Under the pieces are notes generated by a model, which did not search any database, was not told where the DNA came from, and saw nothing but the letters and a program-made list of their open reading frames with translations. This document shows positions 1 through 64,000 of a DNA stretch of 64,000 bases, one piece after another (positions within the stretch are counted from its first letter, which is position 1; the number at the start of each line of letters is the position of its first letter). Where the stretch lies: positions 75,833 to 139,832 of the forward strand of contig PBKJ01000027.1 of NCBI GenBank assembly GCA_002722135.1, in the 5' to 3' direction. Position numbers and translations under genes: made by a program. This DNA comes from Methanobacteriota archaeon. GTDB taxonomy: Archaea > Thermoplasmatota > Poseidoniia > Poseidoniales > Poseidoniaceae.

Positions 1-1960
1 TCATGGCACGCTCAATGGCGCTGATGGCACCAGGATTCCTCGCCCATGCCCTACGGGCAACACCGTTCTCAACGTCCCAGGTGAGCATCGCTTGCGCGCG
101 TGCTCCAGCCGCTTCAGAGCCGTCCAGAAGGAGGCCAAATCCACCGTTGATGACTTCACCCCAACCGACGCCTCCGCCGTTATGGATGCTGACCCATGTG
201 GCGCCACGAAACGCATCTCCAATCACGTTCTGGACCGCCATGTCCGCAGTGAAACTGGAGCCGTCGCGGATGTTGGCGGTTTCTCTGTAGGGGCTGTCCG
301 TGCCGGAGACGTCATGATGGTCACGACCAAGGACGATTGGACCCTTGAGTCGACCGTCGGCGACGGCTCGATTCATTTCGGTGGCAATCGCGGCTCGTCC
401 GACGGCATCGGCATACAGAATGCGGGCCCTGGTCCCAACGGCCATCTGATGATCATTGGCAGATTCAATCCACCGCAGATTGTCGAGCAACTGTTGACGA
501 ATTTCGTCAGGGGCATCGCCCAACATGTTGCGGATGACCTGCGAGGCAATCGCGTCCGTGACAAGGAGGTCCTCATCCAAACCTGATGTGCACACCCAGC
601 GGTAGGGGCCAAATCCAAAATCAAAGCACATCGGACCCATGATGTCTTCCACATATGACGGATATCGGAACCCACCTTTCCCATCGGAAAGGTTCGCGCC
701 CGCCCGCGAAGCCTCGAGCAAGAAGGCATTGCCATAATCCCAGAAATACATGCCACGTTCGGCCATGGTGTCGATGGCCGCCGCATGACGGACCAGCGTC
801 AATTGAATTTCTGATCTGAACGCGTCTGGGTCTTCTGCCATCAGGGCCATGGCCTCCTTGTAAGGGCGGCCGACGGGACAATAGCCACCGCCGAAGGGAT
901 TGTGCAGGCTCGTCTGGTCGCTCCCGAGGTCGATGTTGACTTCACGTTCGATCAATCGTTCCCAGACGTCGACAATGTTTCCGACATATCCAATCGAAAC
1001 GCCGAGGCGTGCATCACGCGCCTCAACCAAGCGGTCAATGGCCAGATCGAGGTCGTCGTGAACCTCACTCAACCAGCCTTGCTCATGGCGTTTGTAGGCC
1101 GCGTGTGGGTTGACTTCACAGATCAAGCAAGCCGCACCGGTGATGACCGCAGCTTTGGCTTGCGCCCCTGACATGCCACCGAGGCCGCTGGTCACGAACG
1201 TGACGCCCCCGAGGTCTTGTTCTGGGTCAAGGCCGAGGTGCAATCTTGCCGCGTTCAGCAGGGTGATGGTGGTGCCATGGACGATGCCCTGTGGACCGAT
1301 GTACATGTACGAACCCGCGGTCATTTGGCCATACTGCGTGACGCCGAGTGCGTTCATACGGGCGAAGTCGTGCTGGGACGAATGGTTCGGGATGACCATA
1401 CCGTTGGTCACCACCACACGCGGGCTTGCGGGATGGGAGGGGAAGAGGCCGAGGGGGTGCCCGGAGTACATCGGGAGGCACTGTTCATCGGTCATGGTGG
1501 CGAGGTAACGCATCGTCAACCGATATTGCGCCCAATTCTGGAAGACAGAGCCGTTGCCGCCGTAGGTGATCAGCTCATGAGGGAATTGAGCGACGGCCGG
1601 GTCAAGGTTGTTCATGATCATCAGCATGATGGATGCGGCTTGCCTGCTCTTTGCAGGATATGCGTCGATCGGGTACGCCTTCATGGGAACGGCCGTCGGC
1701 CTGTAACGGTGCATGATGATGCGCCCGTAATGCTCCAACTCCTCGAGAAATTCACCTGCCACTTCATCGTGATGAGTTTCGGGCAGGTACCGGAGGGCGT
1801 TTTCGAGCGCCAGTCGACGCTCTGATGGACTCAAATCGATCGGCCGAGCAGGTGCATGGTCCACCGTATCGTCGAGGCTTTTGGGTGCAGGCACCTCAGA
1901 TGGGATGCCTTCGAGGATCGACGTGCGGAGGGCATCCTGCCATGAATCGCCTCCTCCCAT
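1..1960 (-). CDS. hutU: Urocanate hydratase (urocanase), 3' end truncated by window edge; possible alternative start at 1714
   Basis: Manual minus-strand translation in frame 2 gives the conserved SGLGGMSGAQAKAAVITGA motif (~1110-1195) and an N-terminal IMLMIMNNLDPAVAQFPHELITYGGNG NAD-domain motif. The frame stays open to position 1 and beyond, ending ...GAISAIERAM. It is not in the ORF track because there is no in-window stop. The first in-frame ATG after the stop at 1964-1966 is 1958-1960; M83 (1714) aligns better with bacterial HutU N-termini. Confidence 0.85.
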   Translation of the reverse strand, partial: MGGGDSWQDALRTSILEGIPSEVPAPKSLDDTVDHAPARPIDLSPSERRLALENALRYLPETHHDEVAGEFLEELEHYGRIIMHRYRPTAVPMKAYPIDAYPAKSRQAASIMLMIMNNLDPAVAQFPHELITYGGNGSVFQNWAQYRLTMRYLATMTDEQCLPMYSGHPLGLFPSHPASPRVVVTNGMVIPNHSSQHDFARMNALGVTQYGQMTAGSYMYIGPQGIVHGTTITLLNAARLHLGLDPEQDLGGVTFVTSGLGGMSGAQAKAAVITGAACLICEVNPHAAYKRHEQGWLSEVHDDLDLAIDRLVEARDARLGVSIGYVGNIVDVWERLIEREVNIDLGSDQTSLHNPFGGGYCPVGRPYKEAMALMAEDPDAFRSEIQLTLVRHAAAIDTMAERGMYFWDYGNAFLLEASRAGANLSDGKGGFRYPSYVEDIMGPMCFDFGFGPYRWVCTSGLDEDLLVTDAIASQVIRNMLGDAPDEIRQQLLDNLRWIESANDHQMAVGTRARILYADAVGRAAIATEMNRAVADGRLKGPIVLGRDHHDVSGTDSPYRETANIRDGSSFTADMAVQNVIGDAFRGATWVSIHNGGGVGWGEVINGGFGLLLDGSEAAGARAQAMLTWDVENGVARRAWARNPGAISAIERAM

Positions 1961-2048
1961 GAATCACGCTCTGCGTCGCGACCTTTGTGGTTTGTCCATG
2001 CTAAACGAGGTGCTGAGACTTGAAATACGACCATTGAACCCACGACGC

Positions 2049-3893
2049 ATGGACGAGAAGCAGGGCCTCAACAGGCTCAGCACCGGAACCATCCTCGGTT
2101 CCACCATCGCCGTGTCCATCGTTGCGATTTTCCTTGCCATGATCGCTTCGCCGCTGGTCGAGGAGGGAATGCAGAGCAATCCCACCGCTGAGCTTCGCGT
2201 ACCGGTATGGGAAAGGGCCGGATTGCCGTATGACGTGACCTCAGATTTTGGTAGCGTGCTCGAACTTGGACCATACACGCCATTGGCGACACAGAACGAG
2301 TGGAATTCCACCCACGTGTTTGTCGAATACGAGTTGCCCCTGAGCGAAGGGGGAGCAGCAGCAACCGGACCCGTGATTTCCTTGGCGTACTGGCGCCCCG
2401 ACGTTCCGGAAGGCGTTCAAGTGCCGGTCATTGCGGAATTTGGACCCTATTTCCAAGAGCCAAGTGTCGAAACGCCGACGATTGAAGTGCCTGGGTCCTG
2501 GCTTGGCCAAATGGTCGTCGATCAGCTGCTGCCCCACGGCTATGCGTTCGCTCAGGTCTCCGTCACGGGGACTGGGCGCTCAAACCACTGCATGGACCTC
2601 ATGGGCTTCGCAGAGCAAGAGGGCGTGGATGCGGCCGTCACGTGGCTTGGAGCACAAAATTGGTCCAACGGCGCGGTCGCCATGATCGGCAAGTCGTACG
2701 ATGGGAGTACGCCATGGCAAGCCGCCATGTACGGCAACGAGGCCCTCAAGACCATCGTGCCCATTTCAGGATTGATTGGCGTCAAGGAACTCATGTGGCG
2801 GAACGGCTCTGCAGAAGCACGTGCGCCTATCATGCACAACGGCGTGTACGGTTCATACGGCCTTGATGGCGATGAAGAGGACTACCAGAACATCTGTCCA
2901 GACTACCTTATTGGCCCGGGTACTGGCGTTTCTGCTTGGTTTTTCGGCTCCGAAGTGGCCGGCGATTATTGGGCAGAACGGTATTTCTTGGACCGCGTGA
3001 TTGAGAACTACGAAGGAAGCGTGTACCTGATTCAAGGCATGCACGACTGGAACGTGGATCCACACATGGCCGTGCCAACGATGAACCGGTTGATCGATGC
3101 CGGTATCGAAGCGAGGGGTTTGTTTGGACAGTGGGACCACGATTATCCCGATCGGCCCGTGCAACTCGACGATCGCAGTGAGCTCGGTGGATGGGGAGGT
3201 GAAGCCTTCCCCCAGATGGTCCGCTACGATTGGATGCAGGACCTCCACGAATGGTTCGATTACTACCTCAAGGACATCGGACCACAACCTGGCCAGTGGA
3301 TTGAGGTCCAATCCAACCATGGTCAATGGCGCATCGAAGACCGCTATCCCCCTGCTGACACCACAGAGGTTGTGATGCAGCTGGGGGCTGAACTGTCGCT
3401 TGAGAGCGGTGGCTTGACGGTGCTGCCGGACACCACAACCGGCCCCACATGGACGTCCGAACCACTGGCCGAGGACATGCAGATTGTCGGCACGCCCCGA
3501 CTCCACGTCGAGGTCCGCACAGCGACCGTCGGTGGTCAGCTCTATGCCCTGCTCGAATCATGCAACGACGGCACATGCATCCACGTCGGCCATGCCATCA
3601 TGGACCTCAGGTACCATGCCGGTGGCGACGAGATTCAGACCTGGGCGGCGCCGCTTCAGACCATCACCGCACTGATGGAATTCATGCCGCTCGACGCTGA
3701 CGTTCAAGCAGGAGACACGTTGAGGTTGACCTTGTCGTCGACAGGGATGGATTACCTCCCTGCATCGACGTCCTCGGTGGTGACCGTACTGGAAGGTGAA
3801 GGGAGCACGCTCCAGTTGGACTTGGTCGACTTGGATCAACGACGCTTGTTCGACCCACCGGCATGCCTGCATGAGCGTTGTCTGGCGGTTTGA
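2049..3893 (+). CDS. Xaa-Pro dipeptidyl-peptidase / CocE-NonD family (peptidase S15) hydrolase with N-terminal signal-anchor helix
   Basis: ORF 1881..3893; motifs GKSYDGSTPWQAAMYG and a HD..D catalytic region typical of S15/CocE hydrolases. Internal ATG at 2049 (MDEKQGLNRLSTGT + hydrophobic helix) avoids overlap with the divergent hutU; an alternative ATG lies at 1998. Confidence 0.7.
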   Translation: MDEKQGLNRLSTGTILGSTIAVSIVAIFLAMIASPLVEEGMQSNPTAELRVPVWERAGLPYDVTSDFGSVLELGPYTPLATQNEWNSTHVFVEYELPLSEGGAAATGPVISLAYWRPDVPEGVQVPVIAEFGPYFQEPSVETPTIEVPGSWLGQMVVDQLLPHGYAFAQVSVTGTGRSNHCMDLMGFAEQEGVDAAVTWLGAQNWSNGAVAMIGKSYDGSTPWQAAMYGNEALKTIVPISGLIGVKELMWRNGSAEARAPIMHNGVYGSYGLDGDEEDYQNICPDYLIGPGTGVSAWFFGSEVAGDYWAERYFLDRVIENYEGSVYLIQGMHDWNVDPHMAVPTMNRLIDAGIEARGLFGQWDHDYPDRPVQLDDRSELGGWGGEAFPQMVRYDWMQDLHEWFDYYLKDIGPQPGQWIEVQSNHGQWRIEDRYPPADTTEVVMQLGAELSLESGGLTVLPDTTTGPTWTSEPLAEDMQIVGTPRLHVEVRTATVGGQLYALLESCNDGTCIHVGHAIMDLRYHAGGDEIQTWAAPLQTITALMEFMPLDADVQAGDTLRLTLSSTGMDYLPASTSSVVTVLEGEGSTLQLDLVDLDQRRLFDPPACLHERCLAV

Positions 3894-3898
3894 GGGCA

Positions 3899-6193
3899 TC
3901 ATTCTTCTTCGGATGATACCGTTTCATCGCCAATCAAACTGACTTCGATCCATTTGCTGGTCGGGGTGTTTGACACGGCCGCGGTGGAGTCCAACGGGAC
4001 GAGCACGTTGGCCTCAGGAAAGTAGCTGGCCAAGTTTCCCTTGGGGATGGCGTATGGCACCAGCAGCCAGCCGTCGGAACGGCGCTCTTCACCTTTCCAG
4101 TGCCCAATCAAATCCACACGGTGGCCGGTCTTCCATCCACGCTCGGCCATTTCTTCCGCGTTCATGAACACGACACGACGGTTGCCCTTGACGCCGCGGT
4201 AACGGTCTTCCAAGCCGTAAATCGTGGTGTTGTATTGGTCGTGAGACCGCAAGGTCATCATGATGTGTGTGCCCCCGTGTTGAGGCACCAAGTCCGGCAA
4301 CGCATGGAGTGTGAACTCGGCGAGACCGCTCGCGGTGTTGAACTTGGCCTTGTCGCGGGGCGGATTCGGCAACTCGAAGCCGTTTGGGGACCGAACGCGT
4401 TCGTTGTATGCATCAAAACCCGGAATGGAGGCCTCAATCAAATCACGAATTCCGTCGTAGTTTTGTGCCAGCCCTCGCCAGTCAATGGATTCGTCGTCAA
4501 GCGAACGCGCCGCGATTTCAGCGACAATCCAAGGCTCAGAGCGCAGGTCCTTGGATGCGGGATCGAGCCGACCTTGAGACCGGTGTACGATGCCCATGGA
4601 ATTCTCGACGGTCACAAACTGAGGTGACCCGTCTTGGAGGTCGATTTCGGTGCGCCCGAGGCATGGCAGGATGAGGACGTCGCCGTTGGTGGGTATCATG
4701 TGCGAACGGTTCGGTTTCGTGGAGACATGAACCACCAACCCCACCTCGCCGATGGCTGAGGCGGTTCGTTCCGTGTCTGGCGCTGCAGAAACAAGATTTC
4801 CACCCATGGCCATGAGCACATCCACGCCCCCTGCTTCCATCGCTCGAATGGCGTGGACGACATCGTATCCATGCGACCGAGGCATGGCCACGCCGGTACC
4901 TTCCTGCATCTTGTCCAAGAAAGACTCTGTCGGGGCTTCCCAGATGCCGACGGTTCGGTCGCCCTGGACGTTCGAGTGGCCACGTACAGGACATAGTCCG
5001 GCGCCCGGCCGGCCAATGTGGCCACCGAGGAGCAGGAGGTTGACCACTTCTTGAATGACCGCGACACCGTTCCGATGTTGCGTCAAACCCATGGCCCAAC
5101 AGGCGATGGTCGCTTTGCTCTCGTTCAGCATCTTCGCCGCCGATTCAATCATGGCTTGGTCCAAACCCGTGTCGTCGGTGATACGTTGCCAATCAATGTC
5201 CTGCCGCGCTTCCGCCAAGGCATCGAAACCGCTGGTGGACGCGTCGATGAAGGACGTGTCCACAGCGCCGTGCGTGATGGCCAAGTGTTGCAGCGCTTGG
5301 AGGAGCGCGGCGTCACCGCCGATTCGGACAGGAAGGTGGAGATCGGCCAGTTGATCGTCAAAGAGGTCCATGCGCATGTAGTCTTGCGGGTGCTTGAAGC
5401 GCTCGAGTCCAGCCTCAGGAAGCGGGTTCACGTGGATGATGCGTGCTCCTTTGCGCTTTGCATCTCGGAGGGAAGTCAACATCCTCGGATGGTTGGTGCC
5501 TGGGTTCTGACCGATGACCACAATCACATCGGCCTCATCGAAGTCCGACAAGCGAACCGTGCCCTTGCCGATGCCAATGGTGCTTCCGAGGGCTTTCCCG
5601 CTGGACTCGTGGCACATGTTCGAGCAGTCGGGGAGGTTGTTGGTCCCGAGACTACGGACCATGAGTTGGTACAGGAAGGCAGCTTCGTTGCTCGTCCGGC
5701 CAGAGGTGTAAAACACGGCACGATCAGGGTCGTCAAGACGCTTGAGTCGCTCACCGATCATGCCCAAAGCATCGTCCCACGAGATTGATTCGTAGCGGTC
5801 GTGGTCCTTACGGCGGAGCACTGGTTGGGTGAGTCGACCAAGCCCCCCAAGGTCGTAATCGCTCATTTGTGACCAGTCAGCAATCGACTTTGAAGCAAAG
5901 CGCTCGGCTGTGAAGCGGGCGGACATGGCTTCCTCTGCGACCGCCTTCGCTCCGTTTTCGCAAAACTCGAATCCAGAGCGGTGTTCAGGATCAGGCCAAG
6001 CGCATCCAGGGCAGTCAAAACCCTCCTGTTGGTTGACCGTCCGTAGTGTCTTCCAGGTCCGTCGAACACCCATTCGACGGATGCCGTGTTGCGCGCTTGA
6101 GATGACGGCAGGGATGCCTGCTGCTCGCTTTTTCGGTGCGCTGACGTGGAGTGGACGGTGGTCATCCGGTGTTCGACCTGGATGATTCCCCAT
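3899..6193 (-). CDS. Molybdopterin oxidoreductase, formate-dehydrogenase-alpha-like (YdeP/FdhF-like family)
   Basis: 764 aa; N-terminal Cys cluster FDCPGCAWPDP, molybdopterin-binding core motifs, no in-frame TGA, adjacent to fdhD. Confidence 0.65.
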   Translation of the reverse strand: MGNHPGRTPDDHRPLHVSAPKKRAAGIPAVISSAQHGIRRMGVRRTWKTLRTVNQQEGFDCPGCAWPDPEHRSGFEFCENGAKAVAEEAMSARFTAERFASKSIADWSQMSDYDLGGLGRLTQPVLRRKDHDRYESISWDDALGMIGERLKRLDDPDRAVFYTSGRTSNEAAFLYQLMVRSLGTNNLPDCSNMCHESSGKALGSTIGIGKGTVRLSDFDEADVIVVIGQNPGTNHPRMLTSLRDAKRKGARIIHVNPLPEAGLERFKHPQDYMRMDLFDDQLADLHLPVRIGGDAALLQALQHLAITHGAVDTSFIDASTSGFDALAEARQDIDWQRITDDTGLDQAMIESAAKMLNESKATIACWAMGLTQHRNGVAVIQEVVNLLLLGGHIGRPGAGLCPVRGHSNVQGDRTVGIWEAPTESFLDKMQEGTGVAMPRSHGYDVVHAIRAMEAGGVDVLMAMGGNLVSAAPDTERTASAIGEVGLVVHVSTKPNRSHMIPTNGDVLILPCLGRTEIDLQDGSPQFVTVENSMGIVHRSQGRLDPASKDLRSEPWIVAEIAARSLDDESIDWRGLAQNYDGIRDLIEASIPGFDAYNERVRSPNGFELPNPPRDKAKFNTASGLAEFTLHALPDLVPQHGGTHIMMTLRSHDQYNTTIYGLEDRYRGVKGNRRVVFMNAEEMAERGWKTGHRVDLIGHWKGEERRSDGWLLVPYAIPKGNLASYFPEANVLVPLDSTAAVSNTPTSKWIEVSLIGDETVSSEEE

Positions 6194-6216
6194 GGGAGCC
6201 CCTCAGCGCCGTTGAT

Positions 6217-6996
6217 TCAAGACTTTGTGGCCGCTGAAGGCCATGGGCCCACGAATTGTGGATGTTCACCTGCCGCGAATCCCATCACAAGGATGCCGTG
6301 TTTCCGAGCAAGTTGAGCGGCTTGGCCGGACATCGCCCCAACACAGGCCACTTGTTGAATTCCGGTTCGAACGGCTTTGGCCATGAGGTCCCAACCGCAC
6401 CGACCGGAAAGGAGCAAAGCAGCGGGGCGCTGCTGGTCATGATCGACCAACCATGCTCCGATGACCTTGTCGACGGCCGTGTGCCGCCCGATGTCCTCAC
6501 GGAGCACATGATGCCCGTCGTGCGAGACCAACATTGCTGCATGAACCCCGCCCGTCTTCTCGAACATGGGTTGCAGTGCTTTCATCTCGCGCAGGATGGA
6601 CCTCAGTCGAGCGGAATCAAGTGCTGATTGACCAGCAAAGCGGACGCCGAGTGGGGGTGAGGCCATGGCGTCACCGCAACCACCGCACGACGGTTGAATG
6701 AGGCGAGATTCTCGGAGGGGGCCCCACGAAGACGCACCACTCATCCTCAAGGCGTATCCGTCCTCATGATGCTCGACCTCCACCAAAGGGAGTGGTCCCT
6801 CTCCGCTCCACCATCCCTCCGACAAAGCGTGCCCAATGGCAAACTCACGGAGATCATGAGGCGTGGCGAGAACGCTGACCTCGTGACCGGCTTCGGTGGT
6901 GAGCGCAACATAGGCTTCGTTGGCGAAGTCATCAACGCCGGGGACAAAACCGGAGCCGTCACGTCTCAGAATCGGAAGCCGTTGGGTCGACGTCAT
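6217..6996 (-). CDS. fdhD: Formate dehydrogenase accessory sulfurtransferase FdhD
   Basis: 259 aa; ...LLSGRCGWDLMAKAV...ACVGAMS motifs typical of FdhD; neighbour of the Mo-oxidoreductase. Confidence 0.75.
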   Translation of the reverse strand: MTSTQRLPILRRDGSGFVPGVDDFANEAYVALTTEAGHEVSVLATPHDLREFAIGHALSEGWWSGEGPLPLVEVEHHEDGYALRMSGASSWGPLRESRLIQPSCGGCGDAMASPPLGVRFAGQSALDSARLRSILREMKALQPMFEKTGGVHAAMLVSHDGHHVLREDIGRHTAVDKVIGAWLVDHDQQRPAALLLSGRCGWDLMAKAVRTGIQQVACVGAMSGQAAQLARKHGILVMGFAAGEHPQFVGPWPSAATKS

Positions 6997-7535
6997 GTGG
7001 AGGGCTCCCGTTCGATATCAAAAAATTCGAATTGGAGATCAACCAATTCAGATGACGATGTTGCTCCAGCATACGCCTCGAGCGGTTCAGCGTTGAGTTC
7101 CAGAAAGCGCCCACCCCATCGCACGCAACCGAGCACCTCCTCCGCCTGTGCGACGTGACCCGCCAACACCAAGGTCGCTGCAATCGCTTCAACGGTCGAG
7201 AGTCGCCCTGGTTTACCCCAATTCACAGGATTGGCCGCCAAGAGGAGTGGGAGCATGCGGTGCTTGAGGCGTGTTCGGCGGTCAATCGATGCGACGGACG
7301 CATCGATTTGCGCCCAACTGCAATCAAGCGCAACGAGCGACCCAGTGTCGAAGAGATGGTGGTCTTCTGGCCCGAAGACTTTGCCACAAAGCGGATCGAG
7401 AAGAATCCCTCGACGTGGTACGCGCTTGAGGTCTTTGTGAAGAATGAGGTCGCCCCGTTTCGAAGAACGCACGGCGGTGTTCTTCTTGGGGTCGTCCTGC
7501 GCCAGCCAAATCGCGTGAACGGAGACGGCGGTCAA
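6993..7535 (-). CDS. tsr3: Tsr3-family 16S/18S rRNA aminocarboxypropyltransferase
   Basis: 180 aa with the conserved DCSW motif (LVALDCSWAQ) and Tsr3-like layout; 4-nt overlap with fdhD. Confidence 0.6.
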   Translation of the reverse strand: MTAVSVHAIWLAQDDPKKNTAVRSSKRGDLILHKDLKRVPRRGILLDPLCGKVFGPEDHHLFDTGSLVALDCSWAQIDASVASIDRRTRLKHRMLPLLLAANPVNWGKPGRLSTVEAIAATLVLAGHVAQAEEVLGCVRWGGRFLELNAEPLEAYAGATSSSELVDLQFEFFDIEREPST

Positions 7536-7538
7536 GGA

Positions 7539-8018
7539 TCATCGCGCTCCGTTGAGGTAATCACCAAGGGTGAAGCCGCCGCCACTTCCACCGCCAATTT
7601 GGCGATGTTCTTCCGGCGTATACTCCTCCATGAGGGTCACGGAAAGCACGCGCTCAAATTTTGAAATCACAGCGTCGGTCGGCCGTCGGCCGGACTCGCT
7701 TGATTTGATGACATTGACTTTCTCGGCCATTTTCCGAGCAAGTTCTTCCTGACTCCAGCCCTTGCCAGATCGCGCTTTCCTGATGCGCTGGCCGAAATCA
7801 TCCGCCAAGACGCGTTCGGAGCGCCGCATCAAGCCGGCCTTCTTTTGTTGACGTGGGGCGGGCGTTCTTCTCGCCGCTTGGGCCAAGCCGGGAGCAACAT
7901 TGCGATCCCCTGCACCAAGACGCTCAGCGCAGCGGTGGCACGCAGAGACGTTCGCCCTACCCATCGGGACGGTGCGTGTCCCGACGTTCATGGCACCGCA
8001 AACTTCGCACTCACCCAT
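7539..8018 (-). CDS. mbf1: Archaeal multiprotein bridging factor 1 (Zn-ribbon + HTH XRE)
   Basis: N-terminal CEVCG...CHRC zinc ribbon and C-terminal HTH (LRKARSGKGWSQEELARKM). Confidence 0.7.
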   Translation of the reverse strand: MGECEVCGAMNVGTRTVPMGRANVSACHRCAERLGAGDRNVAPGLAQAARRTPAPRQQKKAGLMRRSERVLADDFGQRIRKARSGKGWSQEELARKMAEKVNVIKSSESGRRPTDAVISKFERVLSVTLMEEYTPEEHRQIGGGSGGGFTLGDYLNGAR

Positions 8019-8065
8019 AATTGGACCATGGGCAGGGAGCCCTTACGGCTTCCGGCTCAACATTT

Positions 8066-8078
8066 CGATTTTTTATAC
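8066..8078 (+). promoter_or_regulatory. TATA-box-like element (TTTTTTATA) in the mbf1/pan divergent intergenic region, ~20-25 nt upstream of the pan ATGs
   Basis: AT-rich octamer in otherwise 62% GC DNA; the spacing fits an archaeal TATA at about -26 relative to a leaderless or short-leader pan transcript. Confidence 0.4.
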
Positions 8079-8098
8079 CGTGGAGCGAGTCCATGCTC

Positions 8099-9313
8099 AT
8101 GTCCGAAGTGGATGCCAGCCCACGGACGGACGTCGGGAAGACCGACGACCTCGTGGAAATGGAGCGCAACATCCGACGGCTTCAGGAGCAAGCCAAGGAC
8201 CTGAATCAAGCACGGCACGCCTTGGAGGGCGACGTGCGAGCCTTGCGCAAGAAAGCGACGAGGCTTGAGGATGAAATCGCCCACCTCAAGAGTCCACCCA
8301 TGATCATTGGTACCCTCCAAGACATGCTTGGCCCTCGCACGGCCATCGTCAAATCTTCAAACGGCACCGTCTTCCAAGTGGCGGTCAACGAGCGGCTTGA
8401 TGCGGACAAACTTCGGCCTGGTGCTCGCGTTGCGATGAACCAAGACAGCTTGGCCATCATTGAGTTGCTCCACGACGCGTGGGACCCGATGGTGAGCGGC
8501 GCGGAGATGATCGAAGCACCAAACGTCTCGTATGGCGACGTGGCCGGACTGGAGGAGGAGATCACGCTCGTCAAAGAGGCCGTCGAATTGCCGCTTCGAA
8601 ATCCTGCCCTGTTCACCAAAGTTGGCGTGACGCCACCCAAAGGCGTTCTTCTGGTTGGGCCACCCGGTTGCGGCAAGACGCTGTTGGCCAAGGCAGTCGC
8701 CAATTCCACAGAAGCCACCTTCATCCGCATGGTGGGCAGCGAACTTGCTCAGAAGTACATCGGCGAGGGTGGCCGCTTGGTGAGGGAGCTGTTCGCGTTG
8801 GCGAAGGAGAAGGCACCTAGCATCATTTTCCTCGATGAAATTGACGCCATCGGCGCCAAGCGACTTGACGGCTCCACCAGCGGTGACCGCGAAGTCCAGA
8901 GGACCCTCATGCAATTGCTGGCCGAACTCGACGGTTTCGACCAATTGGACGACGTGAAAATCATCGCCGCAACCAATCGACCGGACATCCTTGACGATGC
9001 CCTGCTCCGTCCAGGTCGTTTCGATCGCGTCATCGAAATCGGCCTCCCCAAGGACGAAGGCCGCAAAGCCATCCTGGATTTGCATCTCTCCTCGATGTCC
9101 ACCCGTCGCGTGGATGTTGGCGCGATGGTCGGGCCGACCAAGGGGTTCTCCGGCGCAGAATTGGCCGCCACATGTGTTGAAGCCGGCATGATTGCCATCC
9201 GCGATGGACGCACACAAGTTCGACAATCCGATCTGAAGGATGCGGTCGCTAAAATCGCCGAAAAGCGCGCCCACGCCGGAACGCGGAAAGATCCGACACA
9301 TCTGTACGCCTGA
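8099..9313 (+). CDS. pan: Proteasome-activating nucleotidase PAN (AAA+ ATPase), C-terminal HbYX (LYA)
   Basis: Coiled-coil N-terminus, OB region, Walker A GPPGCGKT, Walker B IIFLDEIDA, second region of homology, C-terminal ...HLYA. The track ORF starts at 8021 (TTG), but ATGs at 8093/8099 downstream of the TATA are more plausible. Confidence 0.85.
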   Translation: MSEVDASPRTDVGKTDDLVEMERNIRRLQEQAKDLNQARHALEGDVRALRKKATRLEDEIAHLKSPPMIIGTLQDMLGPRTAIVKSSNGTVFQVAVNERLDADKLRPGARVAMNQDSLAIIELLHDAWDPMVSGAEMIEAPNVSYGDVAGLEEEITLVKEAVELPLRNPALFTKVGVTPPKGVLLVGPPGCGKTLLAKAVANSTEATFIRMVGSELAQKYIGEGGRLVRELFALAKEKAPSIIFLDEIDAIGAKRLDGSTSGDREVQRTLMQLLAELDGFDQLDDVKIIAATNRPDILDDALLRPGRFDRVIEIGLPKDEGRKAILDLHLSSMSTRRVDVGAMVGPTKGFSGAELAATCVEAGMIAIRDGRTQVRQSDLKDAVAKIAEKRAHAGTRKDPTHLYA

Positions 9314-9355
9314 GACGCCCAACGTTCAAGGACGGCTGATGAGGACCGCGCGGAC

Positions 9356-10393
9356 ATGAATGCCGTTGTCGAGTGTGTCCCGAACATCTCCGAAGGCCGG
9401 AACCTGGAGCTCATCCATACGGTCGTCGATGCTGCTCGCGTCGATGGTTGCTCGGTGTTGAGCGTCGAGCCCGATGCCGATTACAACAGGACAGTCATCA
9501 CGCTGGCGGGAGATCCTGAGGCCGTTGCAGAAGCAGCGACCTTGTTGAGCGTTGAAGCGATTCGGCGCATCGACATGCGGGAGCACGCCGGAGAACATCC
9601 ACGTCTCGGCGTGGTTGACGTGTGCCCGTTTATTCCGATTCAGGGGATTGACATGGAGGCATGTGCCGACCTCGCGACCAACGTCGCACAAACCGTGGCA
9701 GAGAAGACGGGCGCCCCGACGTTCCTCTATGGAGCCAGCGCTTCGCATCCTGCCCGAACGAAACTTTCCAGTTTGAGGAAAGGCGAGTATGAGGGCCTTC
9801 AAGAAAGGATGAGGCACGACGGAGCAACGTCCCACACAGACACCAGGTGGCCAGACTTTGGGCCGACATCATGGAACGACATCGCGGCAAAAAGCGGTGG
9901 CTGCACCTACGGGGCGCGCCCAGTCTTGATCGCGTACAACGTCAACGTCCCTGAAGTCAACGCGAATGTTGCCAAAATGATTGGCACCGTCATCCGAGGG
10001 AGTGGGCGCATTGTCGCTCGACACGATGATGCGAAATTGCGTGTACCGGGCATGCTCGAAAGCGTTCAAGGCATGGGCGTCACGCTCGAAAAACACAACA
10101 TGTCACAAGTCAGCATGAACCTCACAGACGCAGCGTCATGTGGACTCCTGCACGCTTTTGAGACCGTGAAGAGTCTCGCAGCGGATCATGGACTAAACGT
10201 CACGGGAAGCGAGTTGGTGGGGTTGGTGCCGCTCGAAACCATGCTCGAAGCCGGCCGCTGGTATGCACCAGAAGCGGCAACGGATGAAGCGCTGGTTGAA
10301 GCGGCCATCATTGGTCTTGGGCTGGACGCATTCGCGCCCTTCGAGCCAAAGAGCAGGATCATTGAATGGGCGCTGAAGGAGGCCATGTCATGA
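9356..10393 (+). CDS. Glutamate formimidoyltransferase (formiminotransferase domain of FtcD)
   Basis: N-terminus MNAVVECVPNISEGRN matches the FTCD formiminotransferase signature; 345 aa. Confidence 0.8.
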   Translation: MNAVVECVPNISEGRNLELIHTVVDAARVDGCSVLSVEPDADYNRTVITLAGDPEAVAEAATLLSVEAIRRIDMREHAGEHPRLGVVDVCPFIPIQGIDMEACADLATNVAQTVAEKTGAPTFLYGASASHPARTKLSSLRKGEYEGLQERMRHDGATSHTDTRWPDFGPTSWNDIAAKSGGCTYGARPVLIAYNVNVPEVNANVAKMIGTVIRGSGRIVARHDDAKLRVPGMLESVQGMGVTLEKHNMSQVSMNLTDAASCGLLHAFETVKSLAADHGLNVTGSELVGLVPLETMLEAGRWYAPEAATDEALVEAAIIGLGLDAFAPFEPKSRIIEWALKEAMS

Positions 10394-11013
10394 CCTGGGC
10401 GAACACCACACTCACCGATTTTGAAGCGGCCGTGAAGTCATCAGATCCCACACCGGGCGGAGGTACGGTTGCCGCAGTTGCTCTTGGTCAAGCCGCGGCG
10501 CTCCTCTCAATGGTGGCTGATTTGACGCTCTCCTCGGATCGATGGTCGGACGCCCACCAAGCCGCGCATGATGCGAAGGCCGCCGCCGCCGCCGTCATGC
10601 CCCGCGCATCTCACCTTGCCGATGCCGACGCGCACGCTTTCGATGCGGTGGTTGAGGCGTTCAAACTCCCAAAATCCACGGAGGAAGAAAAAGAGGCCCG
10701 GAGGCACGAAATCCGTGCCGCAACGCTAGGAGCTGCCGAGGTGCCGTTCGAAACCGCAGAGCAAGCATGTGGATTGTTGCCCCACGTGCTCGCGATGGCT
10801 GAACGTGGAAACAGCAACGCAGCGAGCGATGCGGGGGTGGCTTCTCTCATGGCCACAGCTGCCGCCAAAGGGGCCGTGTTCAACGTTCTCATCAACCTCA
10901 ATGCCCTACCTGAAAGCATGGGTGGTTCGATGCGTGCTGCGCTTCCTAAGATGGAGGAAGACATTCGAAACCTTGGACGAGCATGCATGGACGCGGTCCG
11001 CTCGCGGCTGTGA
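10390..11013 (+). CDS. Formimidoyltetrahydrofolate cyclodeaminase (FtcD cyclodeaminase domain)
   Basis: TPGGGTVAAVALGQAAALLSMV motif of the cyclodeaminase family; start ATG overlaps the upstream stop (ATGA), suggesting translational coupling. Confidence 0.7.
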   Translation: MTWANTTLTDFEAAVKSSDPTPGGGTVAAVALGQAAALLSMVADLTLSSDRWSDAHQAAHDAKAAAAAVMPRASHLADADAHAFDAVVEAFKLPKSTEEEKEARRHEIRAATLGAAEVPFETAEQACGLLPHVLAMAERGNSNAASDAGVASLMATAAAKGAVFNVLINLNALPESMGGSMRAALPKMEEDIRNLGRACMDAVRSRL

Positions 11014-13281
11014 TTATCGCACGCGAGATCCGTTGCTGATCGCGTCGCTCACGGTGAGAAGACGCACACACCCGTCCTCATCGTCGGCGGCCAACATCAT
11101 GCCTTCGCTCATCACGCCGCGAAGCTTTCGCGGAGCCAGATTGGCGACAACAACGACTTGGAGGCCCATCAAATCCTCCGCCGAATAGATGTCACGAAGG
11201 CCAGCGCAAATGGTTCGACCCTCCGCAGTACCGTCGTCCAATTGAACCACCCAAAGGCGGTCGGCGTTTGGATGCTCTTCAACAGAGGTCACCGTGGCTA
11301 TCCGCATGTCAACGGCCACGAATTGATCGAAGTCGATCGTGCTGATTCCTTCTCGTTCCATGTCTTTCGTCTCCTTTTTCTTGTTCCGTCGACTTCCTTT
11401 GACGCCACCCACTGACGGCTCGGTGGTCTTTGGTGCTGATTCGGCCACGTTTCCTTCGCGTTCAAGGATGGCCTCGAGGTCCAGGCGCGCAAAGAGCGGT
11501 GCGGGTTGATCGGTTGAGGCCGAGATCGTCGGCATCATGTTGACCGCTTCATCCCATGACACCTCACTGACGTCACCAGAATGCCCTTGCATGGCCCACA
11601 GACGCTGTGCGGCTCCGGGCAGGAAGGGTTGAATGGTGATGGCGATGCCTTTCAGCATCCGCGCAGCCAAAGCAAGGCCCGCGAAGGATTGAACCCTGAC
11701 CGATTCATCCGCGTCCGGTTTCAGGGCAACCCAAGGCGCAGCCCGTTGGACCACGCCGTTGCCTTGTTGAGCGATGTTCATGACGCCGCGCAAGGCTTCT
11801 TTGAAGCGATGGCGTTCGAGCGATTCCCCGACGGCGTCGTGTTGAGCATGCCATGATTTGACGTCCTCCAACCATGCCTCTGGCCGATCCCAATCCGCCA
11901 GTTCGCCAAGGCCAGCTTGGCGCAACTTCACAGTGAGGGTCAACACGCGGTGGGCAAAATTGCCGAATGCGGCAATCAGTTCCGAGTTGATTTTCTCGAC
12001 AAAGTCTTCCCAAGTGAAATCAGTGTCGTGATTCTCGGGCATGTTGATGGACAGGTAATATCGAAGCGTGTCAGGGTCGTGATGCTCGAGGAAGGACGGA
12101 AGCCACACTGCATGCTTCCTTGATTTGGAAAATTGGCCACCGCTCAGCATCAAGTACTCCATCGCTGGGACATCGTGCGGGAGCGCGAGGTCCCCCGGTT
12201 GAGGCAACGCTGGGTCGTCCACGCCACGCTTGGTCATGTTCAACCCAAGCAATATGGCAGGCCAGATGACCGTATGGAACGGGATGTTGTCCTTGCCCAA
12301 GAAGTACAGATGCCTTGGACTGTTTCCGTGCTCATCGACGCACCACCACGATCTCCAGGCCTCTTCGCCGAGCTGATGTTCGTTGGCATGCCGTTCTGCC
12401 CAAATCTGTGCGCACGTCAGATATCCTTGAACGGCTTCAAACCAAACGTAGACGCACTTGCCGTCCCAGTCTTCGTCCGCAAAGGGAACAGGAATCCCCC
12501 ACTCAAGGTCACGCGTCACGGCACGTGGGCGCAAGCCCATGTCCAACCACTGCTTCGTCATGGCACGAACGTTGGATTTCCACTGTTTGGAGGAATTGGA
12601 GGCGAAGGATTCCAAGGCACCTTGGAAGGCATCAAGCCGGTAGAACAGATGTTCGGTTTCCCTGACCTCAATCTGGCGTTCAGGGTTCATCTTGGAGCGA
12701 GGGTTGGTCAACTCGACGGATTCGTAGGTTGCCCCACACGTGTCGCATTGGTCTCCGCGGGCATCGTCTGCGCCACACGATGGACAGGTGCCCTCAACGT
12801 AACGGTCGGGCAGGAAACGTCCACCGTCTTCGTGAACCTCGAAGAACTGAGGCGTCGAACGCCGCTCAAACAATCCTGCTTCATCCAAACGCAAGACGTT
12901 GGCTTGAACACGATCAGCATGGGCGGGGTCGCTGGTCCGGTTGAAGAGGGCTCCTCCAAATTCCACGCCCCGGCGGTCGACGTGCTCAAACCACGCGCAC
13001 CCCAGATCTGAAAGCGCCTGCGTGTTGATGGCATGAAATCGGTTCACCACGTCCTGCGGAGAAATTCCTTCCCGCTCTGCGCTGACCGTGATGGGGGTTC
13101 CATGCTCATCCGAGCCAGACACCATCAGCACTTTCCGGCCCTTGGCGCGTTCATACCTGAATTGAATGTCGGGTGGAAGATAGCACCCCGCCACGTGACC
13201 AAGATGGAGCGGCCCATTGGCATAGGGCCACGCCACGCAGATCAACACGTGCTCGGTGGCGTCCATCGGTCCGCGGCTCAT
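11014..13281 (-). CDS. metG: Methionyl-tRNA synthetase with C-terminal EMAP/tRNA-binding domain
   Basis: HVLICVAWPYANGPLHLGHV (HIGH region), KMSKS-like region, Zn knuckle CPSCG..CDTCG, C-terminal OB tRNA-binding domain. The track ORF extends to 13797 with a non-homologous 172-aa extension overlapping the CNNM gene; start reassigned to M173. Confidence 0.85.
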   Translation of the reverse strand: MSRGPMDATEHVLICVAWPYANGPLHLGHVAGCYLPPDIQFRYERAKGRKVLMVSGSDEHGTPITVSAEREGISPQDVVNRFHAINTQALSDLGCAWFEHVDRRGVEFGGALFNRTSDPAHADRVQANVLRLDEAGLFERRSTPQFFEVHEDGGRFLPDRYVEGTCPSCGADDARGDQCDTCGATYESVELTNPRSKMNPERQIEVRETEHLFYRLDAFQGALESFASNSSKQWKSNVRAMTKQWLDMGLRPRAVTRDLEWGIPVPFADEDWDGKCVYVWFEAVQGYLTCAQIWAERHANEHQLGEEAWRSWWCVDEHGNSPRHLYFLGKDNIPFHTVIWPAILLGLNMTKRGVDDPALPQPGDLALPHDVPAMEYLMLSGGQFSKSRKHAVWLPSFLEHHDPDTLRYYLSINMPENHDTDFTWEDFVEKINSELIAAFGNFAHRVLTLTVKLRQAGLGELADWDRPEAWLEDVKSWHAQHDAVGESLERHRFKEALRGVMNIAQQGNGVVQRAAPWVALKPDADESVRVQSFAGLALAARMLKGIAITIQPFLPGAAQRLWAMQGHSGDVSEVSWDEAVNMMPTISASTDQPAPLFARLDLEAILEREGNVAESAPKTTEPSVGGVKGSRRNKKKETKDMEREGISTIDFDQFVAVDMRIATVTSVEEHPNADRLWVVQLDDGTAEGRTICAGLRDIYSAEDLMGLQVVVVANLAPRKLRGVMSEGMMLAADDEDGCVRLLTVSDAISNGSRVR

Positions 13282-13323
13282 GCCCACATCACTTAGGCCT
13301 TCTTGACGCAAGCACGCTCCGTC

Positions 13324-14469
13324 ATGTTGATGAGCATTGAACCTCTGCAAGGAACGTCTCTGACAGGGGCTCTCCACATCATGGTGCTCGAAGCGCTCGC
13401 GGCGGCCGGACCCGCCATCAACGCCACAGGGACAGGAGACGTCCGCCTGCTGACCTTCTATGTCGTCATCGCTTTGGGAATCTCCTTCCTTTGTTCGATC
13501 CTCGAAGCGGTCGTCCTCTCCGTCACGCAAACATGGGTGGCCGTGGAGAAAAACAATGGAAGCAAGACCGGAGAATTGTGGGCGGCCCTCAAGGAAGACG
13601 ACGCTGTAGGCCCACTGACCGCCATTCTCACGCTGAACACCATCTCTCACACCATGGGCGCTGCAGGCGTGGGATCCCAGGTCCAGCTCATCTACGGCGA
13701 CGGCGCCCTGACGCTGGCCTCCATCTTGCTGACGTTGGCCATGCTGTTGCTTTCCGAAATTGTTCCCAAGACGATCGGAGCAGCGTATTGGAAACAATTG
13801 GCCCGACCATGCGGGTCCCTGTTGCGGATTGTGGTGTGGTCCATGACCGTCCTCATCGTGCCAATCCAGATCCTCAAGCGCATTCTGCCGAAGGGGGAAT
13901 TGAACCTCGTCTCACGTGATGATGTCGCGGCATTGGCAGATTTGGGTGAGGAACGTGGCGTGCTCAACGAAGACGAGGAAGCCATCATCCACAACCTGTT
14001 GCGTCTCCGTGATATCATGGTGAAGGACGTCATGACGCCACGGACCGTGATGCAAACCGTCAACGCCGACGCAACGGTCTTGGAAGTGACCGAATCCATG
14101 CCGGTGCTTCGCTTTTCACGCATGCCTGTCCTCGGAGAGGGCACGGACGATGTGCTCGGTCTCGTGCTCCGTGCTCGCATATTGCGTGCGTCCTCCAACG
14201 ACGAACACGGCGCGACGATGAACGATTTGATGCAACCCATCACCCGTATTCGACTGGAGCAAAGCGTCGAGGAGGCCTTGGACCACTTCCTCGAATCGAA
14301 GCAACATTTCGCCTTGGTGACCAATGAATTCGGCGGAACCGAGGGTGCCGTCACACTGGAGGACGTCTTTGAGACCTTGATTGGTGAGGAAATCGTGGAC
14401 GAACTGGATGAAGTGGAAGACATGCGAGAGTATGCACGTGAACAGGCAGCCCTCAGCAGTGAGGAATGA
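13324..14469 (+). CDS. CNNM/CorC-family transporter-associated protein (DUF21 + CBS pair)
   Basis: Four N-terminal TM helices followed by tandem CBS domains; track start 13303 (TTG), first ATG at 13324. Confidence 0.75.
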   Translation: MLMSIEPLQGTSLTGALHIMVLEALAAAGPAINATGTGDVRLLTFYVVIALGISFLCSILEAVVLSVTQTWVAVEKNNGSKTGELWAALKEDDAVGPLTAILTLNTISHTMGAAGVGSQVQLIYGDGALTLASILLTLAMLLLSEIVPKTIGAAYWKQLARPCGSLLRIVVWSMTVLIVPIQILKRILPKGELNLVSRDDVAALADLGEERGVLNEDEEAIIHNLLRLRDIMVKDVMTPRTVMQTVNADATVLEVTESMPVLRFSRMPVLGEGTDDVLGLVLRARILRASSNDEHGATMNDLMQPITRIRLEQSVEEALDHFLESKQHFALVTNEFGGTEGAVTLEDVFETLIGEEIVDELDEVEDMREYAREQAALSSEE

Positions 14470-15304
14470 AGGCCTTTGATTCGAGCCACGCCATCATCGC
14501 AGCATCTCGTTCATGATGAAGCGAAGTTCCACTGTGCCGCAAGGTGGTCGAGCTCCAGACGTCAAGAAGGTCGTCAGGCATGCACGACCGGAGCATGTCG
14601 AGATGAACTGGGCCCAATCGGAGGTCAGGATCGGCCTGCATCACGAAGGTTGGAACCTCTGGTTTCCCCCAGCGGGGGACGTCCACATCGGCCATGTCGC
14701 TGATTGAAACACCCGGGTGCATGGTGTTCCATTCATCCATCAACCGTCGTGTCAATCGAGAGCGAAAACCTGGCAGCCAACGTGGCCAACGAAGGTCCGA
14801 AAAAATTTCATCGAAAATGGGTGAATAGCACGTCATCGGTGATTCGAGCAGTAAGGCTTCGACCCTGTCGCCATGTCGGCCGTGCAACAACCGCAGGGCA
14901 ACGTATGCCCCGAGGGAGTGACCGTGCAACAAGAGCTTGGTTGTGGTCATTCCTAAATCGCCGCCAAAAAGACCGTCGAGCAGATCCTCAAGACACTCAA
15001 GGACGCAATGTGCTGTCCACGGGCCGTTGTACGTCGACGAGCCATGGCCCAACGATTCGAGGAGAACCACGTGAAATCCCGCATCAGCAAGAGCTTGCGT
15101 GCGGTTACGGGCATGCGCGACACCCGACGTCCAACCGTGGACTGCAACGAGCGTTGGTGCAGGTTGTTCACGCAAGTTCACGTGAAACCTGTACGGTGCA
15201 CGCGGCCCCTCGCGAACGGTTGATGGCCAATTCGGATCGTCGAGCGGGGCCGTTGATTTGGGTGGGCCTTGGAGGAGGCGCCTGGTCAAGGCCTTGGCCA
15301 ACAT
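14453..15304 (-). CDS. Alpha/beta-fold hydrolase
   Basis: HGW..G oxyanion region and GHSLG nucleophile elbow; 17-nt convergent overlap with the CNNM gene. Confidence 0.6.
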   Translation of the reverse strand: MLAKALTRRLLQGPPKSTAPLDDPNWPSTVREGPRAPYRFHVNLREQPAPTLVAVHGWTSGVAHARNRTQALADAGFHVVLLESLGHGSSTYNGPWTAHCVLECLEDLLDGLFGGDLGMTTTKLLLHGHSLGAYVALRLLHGRHGDRVEALLLESPMTCYSPIFDEIFSDLRWPRWLPGFRSRLTRRLMDEWNTMHPGVSISDMADVDVPRWGKPEVPTFVMQADPDLRLGPVHLDMLRSCMPDDLLDVWSSTTLRHSGTSLHHERDAAMMAWLESKAFIPHC

Positions 15305-15307
15305 CCG

Positions 15308-16207
15308 TCATGCAGCGTCTTCGTCAGCGGCATCAGCGTCAGAAGCAGGCGCCTCGGTTGCTGCCGCAGCCTCAGCGGCTTCGGCGGCCTTCGCGGCGCG
15401 CTTCTCTGCGGCCTTTTGCTCACGGTCGGCTTGCCGTTGTGCGAAGCGGTCGCCCCAGTCGCCCATGCTTTCGAGGCGGAGGGCCCAGCCCGTGTTGCCT
15501 TCGCTCGCGGTTGGAACGTGCTTGACCAGGTAAGCGGAGAAGGCGCGGTCAAACATGCCCTGATTCAGTTCGCTGGCGCGCTTAAACTGGCGGTCGATGA
15601 TCATCAACGACATCATGAGCACGCCAACGCCGAACCAAATGATGCCGTTTGTGTCGCCGCCGTTGCCGAGTTCGCTCATGTTGAACATCACCAATGTCCC
15701 GCCAATCAAAAACAGGAAGCCAATCATGCTGTTGAGCACGGCGTGGATCTTGATTGGTGGGTTTCCTGATGCGCTGATGAACTTGGTTCGGGACACGAAC
15801 TGTCCAACGTTGCGGCCAAACCTGACTGGAATGATGAACACGTTCAGGGCGTAGAGTGCCATCGCGCCAAGGATTGAAGCAGAATTCGCCACGGTTGAAT
15901 TGACGAAAATCACGACGAAAGCTGCACCAATCAACATGCCGTAGTTGATGATGAAATTCGCCAACGAACCGGTGAACCGAGCGGTACCTGATGCAATCTC
16001 AAATTCGCTTGGAAGGCCCTTCGGTCGTGCCTTGGGCTTCTTCGCTTTCTTGGCTTTGGCCGCCTTGGCCGGCTGTGCGACCGGTTGAGCCGCAACGGCT
16101 GCGACGGGCACGGCCGCAGGAGCGGCTGCTGGTGCAGCCACGGGCACGGCTGCGGGGGCGGTTGGAGTCGTCGAGTTGGCCTTGTCAAGCAGTCCCATGG
16201 TGATCAC
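15308..16207 (-). CDS. RDD-family-like polytopic membrane protein with Pro/Ala/Lys-rich N-terminus and acidic Ala-rich C-terminus
   Basis: SGTARFTGSLANFIINYG...R...D pattern resembling the RDD family, 3-4 TM helices, low-complexity termini. Confidence 0.45.
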   Translation of the reverse strand: MITMGLLDKANSTTPTAPAAVPVAAPAAAPAAVPVAAVAAQPVAQPAKAAKAKKAKKPKARPKGLPSEFEIASGTARFTGSLANFIINYGMLIGAAFVVIFVNSTVANSASILGAMALYALNVFIIPVRFGRNVGQFVSRTKFISASGNPPIKIHAVLNSMIGFLFLIGGTLVMFNMSELGNGGDTNGIIWFGVGVLMMSLMIIDRQFKRASELNQGMFDRAFSAYLVKHVPTASEGNTGWALRLESMGDWGDRFAQRQADREQKAAEKRAAKAAEAAEAAAATEAPASDADAADEDAA

Positions 16208-16209
16208 GC

Positions 16210-17196
16210 TCAGCTGTATGTTGCGCCAATGCGGCTGTAAAGTGCAAAGTTTGGACTGGCCACGAAGGCCGAAATCGCCGATTCTGGCATGTCGCCCAGC
16301 AAGGCGTCAACCATGCTGAAGAATGCCACCCTGTCCTCATGTGAAGCGGCGGCCGGGTTTGTTCCGACACGCTGGTACAGTGAAAACTCAGGGCTTGCCA
16401 AGAAAGCGGCGACCGCTGCCTCAGGCAGGTCAGTTCCAAGAAGATGGTCGACCACGGCGACGAAGGATGGGAATTCGTCGGCCACCGGTTGGGCGACGGC
16501 TGCTGCCTCGACAGGCACAGCTGCGGCCACTGGCGCTGCTGCTGGAGCGCCCCGCAGAGCCCGGCGCTCTTCCATCAGGGCCCGGAGTTCGGGCCGCAGG
16601 GCTTCCAGGGTAGCGGCATCGTCGGATGCCTTGGCCGCTTCGTACTGGGGCTTGAGTTCGCGGAGACGGTTTTCGACCTGCGTCAAGCGGTCCATGGGTT
16701 GATCGGGTTCCACAGTTTCTGCATCAAGGAGTTCAACCGTGGGCGCATCCCTGACTTCTGCAATCCGGTCGTCGTGCATTTGCTTCCTGAGCACGATGAT
16801 TTCACGGTCCAGTTCATGCCCGAAACGATCGGCGTATCGGTCGAGCAGCGAACCTGCTTCTTTGTTCGTGAGACGATCGATGTGGCCGTACACCTGCTGA
16901 AGCGGTTTTTCCGTTCGCTTGGCCCACATTTCCGAGTAGGCATCAGCATCAGAGGGAACGGGCTGAGGTGCTTCTGCGGGCGCAGGAAGATCCGGTAGCG
17001 GTGCCGCTGGAGGAAGCTCTGGCAGCGGAGCCAAGTCCGGCAATGGCGCAGGAGGAGGGGCCTCAAGTGCCGGAAGAGGAGCCAAATCTGGAAGGGGTGG
17101 AGCAGCAGGAGCCTCGGCTGCAGCGGCCTTGCGTCGACGACGACCCATGGTGAACCCCGACCCTTCGTCGCACTGTGCCCCTTCAAGGTTCCTCAC
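16210..17196 (-). CDS. Hypothetical Pro/Ala-rich protein with PLPDLAPLPxL tandem repeats and an internally duplicated C-terminal module
   Basis: The N-terminal repeats are also visible as DNA tandem repeats. A coiled-coil-like middle is followed by two copies of F(V/F)xxVDxLLGxxPExAxxAFxASPxFxLYxRxG. No family recognised. Confidence 0.4.
   Translation of the reverse strand: MRNLEGAQCDEGSGFTMGRRRRKAAAAEAPAAPPLPDLAPLPALEAPPPAPLPDLAPLPELPPAAPLPDLPAPAEAPQPVPSDADAYSEMWAKRTEKPLQQVYGHIDRLTNKEAGSLLDRYADRFGHELDREIIVLRKQMHDDRIAEVRDAPTVELLDAETVEPDQPMDRLTQVENRLRELKPQYEAAKASDDAATLEALRPELRALMEERRALRGAPAAAPVAAAVPVEAAAVAQPVADEFPSFVAVVDHLLGTDLPEAAVAAFLASPEFSLYQRVGTNPAAASHEDRVAFFSMVDALLGDMPESAISAFVASPNFALYSRIGATYS
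16985..17140. repeat. Short in-frame tandem repeat (~33-36 nt units) encoding the (A)PLPDLAPLPEL repeats
   Basis: Repeated ...ggagccaagtccggcaatggcgcaggagga... / ...ggagccaaatctggaaggggtggagca... units on the plus strand. Confidence 0.4.
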
Positions 17197-17221
17197 GCCG
17201 GGGTCGCGTTCGGGTCAACCT

Positions 17222-18424
17222 TCACGCTACCTTTCGCGCCCAGCCCTTGAGGGAAAGGAAGACTTCCTCTGCCTCAGAAACCTCAACGACCTCACCGCTT
17301 GAAGCCTCGATTCTCCTCCCGTGGAGTCCAAAAACGGCATCGTCAACCGTCATCTCCATTCTACGGTCCACGTCACGACCGAACACCACGGCTTCGCTCA
17401 GAGCATCGTACGCGCCCGGTTGCTCGGGATTCAGCCTGGAGAGCGGAAGGGTCGACACACGCATGCCACACTTGCCGTGAAGGCTGGTCGGCCATCGGAT
17501 TTGCCGTCGGGTGTCGATGGTGACCACCTCGTCGGTTTCGCCTGCAGCGCCAAGCACGATCGAAGCATCGGTGGCCACCAGGTCGGCGAAGAGAATCTTG
17601 GGTCCATCCTTGAGGACGTTGAAATTCCCTTCAAGCAAACGTTCTGCCCGTCGTGGATCCGAGAGCGTTTCAGCCAACTTCCGTATGGCTGCAACGGAAT
17701 GTGGGCCTGAGGTGCGGCCTTCGTGTGCTCGCCGTCTTTGGACCCCATCGTGGAGGCGCGCAATGTCGTCTTTCGTGGTTTTACCGCTGATGATGCCCTG
17801 CAATGTTTCGACGGTGGTGGCGACGCCGTCCCGCACACGACGGCTCCATCCTCGGGCGTCGGTGTCACGGTACATCCCAAACCGTCCAGCGACGTCAACG
17901 CCTTCTCCTCGGATGTGCGCCACGAGTTCCCGGCGTGCATCCGAGTCAAGGTGGACGAGGGTTGGGTCCCTGTAGTGCAAGTGAAAGCCACGGTGCCCAG
18001 AGAAGGTGACGTGGAGGTGGTCCTCTTTGAATCCAAATTCAGGTTCCAAAAAGTCAGACCATAGGGTCCATGCTTGTTCTTGAATCAGCTCGAGCATCCC
18101 CGGGAAGTCCCGGTCTGATACCCCCGGGAGGTGGTCGCCGTCAAGGTCGAAAATCAGGTCGGCCCCAAGCCATTGTTTGTCGGCCATCTTCGCCTCAAAC
18201 GGCCGTTTCCAATATGCGGTTGAATAGAAACAGGAGTGCGTTGGGCGTTGAAGCAGAAACGAGCGAACGTCCTCCATCTTCGAGAACGATTGATGCCGAA
18301 GTGGGGCACCTTCGCCAAATGGGATGAACATCCATTCCCTTCTTGACAAGCGGGGCGGTTGCCAAAGCTCAGCGCTACGGTAGTAGCTGCTGAAACGATG
18401 CGCAACGCGCGCCCAGCCGTCCAT
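17222..18424 (-). CDS. priS: DNA primase small (catalytic) subunit PriS
   Basis: ADLIFDLDGDHL (DxD metal site) and FSGHRGFHLHY motifs of archaeo-eukaryotic primase; 400 aa. Confidence 0.75.
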   Translation of the reverse strand: MDGWARVAHRFSSYYRSAELWQPPRLSRREWMFIPFGEGAPLRHQSFSKMEDVRSFLLQRPTHSCFYSTAYWKRPFEAKMADKQWLGADLIFDLDGDHLPGVSDRDFPGMLELIQEQAWTLWSDFLEPEFGFKEDHLHVTFSGHRGFHLHYRDPTLVHLDSDARRELVAHIRGEGVDVAGRFGMYRDTDARGWSRRVRDGVATTVETLQGIISGKTTKDDIARLHDGVQRRRAHEGRTSGPHSVAAIRKLAETLSDPRRAERLLEGNFNVLKDGPKILFADLVATDASIVLGAAGETDEVVTIDTRRQIRWPTSLHGKCGMRVSTLPLSRLNPEQPGAYDALSEAVVFGRDVDRRMEMTVDDAVFGLHGRRIEASSGEVVEVSEAEEVFLSLKGWARKVA

Positions 18425-18463
18425 CGTACATCAGGCGGTGACGACACCGCTTGAACCCATGCC

Positions 18464-18667
18464 TCAGCGGGCGTAGAAGCGCTCAACGGTTTCGCCGACC
18501 ACCGTTGAGGTGTCGGCACCGGTTGCTTCGACGTAGCACGGCCAGCAGACGTAGTTGTTGTTGAGCACCATCGCAGCACCGAAGGTCATGCGCTTGTTGC
18601 ACATGCTGCATCGAGGACCAATTTCGCCGTTCGGGGCCTGCGCCAAGCGGACGTGATCGTGGGGCAT
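18464..18667 (-). CDS. Small CxxC...CxxC zinc-ribbon protein (hypothetical)
   Basis: 67 aa, CSMCN...CWPC; conserved position between the HEAT protein and priS. Confidence 0.35.
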   Translation of the reverse strand: MPHDHVRLAQAPNGEIGPRCSMCNKRMTFGAAMVLNNNYVCWPCYVEATGADTSTVVGETVERFYAR

Positions 18668-18715
18668 GTTGGGTCCTCCATGTGCTGCTGAGTGACGCGG
18701 GTTTTGAGGCTTCGC

Positions 18716-19189
18716 TCAAGGTTTCTCCCATTCGGCCCGTTCGCACCAATCGAGCAAATCGAGCGCAACTTCGCAAGATTCCGAAATCTCGGGCGCTGGG
18801 TGTTCGAGAAACCGCTGCAAAACGGAACGAGAGCGTGCATCGCCGATGGCGCCCATGGCTTCTGCCGCTTCATGGCGGACCATGACGTGCTCATCCTCGT
18901 CCGCCAGACGCTCCCAGAGCGTAGGGAGAGCACGCGGGTTTTGCATCTGTCCAAGCACGTAAGCCAACTCGTGACGCAACAGGGCGCTGGTGGAAGAAAA
19001 GGCGGCGCAGAGCGCATCAACTGCTTGGTCAGAGCCGTCGTTCCGCAACGCAAACACGGCCCGCATGCGTTGGAACATTCGCGCATCTTCGTCCTGAAGG
19101 ACAACCTGGTGATCCCCGTTGGTCGCAGGCGGCGCGGGGTCAACCGAACCGAAATCACTGACCTGAGGCGTGGCGTTGGTCACCTTCAC
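18716..19189 (-). CDS. HEAT-repeat (PBS-lyase-like) protein
   Basis: Repeating ...ALRNDGSDQAVDAL... / ...VRHEAAEAMGAIGD... HEAT-like units. Confidence 0.5.
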   Translation of the reverse strand: MKVTNATPQVSDFGSVDPAPPATNGDHQVVLQDEDARMFQRMRAVFALRNDGSDQAVDALCAAFSSTSALLRHELAYVLGQMQNPRALPTLWERLADEDEHVMVRHEAAEAMGAIGDARSRSVLQRFLEHPAPEISESCEVALDLLDWCERAEWEKP

Positions 19190-20079
19190 TCCTCCACGGC
19201 ACCGATGAAGGACATCGCTTCGACATCGAATCCAGAATCGACCATACCCGCTTCAATCCCTTCGCTGAGGAACCTGCGAATCGATGCCCGGCCTTCGGGC
19301 TTGTAGTCGATGGTGCGGTCGTTCACGTACATGCCGACGAAGGCTTCGTTCGTGTCATCGTCGATGCCTCGCCCCCATGCCTTCGCGAACTCAAGCGCCG
19401 CCTCTGGAGCGCGGATGGCGTGTTCAATGGACATCTTGGTGTATCGGGTGATGTCTTCCATCACCTGCTGACCAAGGTCACGCCGGACCACGTTGCCACC
19501 GAGCGGCATCGGCCAGCCGCCCGTGCGCTCATTCCACCACACGCCCAGGTCGATGATGACGTTGAGTTCGTGGTCCTTGTAGGTCAGCTGTCCCTCATGG
19601 ATGATGAGACCAGAGACGTAGCGACCTTCGATCACACCGGGCATGATTTCGTCAAAAGGCACGACTTCGATGGGAACGTCTCCCCACGCCAATCGAAGAC
19701 CGAGGTAAGCGCTCGTCTTGAGACCAGGGACGGCGATGGGCGATGCACGTGCTTCTTCCTCCGTCACGCCCGGTTTTGCGATAATCATCGGGCCGTAGCC
19801 CTCGCCCATGGAGGCTCCACAATTCATGAGGGCATAGCGGTCAGCGATGTCGGGAAACGCATGAATGGACACCGCGGAGACCTCGAGCTCGCTGTTCATG
19901 GCCCGGTGGTTCAGGGTCTCGATGTCTTGGAGTTCGTGCACAAACACATACCCAGGGGTTGGGAAAGCGCCGGTGGTCAGGGCATGGAACATGAACGCGT
20001 CATCGGGGTCGGGAGAGTGCCCGATGCGAACAATCTTCTCGCCGGCATCGTTTGTTGGCAGGTCTGCGGTCATGGGCAT
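19186..20079 (-). CDS. mqnD: 1,4-dihydroxy-6-naphthoate synthase MqnD (futalosine pathway)
   Basis: IGHSPDPDDAFMFHAL, DIETLN, IIHEGQLTY and DLGVWWNERTGGWPMPLG match MqnD. The track ORF (to 20352) has an implausible 91-aa N-terminal extension; start set to M92. Confidence 0.75.
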   Translation of the reverse strand: MPMTADLPTNDAGEKIVRIGHSPDPDDAFMFHALTTGAFPTPGYVFVHELQDIETLNHRAMNSELEVSAVSIHAFPDIADRYALMNCGASMGEGYGPMIIAKPGVTEEEARASPIAVPGLKTSAYLGLRLAWGDVPIEVVPFDEIMPGVIEGRYVSGLIIHEGQLTYKDHELNVIIDLGVWWNERTGGWPMPLGGNVVRRDLGQQVMEDITRYTKMSIEHAIRAPEAALEFAKAWGRGIDDDTNEAFVGMYVNDRTIDYKPEGRASIRRFLSEGIEAGMVDSGFDVEAMSFIGAVEE

Positions 20080-20110
20080 GGCTCCGACCCGCCCTTCAAG
20101 AAGCCACCTC

Positions 20111-20923
20111 TCACGCCAACGGCGCGACGGTCTCCCACGCCCAGCGAGGCCGGGCCGTGAGGCCACATGCGCGTTCAAGGAAAGCGTGCAGACCGTGGTG
20201 ATCTTCTGGAGCGAGGCGATTGAAGACTTCTCCGAAGTAGCGGTCGAGTCGATCCATGGGGAGCCCCGTGTGTTCGTGGGCCCGCTGCAGCACGGCCGAT
20301 CGAGCCGAGGCAACGGTTTCGAAGTCAACAAGGCGGTCCAACAGGGCTTCATGGGCTTCGCGGACGAGTTCTGGTGGCGTATCGGCCCGCGCGACGAAGA
20401 CGCCGAAGACCATGGGGTGACCCGTGCGCTCCACCCATGCTTGGCTCAGGTCCATTTGAACGAGTTCAGGATGCAAGGCCGCGCCGTCAAGGGCGCGGTC
20501 CCCGATGACCAAAGCACCGTCAGCCACCTCGAGCATCCCGTCGAGATCAGGCCCCATGTGGGTGTAGGTCACGTCGAGTTCGTGCTCGGCGACCAACCAG
20601 CGCAAAAGCGCAACAGACGAAGCAGAATCCGTGGGTACCGCAATGGATTGCATGGTCTCCAGAGGTCCGTCACCAAACAAAATGACGCTGCCGACCTCGC
20701 CTGCTGAACTGATGCCGACATCAGGGACCAACACCAACTCATCGTGGTGCTTTGCATAGTCTGCCGCAGGAATGGGAGCAAGCACGCAGTCCCTGCGAAG
20801 CACGTGCCCGGTCAACCATGACGGTGGTGCGGCAAGAACGGACCACGAGGGGTCCAGTCCTGTGAAGAGCGGGTCACAATTGATGAAGGCCACTCGACCG
20901 ATGGTTCGCGTCCACGTCGTCAT
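20111..20923 (-). CDS. mqnA: Chorismate dehydratase MqnA (futalosine pathway)
   Basis: RVAFINCDPLFTG ... LSQAWVERTGHPMVFGVFVARAD align with the MqnA family (PF02621). Confidence 0.7.
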   Translation of the reverse strand: MTTWTRTIGRVAFINCDPLFTGLDPSWSVLAAPPSWLTGHVLRRDCVLAPIPAADYAKHHDELVLVPDVGISSAGEVGSVILFGDGPLETMQSIAVPTDSASSVALLRWLVAEHELDVTYTHMGPDLDGMLEVADGALVIGDRALDGAALHPELVQMDLSQAWVERTGHPMVFGVFVARADTPPELVREAHEALLDRLVDFETVASARSAVLQRAHEHTGLPMDRLDRYFGEVFNRLAPEDHHGLHAFLERACGLTARPRWAWETVAPLA

Positions 20924-20932
20924 CGAATCACC

Positions 20933-22144
20933 TCATTCACTGGCCATCTTCAGACCGCGACGCTTCGGCAACGGAGGAGCCACATATCGCGTGAAGGACG
21001 TGTAGTCTGAATTTCGCTCCCAAGCCTCGGCCCCTGCGTCGTTGATGAGACGGGCCATTTGGCGACGATCAGCGTCCAACGGGGCGGTGGAACCGGCGAG
21101 GTGCATGATGGATTCTTTGTGCACGGTCCCGTCAATGTCGTCTGCGCCGAACCGGAGCGCGAGTTCACCAAGGCCGTCGCCGACGTTCATACGGTAGGCC
21201 TTGATGTGCGGAATGCTGTCGAGCATCAGGCGCGACACGGCGATCGTCCGCAGGACCTCAGCACCCGTTGCAAGTTGTGCCTCTGGCAAGCGGGTGTCGT
21301 CAGGCAGGAAGGGGTAGGGCACGAAGCACTGGAAGCCTCCGGTTTGGTCGGCCACGTCCCGAAGGCGAAGCATGTGGACCACACGTTGCTCGAGGCTCTC
21401 GACCGTTCCGAACAGCATTGTGCAGTTGCTCACATGGCCGAGTTCGTGCACTGTGGTGTGGATGTCAAGGTACTCCTGACTGCTTTCCTTGCCGTTGCAA
21501 ATGATCGCTCGGACCTCATCGTCGAGGATTTCTGCTCCGCCGCCAGGGAGTTGGTCCAAACCTGCATCGAACAGGCGCTGGAGCGTGTCCTTGACCGAGA
21601 GGTTCGATTGCTGGGCCAAGTGCTTGACCTCAACGGCCGTGAGGGCCTTGATCGAGACATGCGGGTAGGCCGATTTGGCGGCGGAAAACATCGCTTCGTA
21701 CGTGCTCACGTCCCAATCGGGGTGCAAGCCGCCAACAGAGTGGACCTCCGTCACGTGGTCTGCATATCGCCCGAGGTCTTCCACGTATGCTTCTGTGCTG
21801 AAGGCGTACGCGTCATCCTGCCGCTTTGAACGACGAAACGCGCAAAACCTGCACGCCAGGGCACACACATTTGTGGGGTTGATGTGGACGTTGTGGTTGA
21901 AGAAGGCCCTGTTGCCAAAGCGGGCCTCTTTGGCCAAGTGAGCCAAGCGGCCGAGCTCTGCAAGGTCAGGGTGATGGTAGAGGAGAAGGCCGTCTTCGAG
22001 GTTGAGTCTCCCACCAGACGACAGGCGCTCAACAACCGAGGCAAGGCCATCGCTCCACGTGGTTTGAGCGAGTGCATCCTGGAAGCGCTGGGTCCAATCG
22101 GGATCTGCGCCGGCGGAACGATGCTCCGCACGGACGGCCGCCAT
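20933..22144 (-). CDS. Radical SAM enzyme of the MqnC/MqnE family (cyclic dehypoxanthinyl-futalosine or aminofutalosine synthase)
   Basis: CALACRFCA radical-SAM cysteine triad, ~400 aa, clustered with mqnA/mqnD. Confidence 0.65.
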   Translation of the reverse strand: MAAVRAEHRSAGADPDWTQRFQDALAQTTWSDGLASVVERLSSGGRLNLEDGLLLYHHPDLAELGRLAHLAKEARFGNRAFFNHNVHINPTNVCALACRFCAFRRSKRQDDAYAFSTEAYVEDLGRYADHVTEVHSVGGLHPDWDVSTYEAMFSAAKSAYPHVSIKALTAVEVKHLAQQSNLSVKDTLQRLFDAGLDQLPGGGAEILDDEVRAIICNGKESSQEYLDIHTTVHELGHVSNCTMLFGTVESLEQRVVHMLRLRDVADQTGGFQCFVPYPFLPDDTRLPEAQLATGAEVLRTIAVSRLMLDSIPHIKAYRMNVGDGLGELALRFGADDIDGTVHKESIMHLAGSTAPLDADRRQMARLINDAGAEAWERNSDYTSFTRYVAPPLPKRRGLKMASE

Positions 22145-22181
22145 GCGAATTTCTCCGGCTCGGAACCTTTCAAGGTGGTGT

Positions 22182-25133
22182 TCACGCCACGTCGGCCCTC
22201 GTCAAGGCCAATCGAATGATCTTCCTGAATTCATCCATCACCAAGACCGTCGAAGCCACCAACACGACCACGAGCCAATCGCCTGATTCAAGGGTCGTGG
22301 TCTTGAGCAAATCGCCCACGACAACATCGCCAAACGGCAATCCAAGGTCTGCGCCCTGGACGAAGAACAAGAGCAGGCCCATGGAAATCATCACGGCGAT
22401 GTTGATGGCACGGTTGGAGAAGATGCCGATGTCGAACACGACCGATCGATTGCCTGACCGGCAATTGACGACGTTAAACAGCTGATAGACGATGAACACA
22501 GAGAACGCCATGGTTCGGGATTGGCGCAATTCTTGATCCCAAGCGTCGTAGAGCGGCCCTTCGCCGGCCTCTTCCTGTTCAAGGCATGTGGCCACATCAA
22601 AGTCTGCGCCCATGCCTTGGCATGGTCCTGTAATGACTTCACCACCAGCCAATCCAAAGACGATCATGGTTCCCGTGACCATCACGGCACCGAGGAACAA
22701 GATGAGGGAAATGTCCTGAACGTTTGGAAGCGGCTCTCCGACCGGACGAGGAGGCTTGTCCATGACCTCGCCGTGTTTCTTTTCCATGCCCAGGGCCACC
22801 GCAGGTGGGCCGTCCATCAGGATGTTGATGACCAAGATTTGCGTCGCCGTGAGGGGGATCTCCCAACCTAGGATCAGGGTGCTGACAAAGAGGAGCAGCA
22901 CCGCCGCGACGTTGGTTGAAATTTGATAGCGCACGAAATTTCTGATGTTGGAGTAAATCTTCCTTCCTTCCTCCACCGCTTCGACGATGTTGGCGAAGTT
23001 GTCGTCCTGCAGGATCATGTCCGAGGCGTCCTTGGCCACGTCCGTGCCGGCAATGCCCATGGCCACACCGATGTTGGCTTGGGCAAGCGCGGGTGCATCG
23101 TTGACGCCATCGCCGGTCATCGCGACCACGTGACCCTTCTCCTGGAGCGCAGTCACGATGCGCATTTTGTCCATCGGGGTGACGCGGGAGTAAATGCTCG
23201 CCCCTTCGACGCGGTGGCGCAGTTCTTCCTCGTCCATGTCTCGGAGTTCACGGCCGCCGATGCTGGCGCCGTCGTCGCAACCGAGATCGCTGGCGATGGC
23301 TTCGGCGGTGGCTTGCTGATCACCGGTGATCATCTTCACATCAATGCCTGCACGGTGGCAGCGCGCAATGGCATCCGCGACCTCTGCGCGGGGCGGGTCG
23401 ATGATGCCCACTGAACCAAGGAGCACCAAGTCATGCTCCAGAGATAGCTCGGGATCCAACGCCTCATCATCCGACAACTTCCTCGCGGCGAAGGTGATGA
23501 CGCGCATGGCCCGGTCCGCCAAGGCGCCAACGCGGTCACGGTAGCCGAGGGCTTCCTCTTCCCCAAAGGCGACCGAATCGTTGCCGTCGAAGCGATGACT
23601 GCACAACCGGAGCACGGAGGAGGTTGCACCCTTGACGAAAAGCCAGCGCTCGCCTTCGTATTCATGAACGGTGGACATGCGCTTGCGGACGCTGTCGAAG
23701 ACCTGCTCATGCAGGCGTGGGTGAAGCGAGGCGAACTTGGTCACGTCGCCGTTCAACTTCCAACCTGCAACAGCGCAGGCCGCGTCGGTGGGGTCACCGA
23801 TGGCTGACCACACGCCATCTGATTCCTGCACGACAGCATTGTGGGACAGCGAGAGGCCCGCGGCGAGCAACCTGAACGGTTTCTCTCGTTGGAGGGAAGC
23901 CATCGCTTCCTCTCCGAGGGTTTCACCGTTTGACTCAAGCGAGCCTGTGGGTTTGTACCCCTCACCGCCGACGTCATACGTCGCGTCGTAGGTGGCCAAG
24001 GCCTTCACGGTCATCTGATTCGTGGTCAACGTCCCTGTTTTGTCCGAACAAATGACCGTGGTTGAACCAAGGGTTTCGACGGCTTTCATTTGACGGATGA
24101 TGGCGCGGTGGCGGGCCATGTTTCGCATACCAAGCGAGAGCGTGATGATGAGAATGATGGGCAGCCCTTCAGGAACAATGGCCACGAAGATGGCAATCGC
24201 CACAATGAATTGGTCGACCACGACCGAGAACAGGTCGCTCTGTCCGTCGATGATCGCCTTACCGAGTTCGACACCGACGATGACGACAGCCACCAGCAGC
24301 GCGATGAAACCAAGGAATTGACCAAGGGATTCCAGCTTCAATTCGAGCGGCGTCTTCGGAGGCTCTGCCTCCTGAATGTCGGAGGCGATGTGACCCAGTT
24401 GGGTGTCCATACCGATGGCCACCACCATCCCATGACCGCGCCCGGTGGACACCGTGGTGCCCATGTAGGCCATGTTGTCGCGTTCGGCGAGCAGCAAATC
24501 TTCTGCGAGCGCATCTGCGGTCTTCTTCCGTGGGATGGATTCGCCCGTAAGCGCAGATTCATCCACGGTGAACTGCATGATCGACATGAGACGAACGTCT
24601 GCCGGAATTTTCTGACCTTCCTCGAGTCGAACAAGGTCACCTGGCAGCAGCATGTCCGCAGGAATTTCGATGTCCTTGCCGCCTCGAATCACAACGCATT
24701 GGCTGATGGCGCTGGATTTGAGCCGCTCAACCGCCTCCTCCGCTTTCCCTTCCTGCCAAAAGCCAAACGCGGCATTGGCGGTGAGCACGATGAAGATGAA
24801 AATCGCGTCACCTGGTTTGTCCGGGTGAAGGGCGAGGGCGAGCAACGCCGCACCGATCAGAAGAAAATTCAGCGGGTCGTTGTATTGGTTCAGAAAGCGG
24901 AGCCATGCCGGGTCACGCGATTGGGACGTCAATCGGTTGAAGCCGTGACGTTCGCGCAAGTCGAAGACCTGTGCATCTGTGAGGCCATCCGGGCTGGATT
25001 CCAGCTGGTTAACAACATGGTCCGTATCGATGGCATGCCAAGGGATGCCGTCCCCCCGTTCCATCTGGTCAGGAAGACCCATGTTAACAAGCCACGAAAC
25101 GTCCATCCAATGAAGGTGGTGGTCCGATTCCAC
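22182..25133 (-). CDS. P-type cation-transporting ATPase (type II, Ca2+/cation)
   Basis: ICSDKTGTLT phosphorylation motif, MITGDQQATA, AMTGDGVNDAPALAQANIGVAMG hinge, 10 TM helices; true start probably an internal ATG (~25064). Confidence 0.8.
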   Translation of the reverse strand: MESDHHLHWMDVSWLVNMGLPDQMERGDGIPWHAIDTDHVVNQLESSPDGLTDAQVFDLRERHGFNRLTSQSRDPAWLRFLNQYNDPLNFLLIGAALLALALHPDKPGDAIFIFIVLTANAAFGFWQEGKAEEAVERLKSSAISQCVVIRGGKDIEIPADMLLPGDLVRLEEGQKIPADVRLMSIMQFTVDESALTGESIPRKKTADALAEDLLLAERDNMAYMGTTVSTGRGHGMVVAIGMDTQLGHIASDIQEAEPPKTPLELKLESLGQFLGFIALLVAVVIVGVELGKAIIDGQSDLFSVVVDQFIVAIAIFVAIVPEGLPIILIITLSLGMRNMARHRAIIRQMKAVETLGSTTVICSDKTGTLTTNQMTVKALATYDATYDVGGEGYKPTGSLESNGETLGEEAMASLQREKPFRLLAAGLSLSHNAVVQESDGVWSAIGDPTDAACAVAGWKLNGDVTKFASLHPRLHEQVFDSVRKRMSTVHEYEGERWLFVKGATSSVLRLCSHRFDGNDSVAFGEEEALGYRDRVGALADRAMRVITFAARKLSDDEALDPELSLEHDLVLLGSVGIIDPPRAEVADAIARCHRAGIDVKMITGDQQATAEAIASDLGCDDGASIGGRELRDMDEEELRHRVEGASIYSRVTPMDKMRIVTALQEKGHVVAMTGDGVNDAPALAQANIGVAMGIAGTDVAKDASDMILQDDNFANIVEAVEEGRKIYSNIRNFVRYQISTNVAAVLLLFVSTLILGWEIPLTATQILVINILMDGPPAVALGMEKKHGEVMDKPPRPVGEPLPNVQDISLILFLGAVMVTGTMIVFGLAGGEVITGPCQGMGADFDVATCLEQEEAGEGPLYDAWDQELRQSRTMAFSVFIVYQLFNVVNCRSGNRSVVFDIGIFSNRAINIAVMISMGLLLFFVQGADLGLPFGDVVVGDLLKTTTLESGDWLVVVLVASTVLVMDEFRKIIRLALTRADVA

Positions 25134-25171
25134 GCCGATGCTTTGACGAAGAAAGGTGGTTTCGGAGTGAT

Positions 25172-27226
25172 GTGACCGCCACGGAGGACCCCTTCATCTC
25201 TCCTGACGTGACCGTCCCGGAACTCACCGTGCGTGTGCTCGGTGTTGGGATTGTGCTCGGCGTTCTGATGACCGCCGCAAACGCGTACCTCGGGTTGTAT
25301 GCGGGGATGACCGTCTCAGCCAGCATCCCTGCAGCCGTGATGTCGATGATCATCCTCCGGTTGATGTTTAACGACGTCACCATTCTCGAAAACAACAGCG
25401 TGCAAACCATGGCCAGCGCGGGTGAAAGCCTCGCTGCTGGCGTGATTTTCACCGTCCCAGCCTTCCTCGTCGTCGGCCTTTGGACGGACATCAATTGGGG
25501 CATCACGCTCGCGATTGCTTTGTTGGGTGGATGGCTGGGCACCATGTTCACCATCGCTTTGCGTCGATTGTTCATCGTCGAAGAAGCCCTGCCGTACCCA
25601 GAAGGCGTGGCATGCAGGGAAGTGTTGGTCGCAGGTGAAGAAGGAGGCGACGGCATGGTCGCCATCCTGTATGCCCTTGGCATCGGCGCCTTGTACGGCT
25701 TCGTGGTCAAAGTCATGGCCGCTGTGCACCACGCCGTCGAAGGGGCGGTCGAATTCCTCGGCACTCGACTGTATGCGGGTGCTGACCTCTCCGTCGCGCT
25801 CTTTTCGGTCGGTTTCATCGTCGGCCTTCGAATCGCGTCGTTCATTTTCCTCGGGGGTGTCATTGGATTCGGAATCCTCACGCCGATTTACGGCTTTGTT
25901 CACGGATGGCCAGAAGGCGATTTAGCCGCCGGTTTCACGTCGATCTTCCTGAGTCAAATCCGTTACATCGGGGTCGGTGCCATGGTGGTCGGTGGCGTCC
26001 ACACCCTCTGGACCATGCGGAAGACGATCATCGATGGATTGTCTGGTGCGTTCAAAGCCACCGATGGAGAAGCTGAGCGCTTGCTTCGAACGGAGCAGGA
26101 CATCCCCCTGCGCTATGTGGCCATGGTGGTTGCGGGCCTGGTCGTGCTGACGTTCCTGTTCTACTGGAGCACGACGGGATCCCTCGTGCTCGCGCTTGCC
26201 GGAGCGCTCTTCCTCGCCCTCGTTGCCTTCTTCTTCAGCGCGGTTGCTGGCTACATTGCCGGCGTGGTCGGTTCATCGAATTCACCGGTGTCGGGCATGA
26301 CCATCGCCACCATGCTGTTCACCGTCCTCCTCGTCTGGGTGGTGGGCGACCTCATCCTCAACCTGGCCACGGAGGAACTCATCCTCGCCACGTTGCTCAT
26401 CGCTGCGGTCGTCGCCTCCTCAAGCGCCATTGCAGGCGACGTCATGCAGGACCTGAAAACAGGAAACATGGTTGGAGCAACACCCTGGCGCCAGCAAACG
26501 GCTGAGGTGGTCGGCGTGACCGTCGGTGCACTTGTCATTGGCCCTGTGCTGAGCCTCCTCCACAACGCCTTCCGAATTTCAGCCACGGCGTGCCTTGACA
26601 ACCCCTTGCCCAGCGACCCCACCTGCTCAAGGGCCTTGTTCGCACCACAGGCAGAACTCATCGGCGCCATCGCCGAAGGCGCCTTCGGTGGCTCAATCAA
26701 CATCCAGATGGTCATGCTCGGCGTGTTGTTCGCGATCGCTCTGATTCGACTCAAAATGCCCGTGATGTCCGTGGCCATTGGGCTTTACCTCCCGTTGAAG
26801 CTGTCCGTGCCCATCATGCTCGGGGGCATCATCGCAGCCACGATGGGAGCGGTCATCGTCAAGCGCATCGACGGAGAAACATCGGAAGCACCGTCCGAAG
26901 AAGCGACAAAAACCGTGGACGCGATGCAAGCACGGGGTGTGCTGATTGGCGCGGGTTACATCGCTGGAGAATCGCTCCTCGGGGTGCTTCTGGCCGTGCT
27001 CATCGTCCTCGATGTGGATTTGTCGGCCATGTTTGGCATCACGGCTCTCGGCGATCTCCCCTCGCTCTTGTTCTTCTTCTGGTTCGTTGCGGTGTTCGTG
27101 GCCTTGGTGGCGCAAACCATGCCCAAGGGCATCACCCCAATGCTGGTGGTTGGTGTCATGACGAACGCAATACGGCGGGCCATTGGACGCTTGATTCCAA
27201 AGGCACTGCAGGCAGCAGAGCCCTGA
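25172..27226 (+). CDS. OPT-family oligopeptide transporter
   Basis: 684 aa with ~16 TM helices and OPT-like conserved segments; GTG start. Confidence 0.65.
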   Translation: MTATEDPFISPDVTVPELTVRVLGVGIVLGVLMTAANAYLGLYAGMTVSASIPAAVMSMIILRLMFNDVTILENNSVQTMASAGESLAAGVIFTVPAFLVVGLWTDINWGITLAIALLGGWLGTMFTIALRRLFIVEEALPYPEGVACREVLVAGEEGGDGMVAILYALGIGALYGFVVKVMAAVHHAVEGAVEFLGTRLYAGADLSVALFSVGFIVGLRIASFIFLGGVIGFGILTPIYGFVHGWPEGDLAAGFTSIFLSQIRYIGVGAMVVGGVHTLWTMRKTIIDGLSGAFKATDGEAERLLRTEQDIPLRYVAMVVAGLVVLTFLFYWSTTGSLVLALAGALFLALVAFFFSAVAGYIAGVVGSSNSPVSGMTIATMLFTVLLVWVVGDLILNLATEELILATLLIAAVVASSSAIAGDVMQDLKTGNMVGATPWRQQTAEVVGVTVGALVIGPVLSLLHNAFRISATACLDNPLPSDPTCSRALFAPQAELIGAIAEGAFGGSINIQMVMLGVLFAIALIRLKMPVMSVAIGLYLPLKLSVPIMLGGIIAATMGAVIVKRIDGETSEAPSEEATKTVDAMQARGVLIGAGYIAGESLLGVLLAVLIVLDVDLSAMFGITALGDLPSLLFFFWFVAVFVALVAQTMPKGITPMLVVGVMTNAIRRAIGRLIPKALQAAEP

Positions 27227-27273
27227 TGTCGAATGTGAAAGGATGAAAGGCCCACTTCAGAGCAATCATCATC

Positions 27274-28101
27274 ATGGCCGCGGACATCGAACATCTCGAG
27301 GAGCAAGCCCGTCGCTGCCGCGTCGAGATCGTGAAGATGGTTCACCGCGCTCAAGCGGGCCACCCTGGTGGGTCCCTTTCAGAAATTGACCTGCTCGTCG
27401 CCCTCTACGGTGGCATCCTCAACGTGCGACCTGATGACCCTGATTGGTCAGACCGAGATCGATTCATCCTCTCAAAAGGCCATGCCTCACCGGGAATGTA
27501 CGCCATTTTGGCTGAGCACGGTTTCATCACGCACGCCGATCTTGAGACCTACCGCGTCAAAGGCGGCGTCTGCCAAGGGCACGTGGACATGAAGTGGTGC
27601 CCTGGCGTCGACTTTTCTGCAGGTTCCCTTGGCATGGGACTTTCCTTTGGGCTCGGTTGCGCGCTTGCGGCTCGCCTCGACGGGTCGGAACGTCGAGCAT
27701 GGGTGATGCTCGGTGACGGTGAAGTTCAGGAAGGCAGCGTCTGGGAAGCCGCGATGGCGGCAAAGCACCACAACGTCAGCAACCTCAAGGCAATCGTGGA
27801 CGTCAACCGCATTCAGAACGACGACTTCTGCGTCGAGCAAATGGAAGTTCACGATTTGGAAGCCATGTGGGCCTCATTTGGCTGGCAAGTCTTCAGCGTT
27901 GACGGGCACGACATGAGCGCCGTCGTGGGGGCCCTGATGGCGGTTGCATCGTACGACAAAGGCCCAGCCGTGCTCCTCGCGCACACCGTCAAGGGCAAGG
28001 GCGTCTCCTACATGGAGGACAACCCGTCCTTCCATGGCGCGGCCCCGAACGACGAGCAATTTGCCCGAGCCATGGTTGAACTCGGGGAGGTGGCCGCTTG
28101 A
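27274..28101 (+). CDS. Transketolase, N-terminal (TPP-binding) subunit
   Basis: GHPGGSLS, TPP-binding GDGE..EG motif region; split tkt arrangement typical of archaea. Confidence 0.8.
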   Translation: MAADIEHLEEQARRCRVEIVKMVHRAQAGHPGGSLSEIDLLVALYGGILNVRPDDPDWSDRDRFILSKGHASPGMYAILAEHGFITHADLETYRVKGGVCQGHVDMKWCPGVDFSAGSLGMGLSFGLGCALAARLDGSERRAWVMLGDGEVQEGSVWEAAMAAKHHNVSNLKAIVDVNRIQNDDFCVEQMEVHDLEAMWASFGWQVFSVDGHDMSAVVGALMAVASYDKGPAVLLAHTVKGKGVSYMEDNPSFHGAAPNDEQFARAMVELGEVAA

Positions 28102-29033
28102 CGCGAATGGCCGCGACGCGGGACGGCTACGGTGCTGCTCTGATGGAGCTCGCAGGCAACGACAGGGTGGTCGTCCTCGAAGCCGACTTGGGCAAGTCCA
28201 CCAAATCTCAACTCTTCCGCAAGGCCCACCCCGAGCGGACCATCTCTTGCGGGATTGGCGAGCAGAACATGCTGTTGACCGCGGCAGGCATGGCGTCGTC
28301 TGGGTACGTGCCTTTTGCCAGTACCTTTGCCATCTTCACGGAGCGCGCCTTTGAACAGATGCGAAACGGCGTGGCTCGACCCAACCTTCCGGTGCACCTC
28401 TGCGGTTCGCACGGTGGAACCCACACCGGTACAGACGGTTCGTCGGCACAATCCATCGAAGACCTGGCCATCTACCGAACACTGCCCAACGTGACCGTCA
28501 TGCATCCCGCGGACGACGTGTCGACGAAACTCCTGACCAAGCAGCTGGTCGAGCACGGGAAGCCCTCCTACACCCGCACGGCCCGCAACAAGACGCCGGT
28601 GCTGTACGACGGCCGAGAGGACGAGGTCCAGATCGGCCGGGGCATCGTTCACGGCGACGGGAAGGACGTCACCATCGTGGCCTGCGGCGTGATGGTCTCG
28701 CGATCGCTCGAGGCAGCCGAACTTCTTCGCGCTGACGGGATCGAAGCGACCGTGGTGGACATGCACACGCTGAAACCGCTGGACACCGATCTCCTTGACC
28801 GTCTCGCGGCAAGCACCGGGGGCATGGTGACCGCTGAGGATCATTCGATCATCGGCGGCCTCGGCGGTGCTGTGGCAGAGCACCTCATCTCAACGCAACC
28901 GGTTCCTTTGGAGCGGGTTGGTGTTCAGGACCGCTTCGGTGAGTCGGCTCAGGCCGAGGAGATGTTGGAGATGATGGGCCTGACCGCACCTGATGTTGCA
29001 GCCGCAGCTCACCGTGCCATTGGCCGAAAGTGA
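28098..29033 (+). CDS. Transketolase, C-terminal (pyrimidine-binding) subunit
   Basis: TRDGYGAALMELA...; 4-nt overlap with the N-terminal subunit gene; TTG at 28098 or ATG at 28107. Confidence 0.8.
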   Translation: MTRMAATRDGYGAALMELAGNDRVVVLEADLGKSTKSQLFRKAHPERTISCGIGEQNMLLTAAGMASSGYVPFASTFAIFTERAFEQMRNGVARPNLPVHLCGSHGGTHTGTDGSSAQSIEDLAIYRTLPNVTVMHPADDVSTKLLTKQLVEHGKPSYTRTARNKTPVLYDGREDEVQIGRGIVHGDGKDVTIVACGVMVSRSLEAAELLRADGIEATVVDMHTLKPLDTDLLDRLAASTGGMVTAEDHSIIGGLGGAVAEHLISTQPVPLERVGVQDRFGESAQAEEMLEMMGLTAPDVAAAAHRAIGRK

Positions 29034-29075
29034 GACCCCCCAAGATTCAAGGAACGTCCTCAGCGGCTTGTGCGC

Positions 29076-29735
29076 ATGGAGTTCTTTCTGGACACGGCCG
29101 ACGTTGACGAGATTCGAGAGATTGCCGCGTGGGGCATCCTTGACGGTGTGACCACCAACCCCTCGCTCATCAAGAAGAGCGGTCGGGACTTCCGAGAAGT
29201 CGTCCGCGAAATCGCGGGCATTTGCTCTGGGCCGATTTCAGCGGAAGTCACAGCGATGGACACCGCCGGAATGGTCGAGCAGGGCAGGGCGCTGAAGGCG
29301 GAACTCCCCGAGAACGTCATCATCAAAATTCCCTGCACGCCGGAAGGTCTGGCAGCGACCAAGATCCTGACCGAGGACGGCATCAAGACCAACGTGACGC
29401 TCATCTTCTCGGCATCACAAGCGTTGATGGCCGCAAAGGCAGGCGCGACCTACGTGTCGCCATTCATCGGTCGAATCGATGACACGGGCCATGACGGAAT
29501 GGAACTCATCGCTGAGATCATGAACACCTGGGCGAACTACGACCTGGACACAAAGGTCCTGGCTGCCTCTGTACGCCACCCAACGCACGTGCTCCAATGC
29601 ATCCAACTGGGCGCACACACGGCCACCATGCCGGCCAAGACCTTCCGCCAACTGATGAGCCACCCTCTCACGGACCGTGGTTTGGAAGGCTTCATGCGCG
29701 ACTGGGCTGAAGTTGAAGCCAAAGGCAACGCGTGA
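29076..29735 (+). CDS. Transaldolase / fructose-6-phosphate aldolase (Fsa/TalB-archaeal type)
   Basis: [15 protein letters not shown]...GVTTNPSL...IKIP (Schiff-base Lys) signature. Confidence 0.8.
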
Positions 29736-30358
29736 TTGAACGTGGGAGCCTTCATCAAGGAGGCATTCGACGCCGGACCGGTGACCGCATGACCCTGCCG
29801 GACGACCAACTCCGCCGTCTGCTCGACGGCGAGATTGACGCCGGTGAGTTGGCGGGCGACCGCGTGATGGCCAGCATCGCCGACCGCGTGTTCGGCGTCA
29901 AGGTCGACCCTGCCGTCCGGCCCGTCAAGCCTCGTGACGCGGCCGCCATGGGACAAGAATCCGGAGCACCAGCGGCCGCCCAACCCGAGATGTTGGTCGA
30001 GATCATTCCCGGTGGCGGCCCACCCCTGCCCGCCTTGGATGCACCTCCTGCAGCCGTCATCCCACCGTTGGAAACGCCCGTCGCGGTCAAGCGCCGTCGA
30101 AAGGGGCTGATCCTCATCGGAATGCTCGGAGTGGCTGCGGCCCTTGTGAACGTCTTCCTCGGACTCGGCGAATTCATGCCGACCTGCGACCCATCGGTCC
30201 ACGTCACGTGTGGGCAATCGCTCAAACTCAACTGGCTCGACGCCTACCGTACCGCTGAACACGTCGCATGGGGACCCGTTGGTGTCTGGGGCATTCCTGA
30301 CATGGTGGCGACCGGAGCGAGTGCGTTGCTCATGCTCTTCGGATTCCGGAAGCGATGA
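29732..30358 (+). CDS. Hypothetical membrane protein (2 TM), Pro-rich linker
   Basis: ORF with GTG start overlapping the fsa stop; no recognised family. An alternative ATG at ~29789 is possible. Confidence 0.3.
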
Positions 30359-30397
30359 AGCCGTCATCTTGATGGCTGCCACCGCTGGCCATGCACC

Positions 30398-31915
30398 ATG
30401 GGCAAGAAGGTCGCCAAGGCCAACCGAGGGATTCCTTCCAAGGCTGAGGCCTTCACGGAATGGTACCCCTTCATCGTCGAAGCGGCTGAGTTGGTCGACA
30501 AGCGCTACCCGATCAAGGGCATGGACGTTTGGCGCCCGTACGGTTGGAAGACCATGCGTCTCATCGACCAGCTGACCCACACAGAGATGGAGCGCACGGA
30601 CCACGACGAGGTGAACTTCCCGCTCTTGATTCCAGAAGTCCTGCTCGAAAAGGAAAACGCGCTCGTTGCGCGCCTGAAGCGTGCTCGCGAAGAAGGCGTT
30701 GACCCCGATGAACTGCGGGATGAGGAAGAGGAAGCCGGATTCAAGAAAGAGGTCTACTGGGTCAAGCATGCCGGAGAAAACGAGCTCGACGTGCCCATGT
30801 TCCTGCGCCCGACCTCTGAAACGGCCATGTACACCATGTTCCCGCTGTGGATTCGCTCCCATGCAGACCTGCCGTTGAAGGTCTACCAGATGGTCAACAC
30901 CTTCCGTTACGAGACCAAGCAAACGCGTTCGTTCATTCGCGTTCGCGAGATTCACTTCTTCGAAGCCCACACGGCCCACATTGACGAGGACGACGCTTCA
31001 CGGCAAATTGAGCAGGATTTGGAAATCGTCGATCGGCTCATGCACCAGCTTTGCCTGCCAGTTCTCAAGGCAAAGCGACCGGTGTGGGACACCTTCCCTG
31101 GCGCGTGGTACACCATCGGCATCGACGCCATCATGCCCAACGGTCGCACGCTTCAGGTGGCCTCGTGCCACCATTACCGTGACCAGTGGGCCAAAGCATT
31201 CGACATCACGTACGAGACGAAAGACGCCACGCAAGCCCACGTGCATCAGACCACCTATGGGATGTCTGAGCGCTTGCTGGGTGCCGTGGTCGGTATGCAC
31301 GGCGACGATTCCGGGCTGATCATGCCACCGGCTATCGCACCGATTCAGGTCGTGATCTGTCCCTTGGTGCGCAAGAACGCCACCGTGGACACGGTGGCGG
31401 TGGCTCACGATGTGGCCGACCGCCTGCGTAACGCTGGACTCCGCGTCAAAGTGGACGACCGGGATTTGCACCCGGGTCAGAAGTACTACGACTGGGAGAT
31501 CAAGGGCGTCCCGCTCCGGCTTGAAGTTGGCCCACGAGACGTAGAACAGGGCAGCGTCTTCGCTGCACGTCGCACGGGCGGCAAAGCACCGATCTCAATG
31601 GACGAACTCGAAAGCGGCGTTCGCACCACCCTCAACGAGATCGCAGAAGAACTGCGAACGCGAGCTTACGCCCACGTGGACGACGTCGTGAAGCCCCTCC
31701 CTGCGTGGGGCGAGGACGGCCTCGAATCTCCGGTTGAGGAAGGCCGAATCTACGAGTTGGCCTTCAACGGGAGCGATGCGGATGCTGAACGGCTTGAACG
31801 TGCCACGGGCATGGGCTTCCTCGGCGACGCCACCGAGCCCTACGCCGAACCGCGTCCATGCCATGCCACGGGTGAACCTACCACGCGCCGCGTCCTGATG
31901 TCAAGGTCCTACTGA
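30398..31915 (+). CDS. proS: Prolyl-tRNA synthetase (archaeal/eukaryotic type)
   Basis: Class II motifs and an archaeal-type C-terminal domain ending in ...SY; 505 aa. Confidence 0.85.
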   Translation: MGKKVAKANRGIPSKAEAFTEWYPFIVEAAELVDKRYPIKGMDVWRPYGWKTMRLIDQLTHTEMERTDHDEVNFPLLIPEVLLEKENALVARLKRAREEGVDPDELRDEEEEAGFKKEVYWVKHAGENELDVPMFLRPTSETAMYTMFPLWIRSHADLPLKVYQMVNTFRYETKQTRSFIRVREIHFFEAHTAHIDEDDASRQIEQDLEIVDRLMHQLCLPVLKAKRPVWDTFPGAWYTIGIDAIMPNGRTLQVASCHHYRDQWAKAFDITYETKDATQAHVHQTTYGMSERLLGAVVGMHGDDSGLIMPPAIAPIQVVICPLVRKNATVDTVAVAHDVADRLRNAGLRVKVDDRDLHPGQKYYDWEIKGVPLRLEVGPRDVEQGSVFAARRTGGKAPISMDELESGVRTTLNEIAEELRTRAYAHVDDVVKPLPAWGEDGLESPVEEGRIYELAFNGSDADAERLERATGMGFLGDATEPYAEPRPCHATGEPTTRRVLMSRSY

Positions 31916-31943
31916 ACCAGCTTGATGTTCGGCTAAGGCTTAC

Positions 31944-32606
31944 ATGTGGCGTTCATGCCACCACTTCATGCGAGCCTTGCAAGCCGCTGGTCTCATCTTC
32001 GTGCTCGTCGCGGGACTTTTCCTCGGCATCACCGAACCTTGGGTGGAGGAAGCAGACCCTGCTCAAATCCAATCCACTCAGGACGTGCCAGACGAAGAGA
32101 CATCAGACCCGGAGATGTCAGACGGAGGGGTTGCGGACCCTCAAGTCGATTCAGAATCCAACGAGACCACAACCAATGAACCGGACACAGACTCAACCAC
32201 ACCGCGTTCTGAGCAATGCTTGGACAGCCATAACTCGCTTGCCATGCACATCCATCCCAGACTGGAGTTGGTGGTCAACAACCAGAGCGTTACGGTGCCC
32301 GGGGACCTCGGCATTGACACAACGGCGTGCGACCAAGCGATGCACCTCTTGCACACCCACGATGCCAGTGGCAAACTGCACATCGAAGGATACGAGTCCT
32401 TTACACCAACCGCAGATCTCATCTTCGAGATTTGGAACATCAGTTATCCGAACGATGAATCACTGCGACCGCTCTTTGATGACGCAGGCAACGTGACCGT
32501 CACGGTCAACGGGGCAGCCACCAATGCTGCATGGCATGAGATTGTGCTCAAGGACGGCGAAACACTCCGCGTCGTGCACAACACCGATTCAAACACCGAA
32601 GCGTGA
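31944..32606 (+). CDS. Hypothetical secreted/anchored acidic protein with His-rich C-terminal domain
   Basis: N-terminal hydrophobic segment, acidic Thr/Glu/Asp linker, C-terminal HIHPRLE...HLLHTHDASGKLHIEGYE region; no family recognised. Confidence 0.35.
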   Translation: MWRSCHHFMRALQAAGLIFVLVAGLFLGITEPWVEEADPAQIQSTQDVPDEETSDPEMSDGGVADPQVDSESNETTTNEPDTDSTTPRSEQCLDSHNSLAMHIHPRLELVVNNQSVTVPGDLGIDTTACDQAMHLLHTHDASGKLHIEGYESFTPTADLIFEIWNISYPNDESLRPLFDDAGNVTVTVNGAATNAAWHEIVLKDGETLRVVHNTDSNTEA

Positions 32607-32666
32607 GGCACTCGGCCTTGGCTCAGTCGGGGCAAGACCTTTCACGCGCCAGACGCTCCTTGTCAC

Positions 32667-35573
32667 GTGCAGCGTGTCTTGTTTGTGCTGGTGCTGCTCA
32701 TGGCGGCACCATGGGGGCCAAGCGTGGCGGCCGTTGAAGCACGTTCCATCACGGTTGAACTCGACATCGAGCGCCATGGCTGGTGGTCCAACGAAAGTGT
32801 GGACGCAGACTTGACCGTGACCAACGCACCCGCGGGCGACGATCTGCAGTTGACCTTGACCATGTTTGACACCAATGGCGTGGTGTTGGAAGAAGCACAA
32901 CCGCTTCCCGTTACCGCCAGTCGTCTGAACGTGCCGCTGGAGATGTCGTCCTTCTACCGAGGCGATACCTTCCACCGACTCTTGGTTCACATCCATGATT
33001 CAAGCGGTCAACTTCTGGGCCAAGCCGAGGTTGAATTCGTGATGTTTCAACACGTCCAACACCCTAACGTCGGACAACTTCTGGTGTTTGGGGATTCCTT
33101 GTCAGACATGGGCAACGCTAAGGCATCGTTCCTCAACACACCCGACGTTCCCCCGTATTGGCAAGGACGCTTCTCGAATGGAGAAGTCTGGCTCGGTGGC
33201 GTGTACGAAGCGTATGGGTTGAGCAGCAGCATCGGTTCAGGCTGGTCGAGCACAGGAGACAACCGGGCTTTCGGAGGCGCTCAAACTGGGTCCGGCTACG
33301 CCTACCTCGTCATTCCAAATGTCGGAACGCAGATCTCGAACTACCTGGCCAACGTTCAATCCACCATCCCAAGCAATGCTGTGGTGAGTCTCTGGGCTGG
33401 AGGGAACGATTTCCTCTACGGCACAGCCAACCCAGACACCATCGTTAGCAACATGGAAGCCCACCTGCGCCAATTGGCTGGAGCGGGAGCTTCCACCTTC
33501 ATCGTACCAAACCTACCACCGCTCGAAGACACACCTGAGATCCGCAGCAAAAGCGCGTCTGAACGGCAGACGGTGCGTGACGACGTCATCGATTACAACA
33601 CAAAATTGGCGACCCTCGTCGCAGATCTTCGTGCGGAACTCGGCATCACCGTCCATACCATCGATGCATGGACCATCTTTGGTGGAATCACGTCTTCACC
33701 CCAAGCCTTGGGACTGACCAACGTTCAGGACGCTGCGTGCACGGGAGGCAGCACTTTGCTTCCATTGCCCATCTGCAACAGTGGAAGTTCCATCGTCAGC
33801 AACGTCGACGAGTACGTGTTTTTTGACAAAGCGCATCCAACCCGAGTGATGCACGATTACATCGCTCAGTTTGCTCTTGAGGCCATCGGTACCCCAGATA
33901 CGGATGCGGACGGCATCGTGGACGACAGCGATGCTTGCCCATGGACACCTGAGGGTGAGTCGCCGGACGCGACAGGCTGTGCGTGGTCCCAACGAGATGA
34001 GGACCAGGACGGCGTCGCCAACGGTGAGGACCTCTGTGCAAGCACCATGGACGGGGTCGAGGTTGACGAACAGGGATGTTCTGCCGCACAGCGTGATTCC
34101 GATGACGACGGCTTGTCGGACCTGGTCGATCCGTGCCCCTTCAGCCCGAACCTCATCGATCACGACCTCGACGGTTGCGCGGATGACGAAGACACAGACG
34201 ACGACAACGACGGTCATCAGGATGCTGCGGACGCTTGTCCACGTGGCGCACTGGGGCCCCATGAGAGGGATCTCGATGCAGACGGTTGCGCCGATGCGGA
34301 GGACACGGATGAGGATGGAGACGGCTTGAGCAACGTCGATGAGGACGCCATTGGCAGCAGCAACCGCGACCAAGACAGCGACGATGACGGGTGGCTGGAC
34401 GGTGAGGATGCATTCCCCATCGACCCAACAGAATGGAGCGACACGGACCGTGACGGGTGCGGCGACAACGCTGACGAATACCCCCTGAACCCGAACGAGT
34501 GCGCCGACTCCGATGACGACGGTGTGGCCGACAACGAAGACGTGTTCCCAGATGACCCTGATGAATGGACGGACCTCGACAGCGACGGTGTCGGGGACAA
34601 CGGTGACGATTGCCCGCTTCAACCTGGCAATTCGACTGGCCCCCCGGGATGTCCCGACCGAGACGGCGACGGTTCACCGGACAAGCGCGACGCCTTCCCT
34701 GACGATGGAGGGGAATGGGCGGATTCCGATGGCGACGGATACGGTGACAACCGAGATGCGCTCCCCAACAACCCCAACGAGTGGAACGACACCGACGCCG
34801 ACGGCTTTGGCGACTTCAGCGATGCGTTTCCAATGAATCCGGATGAATGGAACGACACCGACGGCGACGGTCATGGTGACAACCGAGATGCGCTGCCCGA
34901 CGATCCGAACGAATGGAACGACAGCGACGCCGACGGATGCGGGGACAACACGGACGTGTTCCCCAACGACCCTGAGGAATGCTTGGACAGCGACGGAGAC
35001 GGTCTTGGGGATGCCGCGGACGTCTTCCCTTACGATCCAAAGGAGACCAAAGACACCGATGGTGATGGTGTAGGGGACAACGCCGATGCCTTCCCGAACA
35101 ACCCGCGTGCCCGGTACGATGCCGACGGTGACGGTGTGGCCGACGTCAACGATGCGTTTCCACGGAGTGGGCTCTTCACGACGTGGAACCAAGCCGGCTT
35201 TTCCCTTGGTCTTCTGATGCTCGTGGTCGTCACCCTCGCCATGGTCCGTCGAAGGGGTACATCAAGCGAGCCGATGAGCAAGGACGACATGCTCAGCTCG
35301 ATGCAGTTCGCCGCACCAACCCCCCACGAACCTGAGATTTTGGCTCCACCCTTGCCGACAATCCTTGATGAGGCGCAGAACGATTGGCCGACCCATCCTT
35401 CTGATGTGCCACAACACGTGATGCCGCAAGCAGTGGTCACGCCTACCGTGCACGCAACGTTGCCATCCGAAGTTGAACCTCCAAGTGTTGTCGCGGAGCC
35501 TGCGCCGTCGATGGACGACCCTTGGTCAGAGGTTCACTCCGGATGGGGGGATGAGGTCGAAGGTCAAGGCTGA
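32667..35573 (+). CDS. Large secreted SGNH/GDSL hydrolase (lipase/esterase-like) fused to ~10 thrombospondin-type-3-like Ca-binding repeats, TM anchor and Pro-rich cytoplasmic tail
   Basis: Signal peptide MQRVLFVLVLLMAAPWGPSVAAVEA, GDSLSDMGNA catalytic Ser block, GGNDF and DxxH blocks, repeats D(T/S)DxDGxGDNxDxFPxDPxEW, TM helix GFSLGLLMLVVVTLAMV followed by RRRG and a ~105-aa tail; GTG start. Confidence 0.6.
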   Translation: MQRVLFVLVLLMAAPWGPSVAAVEARSITVELDIERHGWWSNESVDADLTVTNAPAGDDLQLTLTMFDTNGVVLEEAQPLPVTASRLNVPLEMSSFYRGDTFHRLLVHIHDSSGQLLGQAEVEFVMFQHVQHPNVGQLLVFGDSLSDMGNAKASFLNTPDVPPYWQGRFSNGEVWLGGVYEAYGLSSSIGSGWSSTGDNRAFGGAQTGSGYAYLVIPNVGTQISNYLANVQSTIPSNAVVSLWAGGNDFLYGTANPDTIVSNMEAHLRQLAGAGASTFIVPNLPPLEDTPEIRSKSASERQTVRDDVIDYNTKLATLVADLRAELGITVHTIDAWTIFGGITSSPQALGLTNVQDAACTGGSTLLPLPICNSGSSIVSNVDEYVFFDKAHPTRVMHDYIAQFALEAIGTPDTDADGIVDDSDACPWTPEGESPDATGCAWSQRDEDQDGVANGEDLCASTMDGVEVDEQGCSAAQRDSDDDGLSDLVDPCPFSPNLIDHDLDGCADDEDTDDDNDGHQDAADACPRGALGPHERDLDADGCADAEDTDEDGDGLSNVDEDAIGSSNRDQDSDDDGWLDGEDAFPIDPTEWSDTDRDGCGDNADEYPLNPNECADSDDDGVADNEDVFPDDPDEWTDLDSDGVGDNGDDCPLQPGNSTGPPGCPDRDGDGSPDKRDAFPDDGGEWADSDGDGYGDNRDALPNNPNEWNDTDADGFGDFSDAFPMNPDEWNDTDGDGHGDNRDALPDDPNEWNDSDADGCGDNTDVFPNDPEECLDSDGDGLGDAADVFPYDPKETKDTDGDGVGDNADAFPNNPRARYDADGDGVADVNDAFPRSGLFTTWNQAGFSLGLLMLVVVTLAMVRRRGTSSEPMSKDDMLSSMQFAAPTPHEPEILAPPLPTILDEAQNDWPTHPSDVPQHVMPQAVVTPTVHATLPSEVEPPSVVAEPAPSMDDPWSEVHSGWGDEVEGQG
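33870..35160 (+). repeat. Array of ~69-nt degenerate tandem repeats encoding the TSP3-like DxDxDG repeats
   Basis: Recurrent gacggcgacgg(t/a)...gacaac...ttccc...gatga(a/g)tgg units; the protein-level period is 23 aa. Confidence 0.55.
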
Positions 35574-35575
35574 GA

Positions 35576-36946
35576 TCAGAAGGGGAGCGAATCCCCGTTG
35601 AGGTCCATCTCGCCCTCCTTCATCATCTTCCGCATCTGCTTGTTGAGGCGACGGTTTCCTCCCATCCCCTTCATCATCTTCCGCGAACGGTTCCATTGCC
35701 CAATGAGTTCACGCACGTCCTTTTCCTTCACGCCGGAGCCCTTGGCGATACGACGAACGCGCTCGACTTTGATTTTGGCAGGCTCGTTCTTCTCCCACGT
35801 GGTCATGCTGTCCATGATGACGCGATAGCGGTCGAGGTTGGCTTGCATGGCTTCCTTTTGGGATTTGGAGGCTTGCGCCATTCCACCGAGCATACCTCCG
35901 GGAAGGAAGGACATCAGTTTGTCAATCGTGCCCACCTTGGACATCATTTCCATTTGCTTGTACATGTCGTTGAGGGTAAAACGACCGGACATCAGGCGCT
36001 GCGTCAAGCGCAAGGCTTCCTCCTCATCGAGGTCCTCAGGAGCCAGATCAATCAGGCCCTGGATGTCACCCATGCCGAGCAATCGCGAGATGAAGCGGTC
36101 GGACTCGAAGCGCTCGAGGTCCTTGACCTGCTCACCCACACCGATGTGGACGATGGGAGCGCCTGTGGCAGCAACGGCCGACAGGGCGCCACCACCACGT
36201 GCAGTACCGTCGAGTTTCGTGATGACGATGCCCGTCACGCCGGCCAAGTCGTGGAAGGAAGCAGCGACCGGCCCTGCTGCCTGTCCAACCTGCGCGTCGA
36301 TGACCAACCAGCGCTCTTCGGCTTGGGCCAAGGCCGCGATTTGGTCAAGTTCCACCACCAGTTCCTCGTCGAGTTCATGCCGTCCTGCGGTGTCGATGAT
36401 GACGAAATCAGCCGATGCCGTGGCTTCAAGCCCGTTCCTGACGATGGTCGCTGCGTCTTTGGTCTCGGGTTCACCATAGACCTGAACGGACGTTCCTTCG
36501 AGCAGTTGACTCAGTTGTGCATAGGCTCCAGGCCGGTGAACGTCGGCCTCGATGACCGCCACGCGCACGCCATGCTTCTTGCGGTACCACTCGGCCAACT
36601 TCGCCGTCGTGGTCGTCTTTCCTTGACCGTAAAGACCGACGAGCAGCAGGGTGTTGCCGTGAGGTCGGAATTCTGCAGACGGGCCAAGCAAGCGAACCAA
36701 TTCGGTGTACAGGATGTTCATCGCGTGGGTCTGGAGGGTGATCCCGGGCCGGGGCTCCTCCTCGCGCATCCTTGACTCGAGGCGTTCGACAATTTCCTTC
36801 GTCTGTCGGACGTTGAAATCCGCTTCCTGCAAAGCCCTGCGCAGGCTCTTCGTCATGTCACGGAGTTCTTCCTCGTCAAGGCGACGCTTGGACTTGAGAA
36901 AGCCGAGGGACCGGAAAATCCCCTTGGAGAGGCCTTCCAGCGCCAT
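35576..36946 (-). CDS. srp54: Signal recognition particle protein SRP54
   Basis: N-domain, G-domain GLYGQGKTTT / DTAGR / TKLD motifs and a Met-rich C-terminal M-domain. Confidence 0.85.
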   Translation of the reverse strand: MALEGLSKGIFRSLGFLKSKRRLDEEELRDMTKSLRRALQEADFNVRQTKEIVERLESRMREEEPRPGITLQTHAMNILYTELVRLLGPSAEFRPHGNTLLLVGLYGQGKTTTTAKLAEWYRKKHGVRVAVIEADVHRPGAYAQLSQLLEGTSVQVYGEPETKDAATIVRNGLEATASADFVIIDTAGRHELDEELVVELDQIAALAQAEERWLVIDAQVGQAAGPVAASFHDLAGVTGIVITKLDGTARGGGALSAVAATGAPIVHIGVGEQVKDLERFESDRFISRLLGMGDIQGLIDLAPEDLDEEEALRLTQRLMSGRFTLNDMYKQMEMMSKVGTIDKLMSFLPGGMLGGMAQASKSQKEAMQANLDRYRVIMDSMTTWEKNEPAKIKVERVRRIAKGSGVKEKDVRELIGQWNRSRKMMKGMGGNRRLNKQMRKMMKEGEMDLNGDSLPF

Positions 36947-36986
36947 GTCTACGCCTCACAGGGGGTGGGTTTCAACCTGTTGACGG

Positions 36987-38231
36987 TCAGGAAATCGGGA
37001 CTGTGAGGTGCAGCACCTCGCCACGGAACCGAGCGACCACCGTGCTGGCTTTGACCGCGCTGGTCGTTGGCACATGCCGCTCATGACCGTTCACGCCGAC
37101 AAGCAGCCGTCCTTCCTCACTGCGGAGGCTGAGGTCTTCTCGGGCGAGGCCGGGAAGGTGAAGTTGGATGGTTTCCTCGTCATCGGCTTGGTCCACCACA
37201 AGCGAGCGGTGTAGTTCGTGGTAGAGTGGATCGCCCATTGGATGCGGACCGATGCCCTCGGGCATGGCCTGAAGGTCGCCGTAAAGGACCTGCGCGAGGT
37301 TACGGAGCCCATCCAGACCGTGAACTTCCGTGTCCATCAACGGCACACAGACCGGCGTAAAATCGCCGAGGGCCTCCTCAAGTTCGCGGATCCTGCCCTG
37401 CTCCTCTGAGCGACGACGTGCCAAGAAGGGGTGATCGAATTCAGGCGTCACGCGGTTCACCACGCAGCCCGTGACCGGCAACCCGTGGTGCTGAAGGGCT
37501 TCGTTGGCCCGGACGGTTTCGTTCACGCCCATGCGTTCTGGAATGGTCACCAAGGTGAACCGTGTCGTGGACGGGTCCGAGAGGATCCTACGAATGTGCA
37601 ACACGCGACGTCGAAAGCGCTCCAGCTCGTCCTTCATCGCATCGCTTTCCTTTCGCCCGAAGAGCATCGAGCGGATGCCACCCGAAGCGCGCATCAAGCG
37701 AAGAAGCCGGTCCGACCACGCATCGATGAGTTCGGGTAGGGCCAAGAAACGCAGGGTGTGACCCGTCGGAGCCGTGTCGAACACGACCACGTCCCAACGA
37801 AGATCCTCGATGTGCTTCAGCAGCTCATCGAACGCCAGCGCTTCGTCAAGACCGGGCAAGAGGAGGTCAGACGCCTCGACCTCGCTGCCAACATCGGCCG
37901 CAGCTCCACCGAGGTCGCCGCCGGCCATGCCCGCCAAGCCAGCGAATGGACCGCCGTTTCCGAGGCCCTGCATCGCCTCGCTCAATTTTGGCATGGCCTG
38001 GGCCACGCGGGCCTCCGGGTCCATCTCCAAACCGAAGAGGCCCGGAACGCCTTCGACGGGCGTTGGTTCCGGTCCAAGCTCAAGGCCCAACGAGTCCGAT
38101 GTGGAGTGGGCCGGATCGCTGGACACCAACAACACCCGGAGCCCCGCGTCGGCAAGGCGGATGGCGCTCGCTGCCGAGCAGGTGGTCTTTCCGACCCCAC
38201 CTTTTCCACCAAACAACAGCAGTCGGGCCAT
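36987..38231 (-). CDS. ArsA/Get3-family ATPase (tail-anchored protein insertion / anion-transporting ATPase homolog)
   Basis: GGKGGVGKTT P-loop and DTAPTGHTLR signature. Confidence 0.75.
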   Translation of the reverse strand: MARLLLFGGKGGVGKTTCSAASAIRLADAGLRVLLVSSDPAHSTSDSLGLELGPEPTPVEGVPGLFGLEMDPEARVAQAMPKLSEAMQGLGNGGPFAGLAGMAGGDLGGAAADVGSEVEASDLLLPGLDEALAFDELLKHIEDLRWDVVVFDTAPTGHTLRFLALPELIDAWSDRLLRLMRASGGIRSMLFGRKESDAMKDELERFRRRVLHIRRILSDPSTTRFTLVTIPERMGVNETVRANEALQHHGLPVTGCVVNRVTPEFDHPFLARRRSEEQGRIRELEEALGDFTPVCVPLMDTEVHGLDGLRNLAQVLYGDLQAMPEGIGPHPMGDPLYHELHRSLVVDQADDEETIQLHLPGLAREDLSLRSEEGRLLVGVNGHERHVPTTSAVKASTVVARFRGEVLHLTVPIS

Positions 38232-38307
38232 GGTTCGGCTGAGGAACGGGGTCGTTTGAACTTCTCGACGTGGGATGCTTCATCAACGTGAGGGCCTGCC
38301 TTGAACC

Positions 38308-39066
38308 ATGCAAGAGGCCGTGGTCTTCCAGATCGCGGCCCTGCTCGCCCTGCTCGGCATGGGATTGGCATGGCGCGGCGTGATGACGCAGTACGCGGGC
38401 TTCTACGACCTGAGCCTCGCATGGAGCCACGTCTTGTGGGGTTTCGTCCTCGGCGCCGTGGTGGCCGCGCTTGAATTCCAAACGCTGTTCATCCCCTACT
38501 ACGACGTCGTGGTCGGTGGTGCACCGGCTTCTCAAGGTCCAAACCTCCTCGTCTTGCTGTGGTTTGTCTCGATGCACTCAGCCGCTGCACACCTCATCCT
38601 ACGACGGGCGAAGGTCCGCGAGGCGAGCGCCCAAACGACGTCCGGCTGGGCCCTCGGTGCAGCGATGGGCGGCATGCAAGGCTTGTTCCTAAGCGCACAA
38701 CTGCTCAACGCCGAGGGGACCTTCGACGGTGCGCATCGGTGGCTTGGAGCCGCTGCCTTCGGGCTGTTGTTTCCGCGTCTTGAGGGCACCTTGACCGCCT
38801 GGCAAGGTCATTTGATGCTGCAAGGACGACGTGTGGGTGCTGTTGTTCGCGCCGCAGTGTGGCGCATGGTGCTCCTCAGCCTCGCCTACTATGCCTTCTT
38901 CCAGCCTCTGATTTGGTTGGCGGCAGCCGTGCTCTTGTTGTCCATGGAACCCCGCGTGAGCGCTTGGGTTTGGGACGGCCTCAGCCCGCAAGCAAAGCGC
39001 GCCCTGCGGCGGGTTCGAGCAGAGCGTGCACGCGAACAGCGCACACGGGAACGAGAGGAGGAGTAA
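38308..39066 (+). CDS. Hypothetical polytopic membrane protein with basic Arg/Glu-rich C-terminus
   Basis: 6-7 predicted TM helices; weak resemblance to intramembrane protease families (E..F, H...H motifs), not convincing. Confidence 0.3.
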   Translation: MQEAVVFQIAALLALLGMGLAWRGVMTQYAGFYDLSLAWSHVLWGFVLGAVVAALEFQTLFIPYYDVVVGGAPASQGPNLLVLLWFVSMHSAAAHLILRRAKVREASAQTTSGWALGAAMGGMQGLFLSAQLLNAEGTFDGAHRWLGAAAFGLLFPRLEGTLTAWQGHLMLQGRRVGAVVRAAVWRMVLLSLAYYAFFQPLIWLAAAVLLLSMEPRVSAWVWDGLSPQAKRALRRVRAERAREQRTREREEE

Positions 39067-39111
39067 ATCCTCCAAGGAAGCGTTAAACGGCGTCGGTCGG
39101 CAGAAGGATGT

Positions 39112-40647
39112 ATGGGCACCTGCCCACACTGCCGTGCGGTCACGCTGCCCGGCGATGCCGTATGCTACACCTGCGGCCGATTTCTGAAGGGTGAAGGCAA
39201 AGGATACTCCATGCCAAGCGCCCCAAAGCAGCGCGGTGTCGTGGTCGACCAAAAGGGACGCACGCGGAACATCATGAAGCGGCGACGAAACAGGCAGCGT
39301 TCGGTGTTCATGCTGGCCTTCGTGATTTTCGCCTTCCTTTCCCCTCAAGCCAGAGAGGCAGCCTTTGGCACCGTTGACAACCTCGACGAATACCTCGCAC
39401 AACTGCTCGAAGGGCCGCTGATCTATCCACAGGAGGCTTCGTTTGGCGTGCAACGCGATTTTGAGGTTGAAAACCACCTGAACCGACCAGCTTACCTCTT
39501 GGAAACCGTTCGACTTCCGCTCAACCTGACCAGCGCACACGGCATGGAGACGGCCATCGACAGCAGCACACCGTTCGCGTTGCAGATCCCGGAGAGTTTC
39601 GTCGTGACCGTCGATGGCGAAAGTGTGAATGTCCCCTTGGACGGAACCACGGTCGATCGCGACAACGCATGGACCTCAAGCCAAGGGCATGAGGTCTGGT
39701 GGCCCAGTCAGGCGGTCAACGATCAAGAGCATTGTTCCATCACGGCTTGCGTCAAGATTCGTCTCAATATGGATCCTGGCGATGTCGTGCGTTTCACCAC
39801 CGTCGCAAACGTGGCGGTGAAGAGTTACACGTGGTGGGACCATGACCGCGTTGATGCCCGGATCCCTGGTGGTGCAACAGGCATCAACGTGGACCGCTCG
39901 GGGACCTTTGATGACTTAGACGACCGGAGGGACGGTCTTCGCGTCGGCGAATTCACAGACGGCCGTTGGTACGATCTCGGCATCTATGAGAACGGTACCG
40001 ACCGAGGCTATGCCATCGACTCCACGGCTCAGATCGTCCAAGAGACGGCGAACCTCATTTCAATGCGCCTTCCTGAAGGTCGTCAAGACAACGTCTACGC
40101 CTTCGCTCGTGCCGCTTTTGACTGGATGCATGAGAACGTGCCCTACGACGAATACGCCCTGAGCACACCACGTTCAGGTCCAACATGCTTGGCCGATGGT
40201 ACCGGCGACTGCGATGAACAAACCAACGCCTACCTCTCGATCTTGAGGACCAAGGGCATTCCAGGTTGGTTCGTGTTTGGCGCTCTTGTCGACCCTCTGA
40301 GCTTCACGACTTGGGAATTGCACGCATGGGGCTACATCATGCTCCCACTCGACGAAGCGTGGTGCACGGCCAACCTGATCGACGCCAACGACTGCTTTGT
40401 GGAGGCCAGCGTTGACGTCGTCAACAACAAGTGGCTCCTCCACACCACCAACGCCTACGTGGATTGGATGGAGGAACCCGATCCTTCAGGGGATGCCATC
40501 GCCTCCGCCTACCAGAGCACCATCTTCACCGCAGCCAACATCGGCGAGACGCCGATCGAACGAAACATGCTCATCAGCACGGCAGAAGGCGTCCAGTTGG
40601 ACGGCGGCTCCTACAGCGTGAACAAACTCTCCGAAGACCTGAGGTGA
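39112..40647 (+). CDS. Zn-ribbon / single TM / extracellular transglutaminase-like cysteine-protease-fold protein
   Basis: N-terminal CPHC...CYTCG ribbon, basic stretch + TM (VFMLAFVIFAFL), C-terminal GDCDEQTNAYLSILRTKGIP ... ELHAWGYIM (Cys-His-Asp transglutaminase-like core). Confidence 0.5.
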   Translation: MGTCPHCRAVTLPGDAVCYTCGRFLKGEGKGYSMPSAPKQRGVVVDQKGRTRNIMKRRRNRQRSVFMLAFVIFAFLSPQAREAAFGTVDNLDEYLAQLLEGPLIYPQEASFGVQRDFEVENHLNRPAYLLETVRLPLNLTSAHGMETAIDSSTPFALQIPESFVVTVDGESVNVPLDGTTVDRDNAWTSSQGHEVWWPSQAVNDQEHCSITACVKIRLNMDPGDVVRFTTVANVAVKSYTWWDHDRVDARIPGGATGINVDRSGTFDDLDDRRDGLRVGEFTDGRWYDLGIYENGTDRGYAIDSTAQIVQETANLISMRLPEGRQDNVYAFARAAFDWMHENVPYDEYALSTPRSGPTCLADGTGDCDEQTNAYLSILRTKGIPGWFVFGALVDPLSFTTWELHAWGYIMLPLDEAWCTANLIDANDCFVEASVDVVNNKWLLHTTNAYVDWMEEPDPSGDAIASAYQSTIFTAANIGETPIERNMLISTAEGVQLDGGSYSVNKLSEDLR

Positions 40648-40651
40648 TGAG

Positions 40652-42070
40652 ATGCTGGTGGTGATTGCAGGTGCTGGTCGCGTTGGTTTGGGCTTGGCTG
40701 AGGCCCTCATCAAGGAGCAGAAGAACGACGTCGTGCTTCTCGACATGAATTCGAGGGCCGTCAAGAACGCGCAAGCCTTCGACATGCTGGTCCTGCACGG
40801 CGACATGCTCGACCGCCAGGCCTTGATCGAGGCAGGGATTGAGCGTGCGGATGTGTTCATCGCGGCGACCGATAAGGACGACCGCAACGTGCTCGCATGC
40901 GGTTTGGCCAAACACTTGCACGAACATCGCGGCGGAAAGCGTGAGGACCTGTTGACCATTTGCCGCATCCGAGATGAGACCATCCTCGACGAACAGGCTC
41001 ACGGCGGCCTTGCTGCCTGGGCAGAAGTGGATCGGGCCATCGACCCCATCGACGGAGCCATCAGCCGGCTCTCATCCGGCATTCGGGCATCCTCCTTCGC
41101 CGAAGTGATTCCCTTCGACCACGAAGCCTACCTCGTGGAACTCGAAATCACGGAAGACTGTCGCCTCCCCCTGGACGTGCCTTTGGCCGACGTCGAGGTG
41201 GAAGCCGGTTCTCCTGTGCCGCTGCTGATTGGCCTCAAGCGCAAGGGCACGCGGAGCATCGTGCCCTCCGGCACCACGGTGCTTCGACCAGGTGATCGTA
41301 TTGCGGTGGCCACGACGGGCCTCGGCTCATTTGACGACCTGGTCCACACCTTCGGACATGATGTGCGCGCTTTCCCCGCTCAGCCAAAGGTGGTCGTGGT
41401 CGGTGGATCAAGGCTTGGCCTACGCATCGCCGAGCATTGGCTTGATGAGGGCGCACACGTGATGATCGTTGAAGGCGACCTCCAAACCGCGAACGCCATC
41501 TCAGGTCACCGCATCGGCGGACACCCAGAACTCGAAGTCATCCACGGTGATCACGTCTCGCGAGAGACCATGGAAGAGGTGGGCATGGGCGGCATGGACG
41601 TCGCTGTCGGCGCCTTGGACGATGACCACGCCAACATCGCCGCGATGTTGTTTGCCATGGACCTCGGCGTACCCAACACTGGACTGATCCTCAACGACAA
41701 CGACCTCGTCCACGTCGTGCAGCGCATGGGCATCAGCTTCTCTGTGGACATCACCCGCGTGGCCGTCGACGAGTTGTTGACGCTCGTGCACAGGAAACTC
41801 GCTGGGCATTATGCGGTTCTCTCCACGATTCCCAACGTCGTTGGCGTCACCCACGAGGTCACAAAGGCGGCCAAGTTCTGTGGACGACGCATTCGAGAGG
41901 GTGGATTCCCCGACTGGATGCGGATCGCCTTCATTCAGCGCAGCGATTCGCATGGACGCTGGTCGTCGCACGACCCCCACCCCGATGAGACCCTGATCGA
42001 ACACGATCGCTTGATCATCTTCACGTCCCCCGACCATGTCGCCGACGTGGAGAAAAAATTCCGGGTGTGA
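40652..42070 (+). CDS. trkA: K+ uptake regulatory protein TrkA (tandem RCK/NAD-binding domains)
   Basis: Two GxGxxG Rossmann motifs (VIAGAGRVG; VVVGGSRLG) with TrkA_C domains. Confidence 0.8.
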   Translation: MLVVIAGAGRVGLGLAEALIKEQKNDVVLLDMNSRAVKNAQAFDMLVLHGDMLDRQALIEAGIERADVFIAATDKDDRNVLACGLAKHLHEHRGGKREDLLTICRIRDETILDEQAHGGLAAWAEVDRAIDPIDGAISRLSSGIRASSFAEVIPFDHEAYLVELEITEDCRLPLDVPLADVEVEAGSPVPLLIGLKRKGTRSIVPSGTTVLRPGDRIAVATTGLGSFDDLVHTFGHDVRAFPAQPKVVVVGGSRLGLRIAEHWLDEGAHVMIVEGDLQTANAISGHRIGGHPELEVIHGDHVSRETMEEVGMGGMDVAVGALDDDHANIAAMLFAMDLGVPNTGLILNDNDLVHVVQRMGISFSVDITRVAVDELLTLVHRKLAGHYAVLSTIPNVVGVTHEVTKAAKFCGRRIREGGFPDWMRIAFIQRSDSHGRWSSHDPHPDETLIEHDRLIIFTSPDHVADVEKKFRV

Positions 42071-42073
42071 TGC

Positions 42074-43684
42074 ATGCGTTGGGACGTGCTGTACCTCATT
42101 CTTGGTTGGACCGTTGGGGCCCTCACGGTCCCCTTGGCCCTCGTTGGCATCGCCACGGCCTTCCTCGATGACGTGCAGATGGCCCTCATCGCGTTCCTCC
42201 CATCCACGCTGCTCGCGATGGGCTCCAGTTGGCTGATGCTGCGCTACGGCACCACCCCAGAAACCCCGGACCGCTTACGGGACAGGGAAGCCTTCGCCAC
42301 CGTGGCGCTGGCCTATCCGGTCGTGGTGGCGTTTGGCGCCATGCCATTCTGGTTGGGCGGCATGTTTCATGGTCCATTTACCGCTGATGTCACCCTTCTT
42401 GCGGCCATGGAAGGCCTCATCCATTCTGGATTTGAAGCGATGTCAGGATTCACCACAACAGGGACGACCATCATCGACGTGTCCACCTCACCGAATTGCT
42501 TCGCGAACACCGAAGATTGCATCGGCGCCCAGTCGCGTGGGCTTCTGTTGTGGCGATCAACCATGCAGTGGTTGGGAGGCATGGGTGTTATCATGCTCAG
42601 CATGGTGGTCTTGTCACGGGTTTTGGGCGGTGGAATGGCCCTCGCCCGAGCCGAATTGACTGGCCCTTCCCTCTCCCGCCTACGCCCCAAGCTCGCGCAA
42701 ACCGCCCAAGCGTTGTGGATCATGTACCTCGTGCTGACCCTTCTCGAAATTGCGCTGCTCATTGGCCTGACGCCCATGAACACCTTCGAGGCCGTCAATC
42801 ACGGCCTGACCACGATGCCAAGCGGCGGTTTCTCGACCACCGACGACAGCATCGGTCACTGGGACTCCGCTGCTCTGGAATCGATCATCCTGGTGTTCAT
42901 GTTCCTGGCAGGTGTCAACTTCACGCTGCTCTACTTCATCGTCCAGCGGCAACCAGGGAAGATGTGGGCCGATGAGGAATTCAAGACCTACATCGCTTAC
43001 TTGGTCGGAGCCACGGCGATCATCACGGCTGCGCTGTACGTCAAGGGCGGAGACGTGGGAGGCGAGCCCTTGCGGAAATCCCTGTTCCAGGTGGTCGCCA
43101 TCGCGACCTCGACAGGATACGGCACGGCCGATTACATGCTGTGGCCCGTCATTGCACAAATCGTCATTCTGATGTTGATGGTGGTGGGCGCTTCTGCAGG
43201 TTCGACCGCAGGTGGTCTCAAACTGCTGCGCATCAGCCTCGCCGTGAAGGTGGCACGACGCCAATTGAACAGACTCACGCACCCGAGGCGAATCCACACC
43301 GTTCGAATGAACGGCGAGCAGGTTGAACAGGAACAAGTCGAACTGATCGTTGGCATGTTGCTTGTTTGGATTCTCCTCTTTGCCGGTGCCTCCTTGCTTC
43401 TCGCCCTGATCATGGCACCGATGGGCGAGGACCTCGACGTCTTGACCGTCATTGGCGTGACGGCAAGCGCGTTGGGCAACACCGGTCCCGCGATGGGTCA
43501 ATTCGGGCCGGCGGTCACCTGGGCCGCCATGCCAAACGGCGGGCTGATTTTGACGGGGATTTTGATGTGGTTCGGCCGTCTTGAACTCTTGACGGCTGTC
43601 ATCCTCTTTTCGCCATCCACGTGGCGGGAGCCGGGCGCGAGAAAGAAGGACGCCGACGAAGAGGATCAGAACAGCGTGGTCTGA
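42074..43684 (+). CDS. trkH: K+ transporter TrkH/KtrB family
   Basis: 536 aa, repeated M-P-M pore modules with GxG selectivity-filter-like glycines; directly downstream of trkA. Confidence 0.8.
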   Translation: MRWDVLYLILGWTVGALTVPLALVGIATAFLDDVQMALIAFLPSTLLAMGSSWLMLRYGTTPETPDRLRDREAFATVALAYPVVVAFGAMPFWLGGMFHGPFTADVTLLAAMEGLIHSGFEAMSGFTTTGTTIIDVSTSPNCFANTEDCIGAQSRGLLLWRSTMQWLGGMGVIMLSMVVLSRVLGGGMALARAELTGPSLSRLRPKLAQTAQALWIMYLVLTLLEIALLIGLTPMNTFEAVNHGLTTMPSGGFSTTDDSIGHWDSAALESIILVFMFLAGVNFTLLYFIVQRQPGKMWADEEFKTYIAYLVGATAIITAALYVKGGDVGGEPLRKSLFQVVAIATSTGYGTADYMLWPVIAQIVILMLMVVGASAGSTAGGLKLLRISLAVKVARRQLNRLTHPRRIHTVRMNGEQVEQEQVELIVGMLLVWILLFAGASLLLALIMAPMGEDLDVLTVIGVTASALGNTGPAMGQFGPAVTWAAMPNGGLILTGILMWFGRLELLTAVILFSPSTWREPGARKKDADEEDQNSVV

Positions 43685-45195
43685 CCGGCCGCAGGCGAGG
43701 CCGCTGAATCGTCCTCTGCATCGTCGCCCACGGGCGCTTCAACCACCGCAGCAGGTGCAGCAGGGGCATCCTGTTCGGATTCACGCTGAAGGCGCTCGCT
43801 GAGCACCTCATCATAACGGAGCATGAGGTCCTTGGCCGAGCGACGGCTGGTGGCAAGGCCCGTCAGCGCAACGTGTTCGTTGGAGGTCAGCCCGAGCCCG
43901 ATGGACATGTCGAGGTGCTCATGGTCGCCCATGCCCCCCTCTGCGCTGAGACCGGCGGAGAGGATCGGGAGGAGTTCGGCCCTCATGCCCACCACGCTCG
44001 CCCCGCAAGCATCACCCAGGGCTTCCGCCACGGAGGCCGTCCTGCTCGCCGTGCGGCGGAGGTGCGCAGGGTAATTCGTGTAGACCTTCTTCTGAACAGG
44101 CTCCGAATTGGCCACCGAGGCTGCCAAACTGCTGAGGTGAAGGGACCAGTAGGACGAACGATGCGCGGTGCTGAGGTAGCGGGAGGCTGCGGCGCGATCC
44201 GCGAGGATCAGGCTTGTCGCAGCACGGTCACGCGATGTTGCTTGCGTGAAGACGGACCCGTTGTTCCAGTGGACCCAGTCCACCAACTCAGCGGGATCCT
44301 TGTCGAGGCTCGATGCATGACGGACGGCCTCCTCAGCCGTTCGTGACTGGTACACGGAGCCGAGTCCGGGGAAGACCCCCATGGTCAAATCACGACCACC
44401 GCTCTGAATACGTCCCATGACGACCTCAGCCGTGAGCACGCGGTCAAATCCTTCACACAGCACTTGGAGGTCACGCACCAAGGCCCGCAGGTCACCCGGA
44501 TTGTGTTTGACGAGCAGGTCCAGGGCATCACCGTCGAAGGTCACGCCTTCTTCACGCAGCACACGACGCGCAATACGACGGATGGCATCGTTGGACACCC
44601 GGTCGAAGTTGAGCGTCAACACGTGCCGAGAAAAACGGTCACGGGTGGAGCGCCAGTTGGATCCTGAGCCCCACAGACGCATCACGTCGTTGCAGGCCAG
44701 CACAACGGGCTGACTGGTTTTCTCCAACAAGCGCAGCAGTTCTGCTTTTCCACCCGAGTCCCCTTTCAACGCCTCCTTGTCCTCGTCGTCCATCAATTGT
44801 CCTCGGACGCGCGCGTCGCTGACGGCGCGTAACCCGCCCGAGAGGTGGTCCACTTCATCGAGAAGAATGAGGGTGCGCTGGGCGGGTTCGTTTGGGTCGT
44901 GAAAGAGCGAACGGTGGGTTGCACCGTGCGTGGCCGCCCTCCGGATTGCAGCTGCGTTGCGGTCGTCGGAGGCGTTGAGCTCAATGACGCTCCACCCCAT
45001 GTCCGCCGCAACCGCACGGACGACGGACGTTTTGCCCACCCCCGGCGGTCCAACCAGGAGCACGCCGGGCCGCTTTGGACGTCCGGTCCGCCATTCCTCG
45101 AGCCACTCGCGGAGCTTGCTTCGCTGCGCATCGTTGCCCTCGAGTTGGCGTTCGGACGACGGGCGATGCCGCTCCGTCCAATCGCTCACGGGCAT
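43666..45195 (-). CDS. rfcL: Replication factor C large subunit
   Basis: WTERHRP... N-terminal box, Walker A GPPGVGKT, DEVD Walker B, SRC-like and sensor motifs; start set to the internal ATG (MPVSDW); 19-nt convergent overlap with trkH. Confidence 0.75.
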   Translation of the reverse strand: MPVSDWTERHRPSSERQLEGNDAQRSKLREWLEEWRTGRPKRPGVLLVGPPGVGKTSVVRAVAADMGWSVIELNASDDRNAAAIRRAATHGATHRSLFHDPNEPAQRTLILLDEVDHLSGGLRAVSDARVRGQLMDDEDKEALKGDSGGKAELLRLLEKTSQPVVLACNDVMRLWGSGSNWRSTRDRFSRHVLTLNFDRVSNDAIRRIARRVLREEGVTFDGDALDLLVKHNPGDLRALVRDLQVLCEGFDRVLTAEVVMGRIQSGGRDLTMGVFPGLGSVYQSRTAEEAVRHASSLDKDPAELVDWVHWNNGSVFTQATSRDRAATSLILADRAAASRYLSTAHRSSYWSLHLSSLAASVANSEPVQKKVYTNYPAHLRRTASRTASVAEALGDACGASVVGMRAELLPILSAGLSAEGGMGDHEHLDMSIGLGLTSNEHVALTGLATSRRSAKDLMLRYDEVLSERLQRESEQDAPAAPAAVVEAPVGDDAEDDSAASPAAGQTTLF

Positions 45196-45235
45196 AACGC
45201 CCTCTCGGTTACGACGGTGTATCAACCCGCCGTCA

Positions 45236-46933
45236 TCAGGGAGCAGCGAGACGTCGAACCGCGTCATCAACGGACATACGCGTTTGTTCTCCCGTGTCCC
45301 GATCGCGCCAAGTGACCGTGCCGTCTTCGAGCGACGTATGGTCCACGGTCAAGCAACACGGCACCCCGATTTCGTCCGCTCTTGCGTACCTGCGGCCGAT
45401 GGAACCGCTTCCGTCGTAACTGGCCAGAACGCCACGCGTCCCGCACAGGCGGCGGTGAACCTCTGAAGCCATGGTATCCATGCCCTCCTTCTCAAACAAG
45501 GGCAAAACGGCAGCATCGACGGGTGCAACATCAGGGTGGAGGCGCATGCGGACGTACATCTCCTCGCCCGAGCCAGATTCTTCGTAGGCGTGGTCCAGCA
45601 GGTGCCAAATGATGCGGTCGATGCCAAAAGCCGGTTCGACAACGTGTGGAATGAACCACTCGCCAGCCACCGTTTCGGTGCGCTGGACTCGCTTGACGTG
45701 CTCCTCCTCAACGAGGACCTCCTCACCGCCGTCGAGCACGACGGTCAGCGGGAAACTCGCCTCCGGCCCAAGTGCTTCCACCTTGGATTTGACTTGACCC
45801 GCGAGGGCTCGGAAGGCTGGACCGGCCTTCGCGCCGTCGATGGTCCATCCGTTGATTTCCACCACCTTCGGCTCAGGGTAATTCCTCCAAGCCCGCAGGC
45901 GTTGACCCGTGGCCTTCTCATGGGCTTCGAGGTCATAGCAGCCTCGATGGGCGATACCAACGCACTCGATCCACCCGTAGGAACCGTGGAGTTCGACGTC
46001 CCAGCAGTCCAGCGCGTAATGCGCCATCTCATCGCGCGCGTGCTGCCTGAATCGAAGTTTCTCGGCATCAACGCCAAGCGCCAGCATCAGGTCATGGGTG
46101 CGCGCCATGAACCATGCCACGGTCGGGTGGAGGATGACGCCCTGGGCGAGTGCAGTTGGGATTGAGGCAGCGAAGGCGTCGCCTTCGGCCGGGACCAACT
46201 GGACCTCCGTCGAGGCCCACGGGCTCAGATCATGCGGCGCCTCCGTTTCAGGATCAATGAAGTATTCCAACTCGGCCATGTTGAATTCGCGGAGGCGAAT
46301 CATCCCTTGCCGTGGTGAAATTTCATTCCGATAACCACGACCAAGTTGCATGGCACCAAAGGGCAAGCGCTCACGGAAGTGCCTGTAGATGGCAGGGTAG
46401 GTCGTGAACATGCCTTGGGCCGTTTCTGGGCGCAAAAAGGCAGCACGGCCAGACGAACCAGCGCCGATGACCGTGTCGAACATCAGGTTCTCAGCCGCCA
46501 CCGGGGACCACGATGCTTCGCCGCAGGCCGGACACGGAGGTTGTACGTCGTCGAGCAGGGCTTGCAGGTCGCTCAACGACAGGGCATCGGGATTTGCGTG
46601 GTGGGCTTCAAGCAGCGTGTCCGCCCTGCTCGCTTCGTCGCACGCGGTGCACACGGTCATGAAATCACTGAACTCAGCCACGTGCCCACTCGCTTCCAGG
46701 ACGGCGAATGGCGTGACCGTAGGGCACGAAATTTCGACCACATCGCCTTGGCTGAGCCAGTGATCCCGCCAGACGGATTGCACCTTGGAGCGAAGCCGGC
46801 CACCGACCGGTCCGAAATCGTAGAGCCCTTTGGCACCCCCATGGATCTCAAAGGCAGGAAGGATGATGCCACGACGGCGCAGCATACCGGTCAGACGTTC
46901 CAACCGCTCAACGGAGGCCTGAGGCTCCACCAT
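45236..46933 (-). CDS. glyS: Glycyl-tRNA synthetase (archaeal/eukaryotic alpha2 type)
   Basis: 565 aa, class II motifs, insertion domains and C-terminal anticodon-binding domain. Confidence 0.85.
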   Translation of the reverse strand: MVEPQASVERLERLTGMLRRRGIILPAFEIHGGAKGLYDFGPVGGRLRSKVQSVWRDHWLSQGDVVEISCPTVTPFAVLEASGHVAEFSDFMTVCTACDEASRADTLLEAHHANPDALSLSDLQALLDDVQPPCPACGEASWSPVAAENLMFDTVIGAGSSGRAAFLRPETAQGMFTTYPAIYRHFRERLPFGAMQLGRGYRNEISPRQGMIRLREFNMAELEYFIDPETEAPHDLSPWASTEVQLVPAEGDAFAASIPTALAQGVILHPTVAWFMARTHDLMLALGVDAEKLRFRQHARDEMAHYALDCWDVELHGSYGWIECVGIAHRGCYDLEAHEKATGQRLRAWRNYPEPKVVEINGWTIDGAKAGPAFRALAGQVKSKVEALGPEASFPLTVVLDGGEEVLVEEEHVKRVQRTETVAGEWFIPHVVEPAFGIDRIIWHLLDHAYEESGSGEEMYVRMRLHPDVAPVDAAVLPLFEKEGMDTMASEVHRRLCGTRGVLASYDGSGSIGRRYARADEIGVPCCLTVDHTSLEDGTVTWRDRDTGEQTRMSVDDAVRRLAAP

Positions 46934-47022
46934 GATGCTTCGCTCCTTCTCAAGCCCTTCAACCCCTCGGCCAAATTTGGCGCGTGGGCAGGACTCAAAA
47001 GGTCGGAGCGGGCCCTCCGGGC

Positions 47023-47337
47023 ATGGGACAGGCCATGGTGGGCATCACCGATTCGGCCTGCACAGGTTGCGACCTGTGCATCCCCTTCTGCCCCTTCGAG
47101 GCCTTGTTGCCCTTGGTGGAAAATCCCGTTGAACGCAGCCATCCAAAACGTCCTGTGGTCGTGGTTGAAGCTGCATGCGTGGGCTGCTTGTCGTGCATCG
47201 GTTCCTGTCCAACCGGTGCACTGCACGAAGTTGCGCTTCCTCCCAGCAACGAAGCATCACCGTTGCTCGACCCACCGAAGGCCCCCGCCACGACCCCCGT
47301 CCTCCGTTGGGGACCCCGTGGCATCGGCTGGCCTTGA
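47023..47337 (+). CDS. 2x[4Fe-4S] ferredoxin
   Basis: CTGCDLCIPFCP and CVGCLSCIGSCP clusters; track ORF begins at 46984 (GTG), internal ATG at 47023. Confidence 0.65.
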   Translation: MGQAMVGITDSACTGCDLCIPFCPFEALLPLVENPVERSHPKRPVVVVEAACVGCLSCIGSCPTGALHEVALPPSNEASPLLDPPKAPATTPVLRWGPRGIGWP

Positions 47338-47355
47338 GCGTGCACACGGACGCCG

Positions 47356-47366
47356 TGTTTATATAC
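47356..47366 (+). promoter_or_regulatory. TATA box (TTTATATA) ~45 nt upstream of the lhr ATG
   Basis: Canonical archaeal TATA sequence in GC-rich context in the 72-nt spacer between ferredoxin and lhr. Confidence 0.45.
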
Positions 47367-47408
47367 TGAAGATGGCGGAGGCCACGCCACGGGCGTCGTG
47401 AGAAAAAC

Positions 47409-50400
47409 ATGCCAGAAATCACCTACCTCGAAACCTCCGATGATACGGAGGCCTTGGCGGCCCGCTTGAGCGAGCCTGTGCGACGGTGGTTCCTCGACAA
47501 GTTTCCCGACTTCACTGCCCCTCAGAAGATGGCCATCCCCGCCATCATGAACGGGGAACACCTGCTCCTGTGCAGCCCAACGGGGTCAGGAAAAACGCTG
47601 ACGGCTTTCCTCACGGTCATCGATGACTTGGTGCGTAAAGCGCTCGACGGCTCACTCAAGGACCAGGTGTACTGCATTTACATTTCACCGATCAAAGCCT
47701 TGGCGAATGACATCGAGCGGAACCTCCTCGGTCCGCTTGAAGAAATCAAGGCGCGCTATTTGCCGGACCGGGCCAAAGAAATCCGCGTGGGACTGCGGAC
47801 CGGCGACACCTCACAATCGGACCGCCAGAAGATGCTGAGGAAACCACCGCACATCCTCATCACCACCCCTGAAAGCATGGCCATCGCCGTCGGCTCCTCG
47901 AGGTTCCAACCCATCGTCTCGCGCGTCAAGTGGATGATCATCGACGAGCTGCACAGCCTGGTCCCAACCAAGCGTGGGGTGCACCTCAGCCTTACCTTGT
48001 CCTTCCTCGACACGCTGCTGAAGGACCCGGTTCAGCGCATCGGCATTTCCGCGACCATGGAACCCTTGGACACCGTGGCCGAATATTTGGTGGCCAGCGA
48101 TGACCGTGAATCCCGCGGAGAAGATCAGCGCATCATGGTCGCCAAAATTTCTGGCTCGAGGGAACTCGATCTGGACATCCTCATCACGCATCCCCGCTTT
48201 GCGGACCGCTCCGTGGCCCAGACCTTGGAGGCCAACGTGGAAGCCATCGCGGACCTGATCTCCGCCCACACCACCACACTGGTCTTCGCCAACACGAGGA
48301 AAATGACCGAGACGCTCGTCCAACGCCTCCGCCCCTTCTTGGGTGAACTCGTGGCTGGACATCACGGCTCGATGGACAAGAACATCCGGCTGGAGGTTGA
48401 ACGGAAACTGAAACTCGGCCATCTGCGGGCCGTGGTGACCTCGTCCTCTCTCGAGATGGGCATCGACATCGGTTCGGTTGATCTCGTCATCCAAGTCGGC
48501 TCCCCAGGCGACATCGCCACCGCCCTCCAGCGCATTGGCCGCGCGGGCCACCATGTTGGTGGCATCCCCCGTGCACGTTTCCTGCCGTCCTCCGTGGACG
48601 ACTTGCTCGAACTTGCCGCCCTCCAAGCGGCGATTCAAACGGGCGACATGGACCGCCTGTCTTTCCCACAAAACTGCCTTGACGTCGTCGCGCAGTTCCT
48701 CATTGGTTTGGTCATCAACGAGGAGCTTGACATCGACGAGGCCTACGAGATTGTCGTCAACGCATGGAGCTACAGGAATTTCGCGTACGACGATTTCATC
48801 GAAGTGCTGGACCTGTTGGAAGACGAGCGAAGAATCTGGGTCGACTGGGAAGAGAACACCTTCGGAAAGCGCGGATACTCCCGCATGATCTACTACACCA
48901 ACATCGGAACCATCGCACCGGACAACTCCTACCTTGTGTTCAACGCCGAGGGATCCATCCTCGGAAAGTTGTCCTCCTCCTTCGTGGCCAGCTTACGGAC
49001 CAGCGACGTCATTCTCCTCGGTGGCTCGACCTACCGCGTCAACACCATCCAAGGCACGCGTGTCAACGTCAGCAACGTCACGGGATACCGTCCGACCGTG
49101 CCCTCCTGGTCCGGTGAAGCGCGTTCCCGCTCGGCCGAATTGTCCTCGTCCTTGCTGGATTTGATCGGCCGGTGTGCGGTTGCGCTACGACGTGAAGTCG
49201 ACCCGCGCACGGTGCTCACTGAGGCCTATTCCATCGGTCGCGATTCGGCGGAAATCATCGCGCGCCACCTTGAAGAACACGTCCTCACGACTTTCCAAGT
49301 CCCCGACAAGGACCGTATCCTTGTTGAGCAAATCATCGGCGGCCCGCATCCGACCTACCTCATCACGACCTGCAGAGGACGCGGGTTCAACACGGCGCTT
49401 GGCTACTTCATGGCGGGACTGGCCGAGCAAGCCAGCATCCCGGTCATCGAGATGTCCTTCGATGAAAACGGACTGCTCCTCAAAACGGCCCAAGACGTGG
49501 ATCCAGGTGCGATGTACGAGGCCTTCTCGGCGGACAACCACATGGACGTCATCGAGCGGTACATCATCGGCACGCAAATTTTCGCCAAGCGATTCAGGGA
49601 AGTTGCCGGACGCAGCCTCATCATCCCCAAGCGGATTGGTGCGGAGGAAATCAGCCCGCAACAATTCCAGCAGCGCGCGGATGCTCTCCTCAATCGGCAC
49701 AGAACCATGGAGGGGTCCATCCTCATCCGTGAAGCAAAGAACGAGATCCTCTACGGCGACATCGACCTCGGAGGTCTGGAACAATTCCTGACCTCATGCC
49801 GCGAGGGACAGGCACGGATTGTTCACATCAGGACGACCTTGCCCAGCCGCATTGGCATGTCGCTGTACATGTCCGCGTTCGAGGACCTGATGTCCATGCG
49901 CACGAGGGCCTTCCTCGTCAAGGACATCGACCCGGCCATCCTCGAGCGCTTGCTCGGGAGGCGCTCTCTGGCCACGGAGATGACCAACGAGCAAATCAGT
50001 GACTATTACGCCAACAAAGTCCCAGTCCCTGTGGACGCGGACACCCTGTTGGCGCTTATGGAACACGGTGGTGGCCTCGACCGATCGTTCGGAAATCCAC
50101 TCTATAGAGAGAAACTCAGCGGCATTGACCACGAAGTAATCCGCGGTTGGGTCGAGGAATTGTGCACCGCAGGGCGAATCACGAAAATCGAAGCAACCGG
50201 CATGGAGGAACTCGACGGCAAGTGGTTCAGCACCTACATGGGCGAAATCCACGGCACCCTCGGGTGCCTTGCCGCCAACGGCGGACGGGACGTGGAAGAC
50301 CTCCTCACGCTGCACACCGCAGGGGTGACCTACCGCATGGCCTCCGCCTTCAGCGGAACAAAAGTCACGTCGTGGACGGACATGGAATTGGGCGACCCCC

Positions 50401-52697
50401 AGGAAGCCCTGCGCGTGAAGCTCATCGAGATGCTCGGCTCTGAAGGCCCACAGACCGCTGACCACCTGGAGGCGCGGTTGCCCTTCCCACGGTCGATGGT
50501 CGAGCGGACCATCCACCAACTTGAGACTCGAAACGTCATCAGCATCGGCTTCTTCACGCAAACCGAAGAGGCCGAGTTCATCCTCAAAGTCGACGAGCAC
50601 CGCATCACGGGCGGCGAAGAAGAGGTCATCGAGTACCGCTCCATCCAGAACATGATCCTCGACAAGTCGTTCACCATGTACGATGACGTCGACCAAGCCT
50701 TTGACCAGCACCTGCTCTTCCAGAAGCAGCAGGAACTGCTCTACCGGATCAACGATTTCAGGTTCAGCGATTGGAAGGACCTGCAGTTGGACCGTGACAT
50801 CGTCAACGGGCGGCTCCTGCACAACCGCCAAGGGTACACGACGCGAAGGAACCTTCCCATGCTGCTCGGACTCAAACCTGAGCCTTACATCGGTGCGATG
50901 GAGGCCGACCTGCTCGACCGCATCCTGCCCGGCGAGGAACCTCAGCGCTCCGAAATCGTGGCCATGTATCCGAAAGGCGACGAACACAAGCAACTCCAGC
51001 GTGACGTCAAGAATGGCCTCGCCAACCTCGAGCGCCAACTTTTGGTCGCGAAACAATTCGAAGAAGTTCCAGGACGTCGTCGACGTTTGTCCTTCTACCA
51101 CCGCGTCCACGAGGTCTACGACGGGTTGTCCTTCGAGGACGCTTTGTGCGAGGTCATCCGTCGCATCGGGCCCATCAAGGCCAACACGCTTCGGTTCTAC
51201 GTCAGCCGTGCCTACGAAGAATTGGTCATCGCCCTCAAGGCGCTGGAACAGGATGGACGCATCAGCCGCGTTACTACGCTGGTGCCAGAACCCGAGGATT
51301 TCTATTGCGCTCCTGAGGAAGTCGGGACCTTCCGTCGCGCTCGGCGAGAGGACCGGTCGATGCGCATCCTGACGCAATCCGACCCCTACGTCTCTCGTTT
51401 CATCTGGGAGGTCCGCGCCATGTTGGACCGCGGCTGGTACCTGCCCGTGTTCAAGGGCATCGACCCGGTTGGGAAGGTCCTGATGTTCAAGGTGAACGAC
51501 TACCTCGAAGTCAAGGACATTCAGATTCCCGCAGCTTACCTCGAGGAATTCTGCGAAGCCTTCGACGTGCTGCTCAACAACCACGCCGAACAACTGGTGG
51601 ACGTCGCGGTCCTCAGCGGCATCAACGGTCAACCGATCAACGAAGTGGAGCAGGTCTGGCGCGACGCGCTGGGGAGCATCGGGTTCAAGCTCGCCGGGGA
51701 GCGGATGATCCGAGGGGGCATCGTCGAAACCCAGCCACGGAACCTCGCCGATCGTGCCTTGTTCCACAAGCACCACCTGCACCAATCGGCACGGCTGGAG
51801 AACGAGTTCCTCGCCCTCAAGAGGATTCGAGAAGTCCGTGACGACTTCGCCCTCCGTGGACGTGCTGAGGTCTACCGCGTGGACCTGAAGAGCATGGCGA
51901 GTGCGAACCGACTGCACCAGGGCGTCAACCTCCGAGGCCACCAGTCCTGGGCCTCCTACGAGCACTTCCAGACCCTGTTGGCCATCCGGGGCATTGAACC
52001 CGATGAGGACCTTGCTGACGTGCTGGAGTTCTTCTCGACACATTCGGATCATGAGTTGTTCAAAGAACGCTATGCGCTGAGCCAATCGGAGTTCAGAAAA
52101 TTGGTTCAACCCCTCATCAGGTCCGGTCACATCGTCCAAGATTTCCGAGGAGGATTCAGGACGGTCACCGTGGATGCCTCGCTTGAACGGTCTGTTTTGC
52201 GCAAGGAGTACCTGCGCTCCCTCGTGGCCGATTTCCCCGTCATGACGATCAAGCAACTCTTGTCCTTGGCAGGCAGCCACTTCAAGCCGGAGGAGGTCAA
52301 AGCCATCCTGACGGAGTTTGAGGAAGATGAGACCCTCATCAAGGGCTTCCTGATCGATGACCTGCACGAGGTCTGTTGGGGGCGAAAGGACCTCCTCGCC
52401 GAGGCCAAGGAACTCCAACCGATGCGCGACTTCGTGCTTCCGCCCTCGGACCCCATCGCGCCGTACTTTGCTGGCACGCTCAAGGAAAAGTTCGGCTTTG
52501 GCAGCGCCTATCTGGTGTTCAAGAACGGCGAACCGGCTGCCGCCTTCAAGGCCAACACCAGAAACCGCGTCATCGAAGTCACGGACTATGAAGGGAAGGA
52601 AGACGCGTGGCGCATCGTCAAGGAATTCGCGTGGGAGCACCAGATGCCGCTCACGTCCGAGGTCAGGATTGGCGGTCGACGGTTGAGCAGTTCCTGA
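47409..52697 (+). CDS. lhr: Lhr-family large ATP-dependent DEAD/DEAH-box helicase with an ~850-aa C-terminal extension
   Basis: FTAPQKMAIPAIMNGEHLLLCSPTGSGKT (Q motif / Walker A), DELH box, ..ARAGH.., followed by WH/domain-4-like regions and a long C-terminal region without recognisable catalytic motifs; 1762 aa. Confidence 0.75.
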   Translation: MPEITYLETSDDTEALAARLSEPVRRWFLDKFPDFTAPQKMAIPAIMNGEHLLLCSPTGSGKTLTAFLTVIDDLVRKALDGSLKDQVYCIYISPIKALANDIERNLLGPLEEIKARYLPDRAKEIRVGLRTGDTSQSDRQKMLRKPPHILITTPESMAIAVGSSRFQPIVSRVKWMIIDELHSLVPTKRGVHLSLTLSFLDTLLKDPVQRIGISATMEPLDTVAEYLVASDDRESRGEDQRIMVAKISGSRELDLDILITHPRFADRSVAQTLEANVEAIADLISAHTTTLVFANTRKMTETLVQRLRPFLGELVAGHHGSMDKNIRLEVERKLKLGHLRAVVTSSSLEMGIDIGSVDLVIQVGSPGDIATALQRIGRAGHHVGGIPRARFLPSSVDDLLELAALQAAIQTGDMDRLSFPQNCLDVVAQFLIGLVINEELDIDEAYEIVVNAWSYRNFAYDDFIEVLDLLEDERRIWVDWEENTFGKRGYSRMIYYTNIGTIAPDNSYLVFNAEGSILGKLSSSFVASLRTSDVILLGGSTYRVNTIQGTRVNVSNVTGYRPTVPSWSGEARSRSAELSSSLLDLIGRCAVALRREVDPRTVLTEAYSIGRDSAEIIARHLEEHVLTTFQVPDKDRILVEQIIGGPHPTYLITTCRGRGFNTALGYFMAGLAEQASIPVIEMSFDENGLLLKTAQDVDPGAMYEAFSADNHMDVIERYIIGTQIFAKRFREVAGRSLIIPKRIGAEEISPQQFQQRADALLNRHRTMEGSILIREAKNEILYGDIDLGGLEQFLTSCREGQARIVHIRTTLPSRIGMSLYMSAFEDLMSMRTRAFLVKDIDPAILERLLGRRSLATEMTNEQISDYYANKVPVPVDADTLLALMEHGGGLDRSFGNPLYREKLSGIDHEVIRGWVEELCTAGRITKIEATGMEELDGKWFSTYMGEIHGTLGCLAANGGRDVEDLLTLHTAGVTYRMASAFSGTKVTSWTDMELGDPQEALRVKLIEMLGSEGPQTADHLEARLPFPRSMVERTIHQLETRNVISIGFFTQTEEAEFILKVDEHRITGGEEEVIEYRSIQNMILDKSFTMYDDVDQAFDQHLLFQKQQELLYRINDFRFSDWKDLQLDRDIVNGRLLHNRQGYTTRRNLPMLLGLKPEPYIGAMEADLLDRILPGEEPQRSEIVAMYPKGDEHKQLQRDVKNGLANLERQLLVAKQFEEVPGRRRRLSFYHRVHEVYDGLSFEDALCEVIRRIGPIKANTLRFYVSRAYEELVIALKALEQDGRISRVTTLVPEPEDFYCAPEEVGTFRRARREDRSMRILTQSDPYVSRFIWEVRAMLDRGWYLPVFKGIDPVGKVLMFKVNDYLEVKDIQIPAAYLEEFCEAFDVLLNNHAEQLVDVAVLSGINGQPINEVEQVWRDALGSIGFKLAGERMIRGGIVETQPRNLADRALFHKHHLHQSARLENEFLALKRIREVRDDFALRGRAEVYRVDLKSMASANRLHQGVNLRGHQSWASYEHFQTLLAIRGIEPDEDLADVLEFFSTHSDHELFKERYALSQSEFRKLVQPLIRSGHIVQDFRGGFRTVTVDASLERSVLRKEYLRSLVADFPVMTIKQLLSLAGSHFKPEEVKAILTEFEEDETLIKGFLIDDLHEVCWGRKDLLAEAKELQPMRDFVLPPSDPIAPYFAGTLKEKFGFGSAYLVFKNGEPAAAFKANTRNRVIEVTDYEGKEDAWRIVKEFAWEHQMPLTSEVRIGGRRLSSS

Positions 52698-52750
52698 AGG
52701 CCAAACCATCGCACCAACAGGTTTTGAAGACGCGGGGCCGTCTTCCCCCC

Positions 52751-55700
52751 ATGCACGACGGACGCCCCCGTGCGCTCGCCCTCGTGGCCCTCTTGGTGCT
52801 CTCCACCACCCTCGCCACCTTGAGCCCGACCGCCGGCGCGGAATCATCCTTGGACATCGAAGTGCTGGACACCAAGGTCAATCCAGCGAACAACCACACC
52901 TATCACCTGCTTTCTGCCTCGTCATGGACGGAAGCAGCGCAGGCCGCCCGTGGCCTCGAAGGCTTCCTCGTCACGGTGGACGACGAAGCAGAAAACACGT
53001 GGCTGCACGAAACGTGGGGCAACGACGGAAACGTCACGCGCCATTTGTGGACCGGCCTCAACGATGCCGCGGAAGAAGGCGTCTTTCGCTGGCATGACGG
53101 CACGCCCTACATCCACCGTCAGTGGGGCGAAGATCAACCGAGCATGACCGATGAAGAGGACTACGTGCACATCACGGGTCCAAACATGGGCTCCATCCAG
53201 CCCGGCGATTGGAACGACTTGGAGAACGACCCGCAGTACTTCCCGGTCTACGGCGTGGTGGAGCTTGGCCCCGGCGCGGATTTCGCCTTGCGCTTCGACG
53301 GTGAGGACGACCACGTCATCACGGCCGATGACACGTCCCTGCGCGCACCCTCCTCGGAGGGTGAGTTGACCATCGAAGCGAGGGTCTATCCCACAGATCT
53401 CGACGGCATCCACACCGTGGTGATGTACGGCGACTATGGATACGGTCTCTACCTCAATGACGGACGCCTGGGGTATTCCTCAGAATACAGCCTGTCCAAA
53501 AACGCCCTGAGCGAGGCCAACACCACGCTGAGCGCGGACACGTGGTCCACCGTGGCCGTCGCCGTGAACGCATCCACGGGAGGCACCTTCTTCCTGAACG
53601 GCGAGGCCATCGGCTCGTTTGACGCCACACAAGCAGAGATTCCAGCGGGTGACTTCGGCTCCAACGACTGTTACGATGCAGGCCTCGCCTGCGAGAACCT
53701 GGTGATAGGACGCCACGGCGCAGGCGCAGACCGCTACCACTTCGAAGGCATGATCGACCACGTCAGCATCAGTTCTGACGACCACCGAATCACCACAGAC
53801 GACGGTGGCATCGGCCTGGACAGCTCCGACGATCCGCTCTCCACCTGGACGTTTGGTGAAGGCGAGGGAGACCTCACCATGGACAACGCCGAGAGGAACG
53901 GCACGATTCATGGCGCGGCTTGGGTGATGCCAGATGGCTCGGTGGTGGCTCAGGCTTTGGAACTCGAAAACGGCGATGAACTCGCCATCGAGGACGTGAG
54001 CGCCGGCGACACGCTCCTCTTCTTTGCCGAACTCCCTGAATACACTCGGGACTTCAGCGTCCAAGCCTTCGCATGGTCAGCCGGCAAAGGGAAGGAAGAC
54101 GGCGATGCGGAGTTTAGCCTCTACCACGACATCGACCGCGTTCCTTCAGCGTGGTCGCACATGGATGAAGTCGAAAATTGGGGCTGGGGCGGTGTGTTCG
54201 CCTCCTACAGTTGGCCTGATGCCGGCGTACACTGGTTTGCACTGCAGGCAGACTCTGACCTTGACGAATTCAGCCTGTGGGTGGAGTGGGACGTCGCGGA
54301 AGCCCCGCCAACCTTGGAGGACATGATCGAACTCAAGCACGGCATTCCTGTCGCCAACCAAGACCTGCAAAGCCAGCGCGGGAATGAATTCGGCGACACA
54401 ATCCAGTATTACGTCAACGTCACCGAGCCGCTTGCCGATCTCGCGGTGGAAACGTACGGCGGTGACGGTAACGTCGAACTCGCCATCTCCTACGGGGGCC
54501 CACCGGACCCCTTCGGGCAATGGAGCGAGTGGGACGAGTGGGACATCATTGGAGCACCCGGTTTCCTTGGTGAGGACGATGCGGATGTCGAAGCCTACGA
54601 AGATTGGTCGATGGGGCCCGGGAACGACGAGGAGGTTCACCTCTACAACGTTGAACCCGGCACCTACTACGTGACGGCGTACACCTGGGGACGAGCCTTC
54701 GATTTCAGCATCGTCGCCGACCTGACCCCAATGCCGACCAACGGCGAGGCCTCCGACGCCATTGCCCTGACCGCAGGCGTTCCGTACGGCCCCTTCTCCG
54801 GCTACGACGGTCTCAGCCAATACTTCTCCATCGACGTGCCGGAAGGCACAGAACGGCTGGAAGTTCGCCTGGACGACGGCGTCGGAGAAGCCGACCTCCA
54901 TCTTGCCTACGCGTCCACGCCGACGGAGACGGTCTACGACCACCGGAGCACGTCGCCTGGCTCGAACGACATGGTCGCGTTCAACGACCCCACACCGGGA
55001 ACGTGGATGATTCTCGTCCACACCGAGCGCGTGTTCAGCGGCACCACCATCCTCGCGGAGTTTGCCGACCGGTACGTCTGGGATTGGGACGGTGAGCCCA
55101 TCCAGTTGTTCAATGGAGAGGCCATTGTGGGCATCGAGGCAGAAGAAGGCACGGTGTTGGAATTCTTTGGCATCCTCGAGGAACCCGCCTCACCGCTTGA
55201 GGTCACGACCTGGGGCGAAGATGGGGTCATCGAACTCGAAGGCGAAGCGGAGCCCTACGATTGGGACCTGATCTTCGAGGAAGGGCCTCGTGGACGGCAA
55301 TGGGGCGAAGCCACGTGGATCGAAGGCGACGGCGCCAATTGGTTCTGGTACGTTGACATCGCCGCAAACGGGCGTTTTGACGTGACCGTTGAGGTGGTTG
55401 AAGACCTCAGTGCACTCGGCATCATGGCGACGTGGGTTGAGGCCGATTTGCCGCCCGTGGACGACGACGATGACGTTGACAGCGACGAACCCTTTGATCC
55501 TCAAGGGTGCGAAGACCGAACGATCGAGTGGTTCAGCGAACTTGATGCCAACCGGGACGGGTTTGTCAGCCTCGATGAGCACCGGCCGCACCCCGATACG
55601 GGCACACCCGGAGAGGACCTCGACCGCAACCAAGACGAACGCCTCCAAATGGCCGAACTGGAAGCCGATTTGTGCTCCTGTGCACAAGAATTCCTCTTCA

Positions 55701-56302
55701 TTTGGGAACAAGCCGACGAAGCCGATGCCATCGCGCTCGAGGATTTGGAAACGGTGTCTTACCTGAACGAGATTGATTTGGAGGCCATGGACCGAGACGG
55801 CGACGGCGACATCGACGACCGTGAGGCTGAGCGTCACACCCTGGCCTGTTCAACGACCTACGACCCGATCGACCTCGACGGTGACGGTGTCCCCAACGAC
55901 GACGACGCGTTCCCGGAAGACCCCGACGAGAGCGAAGACTCGGACGGCGACGGCGTGGGCGACAATGCAGACCTTGTCGCGGGTGTCAACGACAGCATGG
56001 TGACCTACGGAGCCGCGGCGGCCGTCCTCGGTCTGGTCATTGTCTTGCTGCTGACCATGTTGCGCCGAGGACCCGGTGGTGCACAGCCGGTTGACCCGTG
56101 GGCGGAACTCGGGGACGAGAAGCGCATGCCAGACCTCTTCGAACCCGCAACCATGGCTCAGGAACCGTCCATGGCGTTTGATTCAGCTCCATCTTCTGCG
56201 AGCAACAACCCCGTACAGCCTGCACCTGAAGTCCCAGGCATGACCGATCTGCCGCCGCCGTTGAACGATGCGTTGCCAAGCGAACCACTCGAGTGGCGAT
56301 GA
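52751..56302 (+). CDS. Large secreted surface protein: C-type-lectin-like domain + LamG/ConA-like domain + 3 PPC (pre-peptidase C-terminal) domains + EF-hand-like Ca sites + TSP3-like repeats + TM anchor + Pro-rich cytoplasmic tail
   Basis: Signal peptide MHDGRPRALALVALLVLSTTLATLSPTAGA; CTLD-like WTGLNDAAEEGVFRWHDG...WNDLEND; LamG-like block (LRFDG...LNGEAIGSF); PPC-like blocks (YYVNVTE..., YFSIDVPEG...ADLHLAY..., ...); DANRDGFVSLDE / DRDGDGDIDD loops; DLDGDGVPNDDDAFPEDPDESEDSDGDGVGDNAD; TM AAAAVLGLVIVLLLTML + RRG + 75-aa tail. The track ORF begins at 52607 inside lhr; start moved to the signal-peptide Met. Confidence 0.6.
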   Translation: MHDGRPRALALVALLVLSTTLATLSPTAGAESSLDIEVLDTKVNPANNHTYHLLSASSWTEAAQAARGLEGFLVTVDDEAENTWLHETWGNDGNVTRHLWTGLNDAAEEGVFRWHDGTPYIHRQWGEDQPSMTDEEDYVHITGPNMGSIQPGDWNDLENDPQYFPVYGVVELGPGADFALRFDGEDDHVITADDTSLRAPSSEGELTIEARVYPTDLDGIHTVVMYGDYGYGLYLNDGRLGYSSEYSLSKNALSEANTTLSADTWSTVAVAVNASTGGTFFLNGEAIGSFDATQAEIPAGDFGSNDCYDAGLACENLVIGRHGAGADRYHFEGMIDHVSISSDDHRITTDDGGIGLDSSDDPLSTWTFGEGEGDLTMDNAERNGTIHGAAWVMPDGSVVAQALELENGDELAIEDVSAGDTLLFFAELPEYTRDFSVQAFAWSAGKGKEDGDAEFSLYHDIDRVPSAWSHMDEVENWGWGGVFASYSWPDAGVHWFALQADSDLDEFSLWVEWDVAEAPPTLEDMIELKHGIPVANQDLQSQRGNEFGDTIQYYVNVTEPLADLAVETYGGDGNVELAISYGGPPDPFGQWSEWDEWDIIGAPGFLGEDDADVEAYEDWSMGPGNDEEVHLYNVEPGTYYVTAYTWGRAFDFSIVADLTPMPTNGEASDAIALTAGVPYGPFSGYDGLSQYFSIDVPEGTERLEVRLDDGVGEADLHLAYASTPTETVYDHRSTSPGSNDMVAFNDPTPGTWMILVHTERVFSGTTILAEFADRYVWDWDGEPIQLFNGEAIVGIEAEEGTVLEFFGILEEPASPLEVTTWGEDGVIELEGEAEPYDWDLIFEEGPRGRQWGEATWIEGDGANWFWYVDIAANGRFDVTVEVVEDLSALGIMATWVEADLPPVDDDDDVDSDEPFDPQGCEDRTIEWFSELDANRDGFVSLDEHRPHPDTGTPGEDLDRNQDERLQMAELEADLCSCAQEFLFIWEQADEADAIALEDLETVSYLNEIDLEAMDRDGDGDIDDREAERHTLACSTTYDPIDLDGDGVPNDDDAFPEDPDESEDSDGDGVGDNADLVAGVNDSMVTYGAAAAVLGLVIVLLLTMLRRGPGGAQPVDPWAELGDEKRMPDLFEPATMAQEPSMAFDSAPSSASNNPVQPAPEVPGMTDLPPPLNDALPSEPLEWR

Positions 56303-56321
56303 GCGCACACCAACCGTCACG

Positions 56322-57266
56322 TCATGACGACTTCGGTTTCAAGGCGAGTTGAATGGGTCGCATCAAGCGTAGAACGTGTGCGTGAAGCTCCGGGAGCAGT
56401 CTGAACATCACGAGCGCCAGTCCGTACATGGCCAACAAAGCGACCACGCGAGCGGCGTAGGTGTGCGCGAATTCGAACATGCGGAGACCAAAGACGTCGA
56501 CTGAGCCATGGATGGCGTGCAGCCAAACGATGCCTGCGTTTCGGAAAATGTTGAGCACGTGAATCAGCGGCAGGGTGAGCAGGAGCGCGCGAACGCGGCG
56601 CTTCCATGGCATGTCCAGCACGGCGATGGCGCCGACAAAGACGATCATGGACTGCAGCGCGGTGCAGGCCAGGACGATGTTGACGCCCACAGAGGTGCCG
56701 TCAGCCCAGATGAGATCTGTTTGGATGGGGTACTCGCCGAAGGGCTGGCTCCAGAACCACACGTTGCCCTCCCACTCTTGCCAGAGCACCTGCCCCTCGG
56801 GTGTGCTGACGTAGGTTTCCCCAACGTAGACGTCACCCGCCCCCGTGAATCGGAGCATCAAGGCGGATTGCGAGGCGACGGCGACGATGGCCAGCCGACT
56901 GAGCCAGGGCACGTGATAGGTCGCAAGATAGGGCAAGCCTGCGAGCGCGACCGCCCCCTTCAGCCAGCGAAGGGCCGATGCATCACGTGCATCTTCCACC
57001 TTCCATTCCCACCACGCAAGGCCGATGGACGCCGGGAGGGCTGCACTTAGCATGACGGTCAGGACAGGGTCACGTTCCTGCCAGTAGCCGTCAGCCATCA
57101 GAAAAAAACCAACACCAACCAGCGGCCATGCGATGAGGCTGACGCGATGCAAGCTGCCCCGTTTCGACAACGAAACACCGAGGAGAACCATGCCAAAGGC
57201 AAGCAAGCCGATGGATTCCACCGAGGCGCCCGCCATGACCTGAACCCCGTTCGCGTCTGTCTTCAA
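56322..57266 (-). CDS. Archaeosortase/exosortase-family transpeptidase-like membrane protein
   Basis: 7-8 TM helices; candidate catalytic Cys (IVLACTALQ) with Arg 41 residues downstream in an NIFRNAG context, matching the Cys173/Arg214 spacing reported for ArtA; further conserved Arg residues follow. TTG start in track; internal ATG at ~57236. Confidence 0.55.
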   Translation of the reverse strand: MKTDANGVQVMAGASVESIGLLAFGMVLLGVSLSKRGSLHRVSLIAWPLVGVGFFLMADGYWQERDPVLTVMLSAALPASIGLAWWEWKVEDARDASALRWLKGAVALAGLPYLATYHVPWLSRLAIVAVASQSALMLRFTGAGDVYVGETYVSTPEGQVLWQEWEGNVWFWSQPFGEYPIQTDLIWADGTSVGVNIVLACTALQSMIVFVGAIAVLDMPWKRRVRALLLTLPLIHVLNIFRNAGIVWLHAIHGSVDVFGLRMFEFAHTYAARVVALLAMYGLALVMFRLLPELHAHVLRLMRPIQLALKPKSS

Positions 57267-57336
57267 CCCTCCTCGTTGAAATCCATCGGAGCAGGGCAGT
57301 GGCCAACCTCAAGGGCCGGTGTGGAGAAGGTGTGGC

Positions 57337-57948
57337 ATGGACGGGCCCATTGCGCACGCGCTGCGCCCGTTTCCCGGTGGTCGCGAGGATGCTCCAATCG
57401 CGTTTCTCGACCGCGATGGCGTGCTGAACATGAGCCTCGATGGGTACGTGAACCACCCGCACGAATTGGCGCTCCTTCCCGGAACTGAACGAGCGATGCG
57501 TGTGCTCAGGGACGAAGGCTTCCTTCTGTGCGTTGTCACCAATCAGTCCGCTGTCGGACGAGGGGTGTGGGACGACGAACGGTTGCACCAGATCCATGAC
57601 CGGTTCGATGCGATGCTCGCCGCTGCAGGAGCGCAACCCGACCTCATCTTGGCCTGCCCTCACGTGCCTTGGGCCGGTTGCGGATGCCGCAAGCCGAGGA
57701 CTGGCATGCTGAGCCTTGGTGCATCGCTGCTCCGCTCAGAGCACGGCTTTGGTGTGCTTCGGCAACGCATGAACAACGTCGAGGCCCCCCCGAACAATGA
57801 CGATGTCATGGTCGGTGATCGCGGCAGCGACATCAGAGCCGGCTTGGCCTTCGGTGCACGTGCGTTCCACGCTGTGCGCGACCTTGGACTCGATTCGTTG
57901 CTGCCTCGTTTGTTGGATTGGGACGACCCCGGGGACAGGGTGAGATGA
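57337..57948 (+). CDS. HAD-IIIA phosphatase, GmhB (D,D-heptose 1,7-bisphosphate phosphatase)/HisB-N-like
   Basis: AFLDRDGVLN (motif I), VVTNQS (motif II), CPHVPWAGCGCRKPRTGML Zn-binding insert plus motif III, GDRGSD (motif IV). Confidence 0.6.
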   Translation: MDGPIAHALRPFPGGREDAPIAFLDRDGVLNMSLDGYVNHPHELALLPGTERAMRVLRDEGFLLCVVTNQSAVGRGVWDDERLHQIHDRFDAMLAAAGAQPDLILACPHVPWAGCGCRKPRTGMLSLGASLLRSEHGFGVLRQRMNNVEAPPNNDDVMVGDRGSDIRAGLAFGARAFHAVRDLGLDSLLPRLLDWDDPGDRVR

Positions 57949-59136
57949 GTGGGTTGGCTTGGCCTGGACGACACCGACCACCTCGGCGGAGGGTGCACGA
58001 CGTGGACGATGCACCAGCTGCTCTCGTCCTTGCCCCCGGAAGTCTCCGTCGCCGGTGATCCGTGCCTCGTTCGGTTGTACCCCATGGCCAAGGGCAGAAC
58101 CCGTGGAAACGCGGCTCTGGCCGTTGAGCTCGACGTTCGTCTCAATCCCTCAGCGTGGAAGAACTGGCTCGAACAGTATTGGGAAGCGCATCTTGCCACC
58201 TTGGCGGGACAGTGGACGCCGTCCACGCATGCTTCGCGAACACAGGTCCCAAGCGATCCAGGTCTGGTGTGGTTTGAATCAAAGCCCTCTCCAGAATTCT
58301 ATAGAAAAGCAGTTACCGGAGAAGTCGCCCTTGACGCCGTACCTGAAGCAACGTGGTCGGCAGGAGGCCTGGGCATCATCGGCGCGACGGCGGCTGTCGC
58401 CTGGCCCTTGGACGTGTCCACATGGGAAGGCATCGCATGGCGGCAAGGCCACGACACACCGCGCCGGTTGGACGAGGGGATCATGGTACGCCTCGATCGC
58501 GACCCACGTTTGGTGGCGTGCCGGGACCCAAGAAAGGGACGCAGTCTGCTGGCACCACGTGGCACGTCGCCGGTCTTGTTTGGCCTAAGAGGCACAGATC
58601 GAAGCGCCGTTGAGCAAGGCGTCAGGGATCTTGTCGAGGCGCAGGGGACAGAGGACGTGGCCGCGGTTTGCATCTTCCAAACCAACCAAGGAAGCGGAGA
58701 CCACTTACCGCCTGCCCTCGAAGCAACCGTGGAAAAAATCCACATCTTGCGCGGAGGACATGTCGCCCTTGAGACCTCTGTGGGCACGTGGCTGGCCTTT
58801 GCACCGTCCGATGAACTACGTCACCTTGCCGCTCAACTGACCGCCGGTGACGTGGTGCGAGGCCTTGGTCTTGTTAGCCAAAGGGAAGGACGGGAGGGGC
58901 TCCACCTCGAGGCCTTGAATCACGTGTCCGGACCAATACGAAACAGATCGCGACCGCTGTGTCCAACCTGTGACGTCCGCATGAAATCCGCAGGCCGAGG
59001 CCAAGGGCTGCGTTGCCCGTCGTGCACCCATCGTGAGCCGGACCGCTGGGTCGGTACGCCGGTGACGCCGAGCGGATGGGTGCAACCACCGCTGGATCGG
59101 CGGCGGCATCTCGCCCCTGACCTCGGCGCGAGATGA
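57949..59136 (+). CDS. tiaS: tRNA(Ile2) 2-agmatinylcytidine synthetase TiaS
   Basis: N-terminal GLDDTDH..GGCTTW (TiaS kinase-domain signature), OB-like middle, C-terminal Zn ribbon CPTCDVRM...CPSCTH; GTG start abutting the upstream stop. Confidence 0.65.
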   Translation: MGWLGLDDTDHLGGGCTTWTMHQLLSSLPPEVSVAGDPCLVRLYPMAKGRTRGNAALAVELDVRLNPSAWKNWLEQYWEAHLATLAGQWTPSTHASRTQVPSDPGLVWFESKPSPEFYRKAVTGEVALDAVPEATWSAGGLGIIGATAAVAWPLDVSTWEGIAWRQGHDTPRRLDEGIMVRLDRDPRLVACRDPRKGRSLLAPRGTSPVLFGLRGTDRSAVEQGVRDLVEAQGTEDVAAVCIFQTNQGSGDHLPPALEATVEKIHILRGGHVALETSVGTWLAFAPSDELRHLAAQLTAGDVVRGLGLVSQREGREGLHLEALNHVSGPIRNRSRPLCPTCDVRMKSAGRGQGLRCPSCTHREPDRWVGTPVTPSGWVQPPLDRRRHLAPDLGAR

Positions 59137-59202
59137 CCAAACGGTCGTGCGCTGGTTCCAATTCACCGGCATCTTCCTAACAGACCATGCACACCTCCGC
59201 AC

Positions 59203-59445
59203 ATGGCCGATGAAACCGGCGTTGACGTCGTGACCGTGCTTGCGGGACTTGTGTTCCTTGGATTGCTCGCCTTCGTGGTGTGGAAGGCCCGACAGAACCG
59301 AGCCGCTGCCTTGGCCAAGACCGGCCCGAAGGTGGCCGGAGAGGACCCGTTGGAAGGCGGGGCTCGACGACCAGAAGCCTTCGATGAACCGACGGAAGAA
59401 GACCTCGAAATGATGGGCGACTTGCTCAATGAGGACGAGGATTAG
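59203..59445 (+). CDS. Small single-TM protein with acidic C-terminal tail
   Basis: 80 aa; TM VVTVLAGLVFLGLLAFVVW then ...EEDLEMMGDLLNEDED. Confidence 0.3.
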   Translation: MADETGVDVVTVLAGLVFLGLLAFVVWKARQNRAAALAKTGPKVAGEDPLEGGARRPEAFDEPTEEDLEMMGDLLNEDED

Positions 59446-60023
59446 GCGAAGTCCAAGCCTTCGTCCACGATGCGTACGCGCTGCGGCTCATCCGGGCCCT
59501 CGAGCAGGCGAACACCGCTTGGCTCCACCGTCAACCGCCACGAGGCAAATCCTGCCTCGATGAGCTGGTCTTCGGATCGCACGCGGAACCCGTCCTCTGC
59601 GTCCATGTCGGTACCAAGTTTCGAGGTCGCCAGCAGGGTGATTTCACCAAGACCCGACGCAAGATTGCTCAGAGCGTCAAAGGAGGCCTTTGGAATTCGG
59701 CCGGTCGCGGGAGCCCAGTCGTCCATGACCACCAAACCCACACCAGGCAGCGACGTCGCGGCTTGCTGGAGCGATTTCGTCACCAAATCCATTCTACCGA
59801 CCAAATTCATGGCGTGAAAACGGGTGGCCACCGTGGGTGGAAGCCCACCAAGGACTTGGGAAAAGCGGGTTGGGTCTGGCATCTCGGGCGCCGCCCAGAG
59901 CACCCGCTCCCCGTCCTCAAGCACATGCTTGGCCATCTGCAAGGCCAGGCTTGTGGCCCCTGCCCCTGCGGCGCCGGCAAGGTGAACCTTGGTTGCCTGG
60001 AACGCGGGGCGCCATGCTGCCAT
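59442..60023 (-). CDS. RecA-superfamily (KaiC/RadB-like) ATPase-fold protein with degenerate P-loop
   Basis: GAAGAGATSLALQMA in place of GxxGxGK(T/S) (no Lys); hhhhDD Walker-B-like VVMDDW; 193 aa. Confidence 0.4.
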   Translation of the reverse strand: MAAWRPAFQATKVHLAGAAGAGATSLALQMAKHVLEDGERVLWAAPEMPDPTRFSQVLGGLPPTVATRFHAMNLVGRMDLVTKSLQQAATSLPGVGLVVMDDWAPATGRIPKASFDALSNLASGLGEITLLATSKLGTDMDAEDGFRVRSEDQLIEAGFASWRLTVEPSGVRLLEGPDEPQRVRIVDEGLDFA

Positions 60024-60100
60024 GTGCCGCGTTGGTTGACGAAGGAGAAAGACGCTTCCGGTGTCGCAACGCTCATGATGTGGCAGCGGGAGACCGGAAC

Positions 60101-60316
60101 ATGGCCGAGGAAACCAAGAAGGCAGAACGCATCCCCCGTCGCCCTGCTCCGGAATTCACAGAGGTCGGCTCCTTTAGCGAGGCCATCAAGACGCACGGCC
60201 TCATCGGTACCGCGGTCAACGACAAGAACCAGTACGGCCCCGTGGGCATGATGGTGTTGCTCTTCATCGTGGCCGCCATCACCTCCCTCGGACTTCTGCT
60301 GATTCGCTCGTCCTGA
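60101..60316 (+). CDS. Small tail-anchored membrane protein (hypothetical)
   Basis: 71 aa from an internal ATG of track ORF 59837..60316; basic N-terminus and C-terminal TM MMVLLFIVAAITSLGLLLI. Confidence 0.3.
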   Translation: MAEETKKAERIPRRPAPEFTEVGSFSEAIKTHGLIGTAVNDKNQYGPVGMMVLLFIVAAITSLGLLLIRSS

Positions 60317-60354
60317 AGCGCAAGGGCTATCCTCCTCTCGACCCAAGTTGGGTC

Positions 60355-60795
60355 ATGGAACAGGGCCATCCACCCGCGACGATGGCTTTTACCGATCGGC
60401 GATGGACGATCATGGCCGCCCTCTTGGGGTCCAACACGGCCGTGATGCTGGTGCATGGGCTTCAGCAGGAGATGAACCCAAGCGTCACACGGGAGTTTGC
60501 CTTGACCCTGATCGCGGTGACGTTGCCGTTCCAGGCGGTGTACTTCATGATCCACACCTACGCGGATTCCTTCGCTCAAAACCTCGCTCCGGCGGAACGG
60601 CGGACGCTGGAGCGCCTGTCCACCGTGTGCCAAATCATCGCCTACGCCTCCCTGCTTGGCTTGGCCATCCTGTGGAGCAACGTCTCTCCATTCGTGGGCG
60701 GTGGATTCCTTGTCGCCTCCTTTTGCGCCCTCCTGATGGTCCGTATGGCCATGCGAGAGGCGCGTTCCTCCTCGGAGGCCGCACGTTCCTCCTGA
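60355..60795 (+). CDS. Hypothetical 4-TM membrane protein
   Basis: 146 aa, hydrophobic helices, no recognised family. Confidence 0.3.
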   Translation: MEQGHPPATMAFTDRRWTIMAALLGSNTAVMLVHGLQQEMNPSVTREFALTLIAVTLPFQAVYFMIHTYADSFAQNLAPAERRTLERLSTVCQIIAYASLLGLAILWSNVSPFVGGGFLVASFCALLMVRMAMREARSSSEAARSS

Positions 60796-60841
60796 ACATC
60801 GGCCTGCGAAGGTTGATGGGGCGGCCACAACGCCGAACGTC

Positions 60842-62191
60842 ATGGCCTTCTGTCCGTTGGATTACCGCTACGGCTGCCAAGACTTCAAGCAAATTTGGTC
60901 GGAAGACGGCCGCCATGAGCGCCAACTCGAAGTCGAGCGTGCGTTGGTTTGGGCTCACCAGCAGATGGGCCGTGTCTCGGCTGAGGACTATGCCGTGATC
61001 GAGAAGATCGCGGTACCGAACGTGGTCACCAAGCAAAGGGTCAGCGAAATCGAGGCAGAAACGCGGCACGACATCATGGCCTTGACCAAGGCCATGGCCG
61101 AAGCCGCGGGCGACGCAGGCTGGTGCGTGCACTTGGGTGCGACCTCCAACGACATCGTTGACACCGCCGTCGGGCTGCAGCTTCGCGACAGCATCGTCCT
61201 TCTGCGAAAGGCCCTGTGCGACCTCATCGCGGTGTGCGCGGACGTCGCCGAACGCGAACGCGACACCGTGATGCTCGGCCGAACGCACGGTCAAGCCGCC
61301 GTCCCCATCACCTTCGGACTGAAAGCCGCCGTCTGGCTGGACGAACTCCGCCGTCACCTCGTCCGTCTCGACGAAGCCAGCCCACGCATCGCGGTCGGGA
61401 AATTCCTCGGTGCCGTGGGCACGGGCGCTGCACAGGGCGAAGGTGCCCGTGAACTCCAGCGGCTCATCCTCGAGCACCTCGGCTTGGGCGTCCCGCTCGC
61501 CACCACCCAAGTCGTCGGGCGCGACCGGTACATCGAGTACGTCCACTGGATGGGCAACACGGCGACGACCTGCCAGAAGGTCTTGACCGAGGTTCGAAAC
61601 CTCCAGCGTTCGGAAATCGCTGAAGCGGGTGAGGGCTTTGACGTCAAGAAGCAGGTGGGTTCCTCGACGATGGCCCACAAGAAGAACCCCATCACGAGTG
61701 AGAATGCAAGCGGGCTCGCCCGCATCGTACGGTCGTTCATCGCGCCAAGCCACGAGAACGCCATCCTTTGGCACGAGCGTGACCTGGCCAATTCCAGCGC
61801 GGAGCGCTTCACGCTCTCGCACGCCTCGGCTTTGTGCGAGGACGTGCTGGCCAAGACGGCCAAGGTCCTGCGCGGCATGTGGGTGGATGCCGCACGTTGC
61901 CTGAAGAACATCGAGGATCAGCGCGGTTTGGTCATGGCCGAGAAGGTGATGATCGAATTGACCGCGCACGGCATCGGCCGTGACGAAGCCCACGAGATCC
62001 TGCGTACCGCCTCCTTCACCGCGGTGGAAACCGGCGAACACCTGATGGACATCTGCATGCGAACCCCTGAGATCACCGCCGTGTTCAGCGTCGAGGACCT
62101 CGAGGCGATGTTCAATCCCGCCAACCACATCGGCGTCTCAGGCGAACTGGTCGACGAAGCCGTCGCGCTGGCGCGCCAAGCCATCGCTTGA
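60842..62191 (+). CDS. purB: Adenylosuccinate lyase
   Basis: YRYG N-terminus, fumarate-lyase signature GSSTMAHKKNP, 449 aa. Confidence 0.85.
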   Translation: MAFCPLDYRYGCQDFKQIWSEDGRHERQLEVERALVWAHQQMGRVSAEDYAVIEKIAVPNVVTKQRVSEIEAETRHDIMALTKAMAEAAGDAGWCVHLGATSNDIVDTAVGLQLRDSIVLLRKALCDLIAVCADVAERERDTVMLGRTHGQAAVPITFGLKAAVWLDELRRHLVRLDEASPRIAVGKFLGAVGTGAAQGEGARELQRLILEHLGLGVPLATTQVVGRDRYIEYVHWMGNTATTCQKVLTEVRNLQRSEIAEAGEGFDVKKQVGSSTMAHKKNPITSENASGLARIVRSFIAPSHENAILWHERDLANSSAERFTLSHASALCEDVLAKTAKVLRGMWVDAARCLKNIEDQRGLVMAEKVMIELTAHGIGRDEAHEILRTASFTAVETGEHLMDICMRTPEITAVFSVEDLEAMFNPANHIGVSGELVDEAVALARQAIA

Positions 62192-62836
62192 TTAGGCCAT
62201 CTCGAGGTGCCCTCGACGGCCTTCCCACACGGGGGTCCAGGTCACGTCCAATCCCTCGGGGAACATCGGTGCTCGGACCACCAGGGTCTCGTACTCACCG
62301 CCTTCGCCGTCAACGTTGAAGCGATGCACCTTGGACAAGGCTTCCAATTCGTCGAGGGCGTCATGGTCCAGGACCCGCCCCAACCATGACGCGTCGAGGC
62401 CCTCGGCTGAAACCGACGTGACCATGACCTCAAATCCGTGCGCAGCCAAACCACGGAGGTGGTCCTCCGGTCGCTGATGCCAAAGCGGCGTCCAGGTGCG
62501 CAACCCCAAGGCTTCACCGAGGCGTTCCAGTCTGTTGCGCTGGTAGTCTGAACGGAGGGCTCCACTCACAAATCCGTCCAACCGGTAAGAGGTGAGCATG
62601 GCTTCGAGGGCCTCGAAATCTGGACCTTCCGTGCCGTCGATCACGCGGTGGTCCCACGGCACGCCGGCGGCCGCTGCCTGCCGTTGCGTCAGCCGCGTGT
62701 TCGGAACCTGGAACATCGGGGAGTCCCCATCCACCACGAGGGTGATGATGACGGACACGTCCCATCCCCTGCACGTGGCCCACCACCACGCTGCAGAGGA
62801 GTCCTTCCCGCCGGAGGAGAGGACGGCGACGCGCAT
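62192..62836 (-). CDS. PP-loop ATP pyrophosphatase of the MJ0570/Dph6 (diphthine-ammonia ligase) family
   Basis: MRVAVLSSGGKDS PP-loop and EGGEYETLV motif; abuts the purB stop. Confidence 0.55.
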   Translation of the reverse strand: MRVAVLSSGGKDSSAAWWWATCRGWDVSVIITLVVDGDSPMFQVPNTRLTQRQAAAAGVPWDHRVIDGTEGPDFEALEAMLTSYRLDGFVSGALRSDYQRNRLERLGEALGLRTWTPLWHQRPEDHLRGLAAHGFEVMVTSVSAEGLDASWLGRVLDHDALDELEALSKVHRFNVDGEGGEYETLVVRAPMFPEGLDVTWTPVWEGRRGHLEMA

Positions 62837-62946
62837 GTTCGTGCGGGGTCGAAGGCCTTCATCAGCCTGACCTTGGGAAAGAGGGTTCAAATGGGGTGGA
62901 CCCGCGCTTTAACCGTAGGCGGCGCGACCGTCTTGGAGGCAACAGC

Positions 62947-63669
62947 ATGCAACCCAGCGGACGAGGTTACGACCACGGCATTACCACCTTCAGCCCAGAC
63001 GGCCGACTGTTCCAAGTCGAATACGCCCGGGAGTCCGTCAAGCGCGGCACCACCACGGCTGGACTGAAGTTCCGCGACGGCGTGGTGCTGGTTTGCGACA
63101 AGCGCATCATCTCACGCCTGATCATCCCCGAGTCCATCGAGAAGGTGTTCAAGGTCGACGAGCACGTCGGTGTGGCGACCTCCGGTCTCGTCGCCGACGC
63201 CCGCCAACTCGTTGGTCGTGCTCGCGTGGAAGCCCAGATCAACCGCATCACGTACGCGGACACCATCCCCGTGGACGTCCTGGTGAAGAAAATCTGCGAC
63301 TTCAAGCAGTCCTTCACCCAATACGGCGGCTCTCGCCCCTTCGGCACCGCCCTGCTCATCGGCGGTGTTGACGACGAAGGCATCCACCTCTACGAGACCG
63401 ACCCCTCGGGCGCCTACCAGAGCTACCACGCTGGTGCCATCGGCAGCGGCCGCAACACCGTGATTGAATTCTTTGAACAGAAGTGGAAGGAAGGGTTGAC
63501 CCTGAACGCCGCGATGAAGTTGGGCCTCGAGGCCTTGCAGCACGCCAACGACAGCAACCTGAATCGGGAAGCCGTCGAGGTCGCGACCATCACGGCAGAC
63601 GGCTACAACGTGCTTGACCGCGCCGCGGTCAACAAGCAGATCGACCGGCTCAAGCCCATCGACGAGTGA
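62947..63669 (+). CDS. psmA: Proteasome alpha subunit
   Basis: MQPSGRGYDHGITTFSPDGRLFQVEYA N-terminus and proteasome alpha core; track ORF begins upstream at 62896. Confidence 0.85.
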   Translation: MQPSGRGYDHGITTFSPDGRLFQVEYARESVKRGTTTAGLKFRDGVVLVCDKRIISRLIIPESIEKVFKVDEHVGVATSGLVADARQLVGRARVEAQINRITYADTIPVDVLVKKICDFKQSFTQYGGSRPFGTALLIGGVDDEGIHLYETDPSGAYQSYHAGAIGSGRNTVIEFFEQKWKEGLTLNAAMKLGLEALQHANDSNLNREAVEVATITADGYNVLDRAAVNKQIDRLKPIDE

Positions 63670-63683
63670 AGCGGTGACCGTGC

Positions 63684-64000
63684 ATGGTCTCCCTCGACGA
63701 CGCGGTTGTCGCGCGCTGGGAGTACGGCGGGAAGCGATACGAGGTGTTGCTTGACCCGGACATGGTTGAGGCTTTTCGAGAAGACCCCACATCGGTCAAC
63801 CTCGACGACTTCATGGCCGTCGAAGACGTCTTCCACGACGCCCGTCAGGGCGAGCGACCCGCGGTGGAAGACCTCGTGTCCACCTTCGGCAGCGAGGACG
63901 TGGCCGAAGCGACACGAACCATCCTGCAGCGAGGCAGCATCCAGTTGACCACCGCTCAACGAAAGGCTCGCGTCGAAGCGATGCGCCAACGCATCCTCCA
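63684..64000 (+). CDS. SBDS/Sdo1 ribosome maturation protein, 3' end truncated by window
   Basis: MVSLDDAVVARWEYGGKRYEVLLDPDMVEAFRE... matches the archaeal SBDS N-terminal (FYSH) domain. Not in the ORF track (no in-window stop); position directly after psmA is the conserved exosome-superoperon order. Confidence 0.75.
   Translation, partial: MVSLDDAVVARWEYGGKRYEVLLDPDMVEAFREDPTSVNLDDFMAVEDVFHDARQGERPAVEDLVSTFGSEDVAEATRTILQRGSIQLTTAQRKARVEAMRQRIL

What the first reader, a model, noticed from the sequence alone, without database searches (positions are those of the whole stretch)
52751..56302. Cysteine-free C-type-lectin-like domain fused to LamG, PPC and Ca-binding modules in an archaeal surface protein
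The N-terminal domain follows the CTLD consensus (WIGLND-like WTGLNDAAEEG, WxWxDG, WND...ND) but lacks the canonical disulfide cysteines. It is combined with a concanavalin-A/LamG-like domain, three PPC domains and EF-hand-like loops. This domain combination suggests a glycan-binding adhesin or substrate-capture protein.
Basis: partly seen in the sequence, partly recalled or inferred. Interest (0 to 1): 0.6.

Follow-up and report, generated by a model that had tools for sequence, protein, structure and literature searches.

The report
Conserved surface lectin-like protein of marine archaea
This gene encodes a large membrane-anchored surface protein, found in at least 211 species of the abundant ocean archaea called Marine Group II, whose outermost domain is a real but disulfide-free C-type lectin domain; that type is common in prokaryotes, so the find is solid but not unusual.

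Summary
Window 52751-56302 (+) encodes a 1183-aa, very acidic (pI 4.05) type I membrane protein. Its parts, in order:
- signal peptide
- C-type lectin-like domain (CTLD; Pfam Lectin_C, 30 bits against a cutoff of 22.6)
- LamG domain
- two Pfam PPC domains plus at least one more PPC-like β-sandwich
- EF-hand region
- thrombospondin-type-3-like (TSP3) calcium repeats
- transmembrane helix
- disordered cytoplasmic tail

The CTLD has no cysteine. The four canonical positions are A66, Y138, N159 and V170. WIGL-like, "EDY" and WND motifs are kept, and EPN/QPD is replaced by an invariant QP followed by S, G or T.

Being cysteine-free is not special. Of 268 near-full-length CTLD copies in the best 149 database representatives, 161 have no cysteine. 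The two of these proteins that carry source names come from Nitrosopumilus and Verrucomicrobiales.

The organism is a Marine Group II archaeon (Poseidoniales). Relatives occur in 211 species-level genomes, and the 80 best loci examined carry full-length orthologs. The gene order is fixed: Lhr helicase, this gene, archaeosortase A, HAD phosphatase, TiaS. The CTLD and TSP3 modules are the best conserved parts.

It is most likely a calcium-stabilised ligand-binding adhesin or receptor. Glycan binding is plausible but untested. I rate it a new member of a known kind, of moderate interest.

The parts
52751..56302 (+). Whole gene: 1183-aa acidic type I membrane protein (pI 4.05; 249 D+E against 44 K+R; 7 N-X-S/T sequons)
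   Evidence: Full-length orthologs at 42-92% identity.
52751..52837 (+). Signal peptide (residues 1-29, hydrophobic core 6-28, ...TAGA|ESS)
   Evidence: Hydropathy. The N-terminal hydrophobic segment is present in orthologs (consensus). The cleavage site is inferred.
52838..53278 (+). Cysteine-free C-type lectin-like domain (residues 30-176). Canonical cysteine positions are A66, Y138, N159, V170. Motifs: WTGL 100-103, QPS 129-131, EDY 136-138, WND 154-156.
53279..53785 (+). LamG / concanavalin-A-like domain (residues 177-345) with invariant C307 and C314
   Evidence: Pfam Laminin_G_3, 50 bits on the isolated piece. AF2 β-sandwich at pLDDT 75-89. Foldseek hits to pentraxin, laminin LG and neurexin LNS.
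53786..54391 (+). Linker plus β-sandwich region (residues 346-547) with no Pfam hit. Parts of it resemble the PPC-like domain at 777-902.
   Evidence: AF2 strands. No Pfam hit. hhalign partial matches to 777-902 at probability 96% and 85%.
54392..54736 (+). PPC domain 1 (residues 548-662)
   Evidence: Pfam PPC 29.5 bits, cutoff 25.9. AF2.
54737..55078 (+). PPC domain 2 (residues 663-776)
   Evidence: Pfam PPC 47.6 bits. PDB hit 2luw metalloprotease PPC. Foldseek hit to the ColG collagen-binding domains.
55079..55456 (+). Third, divergent PPC-like β-sandwich (residues 777-902)
   Evidence: No Pfam hit. hhalign against PPC1: probability 97.3%, E 1.9e-11, 97 columns.
55493..55855 (+). Helical EF-hand-like calcium-binding region (residues 915-1035) with four invariant cysteines (920, 975, 977, 1033)
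   Evidence: EF-hand Pfam hits below cutoff here and above cutoff in orthologs. AF2 helices. Invariant cysteines.
55856..55984 (+). Thrombospondin-type-3-like calcium-binding repeats (residues 1036-1078; DLDGDGVPNDDDAFPEDPDESEDSDGDGVGDNAD)
   Evidence: No Pfam TSP_3 hit on this protein itself. It aligns at E 3e-14 to the Pfam-recognised TSP_3 repeats plus transmembrane helix of the window's GDSL-lipase protein. 74% mean pairwise identity.
55997..56068 (+). Transmembrane helix followed by RRG (residues 1083-1106)
   Evidence: Hydropathy. AF2 helix 1081-1104.
56069..56299 (+). Cytoplasmic low-complexity tail (residues 1107-1183). Most orthologs end in a conserved LMGM..G.E.IEYP..SG..W.R......W motif. 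This lineage keeps only 'LEWR'.
   Evidence: Alignment. pLDDT below 40. No Pfam hit.
56322..57266 (-). Context only: archaeosortase A gene, convergent, with its stop 19 nt from the lectin gene's stop
   Evidence: NCBIfam TIGR04125 109.5 bits, cutoff 75. Position conserved in nearly all orthologous loci.

Best explanation
The gene encodes a conserved cell-surface protein of Marine Group II archaea (Poseidoniales). It is made with a signal peptide and stays anchored by one C-terminal transmembrane helix.

**Proposed layout.** A stalk rises from the membrane: calcium-binding TSP3-like repeats, an EF-hand region and three to four PPC-type β-sandwich domains. The stalk carries a membrane-distal head made of a LamG domain and an N-terminal C-type lectin-like domain.

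**The CTLD.** It belongs to the disulfide-free prokaryotic branch of the Lectin_C family. It keeps the fold-defining residues and most of the acidic and amide residues that bind calcium in animal lectins.

**Proposed mechanism.** The head binds an external ligand, probably a sugar polymer on algal cells, particles or exopolymers, in a calcium-dependent way. The protein would then act as an adhesin or capture receptor.

**Shown:** domain identities, topology signals, conservation and synteny.
**Inferred:** membrane-distal position of the head, calcium dependence, a glycan ligand, and the adhesive role.
For: - **Domains:** Pfam hits above cutoff for Lectin_C, Laminin_G_3 and PPC.
- **CTLD homology:** profile against PDB at E about 1e-11 for single CTLDs and 1e-50 for multi-CTLD receptors.
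- **Putative calcium-site residues are conserved:** D105 29/30, E109 (E or D 30/30), Q129-P130 30/30, E136 26/30, D137 27/30, N155-D156 30/30, E158 29/30.
- **Conservation pattern:** the CTLD is the best-conserved large domain (72% against 22-55% for most others), as expected for a site under functional constraint.
- **Topology:** signal peptide plus a single transmembrane helix.
- **Calcium modules:** EF-hand hits above cutoff in orthologs. TSP3 repeats align to Pfam-recognised ones at E 3e-14.
- **Distribution:** relatives in 211 species-level genomes. The 80 best loci examined carry full-length orthologs. In loci long enough to show the flanks the gene order is fixed, apart from an in-situ inversion in two loci and two inserted genes in Poseidonia.
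- **Shared anchor:** a second surface protein in the window, a GDSL lipase, uses the same TSP3-TM-RRG-tail anchor. This marks it as a general way of displaying ectoproteins in this organism.
- **Literature:** published genomics already infers an adhesive, particle- and phytoplankton-associated lifestyle for the group and notes widespread 'thrombospondin' genes (PMC6461757).
Against: - The sugar-specificity triplet is QP[S/G/T], not EPN or QPD, so one canonical calcium and sugar ligand is missing. Many animal CTLDs without that triplet bind proteins or other ligands (general knowledge).
- The long-loop region that would form the site is modelled with pLDDT below 50 in both predictions.
- There is no expression, localisation or binding data. 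No paper in the searchable library mentions this protein.
- A single-copy gene at a fixed position, evolving about as slowly as its housekeeping neighbours, fits a structural envelope role as well as an adhesin.
Confidence: 0.5

Rival explanations
1. It is a structural component of the cell envelope: an S-layer-like, coat or glycocalyx-organising protein. The CTLD and LamG domains would bind the cell's own surface glycans or neighbouring subunits rather than external material.
For: - Relatives in 211 species-level genomes. All 80 loci kept come from different assemblies and sit at one syntenic position.
- Evolves at about the same rate as neighbouring housekeeping genes: 44% identity against 45% for TiaS and 43% for HAD.
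- Sits next to archaeosortase A, the enzyme that processes S-layer glycoproteins in haloarchaea (PMC7157517 listed).
- Large, very acidic and rich in calcium sites, like many archaeal envelope proteins.
- Weak Pfam S-layer hit, E 0.044, far below cutoff.
Against: - No PGF-CTERM or other sortase signal. NCBIfam finds nothing on the protein, and the transmembrane helix is followed by a tail of 75-130 aa.
- The pairing with archaeosortase is convergent. In the Poseidonia locus read (L032) two unrelated genes lie between them, and other Poseidonia loci show a similar 1.5-2.3 kb gap.
- S-layer proteins usually diverge fast, whereas the outermost domain here is the most conserved.
Confidence: 0.2
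2. The CTLD is a non-lectin ligand binder. It would recognise a protein, lipid, mineral or other non-sugar target, as many CTLDs lacking EPN/QPD do. The protein would then serve as a receptor, for example in cell-cell contact or as a virus-exposed receptor.
For: - The third residue of the specificity triplet is S, G or T in all 30 orthologs, never N or D.
- The nearest prokaryotic cysteine-free CTLDs mostly keep GEPNN or GQPDN, so this family has specifically changed the site.
Against: - Four of five site-2 positions and the site-1 acidic residues remain conserved.
- The adjacent LamG domain and the CBM-like folds also point to carbohydrate ligands.
Confidence: 0.17
3. It is a substrate-capture partner for membrane-anchored exo-hydrolases. 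It would hold polymeric substrate (protein, lipid or polysaccharide aggregates) at the surface for enzymes displayed on the same type of anchor.
For: - PPC domains are typical of secreted proteases, and the Foldseek hit to the ColG collagen-binding domains points to substrate-binding modules.
- A GDSL lipase in the same window carries the same TSP3-TM anchor.
- The window also encodes an X-Pro dipeptidyl peptidase and an OPT oligopeptide transporter.
- The published view of the group is that it degrades high-molecular-weight protein and lipid (PMC6336850).
Against: - The protein has no catalytic domain.
- No hydrolase gene is linked to it in the conserved neighbourhood.
- This reading overlaps heavily with the adhesin explanation and cannot be separated from it by sequence.
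Confidence: 0.1
4. It is the variable target protein of a diversity-generating retroelement, the previously described context for C-type-lectin folds in archaea.
For: Archaeal DGR variable proteins adopt a C-type lectin fold (PMC5006420 and PMC4372165, listed).
Against: - The CTLD is the most conserved part of the protein, with 44 of 147 columns invariant across 38 species.
- No direct repeat of 40 nt or more exists in 45000-64000, so there is no template/variable repeat pair.
- The neighbours are housekeeping genes, not a reverse transcriptase.
- The domain matches Pfam Lectin_C.
Confidence: 0.01

Closest known systems
Prokaryotic cysteine-free Lectin_C (PF00059) domains, e.g. the tandem-CTLD proteins of Nitrosopumilus sp. 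(QMU54492.1) and Verrucomicrobiales (MCP5528023.1, also carrying PPC)
   Same: Same domain family and same replacements at the four canonical cysteine columns (A, Y/F, D/S/N, V/I). Same WIGL, 'EDY' and WND motifs and the same extended β3-β4 loop. 38-46% identity over the whole domain.
   Different: Those proteins usually carry 2-7 tandem CTLDs with GEPNN or GQPDN triplets. This family has one CTLD with QP[S/G/T]. The CTLD is fused to LamG, PPC, EF-hand and TSP3 modules, a transmembrane helix and a cytoplasmic tail. The family is a syntenic ortholog found across Poseidoniales.
Animal C-type lectin receptors of the mannose-receptor family and DC-SIGN/collectin CRDs
   Same: Significant sequence homology (E down to about 1e-11 per domain), the same fold core, and type I membrane display of a CTLD, as in the mannose-receptor family.
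   Different: No disulfides. QPS replaces EPN/QPD. The accompanying domains differ. The closest relatives are prokaryotic, not animal.
Thrombospondin-like / 'thrombospondin' genes reported as widespread in Poseidoniales (Rinke et al. 2019, PMC6461757)
   Same: Contains TSP type-3-like calcium repeats and a LamG-type domain. It is extracellular and thought to be adhesive. This family may be among the genes that paper counted. That link is an inference, not checked.
   Different: The paper does not describe a CTLD, this architecture or its synteny. True thrombospondins have a different domain order, are cysteine-rich and are secreted oligomers.
Archaeosortase A substrates (PGF-CTERM proteins such as the Haloferax S-layer glycoprotein)
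   Same: Large acidic archaeal surface protein with a C-terminal hydrophobic anchor, encoded next to artA.
   Different: No PGF motif. The transmembrane helix is followed by a long cytoplasmic tail. No NCBIfam PGF-CTERM hit.

Membership tests
C-type lectin-like domain (Pfam PF00059 Lectin_C) | Sequence match to the family model above the curated threshold | tested here: met
   30.0 bits against cutoff 22.6. Orthologs score 36-40 bits. Profile against PDB CTLDs at E about 1e-11.
C-type lectin-like domain (Pfam PF00059 Lectin_C) | CTLD fold (two helices, two β-sheets, long-loop region) | tested here: met
C-type lectin-like domain (Pfam PF00059 Lectin_C) | Four canonical cysteines forming two disulfides (a feature of classical animal CTLDs) | tested here: not met
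   A66, Y138, N159 and V170 occupy those columns. No cysteine at any CTLD column in 30 orthologs. The same holds for 161 of 268 near-full-length CTLD copies in the best 149 database representatives. The feature therefore defines the animal subgroup, not the Pfam family.
C-type lectin-like domain (Pfam PF00059 Lectin_C) | WIGL-type hydrophobic core motif | tested here: met
   W100-T/I-G102-L103, with W, G and L invariant.
Calcium-dependent carbohydrate-recognition domain (true C-type lectin) | EPN or QPD triplet plus WND and the intervening Glu (calcium site 2) | tested here: inconclusive
   Q129-P130 invariant, third residue S20/G6/T4. E136 26/30. W154-N155-D156 invariant. Four of five ligand positions are kept.
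Calcium-dependent carbohydrate-recognition domain (true C-type lectin) | Measured calcium-dependent sugar binding | not testable with these tools
   Needs recombinant protein with a glycan array or ITC.
LamG / concanavalin-A-like (PF13385) | Model match above threshold and β-sandwich fold | tested here: met
   44-50 bits against 27.6. AF2 pLDDT 75-89. Foldseek hits to pentraxin, laminin LG and neurexin.
PPC (PF04151, pre-peptidase C-terminal domain) | Model match above threshold | tested here: met
   Two domains at 29.5 and 47.6 bits against 25.9. A third (777-902) only by hhalign to PPC1, probability 97%.
EF-hand | Model match above threshold; DxDxDG...E loop | tested here: inconclusive
   Below cutoff in this protein (17-20 bits against about 25). 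Orthologs pass. A canonical loop, DRDGDGDIDDRE, is readable in the sequence.
Thrombospondin type 3 repeat (PF02412) | Model match above threshold | tested here: inconclusive
   No Pfam hit on this protein. The segment aligns at E 3e-14 with repeats that Pfam does recognise in the window's GDSL-lipase protein.
Archaeosortase A substrate (PGF-CTERM, TIGR04126) | PGF motif, transmembrane helix and short basic tail at the extreme C-terminus | tested here: not met
   No NCBIfam hit. The pre-TM sequence is ...NDSMVTYGAAAA... and 77 residues follow the helix. A regex scan found no PGF-CTERM ORF anywhere in the window.
DGR variable protein (CLec fold) | Variable repeat with a nearby template repeat and reverse transcriptase; hypervariable ligand site | tested here: not met
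   No direct repeats of 40 nt or more in 45000-64000. The CTLD is the most conserved domain.

The most novel reading that the evidence does not exclude
This family is the one lectin-type transmembrane receptor shared across Marine Group II archaea. An invariant, non-canonical QP[S/G/T]/WND calcium site recognises a specific algal or particle glycan. The conserved cytoplasmic C-terminal motif (LMGM..G.E.IEYP..SG..W.R......W, present in most lineages) couples that recognition to an intracellular partner. It would be an archaeal counterpart of animal type I CTLD receptors and the molecular basis of the group's association with phytoplankton and particles.
Probability: 0.1. Interest if true: 0.7.

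Novelty: new member of a known kind. Interest (0 to 1): 0.35.

Why it matters
Marine Group II archaea are described as the most abundant planktonic archaea in ocean surface waters and have no cultured representative (PMC6461757). How they attach to particles or phytoplankton is inferred only from archaella, flotillin and 'thrombospondin' genes (PMC6461757).

A surface protein with a strongly conserved lectin-type head, found in 211 species-level genomes, is a concrete candidate for that interaction. It is also a possible handle for capturing or labelling these cells.

The analysis also shows that disulfide-free CTLDs are the common prokaryotic form of this domain. That removes the main reason the finding looked unusual.

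Tried and rejected
1. **Archaeosortase substrate.** The adjacent gene is archaeosortase A. The protein has no PGF-CTERM and no NCBIfam hit, and a regex scan found no PGF-CTERM ORF in the window. In the Poseidonia locus read (L032) two unrelated genes separate the pair.
2. **DGR target.** Rejected: no repeats, and the CTLD is highly conserved.
3. **Cytoplasmic tail motif.** Pfam found nothing. A database search with a 14-sequence profile returned only 14 short fragments of 34-76 aa, probably mis-called ends of the same gene. Nothing was learned about other carriers.
4. **Literature.** Searches for Marine Group II, Poseidoniales or MGII with lectin or C-type lectin gave no relevant paper. A broad six-term search and a PF00059 search were unproductive. 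Two Marine Group II genomics papers do not mention the protein.
5. **Structure prediction of the CTLD loops.** Both AF2 runs left the long-loop region below pLDDT 50, so the geometry of the ligand site could not be judged. The alignments held only orthologs.
6. **Family assignment (MGIIa or MGIIb).** Not settled. The window's clade (59-92% identical relatives) is about equally distant (about 44%) from proteins labelled Poseidonia and Thalassarchaeaceae.


Full report
**What is there**

The ORF at 52607-56302 (+) has an in-frame ATG at 52751, which gives a 1183-aa protein. That start leaves 53 nt after the upstream Lhr-type helicase gene, and the closest orthologs match residues 1-1183. The protein is extremely acidic: pI 4.05, with 249 Asp+Glu against 44 Lys+Arg. 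It has seven N-X-S/T sequons, an N-terminal hydrophobic signal-like segment (residues 6-28) and one further hydrophobic helix at about 1083-1106 followed by RRG. This is the layout of a type I membrane protein with an ectodomain of about 1050 aa and a 77-aa cytoplasmic tail.

**Domains**

Pfam gives Lectin_C at residues 56-156 (30.0 bits, cutoff 22.6), Laminin_G_3 at 183-342, and PPC with two stretches. EF-hand hits fall below cutoff. Scanning pieces separately confirms two PPC domains (29.5 and 47.6 bits) and finds nothing for 430-570, 770-905 or the tail.

Profile-profile comparison of sub-alignments shows that 777-902 is a divergent PPC-like domain (probability 97.3%, E 1.9e-11 against PPC1). 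Parts of 400-547 resemble it too.

EF-hand models pass Pfam's cutoff in orthologs, and a textbook loop, DRDGDGDIDDRE, is readable here. The membrane-proximal segment DLDGDGVPNDDDAFPEDPDESEDSDGDGVGDNAD gets no Pfam TSP_3 hit of its own. It does align at E 3e-14 with the Pfam-recognised TSP_3 repeats and transmembrane helix of another surface protein in the window.

A full-length AlphaFold2 model (mean pLDDT 66.8) agrees with this picture. It shows a LamG sandwich, a chain of β-sandwiches, a helical EF-hand region, a transmembrane helix and a disordered tail. Its Foldseek hits are pentraxin, laminin-G and neurexin domains, the ColG collagen-binding (PPC-type) domains and CBM40.

**The CTLD and its cysteines**

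The protein's six cysteines are at 307, 314, 920, 975, 977 and 1033. None lies in residues 30-176, and all six are invariant across orthologs. None of 30 orthologs has a cysteine at any CTLD column.

I aligned the domain with cysteine-rich and cysteine-free relatives. The four canonical cysteine columns correspond to A66, Y138, N159 and V170. Other motifs are conserved as follows:
- The WIGL-type motif is W100-T/I-G-L.
- 'EDC' is 'EDY'.
- WND (154-156) is invariant.
- EPN/QPD is replaced by invariant Q129-P130 followed by S (20), G (6) or T (4).
- Residues at positions I take to correspond to the other calcium ligands of animal lectins are conserved: D105, E109, E136, D137 and E158. That correspondence rests on my knowledge of mannose-binding protein and was not computed against it.

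**Is it really a CTLD?**

Yes. A profile of 38 orthologous domains hits single-domain PDB CTLDs (collectin placenta 1, CEL-I, mincle, DC-SIGN) at E of about 1e-9 to 1e-11, over up to positions 20-143 of 147. It hits multi-CTLD receptors at E down to 1e-50.

**Is cysteine-free unusual?**

No. An exhaustive HMMER search of 1.84 billion representatives with the domain finds 7387 proteins at E ≤ 1e-3 and 2080 at E ≤ 1e-10. In the best 149, 161 of 268 near-full-length CTLD copies contain no cysteine.

The proteins fall into two classes. One has about 3.2 Cys per 100 residues and resembles animal mannose receptors. The other is essentially cysteine-free. Named members of the cysteine-free class come from Nitrosopumilus and Verrucomicrobiales.

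Members of that class carry the same A, Y/F, D/S/N and V/I replacements, usually with GEPNN or GQPDN. What sets this family apart is the QP[S/G/T] triplet and the architecture, not the missing disulfides.

**Organism and distribution**

The neighbouring genes include TiaS, which makes an archaeal tRNA modification, and archaeosortase A. Full-length orthologs (about 1170-1260 aa, 42-92% identity) carry names such as Candidatus Poseidoniales, Poseidonia and Thalassarchaeaceae. Sources annotate them as 'lectin-like protein', 'pre-peptidase C-terminal domain-containing protein' or hypothetical.

A scan of one genome per species finds a relative in 211 genomes, and the 80 best loci are all full length. 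The gene order Lhr(+) - lectin(+) - ArtA(-) - HAD(+) - TiaS(+) is kept in nearly every locus long enough to show it. There are two kinds of exception:
- Two loci have the lectin gene inverted in place.
- Several Poseidonia loci have 1.5-2.3 kb of extra sequence between the lectin gene and artA. In the one locus read (L032) this holds two unrelated genes.

Domain-wise mean pairwise identity is highest for the TSP3-like repeats (74%) and the CTLD (72%). It is 64% for PPC2, 55% for LamG, 37% for the EF-hand region and 22% for the tail.

**Mechanism**

The best-supported reading is a calcium-stabilised stalk that displays a CTLD-LamG head for ligand binding, that is, an adhesin or capture receptor. 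The strong constraint on the head and on its putative calcium-site residues supports a specific ligand.

A glycan is the most likely ligand, given the family, the adjoining LamG domain and the CBM-like folds. The altered triplet leaves a non-sugar ligand a live alternative. A structural envelope role also fits the fixed gene position, the wide distribution and the neighbour-like rate of evolution.

The link to archaeosortase A looks like conserved synteny rather than a substrate relationship. There is no PGF-CTERM, the transmembrane helix is followed by a long tail, and the two genes are convergent and separable. A diversity-generating retroelement is excluded.

**Comparison with what is known**

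No paper in the searchable library connects Marine Group II with a C-type lectin. [quoted passage not shown] All the domain types are known and automatically annotated. The family itself is uncharacterised.

**Verdict**

The finding is a new member of a known kind, of moderate interest because of the ecological importance of the host group and the unusually well-conserved head domain.

Noticed in passing
window 32700-35573 (+): A 957-aa protein with a GDSL lipase domain (77.6 bits) and Pfam TSP_3 repeats. It ends in the same arrangement as the lectin protein: TSP3 repeats, a transmembrane helix, RRRG and an acidic, proline-rich cytoplasmic tail of about 100 aa. 'TSP3-TM-RRG-tail' looks like a reusable anchor for surface proteins in this organism.
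   Followed up: partly
window 56322-57266 (-): Archaeosortase A (TIGR04125, 109.5 bits), convergent with the lectin gene and only 19 nt from its stop. A regex scan found no PGF-CTERM substrate candidate in the 64-kb window, so its substrates lie elsewhere.
   Followed up: partly
orthologs of the lectin protein (alignment A1/A4); window 56069-56299: Most orthologs end in a conserved cytoplasmic motif of about 35 aa: LMGM..G.E.IEYP..SG..W.R......W, with 12 invariant positions in 14 sequences. It has no Pfam match. The window's lineage has lost all but 'LEWR', and another clade (P0008-P0027) has a different ending (...VLDDLFD).
   Followed up: partly
L011 and L012 (loci): In two species the lectin gene alone is inverted in place. 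It then lies directly downstream of archaeosortase A and runs in the same direction, instead of converging on it. The flanking genes keep their order.
   Followed up: no
L032 9673-11657 (and similar gaps in L025, L034, L048, L062, L073, L074, L082): Poseidonia-type genomes carry extra sequence between the lectin gene and archaeosortase A. In L032 this is two ORFs of 380 and 240 aa. By eye they resemble an Old-Yellow-Enzyme-type flavin oxidoreductase and a glutathione-S-transferase; I did not test this.
   Followed up: partly
window residues 307, 314, 920, 975, 977, 1033 of the lectin protein (53669-55851): All six cysteines of the protein are invariant across orthologs: two in the LamG domain and four in the EF-hand region. 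The ectodomain therefore may use disulfides or metal sites elsewhere, even though the CTLD has none. One ortholog gives a weak SPARC calcium-binding-region hit (E 0.058). Most orthologs also have a GAGCDC motif in LamG that this lineage has lost (GAGADR).
   Followed up: no
window 47409-52697 (+): An unusually long Lhr-type helicase (1762 aa, 72-98% identical across the order). The helicase model covers only about the first 850 residues, so the C-terminal half is uncharacterised here.
   Followed up: no
L005, L047, L049 (record titles): Three contigs carrying this archaeal gene block are deposited under bacterial names: Salinimicrobium sp., Verrucomicrobiales bacterium and Salipiger bermudensis. 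These are probably mis-binned or mislabelled assemblies.
   Followed up: no
window 1905-3893 (+) and 25268-27226 (+): An X-Pro dipeptidyl peptidase (S15) and an OPT oligopeptide transporter. Both fit the peptide-scavenging lifestyle described for Marine Group II.
   Followed up: no

Follow-up and report, generated by a model that had tools for sequence, protein, structure and literature searches.

A Marine Group II archaeosortase A encoded beside a large lectin protein that lacks a PGF-CTERM signal

Archaeosortase A (ArtA) cuts the C-terminal anchor from surface proteins and puts a lipid in its place, and Marine Group II (MGII) are the most abundant archaea of the surface ocean. In the 64-kb stretch of MGII DNA analysed here (the window), a gene on the minus strand at 56322..57266 converges on the gene of a 1231-aa lectin protein. 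The initial annotation had read it as an archaeosortase-family membrane protein, with no canonical PGF-CTERM substrate in the window. The locus therefore raises the question of which class of archaeosortase is encoded and whether the neighbouring lectin protein, or some other protein, is its substrate.

The longest open reading frame of the gene starts at a TTG codon and encodes 314 aa. Since most orthologues start at the ATG at 57236 (Met11), this codon is the probable true start and would give a product of 304 aa. The coding frame has a GC3 of 0.76, like the other genes of the window (~60% GC). The artA stop codon (56322-56324) and the lectin TGA (56300-56302) are convergent and closely spaced, as first described, and the spacer between them (56303..56321) measures 19 nt instead of the 20 nt first given.

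We compared the predicted protein with archaeosortase and exosortase HMMs, as the initial annotation had proposed, and the ArtA-specific model was passed over its full length. The protein gave a single match to TIGR04125 (archaeosortase A, NCBIfam) of 109.5 bits (E 1.9e-31; curated cut-off 75 bits), which joined residues 23-301 to positions 5-259 of the 271 in the model. The exosortase/archaeosortase signature TIGR04178 was matched at 61.9 bits (cut-off 23) over all of its positions (1-97 of 97), and this domain, which holds the catalytic residues, spans residues 195-293 (56388..56684, minus strand). All other class-specific models scored far under their cut-offs, with XrtH at 39.1 bits (cut-off 86), heimdallarchaeosortase at 37.4 (130), XrtX at 31.2 (170), pacearchaeosortase at 20.9 (80), ArtB at 14.7 (150) and ArtE at 14.6 (95), and the N-terminal half of the protein was matched by the ArtA model alone among the class models. 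The assignment to the archaeosortase family was thus upheld, while the accompanying proposal of a non-A class with an atypical signal was not.

A search of 5.8 billion proteins returned hundreds of orthologues, several of which are already named "archaeosortase A (PGF-CTERM-specific)" (JGI) or "archaeosortase A" (NCBI), and copies 88-97% identical were found on Candidatus Poseidoniales / Poseidoniaceae contigs. The tblastn search of plasmid records gave 3 matches only, each of them a PGAP-annotated artA on a haloarchaeal megaplasmid. The gene is an ordinary one, a standard member of the known ArtA family in MGII (Ca. Poseidoniales, Poseidoniaceae), and its orthologues already carry this annotation.

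The single Cys of the window ArtA is Cys201 (codon 56664..56666, minus strand; motif LACTALQS), the predicted catalytic nucleophile, and Arg242 (codon 56541..56543, minus strand; motif LNIFRN) lies 41 residues past it. Alignment of the MGII (Poseidoniales) orthologues showed that Cys201, Arg242, His236, Asn243, His268 and Arg273 were invariant (38/38). A further alignment combined the window ArtA with 7 diverse MGII orthologues and 3 annotated haloarchaeal artA products. In this set Cys201 (LACT..S) and Arg242 (LN..RN) were again invariant, and they aligned to C174 and R215 of the 307-aa Salinirubellus ArtA, where the spacing is also +41. The candidate Cys...Arg pair with ArtA-like spacing, noted earlier in the window protein only, was in this way confirmed by both the 38 orthologues and the three haloarchaeal proteins.

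The critical residues of Haloferax volcanii ArtA are reported to be Cys173, Arg214 and Arg253 (PMC9263693), and MGII ArtA matches two of the three, the Cys and the Arg of the pair. Salinirubellus R254 corresponds to H. volcanii Arg253 by numbering only, made without the HVO_0915 sequence, and at this position MGII ArtA has Thr269, directly after the invariant His268 (codon 56463..56465, minus strand), a candidate third active-site residue. The His268 position is also a His in two of the three haloarchaeal ArtA proteins; the third reads D-R, and it is its R254 that takes the Arg253 position by numbering.

Hydropathy showed five strong segments, and the AlphaFold model (pLDDT 77.6, pTM 0.69) contained eight long helices, with residues 146-196 (56679..56831, minus strand) forming a beta-hairpin loop. 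By both measures the window ArtA is a polytopic integral membrane protein. The loop, which is predicted to be extracytoplasmic and precedes the Cys helix, holds ~20 extra Trp-rich residues (WQEWEGNVWFW...GEYPIQT) inserted relative to haloarchaeal ArtA, and its residues W162, G167, W170 and F171 were invariant among the 38 MGII orthologues. A PDB sequence search with the window ArtA returned nothing relevant and a Foldseek search of its AlphaFold model against the PDB gave zero matches at E <= 0.001, so the exosortase fold is not among the solved structures.

MGII ArtA thus resembles H. volcanii ArtA (HVO_0915, TIGR04125) in being polytopic, in its full-length HMM match, in its LAC-T...S and LN..RN motifs and in the 41 residues between Cys and Arg, and it resembles the archaeosortase A system (TIGR04125) as a whole in that PGF-CTERM proteins exist in its own archaeal family. 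However, its identity to haloarchaeal ArtA is no more than about 22-25%, it has the additional Trp-rich loop residues, it lacks a ~14-residue insertion that haloarchaeal ArtA carries past the Arg motif, and His268-Thr269 takes the place of the Asp-Arg (Arg253) of H. volcanii-type sequences. Bacterial exosortases (EpsH/XrtA, PEP-CTERM), ArtB-E and the heimdall- and pace-archaeosortases have in common with the window ArtA the ~97-residue TIGR04178 domain with its Cys and Arg, but differ from it in their class-specific models, which remain far below cut-off, and in the N-terminal half, which matches ArtA only.

The neighbouring surface protein (52607..56302, plus strand) matched the Pfam families Lectin_C, Laminin_G_3, PPC (twice) and EF-hand, the last in EF-hand/TSP3-like repeats. 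The GTG start of its longest frame (52607..52750) overlaps the end of the gene for a 1762-aa Lhr helicase by 91 nt, and Met49 (ATG 52751) directly precedes the signal peptide; for both reasons the ATG is the likely start. Near the other end a TM helix (56006-56062, residues 1134-1152) is followed by RR (1153-1154) and a 77-aa cytoplasmic tail, the whole spanning 56006..56299 on the plus strand, and the TM region reads ...NDSMVTYGAAAAVLGLVIVLLLTMLRRGPGG.

We examined this region for a sorting signal. The PGF motif was absent from the lectin protein and from all orthologues compared. Neither TIGR04126 nor PF18204 matched the lectin protein, whether the whole protein or the isolated TM region was searched, and the same TM-region procedure does detect true PGF tails; the protein thus fits neither of these cognate signal models. 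The earlier remark that its TM and Arg cluster does not lie at the extreme C-terminus was correct, as 77 residues follow the RR and no tripartite signal is present at the very end. Among the orthologues the segment before the TM helix varied (NDSMVTYGAAAA, NDILWLVGAG, NDLIYGSIG and NDIIYSTAA, with a varying part such as TYGAAAA, ILWLVGAG or IIYSTAA), and in most of them a single Arg followed the helix. The cytoplasmic tails were 77-135 aa long (77 in the window, 85-135 in the orthologues), and in most lineages the tail end was conserved as PDPSLMGM.L.G.ET.EYP..SG..W.R. Given these conserved tails, the lectin protein, like its orthologues, appears to be a simple membrane protein of type I.

The two genes belong to a longer conserved block, which runs in the order Lhr helicase, lectin protein, ArtA, HAD-IIIA phosphatase, TiaS, four small or unknown ORFs, adenylosuccinate lyase (ADSL), diphthine-ammonia ligase (Dph6) and proteasome alpha (PsmA), and in relatives extends into SBDS, exosome subunits and L37ae. 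This order was kept in 16/16 Poseidoniales loci examined, which ranged from 40 to 62% GC and from 47 to 97% in ArtA identity, and a lectin orthologue lay near ArtA in every MGII locus sampled. Since the ~20-kb housekeeping block is conserved throughout, the adjacency of ArtA and the lectin protein carries little functional information. The initial annotation had offered coincidence as one account of this adjacency, and that part of it which denies a functional meaning is the better reading; the arrangement itself is not random, being conserved across the Poseidoniales together with the whole block.

The HAD-IIIA phosphatase gene (GmhB/histidinol-phosphatase-like; 57319..57948, plus strand) is divergent from artA and always adjoins it in MGII, and its product scored 78 bits on TIGR01662 (cut-off 44.6) and 92 bits on TIGR01656 (cut-off 84.15). 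In three Poseidoniales lineages with an otherwise identical block, an Oxidored_FMN gene (Old Yellow Enzyme-type) lies between artA and the lectin gene (L014:10997-12085, L015:11115-12182 and L016:6826-7965). Pfam and NCBIfam scans showed no lipid-synthesis (PssA/PssD-like) genes around artA, and no tRNA genes or Rfam matches were found within the 64-kb window. The block also encodes two small conserved membrane proteins on the plus strand. One (59203..59445, 80 aa) has a TM helix at its N-terminus and an acidic tail whose end, EEDLEMMGDLLNEDED, is similar to that of the tail in a 972-aa surface protein on locus L023, DDDLELMDDLEDL. The other (60077..60316, 79 aa) is tail-anchored, with GPVG, a TM helix and RSS.

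To find substrates other than the lectin protein, we scanned the ORF tails of the 64-kb window. None ended in PGF, a TM helix and a basic C-terminus and no candidate tail matched TIGR04126, in agreement with the initial annotation. Two ORFs were considered as CTERM substrates and rejected. The product of 29732..30358 has two TM helices, and the 79-aa product of 60077..60316 (...GPVGMMVLL...LIRSS) is small and tail-anchored; both lacked a signal peptide and matched no CTERM model. Genomes with ArtA carry between 1 and 52 PGF-CTERM proteins each, and these are dispersed (PMC6098224). As a control, we scanned the 50-kb surroundings of a canonical artA, that of Natronorubrum bangense, and they held no PGF-CTERM protein. 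With substrates dispersed and at times as few as one per genome, and with the N. bangense region likewise empty, their absence from 64 kb is expected.

We searched a wider sample of 80 metagenome loci (739 kb), gathered via a YHYH protein family that was chosen because its genomic contexts vary. These Poseidoniales contigs encoded two unrelated secreted proteins with canonical PGF-CTERM tails that passed curated thresholds, both with an N-terminal signal peptide. One is a 715-aa PhoX-type alkaline phosphatase (L075:4498-6642, minus strand; also on L073 and L076) that ends ...ENTPGFGTILSLIAALGAVCVVSRQQRF; against TIGR04126 (cut-off 24.5) the entire protein scored 24.6 bits and its isolated tail 30.8 bits. 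The other is a 905-aa protein on L069 that ends ...SIIPGFGVLLGLSALLLAGLASRRKHEN and scored 20.5 bits on PF18204 (gathering score 18.8). The YHYH gene product of L069 was 99.7% identical to a Candidatus Poseidoniaceae archaeon protein (NCBI), and those of L073, L075 and L076 were about 81% identical to another Candidatus Poseidoniaceae protein. The contigs with PGF-CTERM proteins have 48-50% GC and belong to other Poseidoniaceae lineages than the ~60% GC window. Ordinary ArtA substrates therefore exist in the family. The initial annotation had held that ordinary PGF-CTERM substrates elsewhere in the genome would explain the enzyme, and the two proteins bear this out at the level of the family.

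The YHYH family itself was also examined (L021:1241-3355, plus strand; entries P0241-P0360). Nearly all members of this secreted MGII family had a signal peptide and a tripartite-like tail at the extreme C-terminus. The tails consisted of a Gly/Pro-rich linker (GGQS.E), a short motif that differs by clade (AFDMS, VFDWT, SFDPM, LSNAW or FSPY), a TM helix and, at the very end, RxRR. They contained no PGF and did not match TIGR04126; weak matches were found to the MYXO-, Heimdall- and Loki-CTERM models. Such a tail may be nothing more than an anchor, or it may be a sorting signal not yet described.

Several explanations of the enzyme and its neighbour were weighed. We regard it as probable that the gene encodes a functional MGII ArtA whose substrates are PGF-CTERM proteins elsewhere in the genome, and that conserved synteny accounts for the position next to it of the lectin protein, a normal type I protein. 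That the enzyme is instead a non-A archaeosortase (ArtB-ArtG or an undescribed class) with a cognate signal of its own is extremely improbable. Its ArtA score is just moderately above the cut-off and PF09721 was absent from the Pfam scan output, yet the match to TIGR04125 runs end to end, the next best class models (XrtH and heimdallarchaeosortase) fell far short, and the sole tblastn matches in the plasmid collection were genes annotated artA. Cleavage of the lectin protein by ArtA at an atypical internal, non-PGF site by the TM helix, with release of the cytoplasmic tail, is also very doubtful. The neighbourhood of the two genes is kept in every Poseidoniales locus sampled, the window protein carries a TM helix and RR, and H. 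volcanii ArtA can process an internal tripartite signal in HVO_0405 (PMC9263693; PMC6098224), a protein which, like the lectin protein and a 968-aa GDSL/TSP3 protein of the window, has a long C-terminal extension behind a TM helix and Arg residues. However, HVO_0405, the sole published internal ArtA signal, is a strain-specific gene fusion that still retains a genuine PGF, and permutation of PGF abolishes processing in H. volcanii (PMC6098224). The MGII lectin and GDSL proteins have no conserved PGF, and their tails are conserved family features; PGF is missing in all lectin orthologues. The juxtamembrane sequence of the lectin proteins is not conserved, mostly one Arg follows the TM helix, and a tail of such length with a conserved terminal motif implies a role while attached. 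Moreover, synteny extends over all of the 20-kb block, and the Oxidored_FMN gene parts the two genes in L014-L016.

A further explanation is that the specificity of MGII ArtA has drifted or broadened, so that tails without PGF, for example those of the YHYH family, are processed in addition to PGF tails or in their place. The signal peptide and extreme C-terminal tripartite-like tail of this family, and the divergence of MGII ArtA with its extra extracytoplasmic loop, are consistent with this. Drift of specificity as such could have occurred, given the modest score of 109.5 bits for the family and the MGII-specific loop insertion. However, the YHYH clades carry different motifs ahead of the TM helix, motifs that were seen in that single protein family, and an HMM of the YHYH tail matched no unrelated protein in about 0.4 Mb of MGII sequence, as would be expected of a normal membrane anchor peculiar to one family. 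Since canonical PGF-CTERM proteins occur in this archaeal family, ArtA can be explained without a new signal. We therefore consider processing of such tails unlikely. As the ArtA-lectin neighbourhood is kept throughout the order, a functional link retains some plausibility, and a more extended proposal takes this conservation to reflect function and lets MGII ArtA, with its Trp-rich loop, read non-PGF signals as well, either the TM and Arg region of the lectin protein or the YHYH tails; this we consider quite unlikely. If it were true, non-PGF processing would make a new archaeosortase signal class.

Under the favoured reading, that of a functional ArtA with PGF-CTERM substrates elsewhere, secreted proteins that carry a signal peptide at the N-terminus and, at the C-terminus, a signal of PGF, TM helix and basic residues would be exported and held transiently by the C-terminal helix. 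ArtA, acting as a polytopic membrane cysteine transpeptidase, would then cut and remove the TM segment, with Cys201 as the nucleophile and Arg242 in a supporting role, and the cleaved proteins would stay lipid-anchored, by analogy with H. volcanii ArtA. The tail of the lectin protein, an ordinary type I membrane protein in this scheme, would function in the cytoplasm. The terminal motif shared by the lectin orthologues points to a partner in the cytoplasm that they have in common. From the haloarchaeal work we infer catalytic activity and lipid anchoring for the MGII enzyme, and PGF-CTERM proteins would be expected in the window's own genome; the PGF-CTERM evidence stands at the level of the family, and from the window's own genome 64 kb were read.

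In the literature searched, we found no paper that treated archaeosortase or PGF-CTERM together with Marine Group II or Poseidoniales. The present results document an ArtA/PGF-CTERM system, predicted to anchor proteins by a lipid, in these uncultured and abundant ocean archaea, with the secreted PhoX alkaline phosphatase among its predicted substrates. The PGF-CTERM tail of PhoX implies a lipid-anchored, cell-surface phosphate-scavenging enzyme as a prediction for Marine Group II, and this bears on how MGII keep such enzymes at the cell surface. Beyond its correct annotation, the gene itself carries little weight, as near-identical proteins are already publicly named archaeosortase A.

Further observations concern the large surface proteins and one of the relatives. 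The second large surface protein of the window is the 968-aa GDSL lipase with TSP3 repeats (32667..35573), which matches the NCBI MAG protein of locus tag CMB41_08130 with 100% identity. It contains an 'AGF' followed by a TM helix and RRR (at 35193), 105 residues before its end. This was rejected as a PGF-like signal and is ascribed to chance, because among 120 database entries AGF was confined to P0121, which is the protein itself, and P0122, the orthologue closest to it. Directly upstream of this gene, a 220-aa product (31944..32606, plus strand) is homologous to the N-terminal domain of a 704-aa YHYH protein that takes the same position in L021; the copy in the window has neither the YHYH domain nor the C-terminal anchor. 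Unrelated large MGII surface proteins had a common architecture of a TM helix, R/RRG and a long, acidic, Pro-rich cytoplasmic tail (window 56063..56299 and 35250..35570; the lectin orthologues of L010, L012 and L014-L016; L023:12483-15401), often with an acidic-Trp motif ~10 residues past the TM helix. Among the relatives, an 83-kb contig (L002, CAXRAI010000015.1) recorded under the flavobacterial name 'MAG: Salinimicrobium sp.' carried the Poseidoniales block with ArtA 92% and Lhr 97% identical, and this contig is probably mis-binned or its MAG mislabelled.
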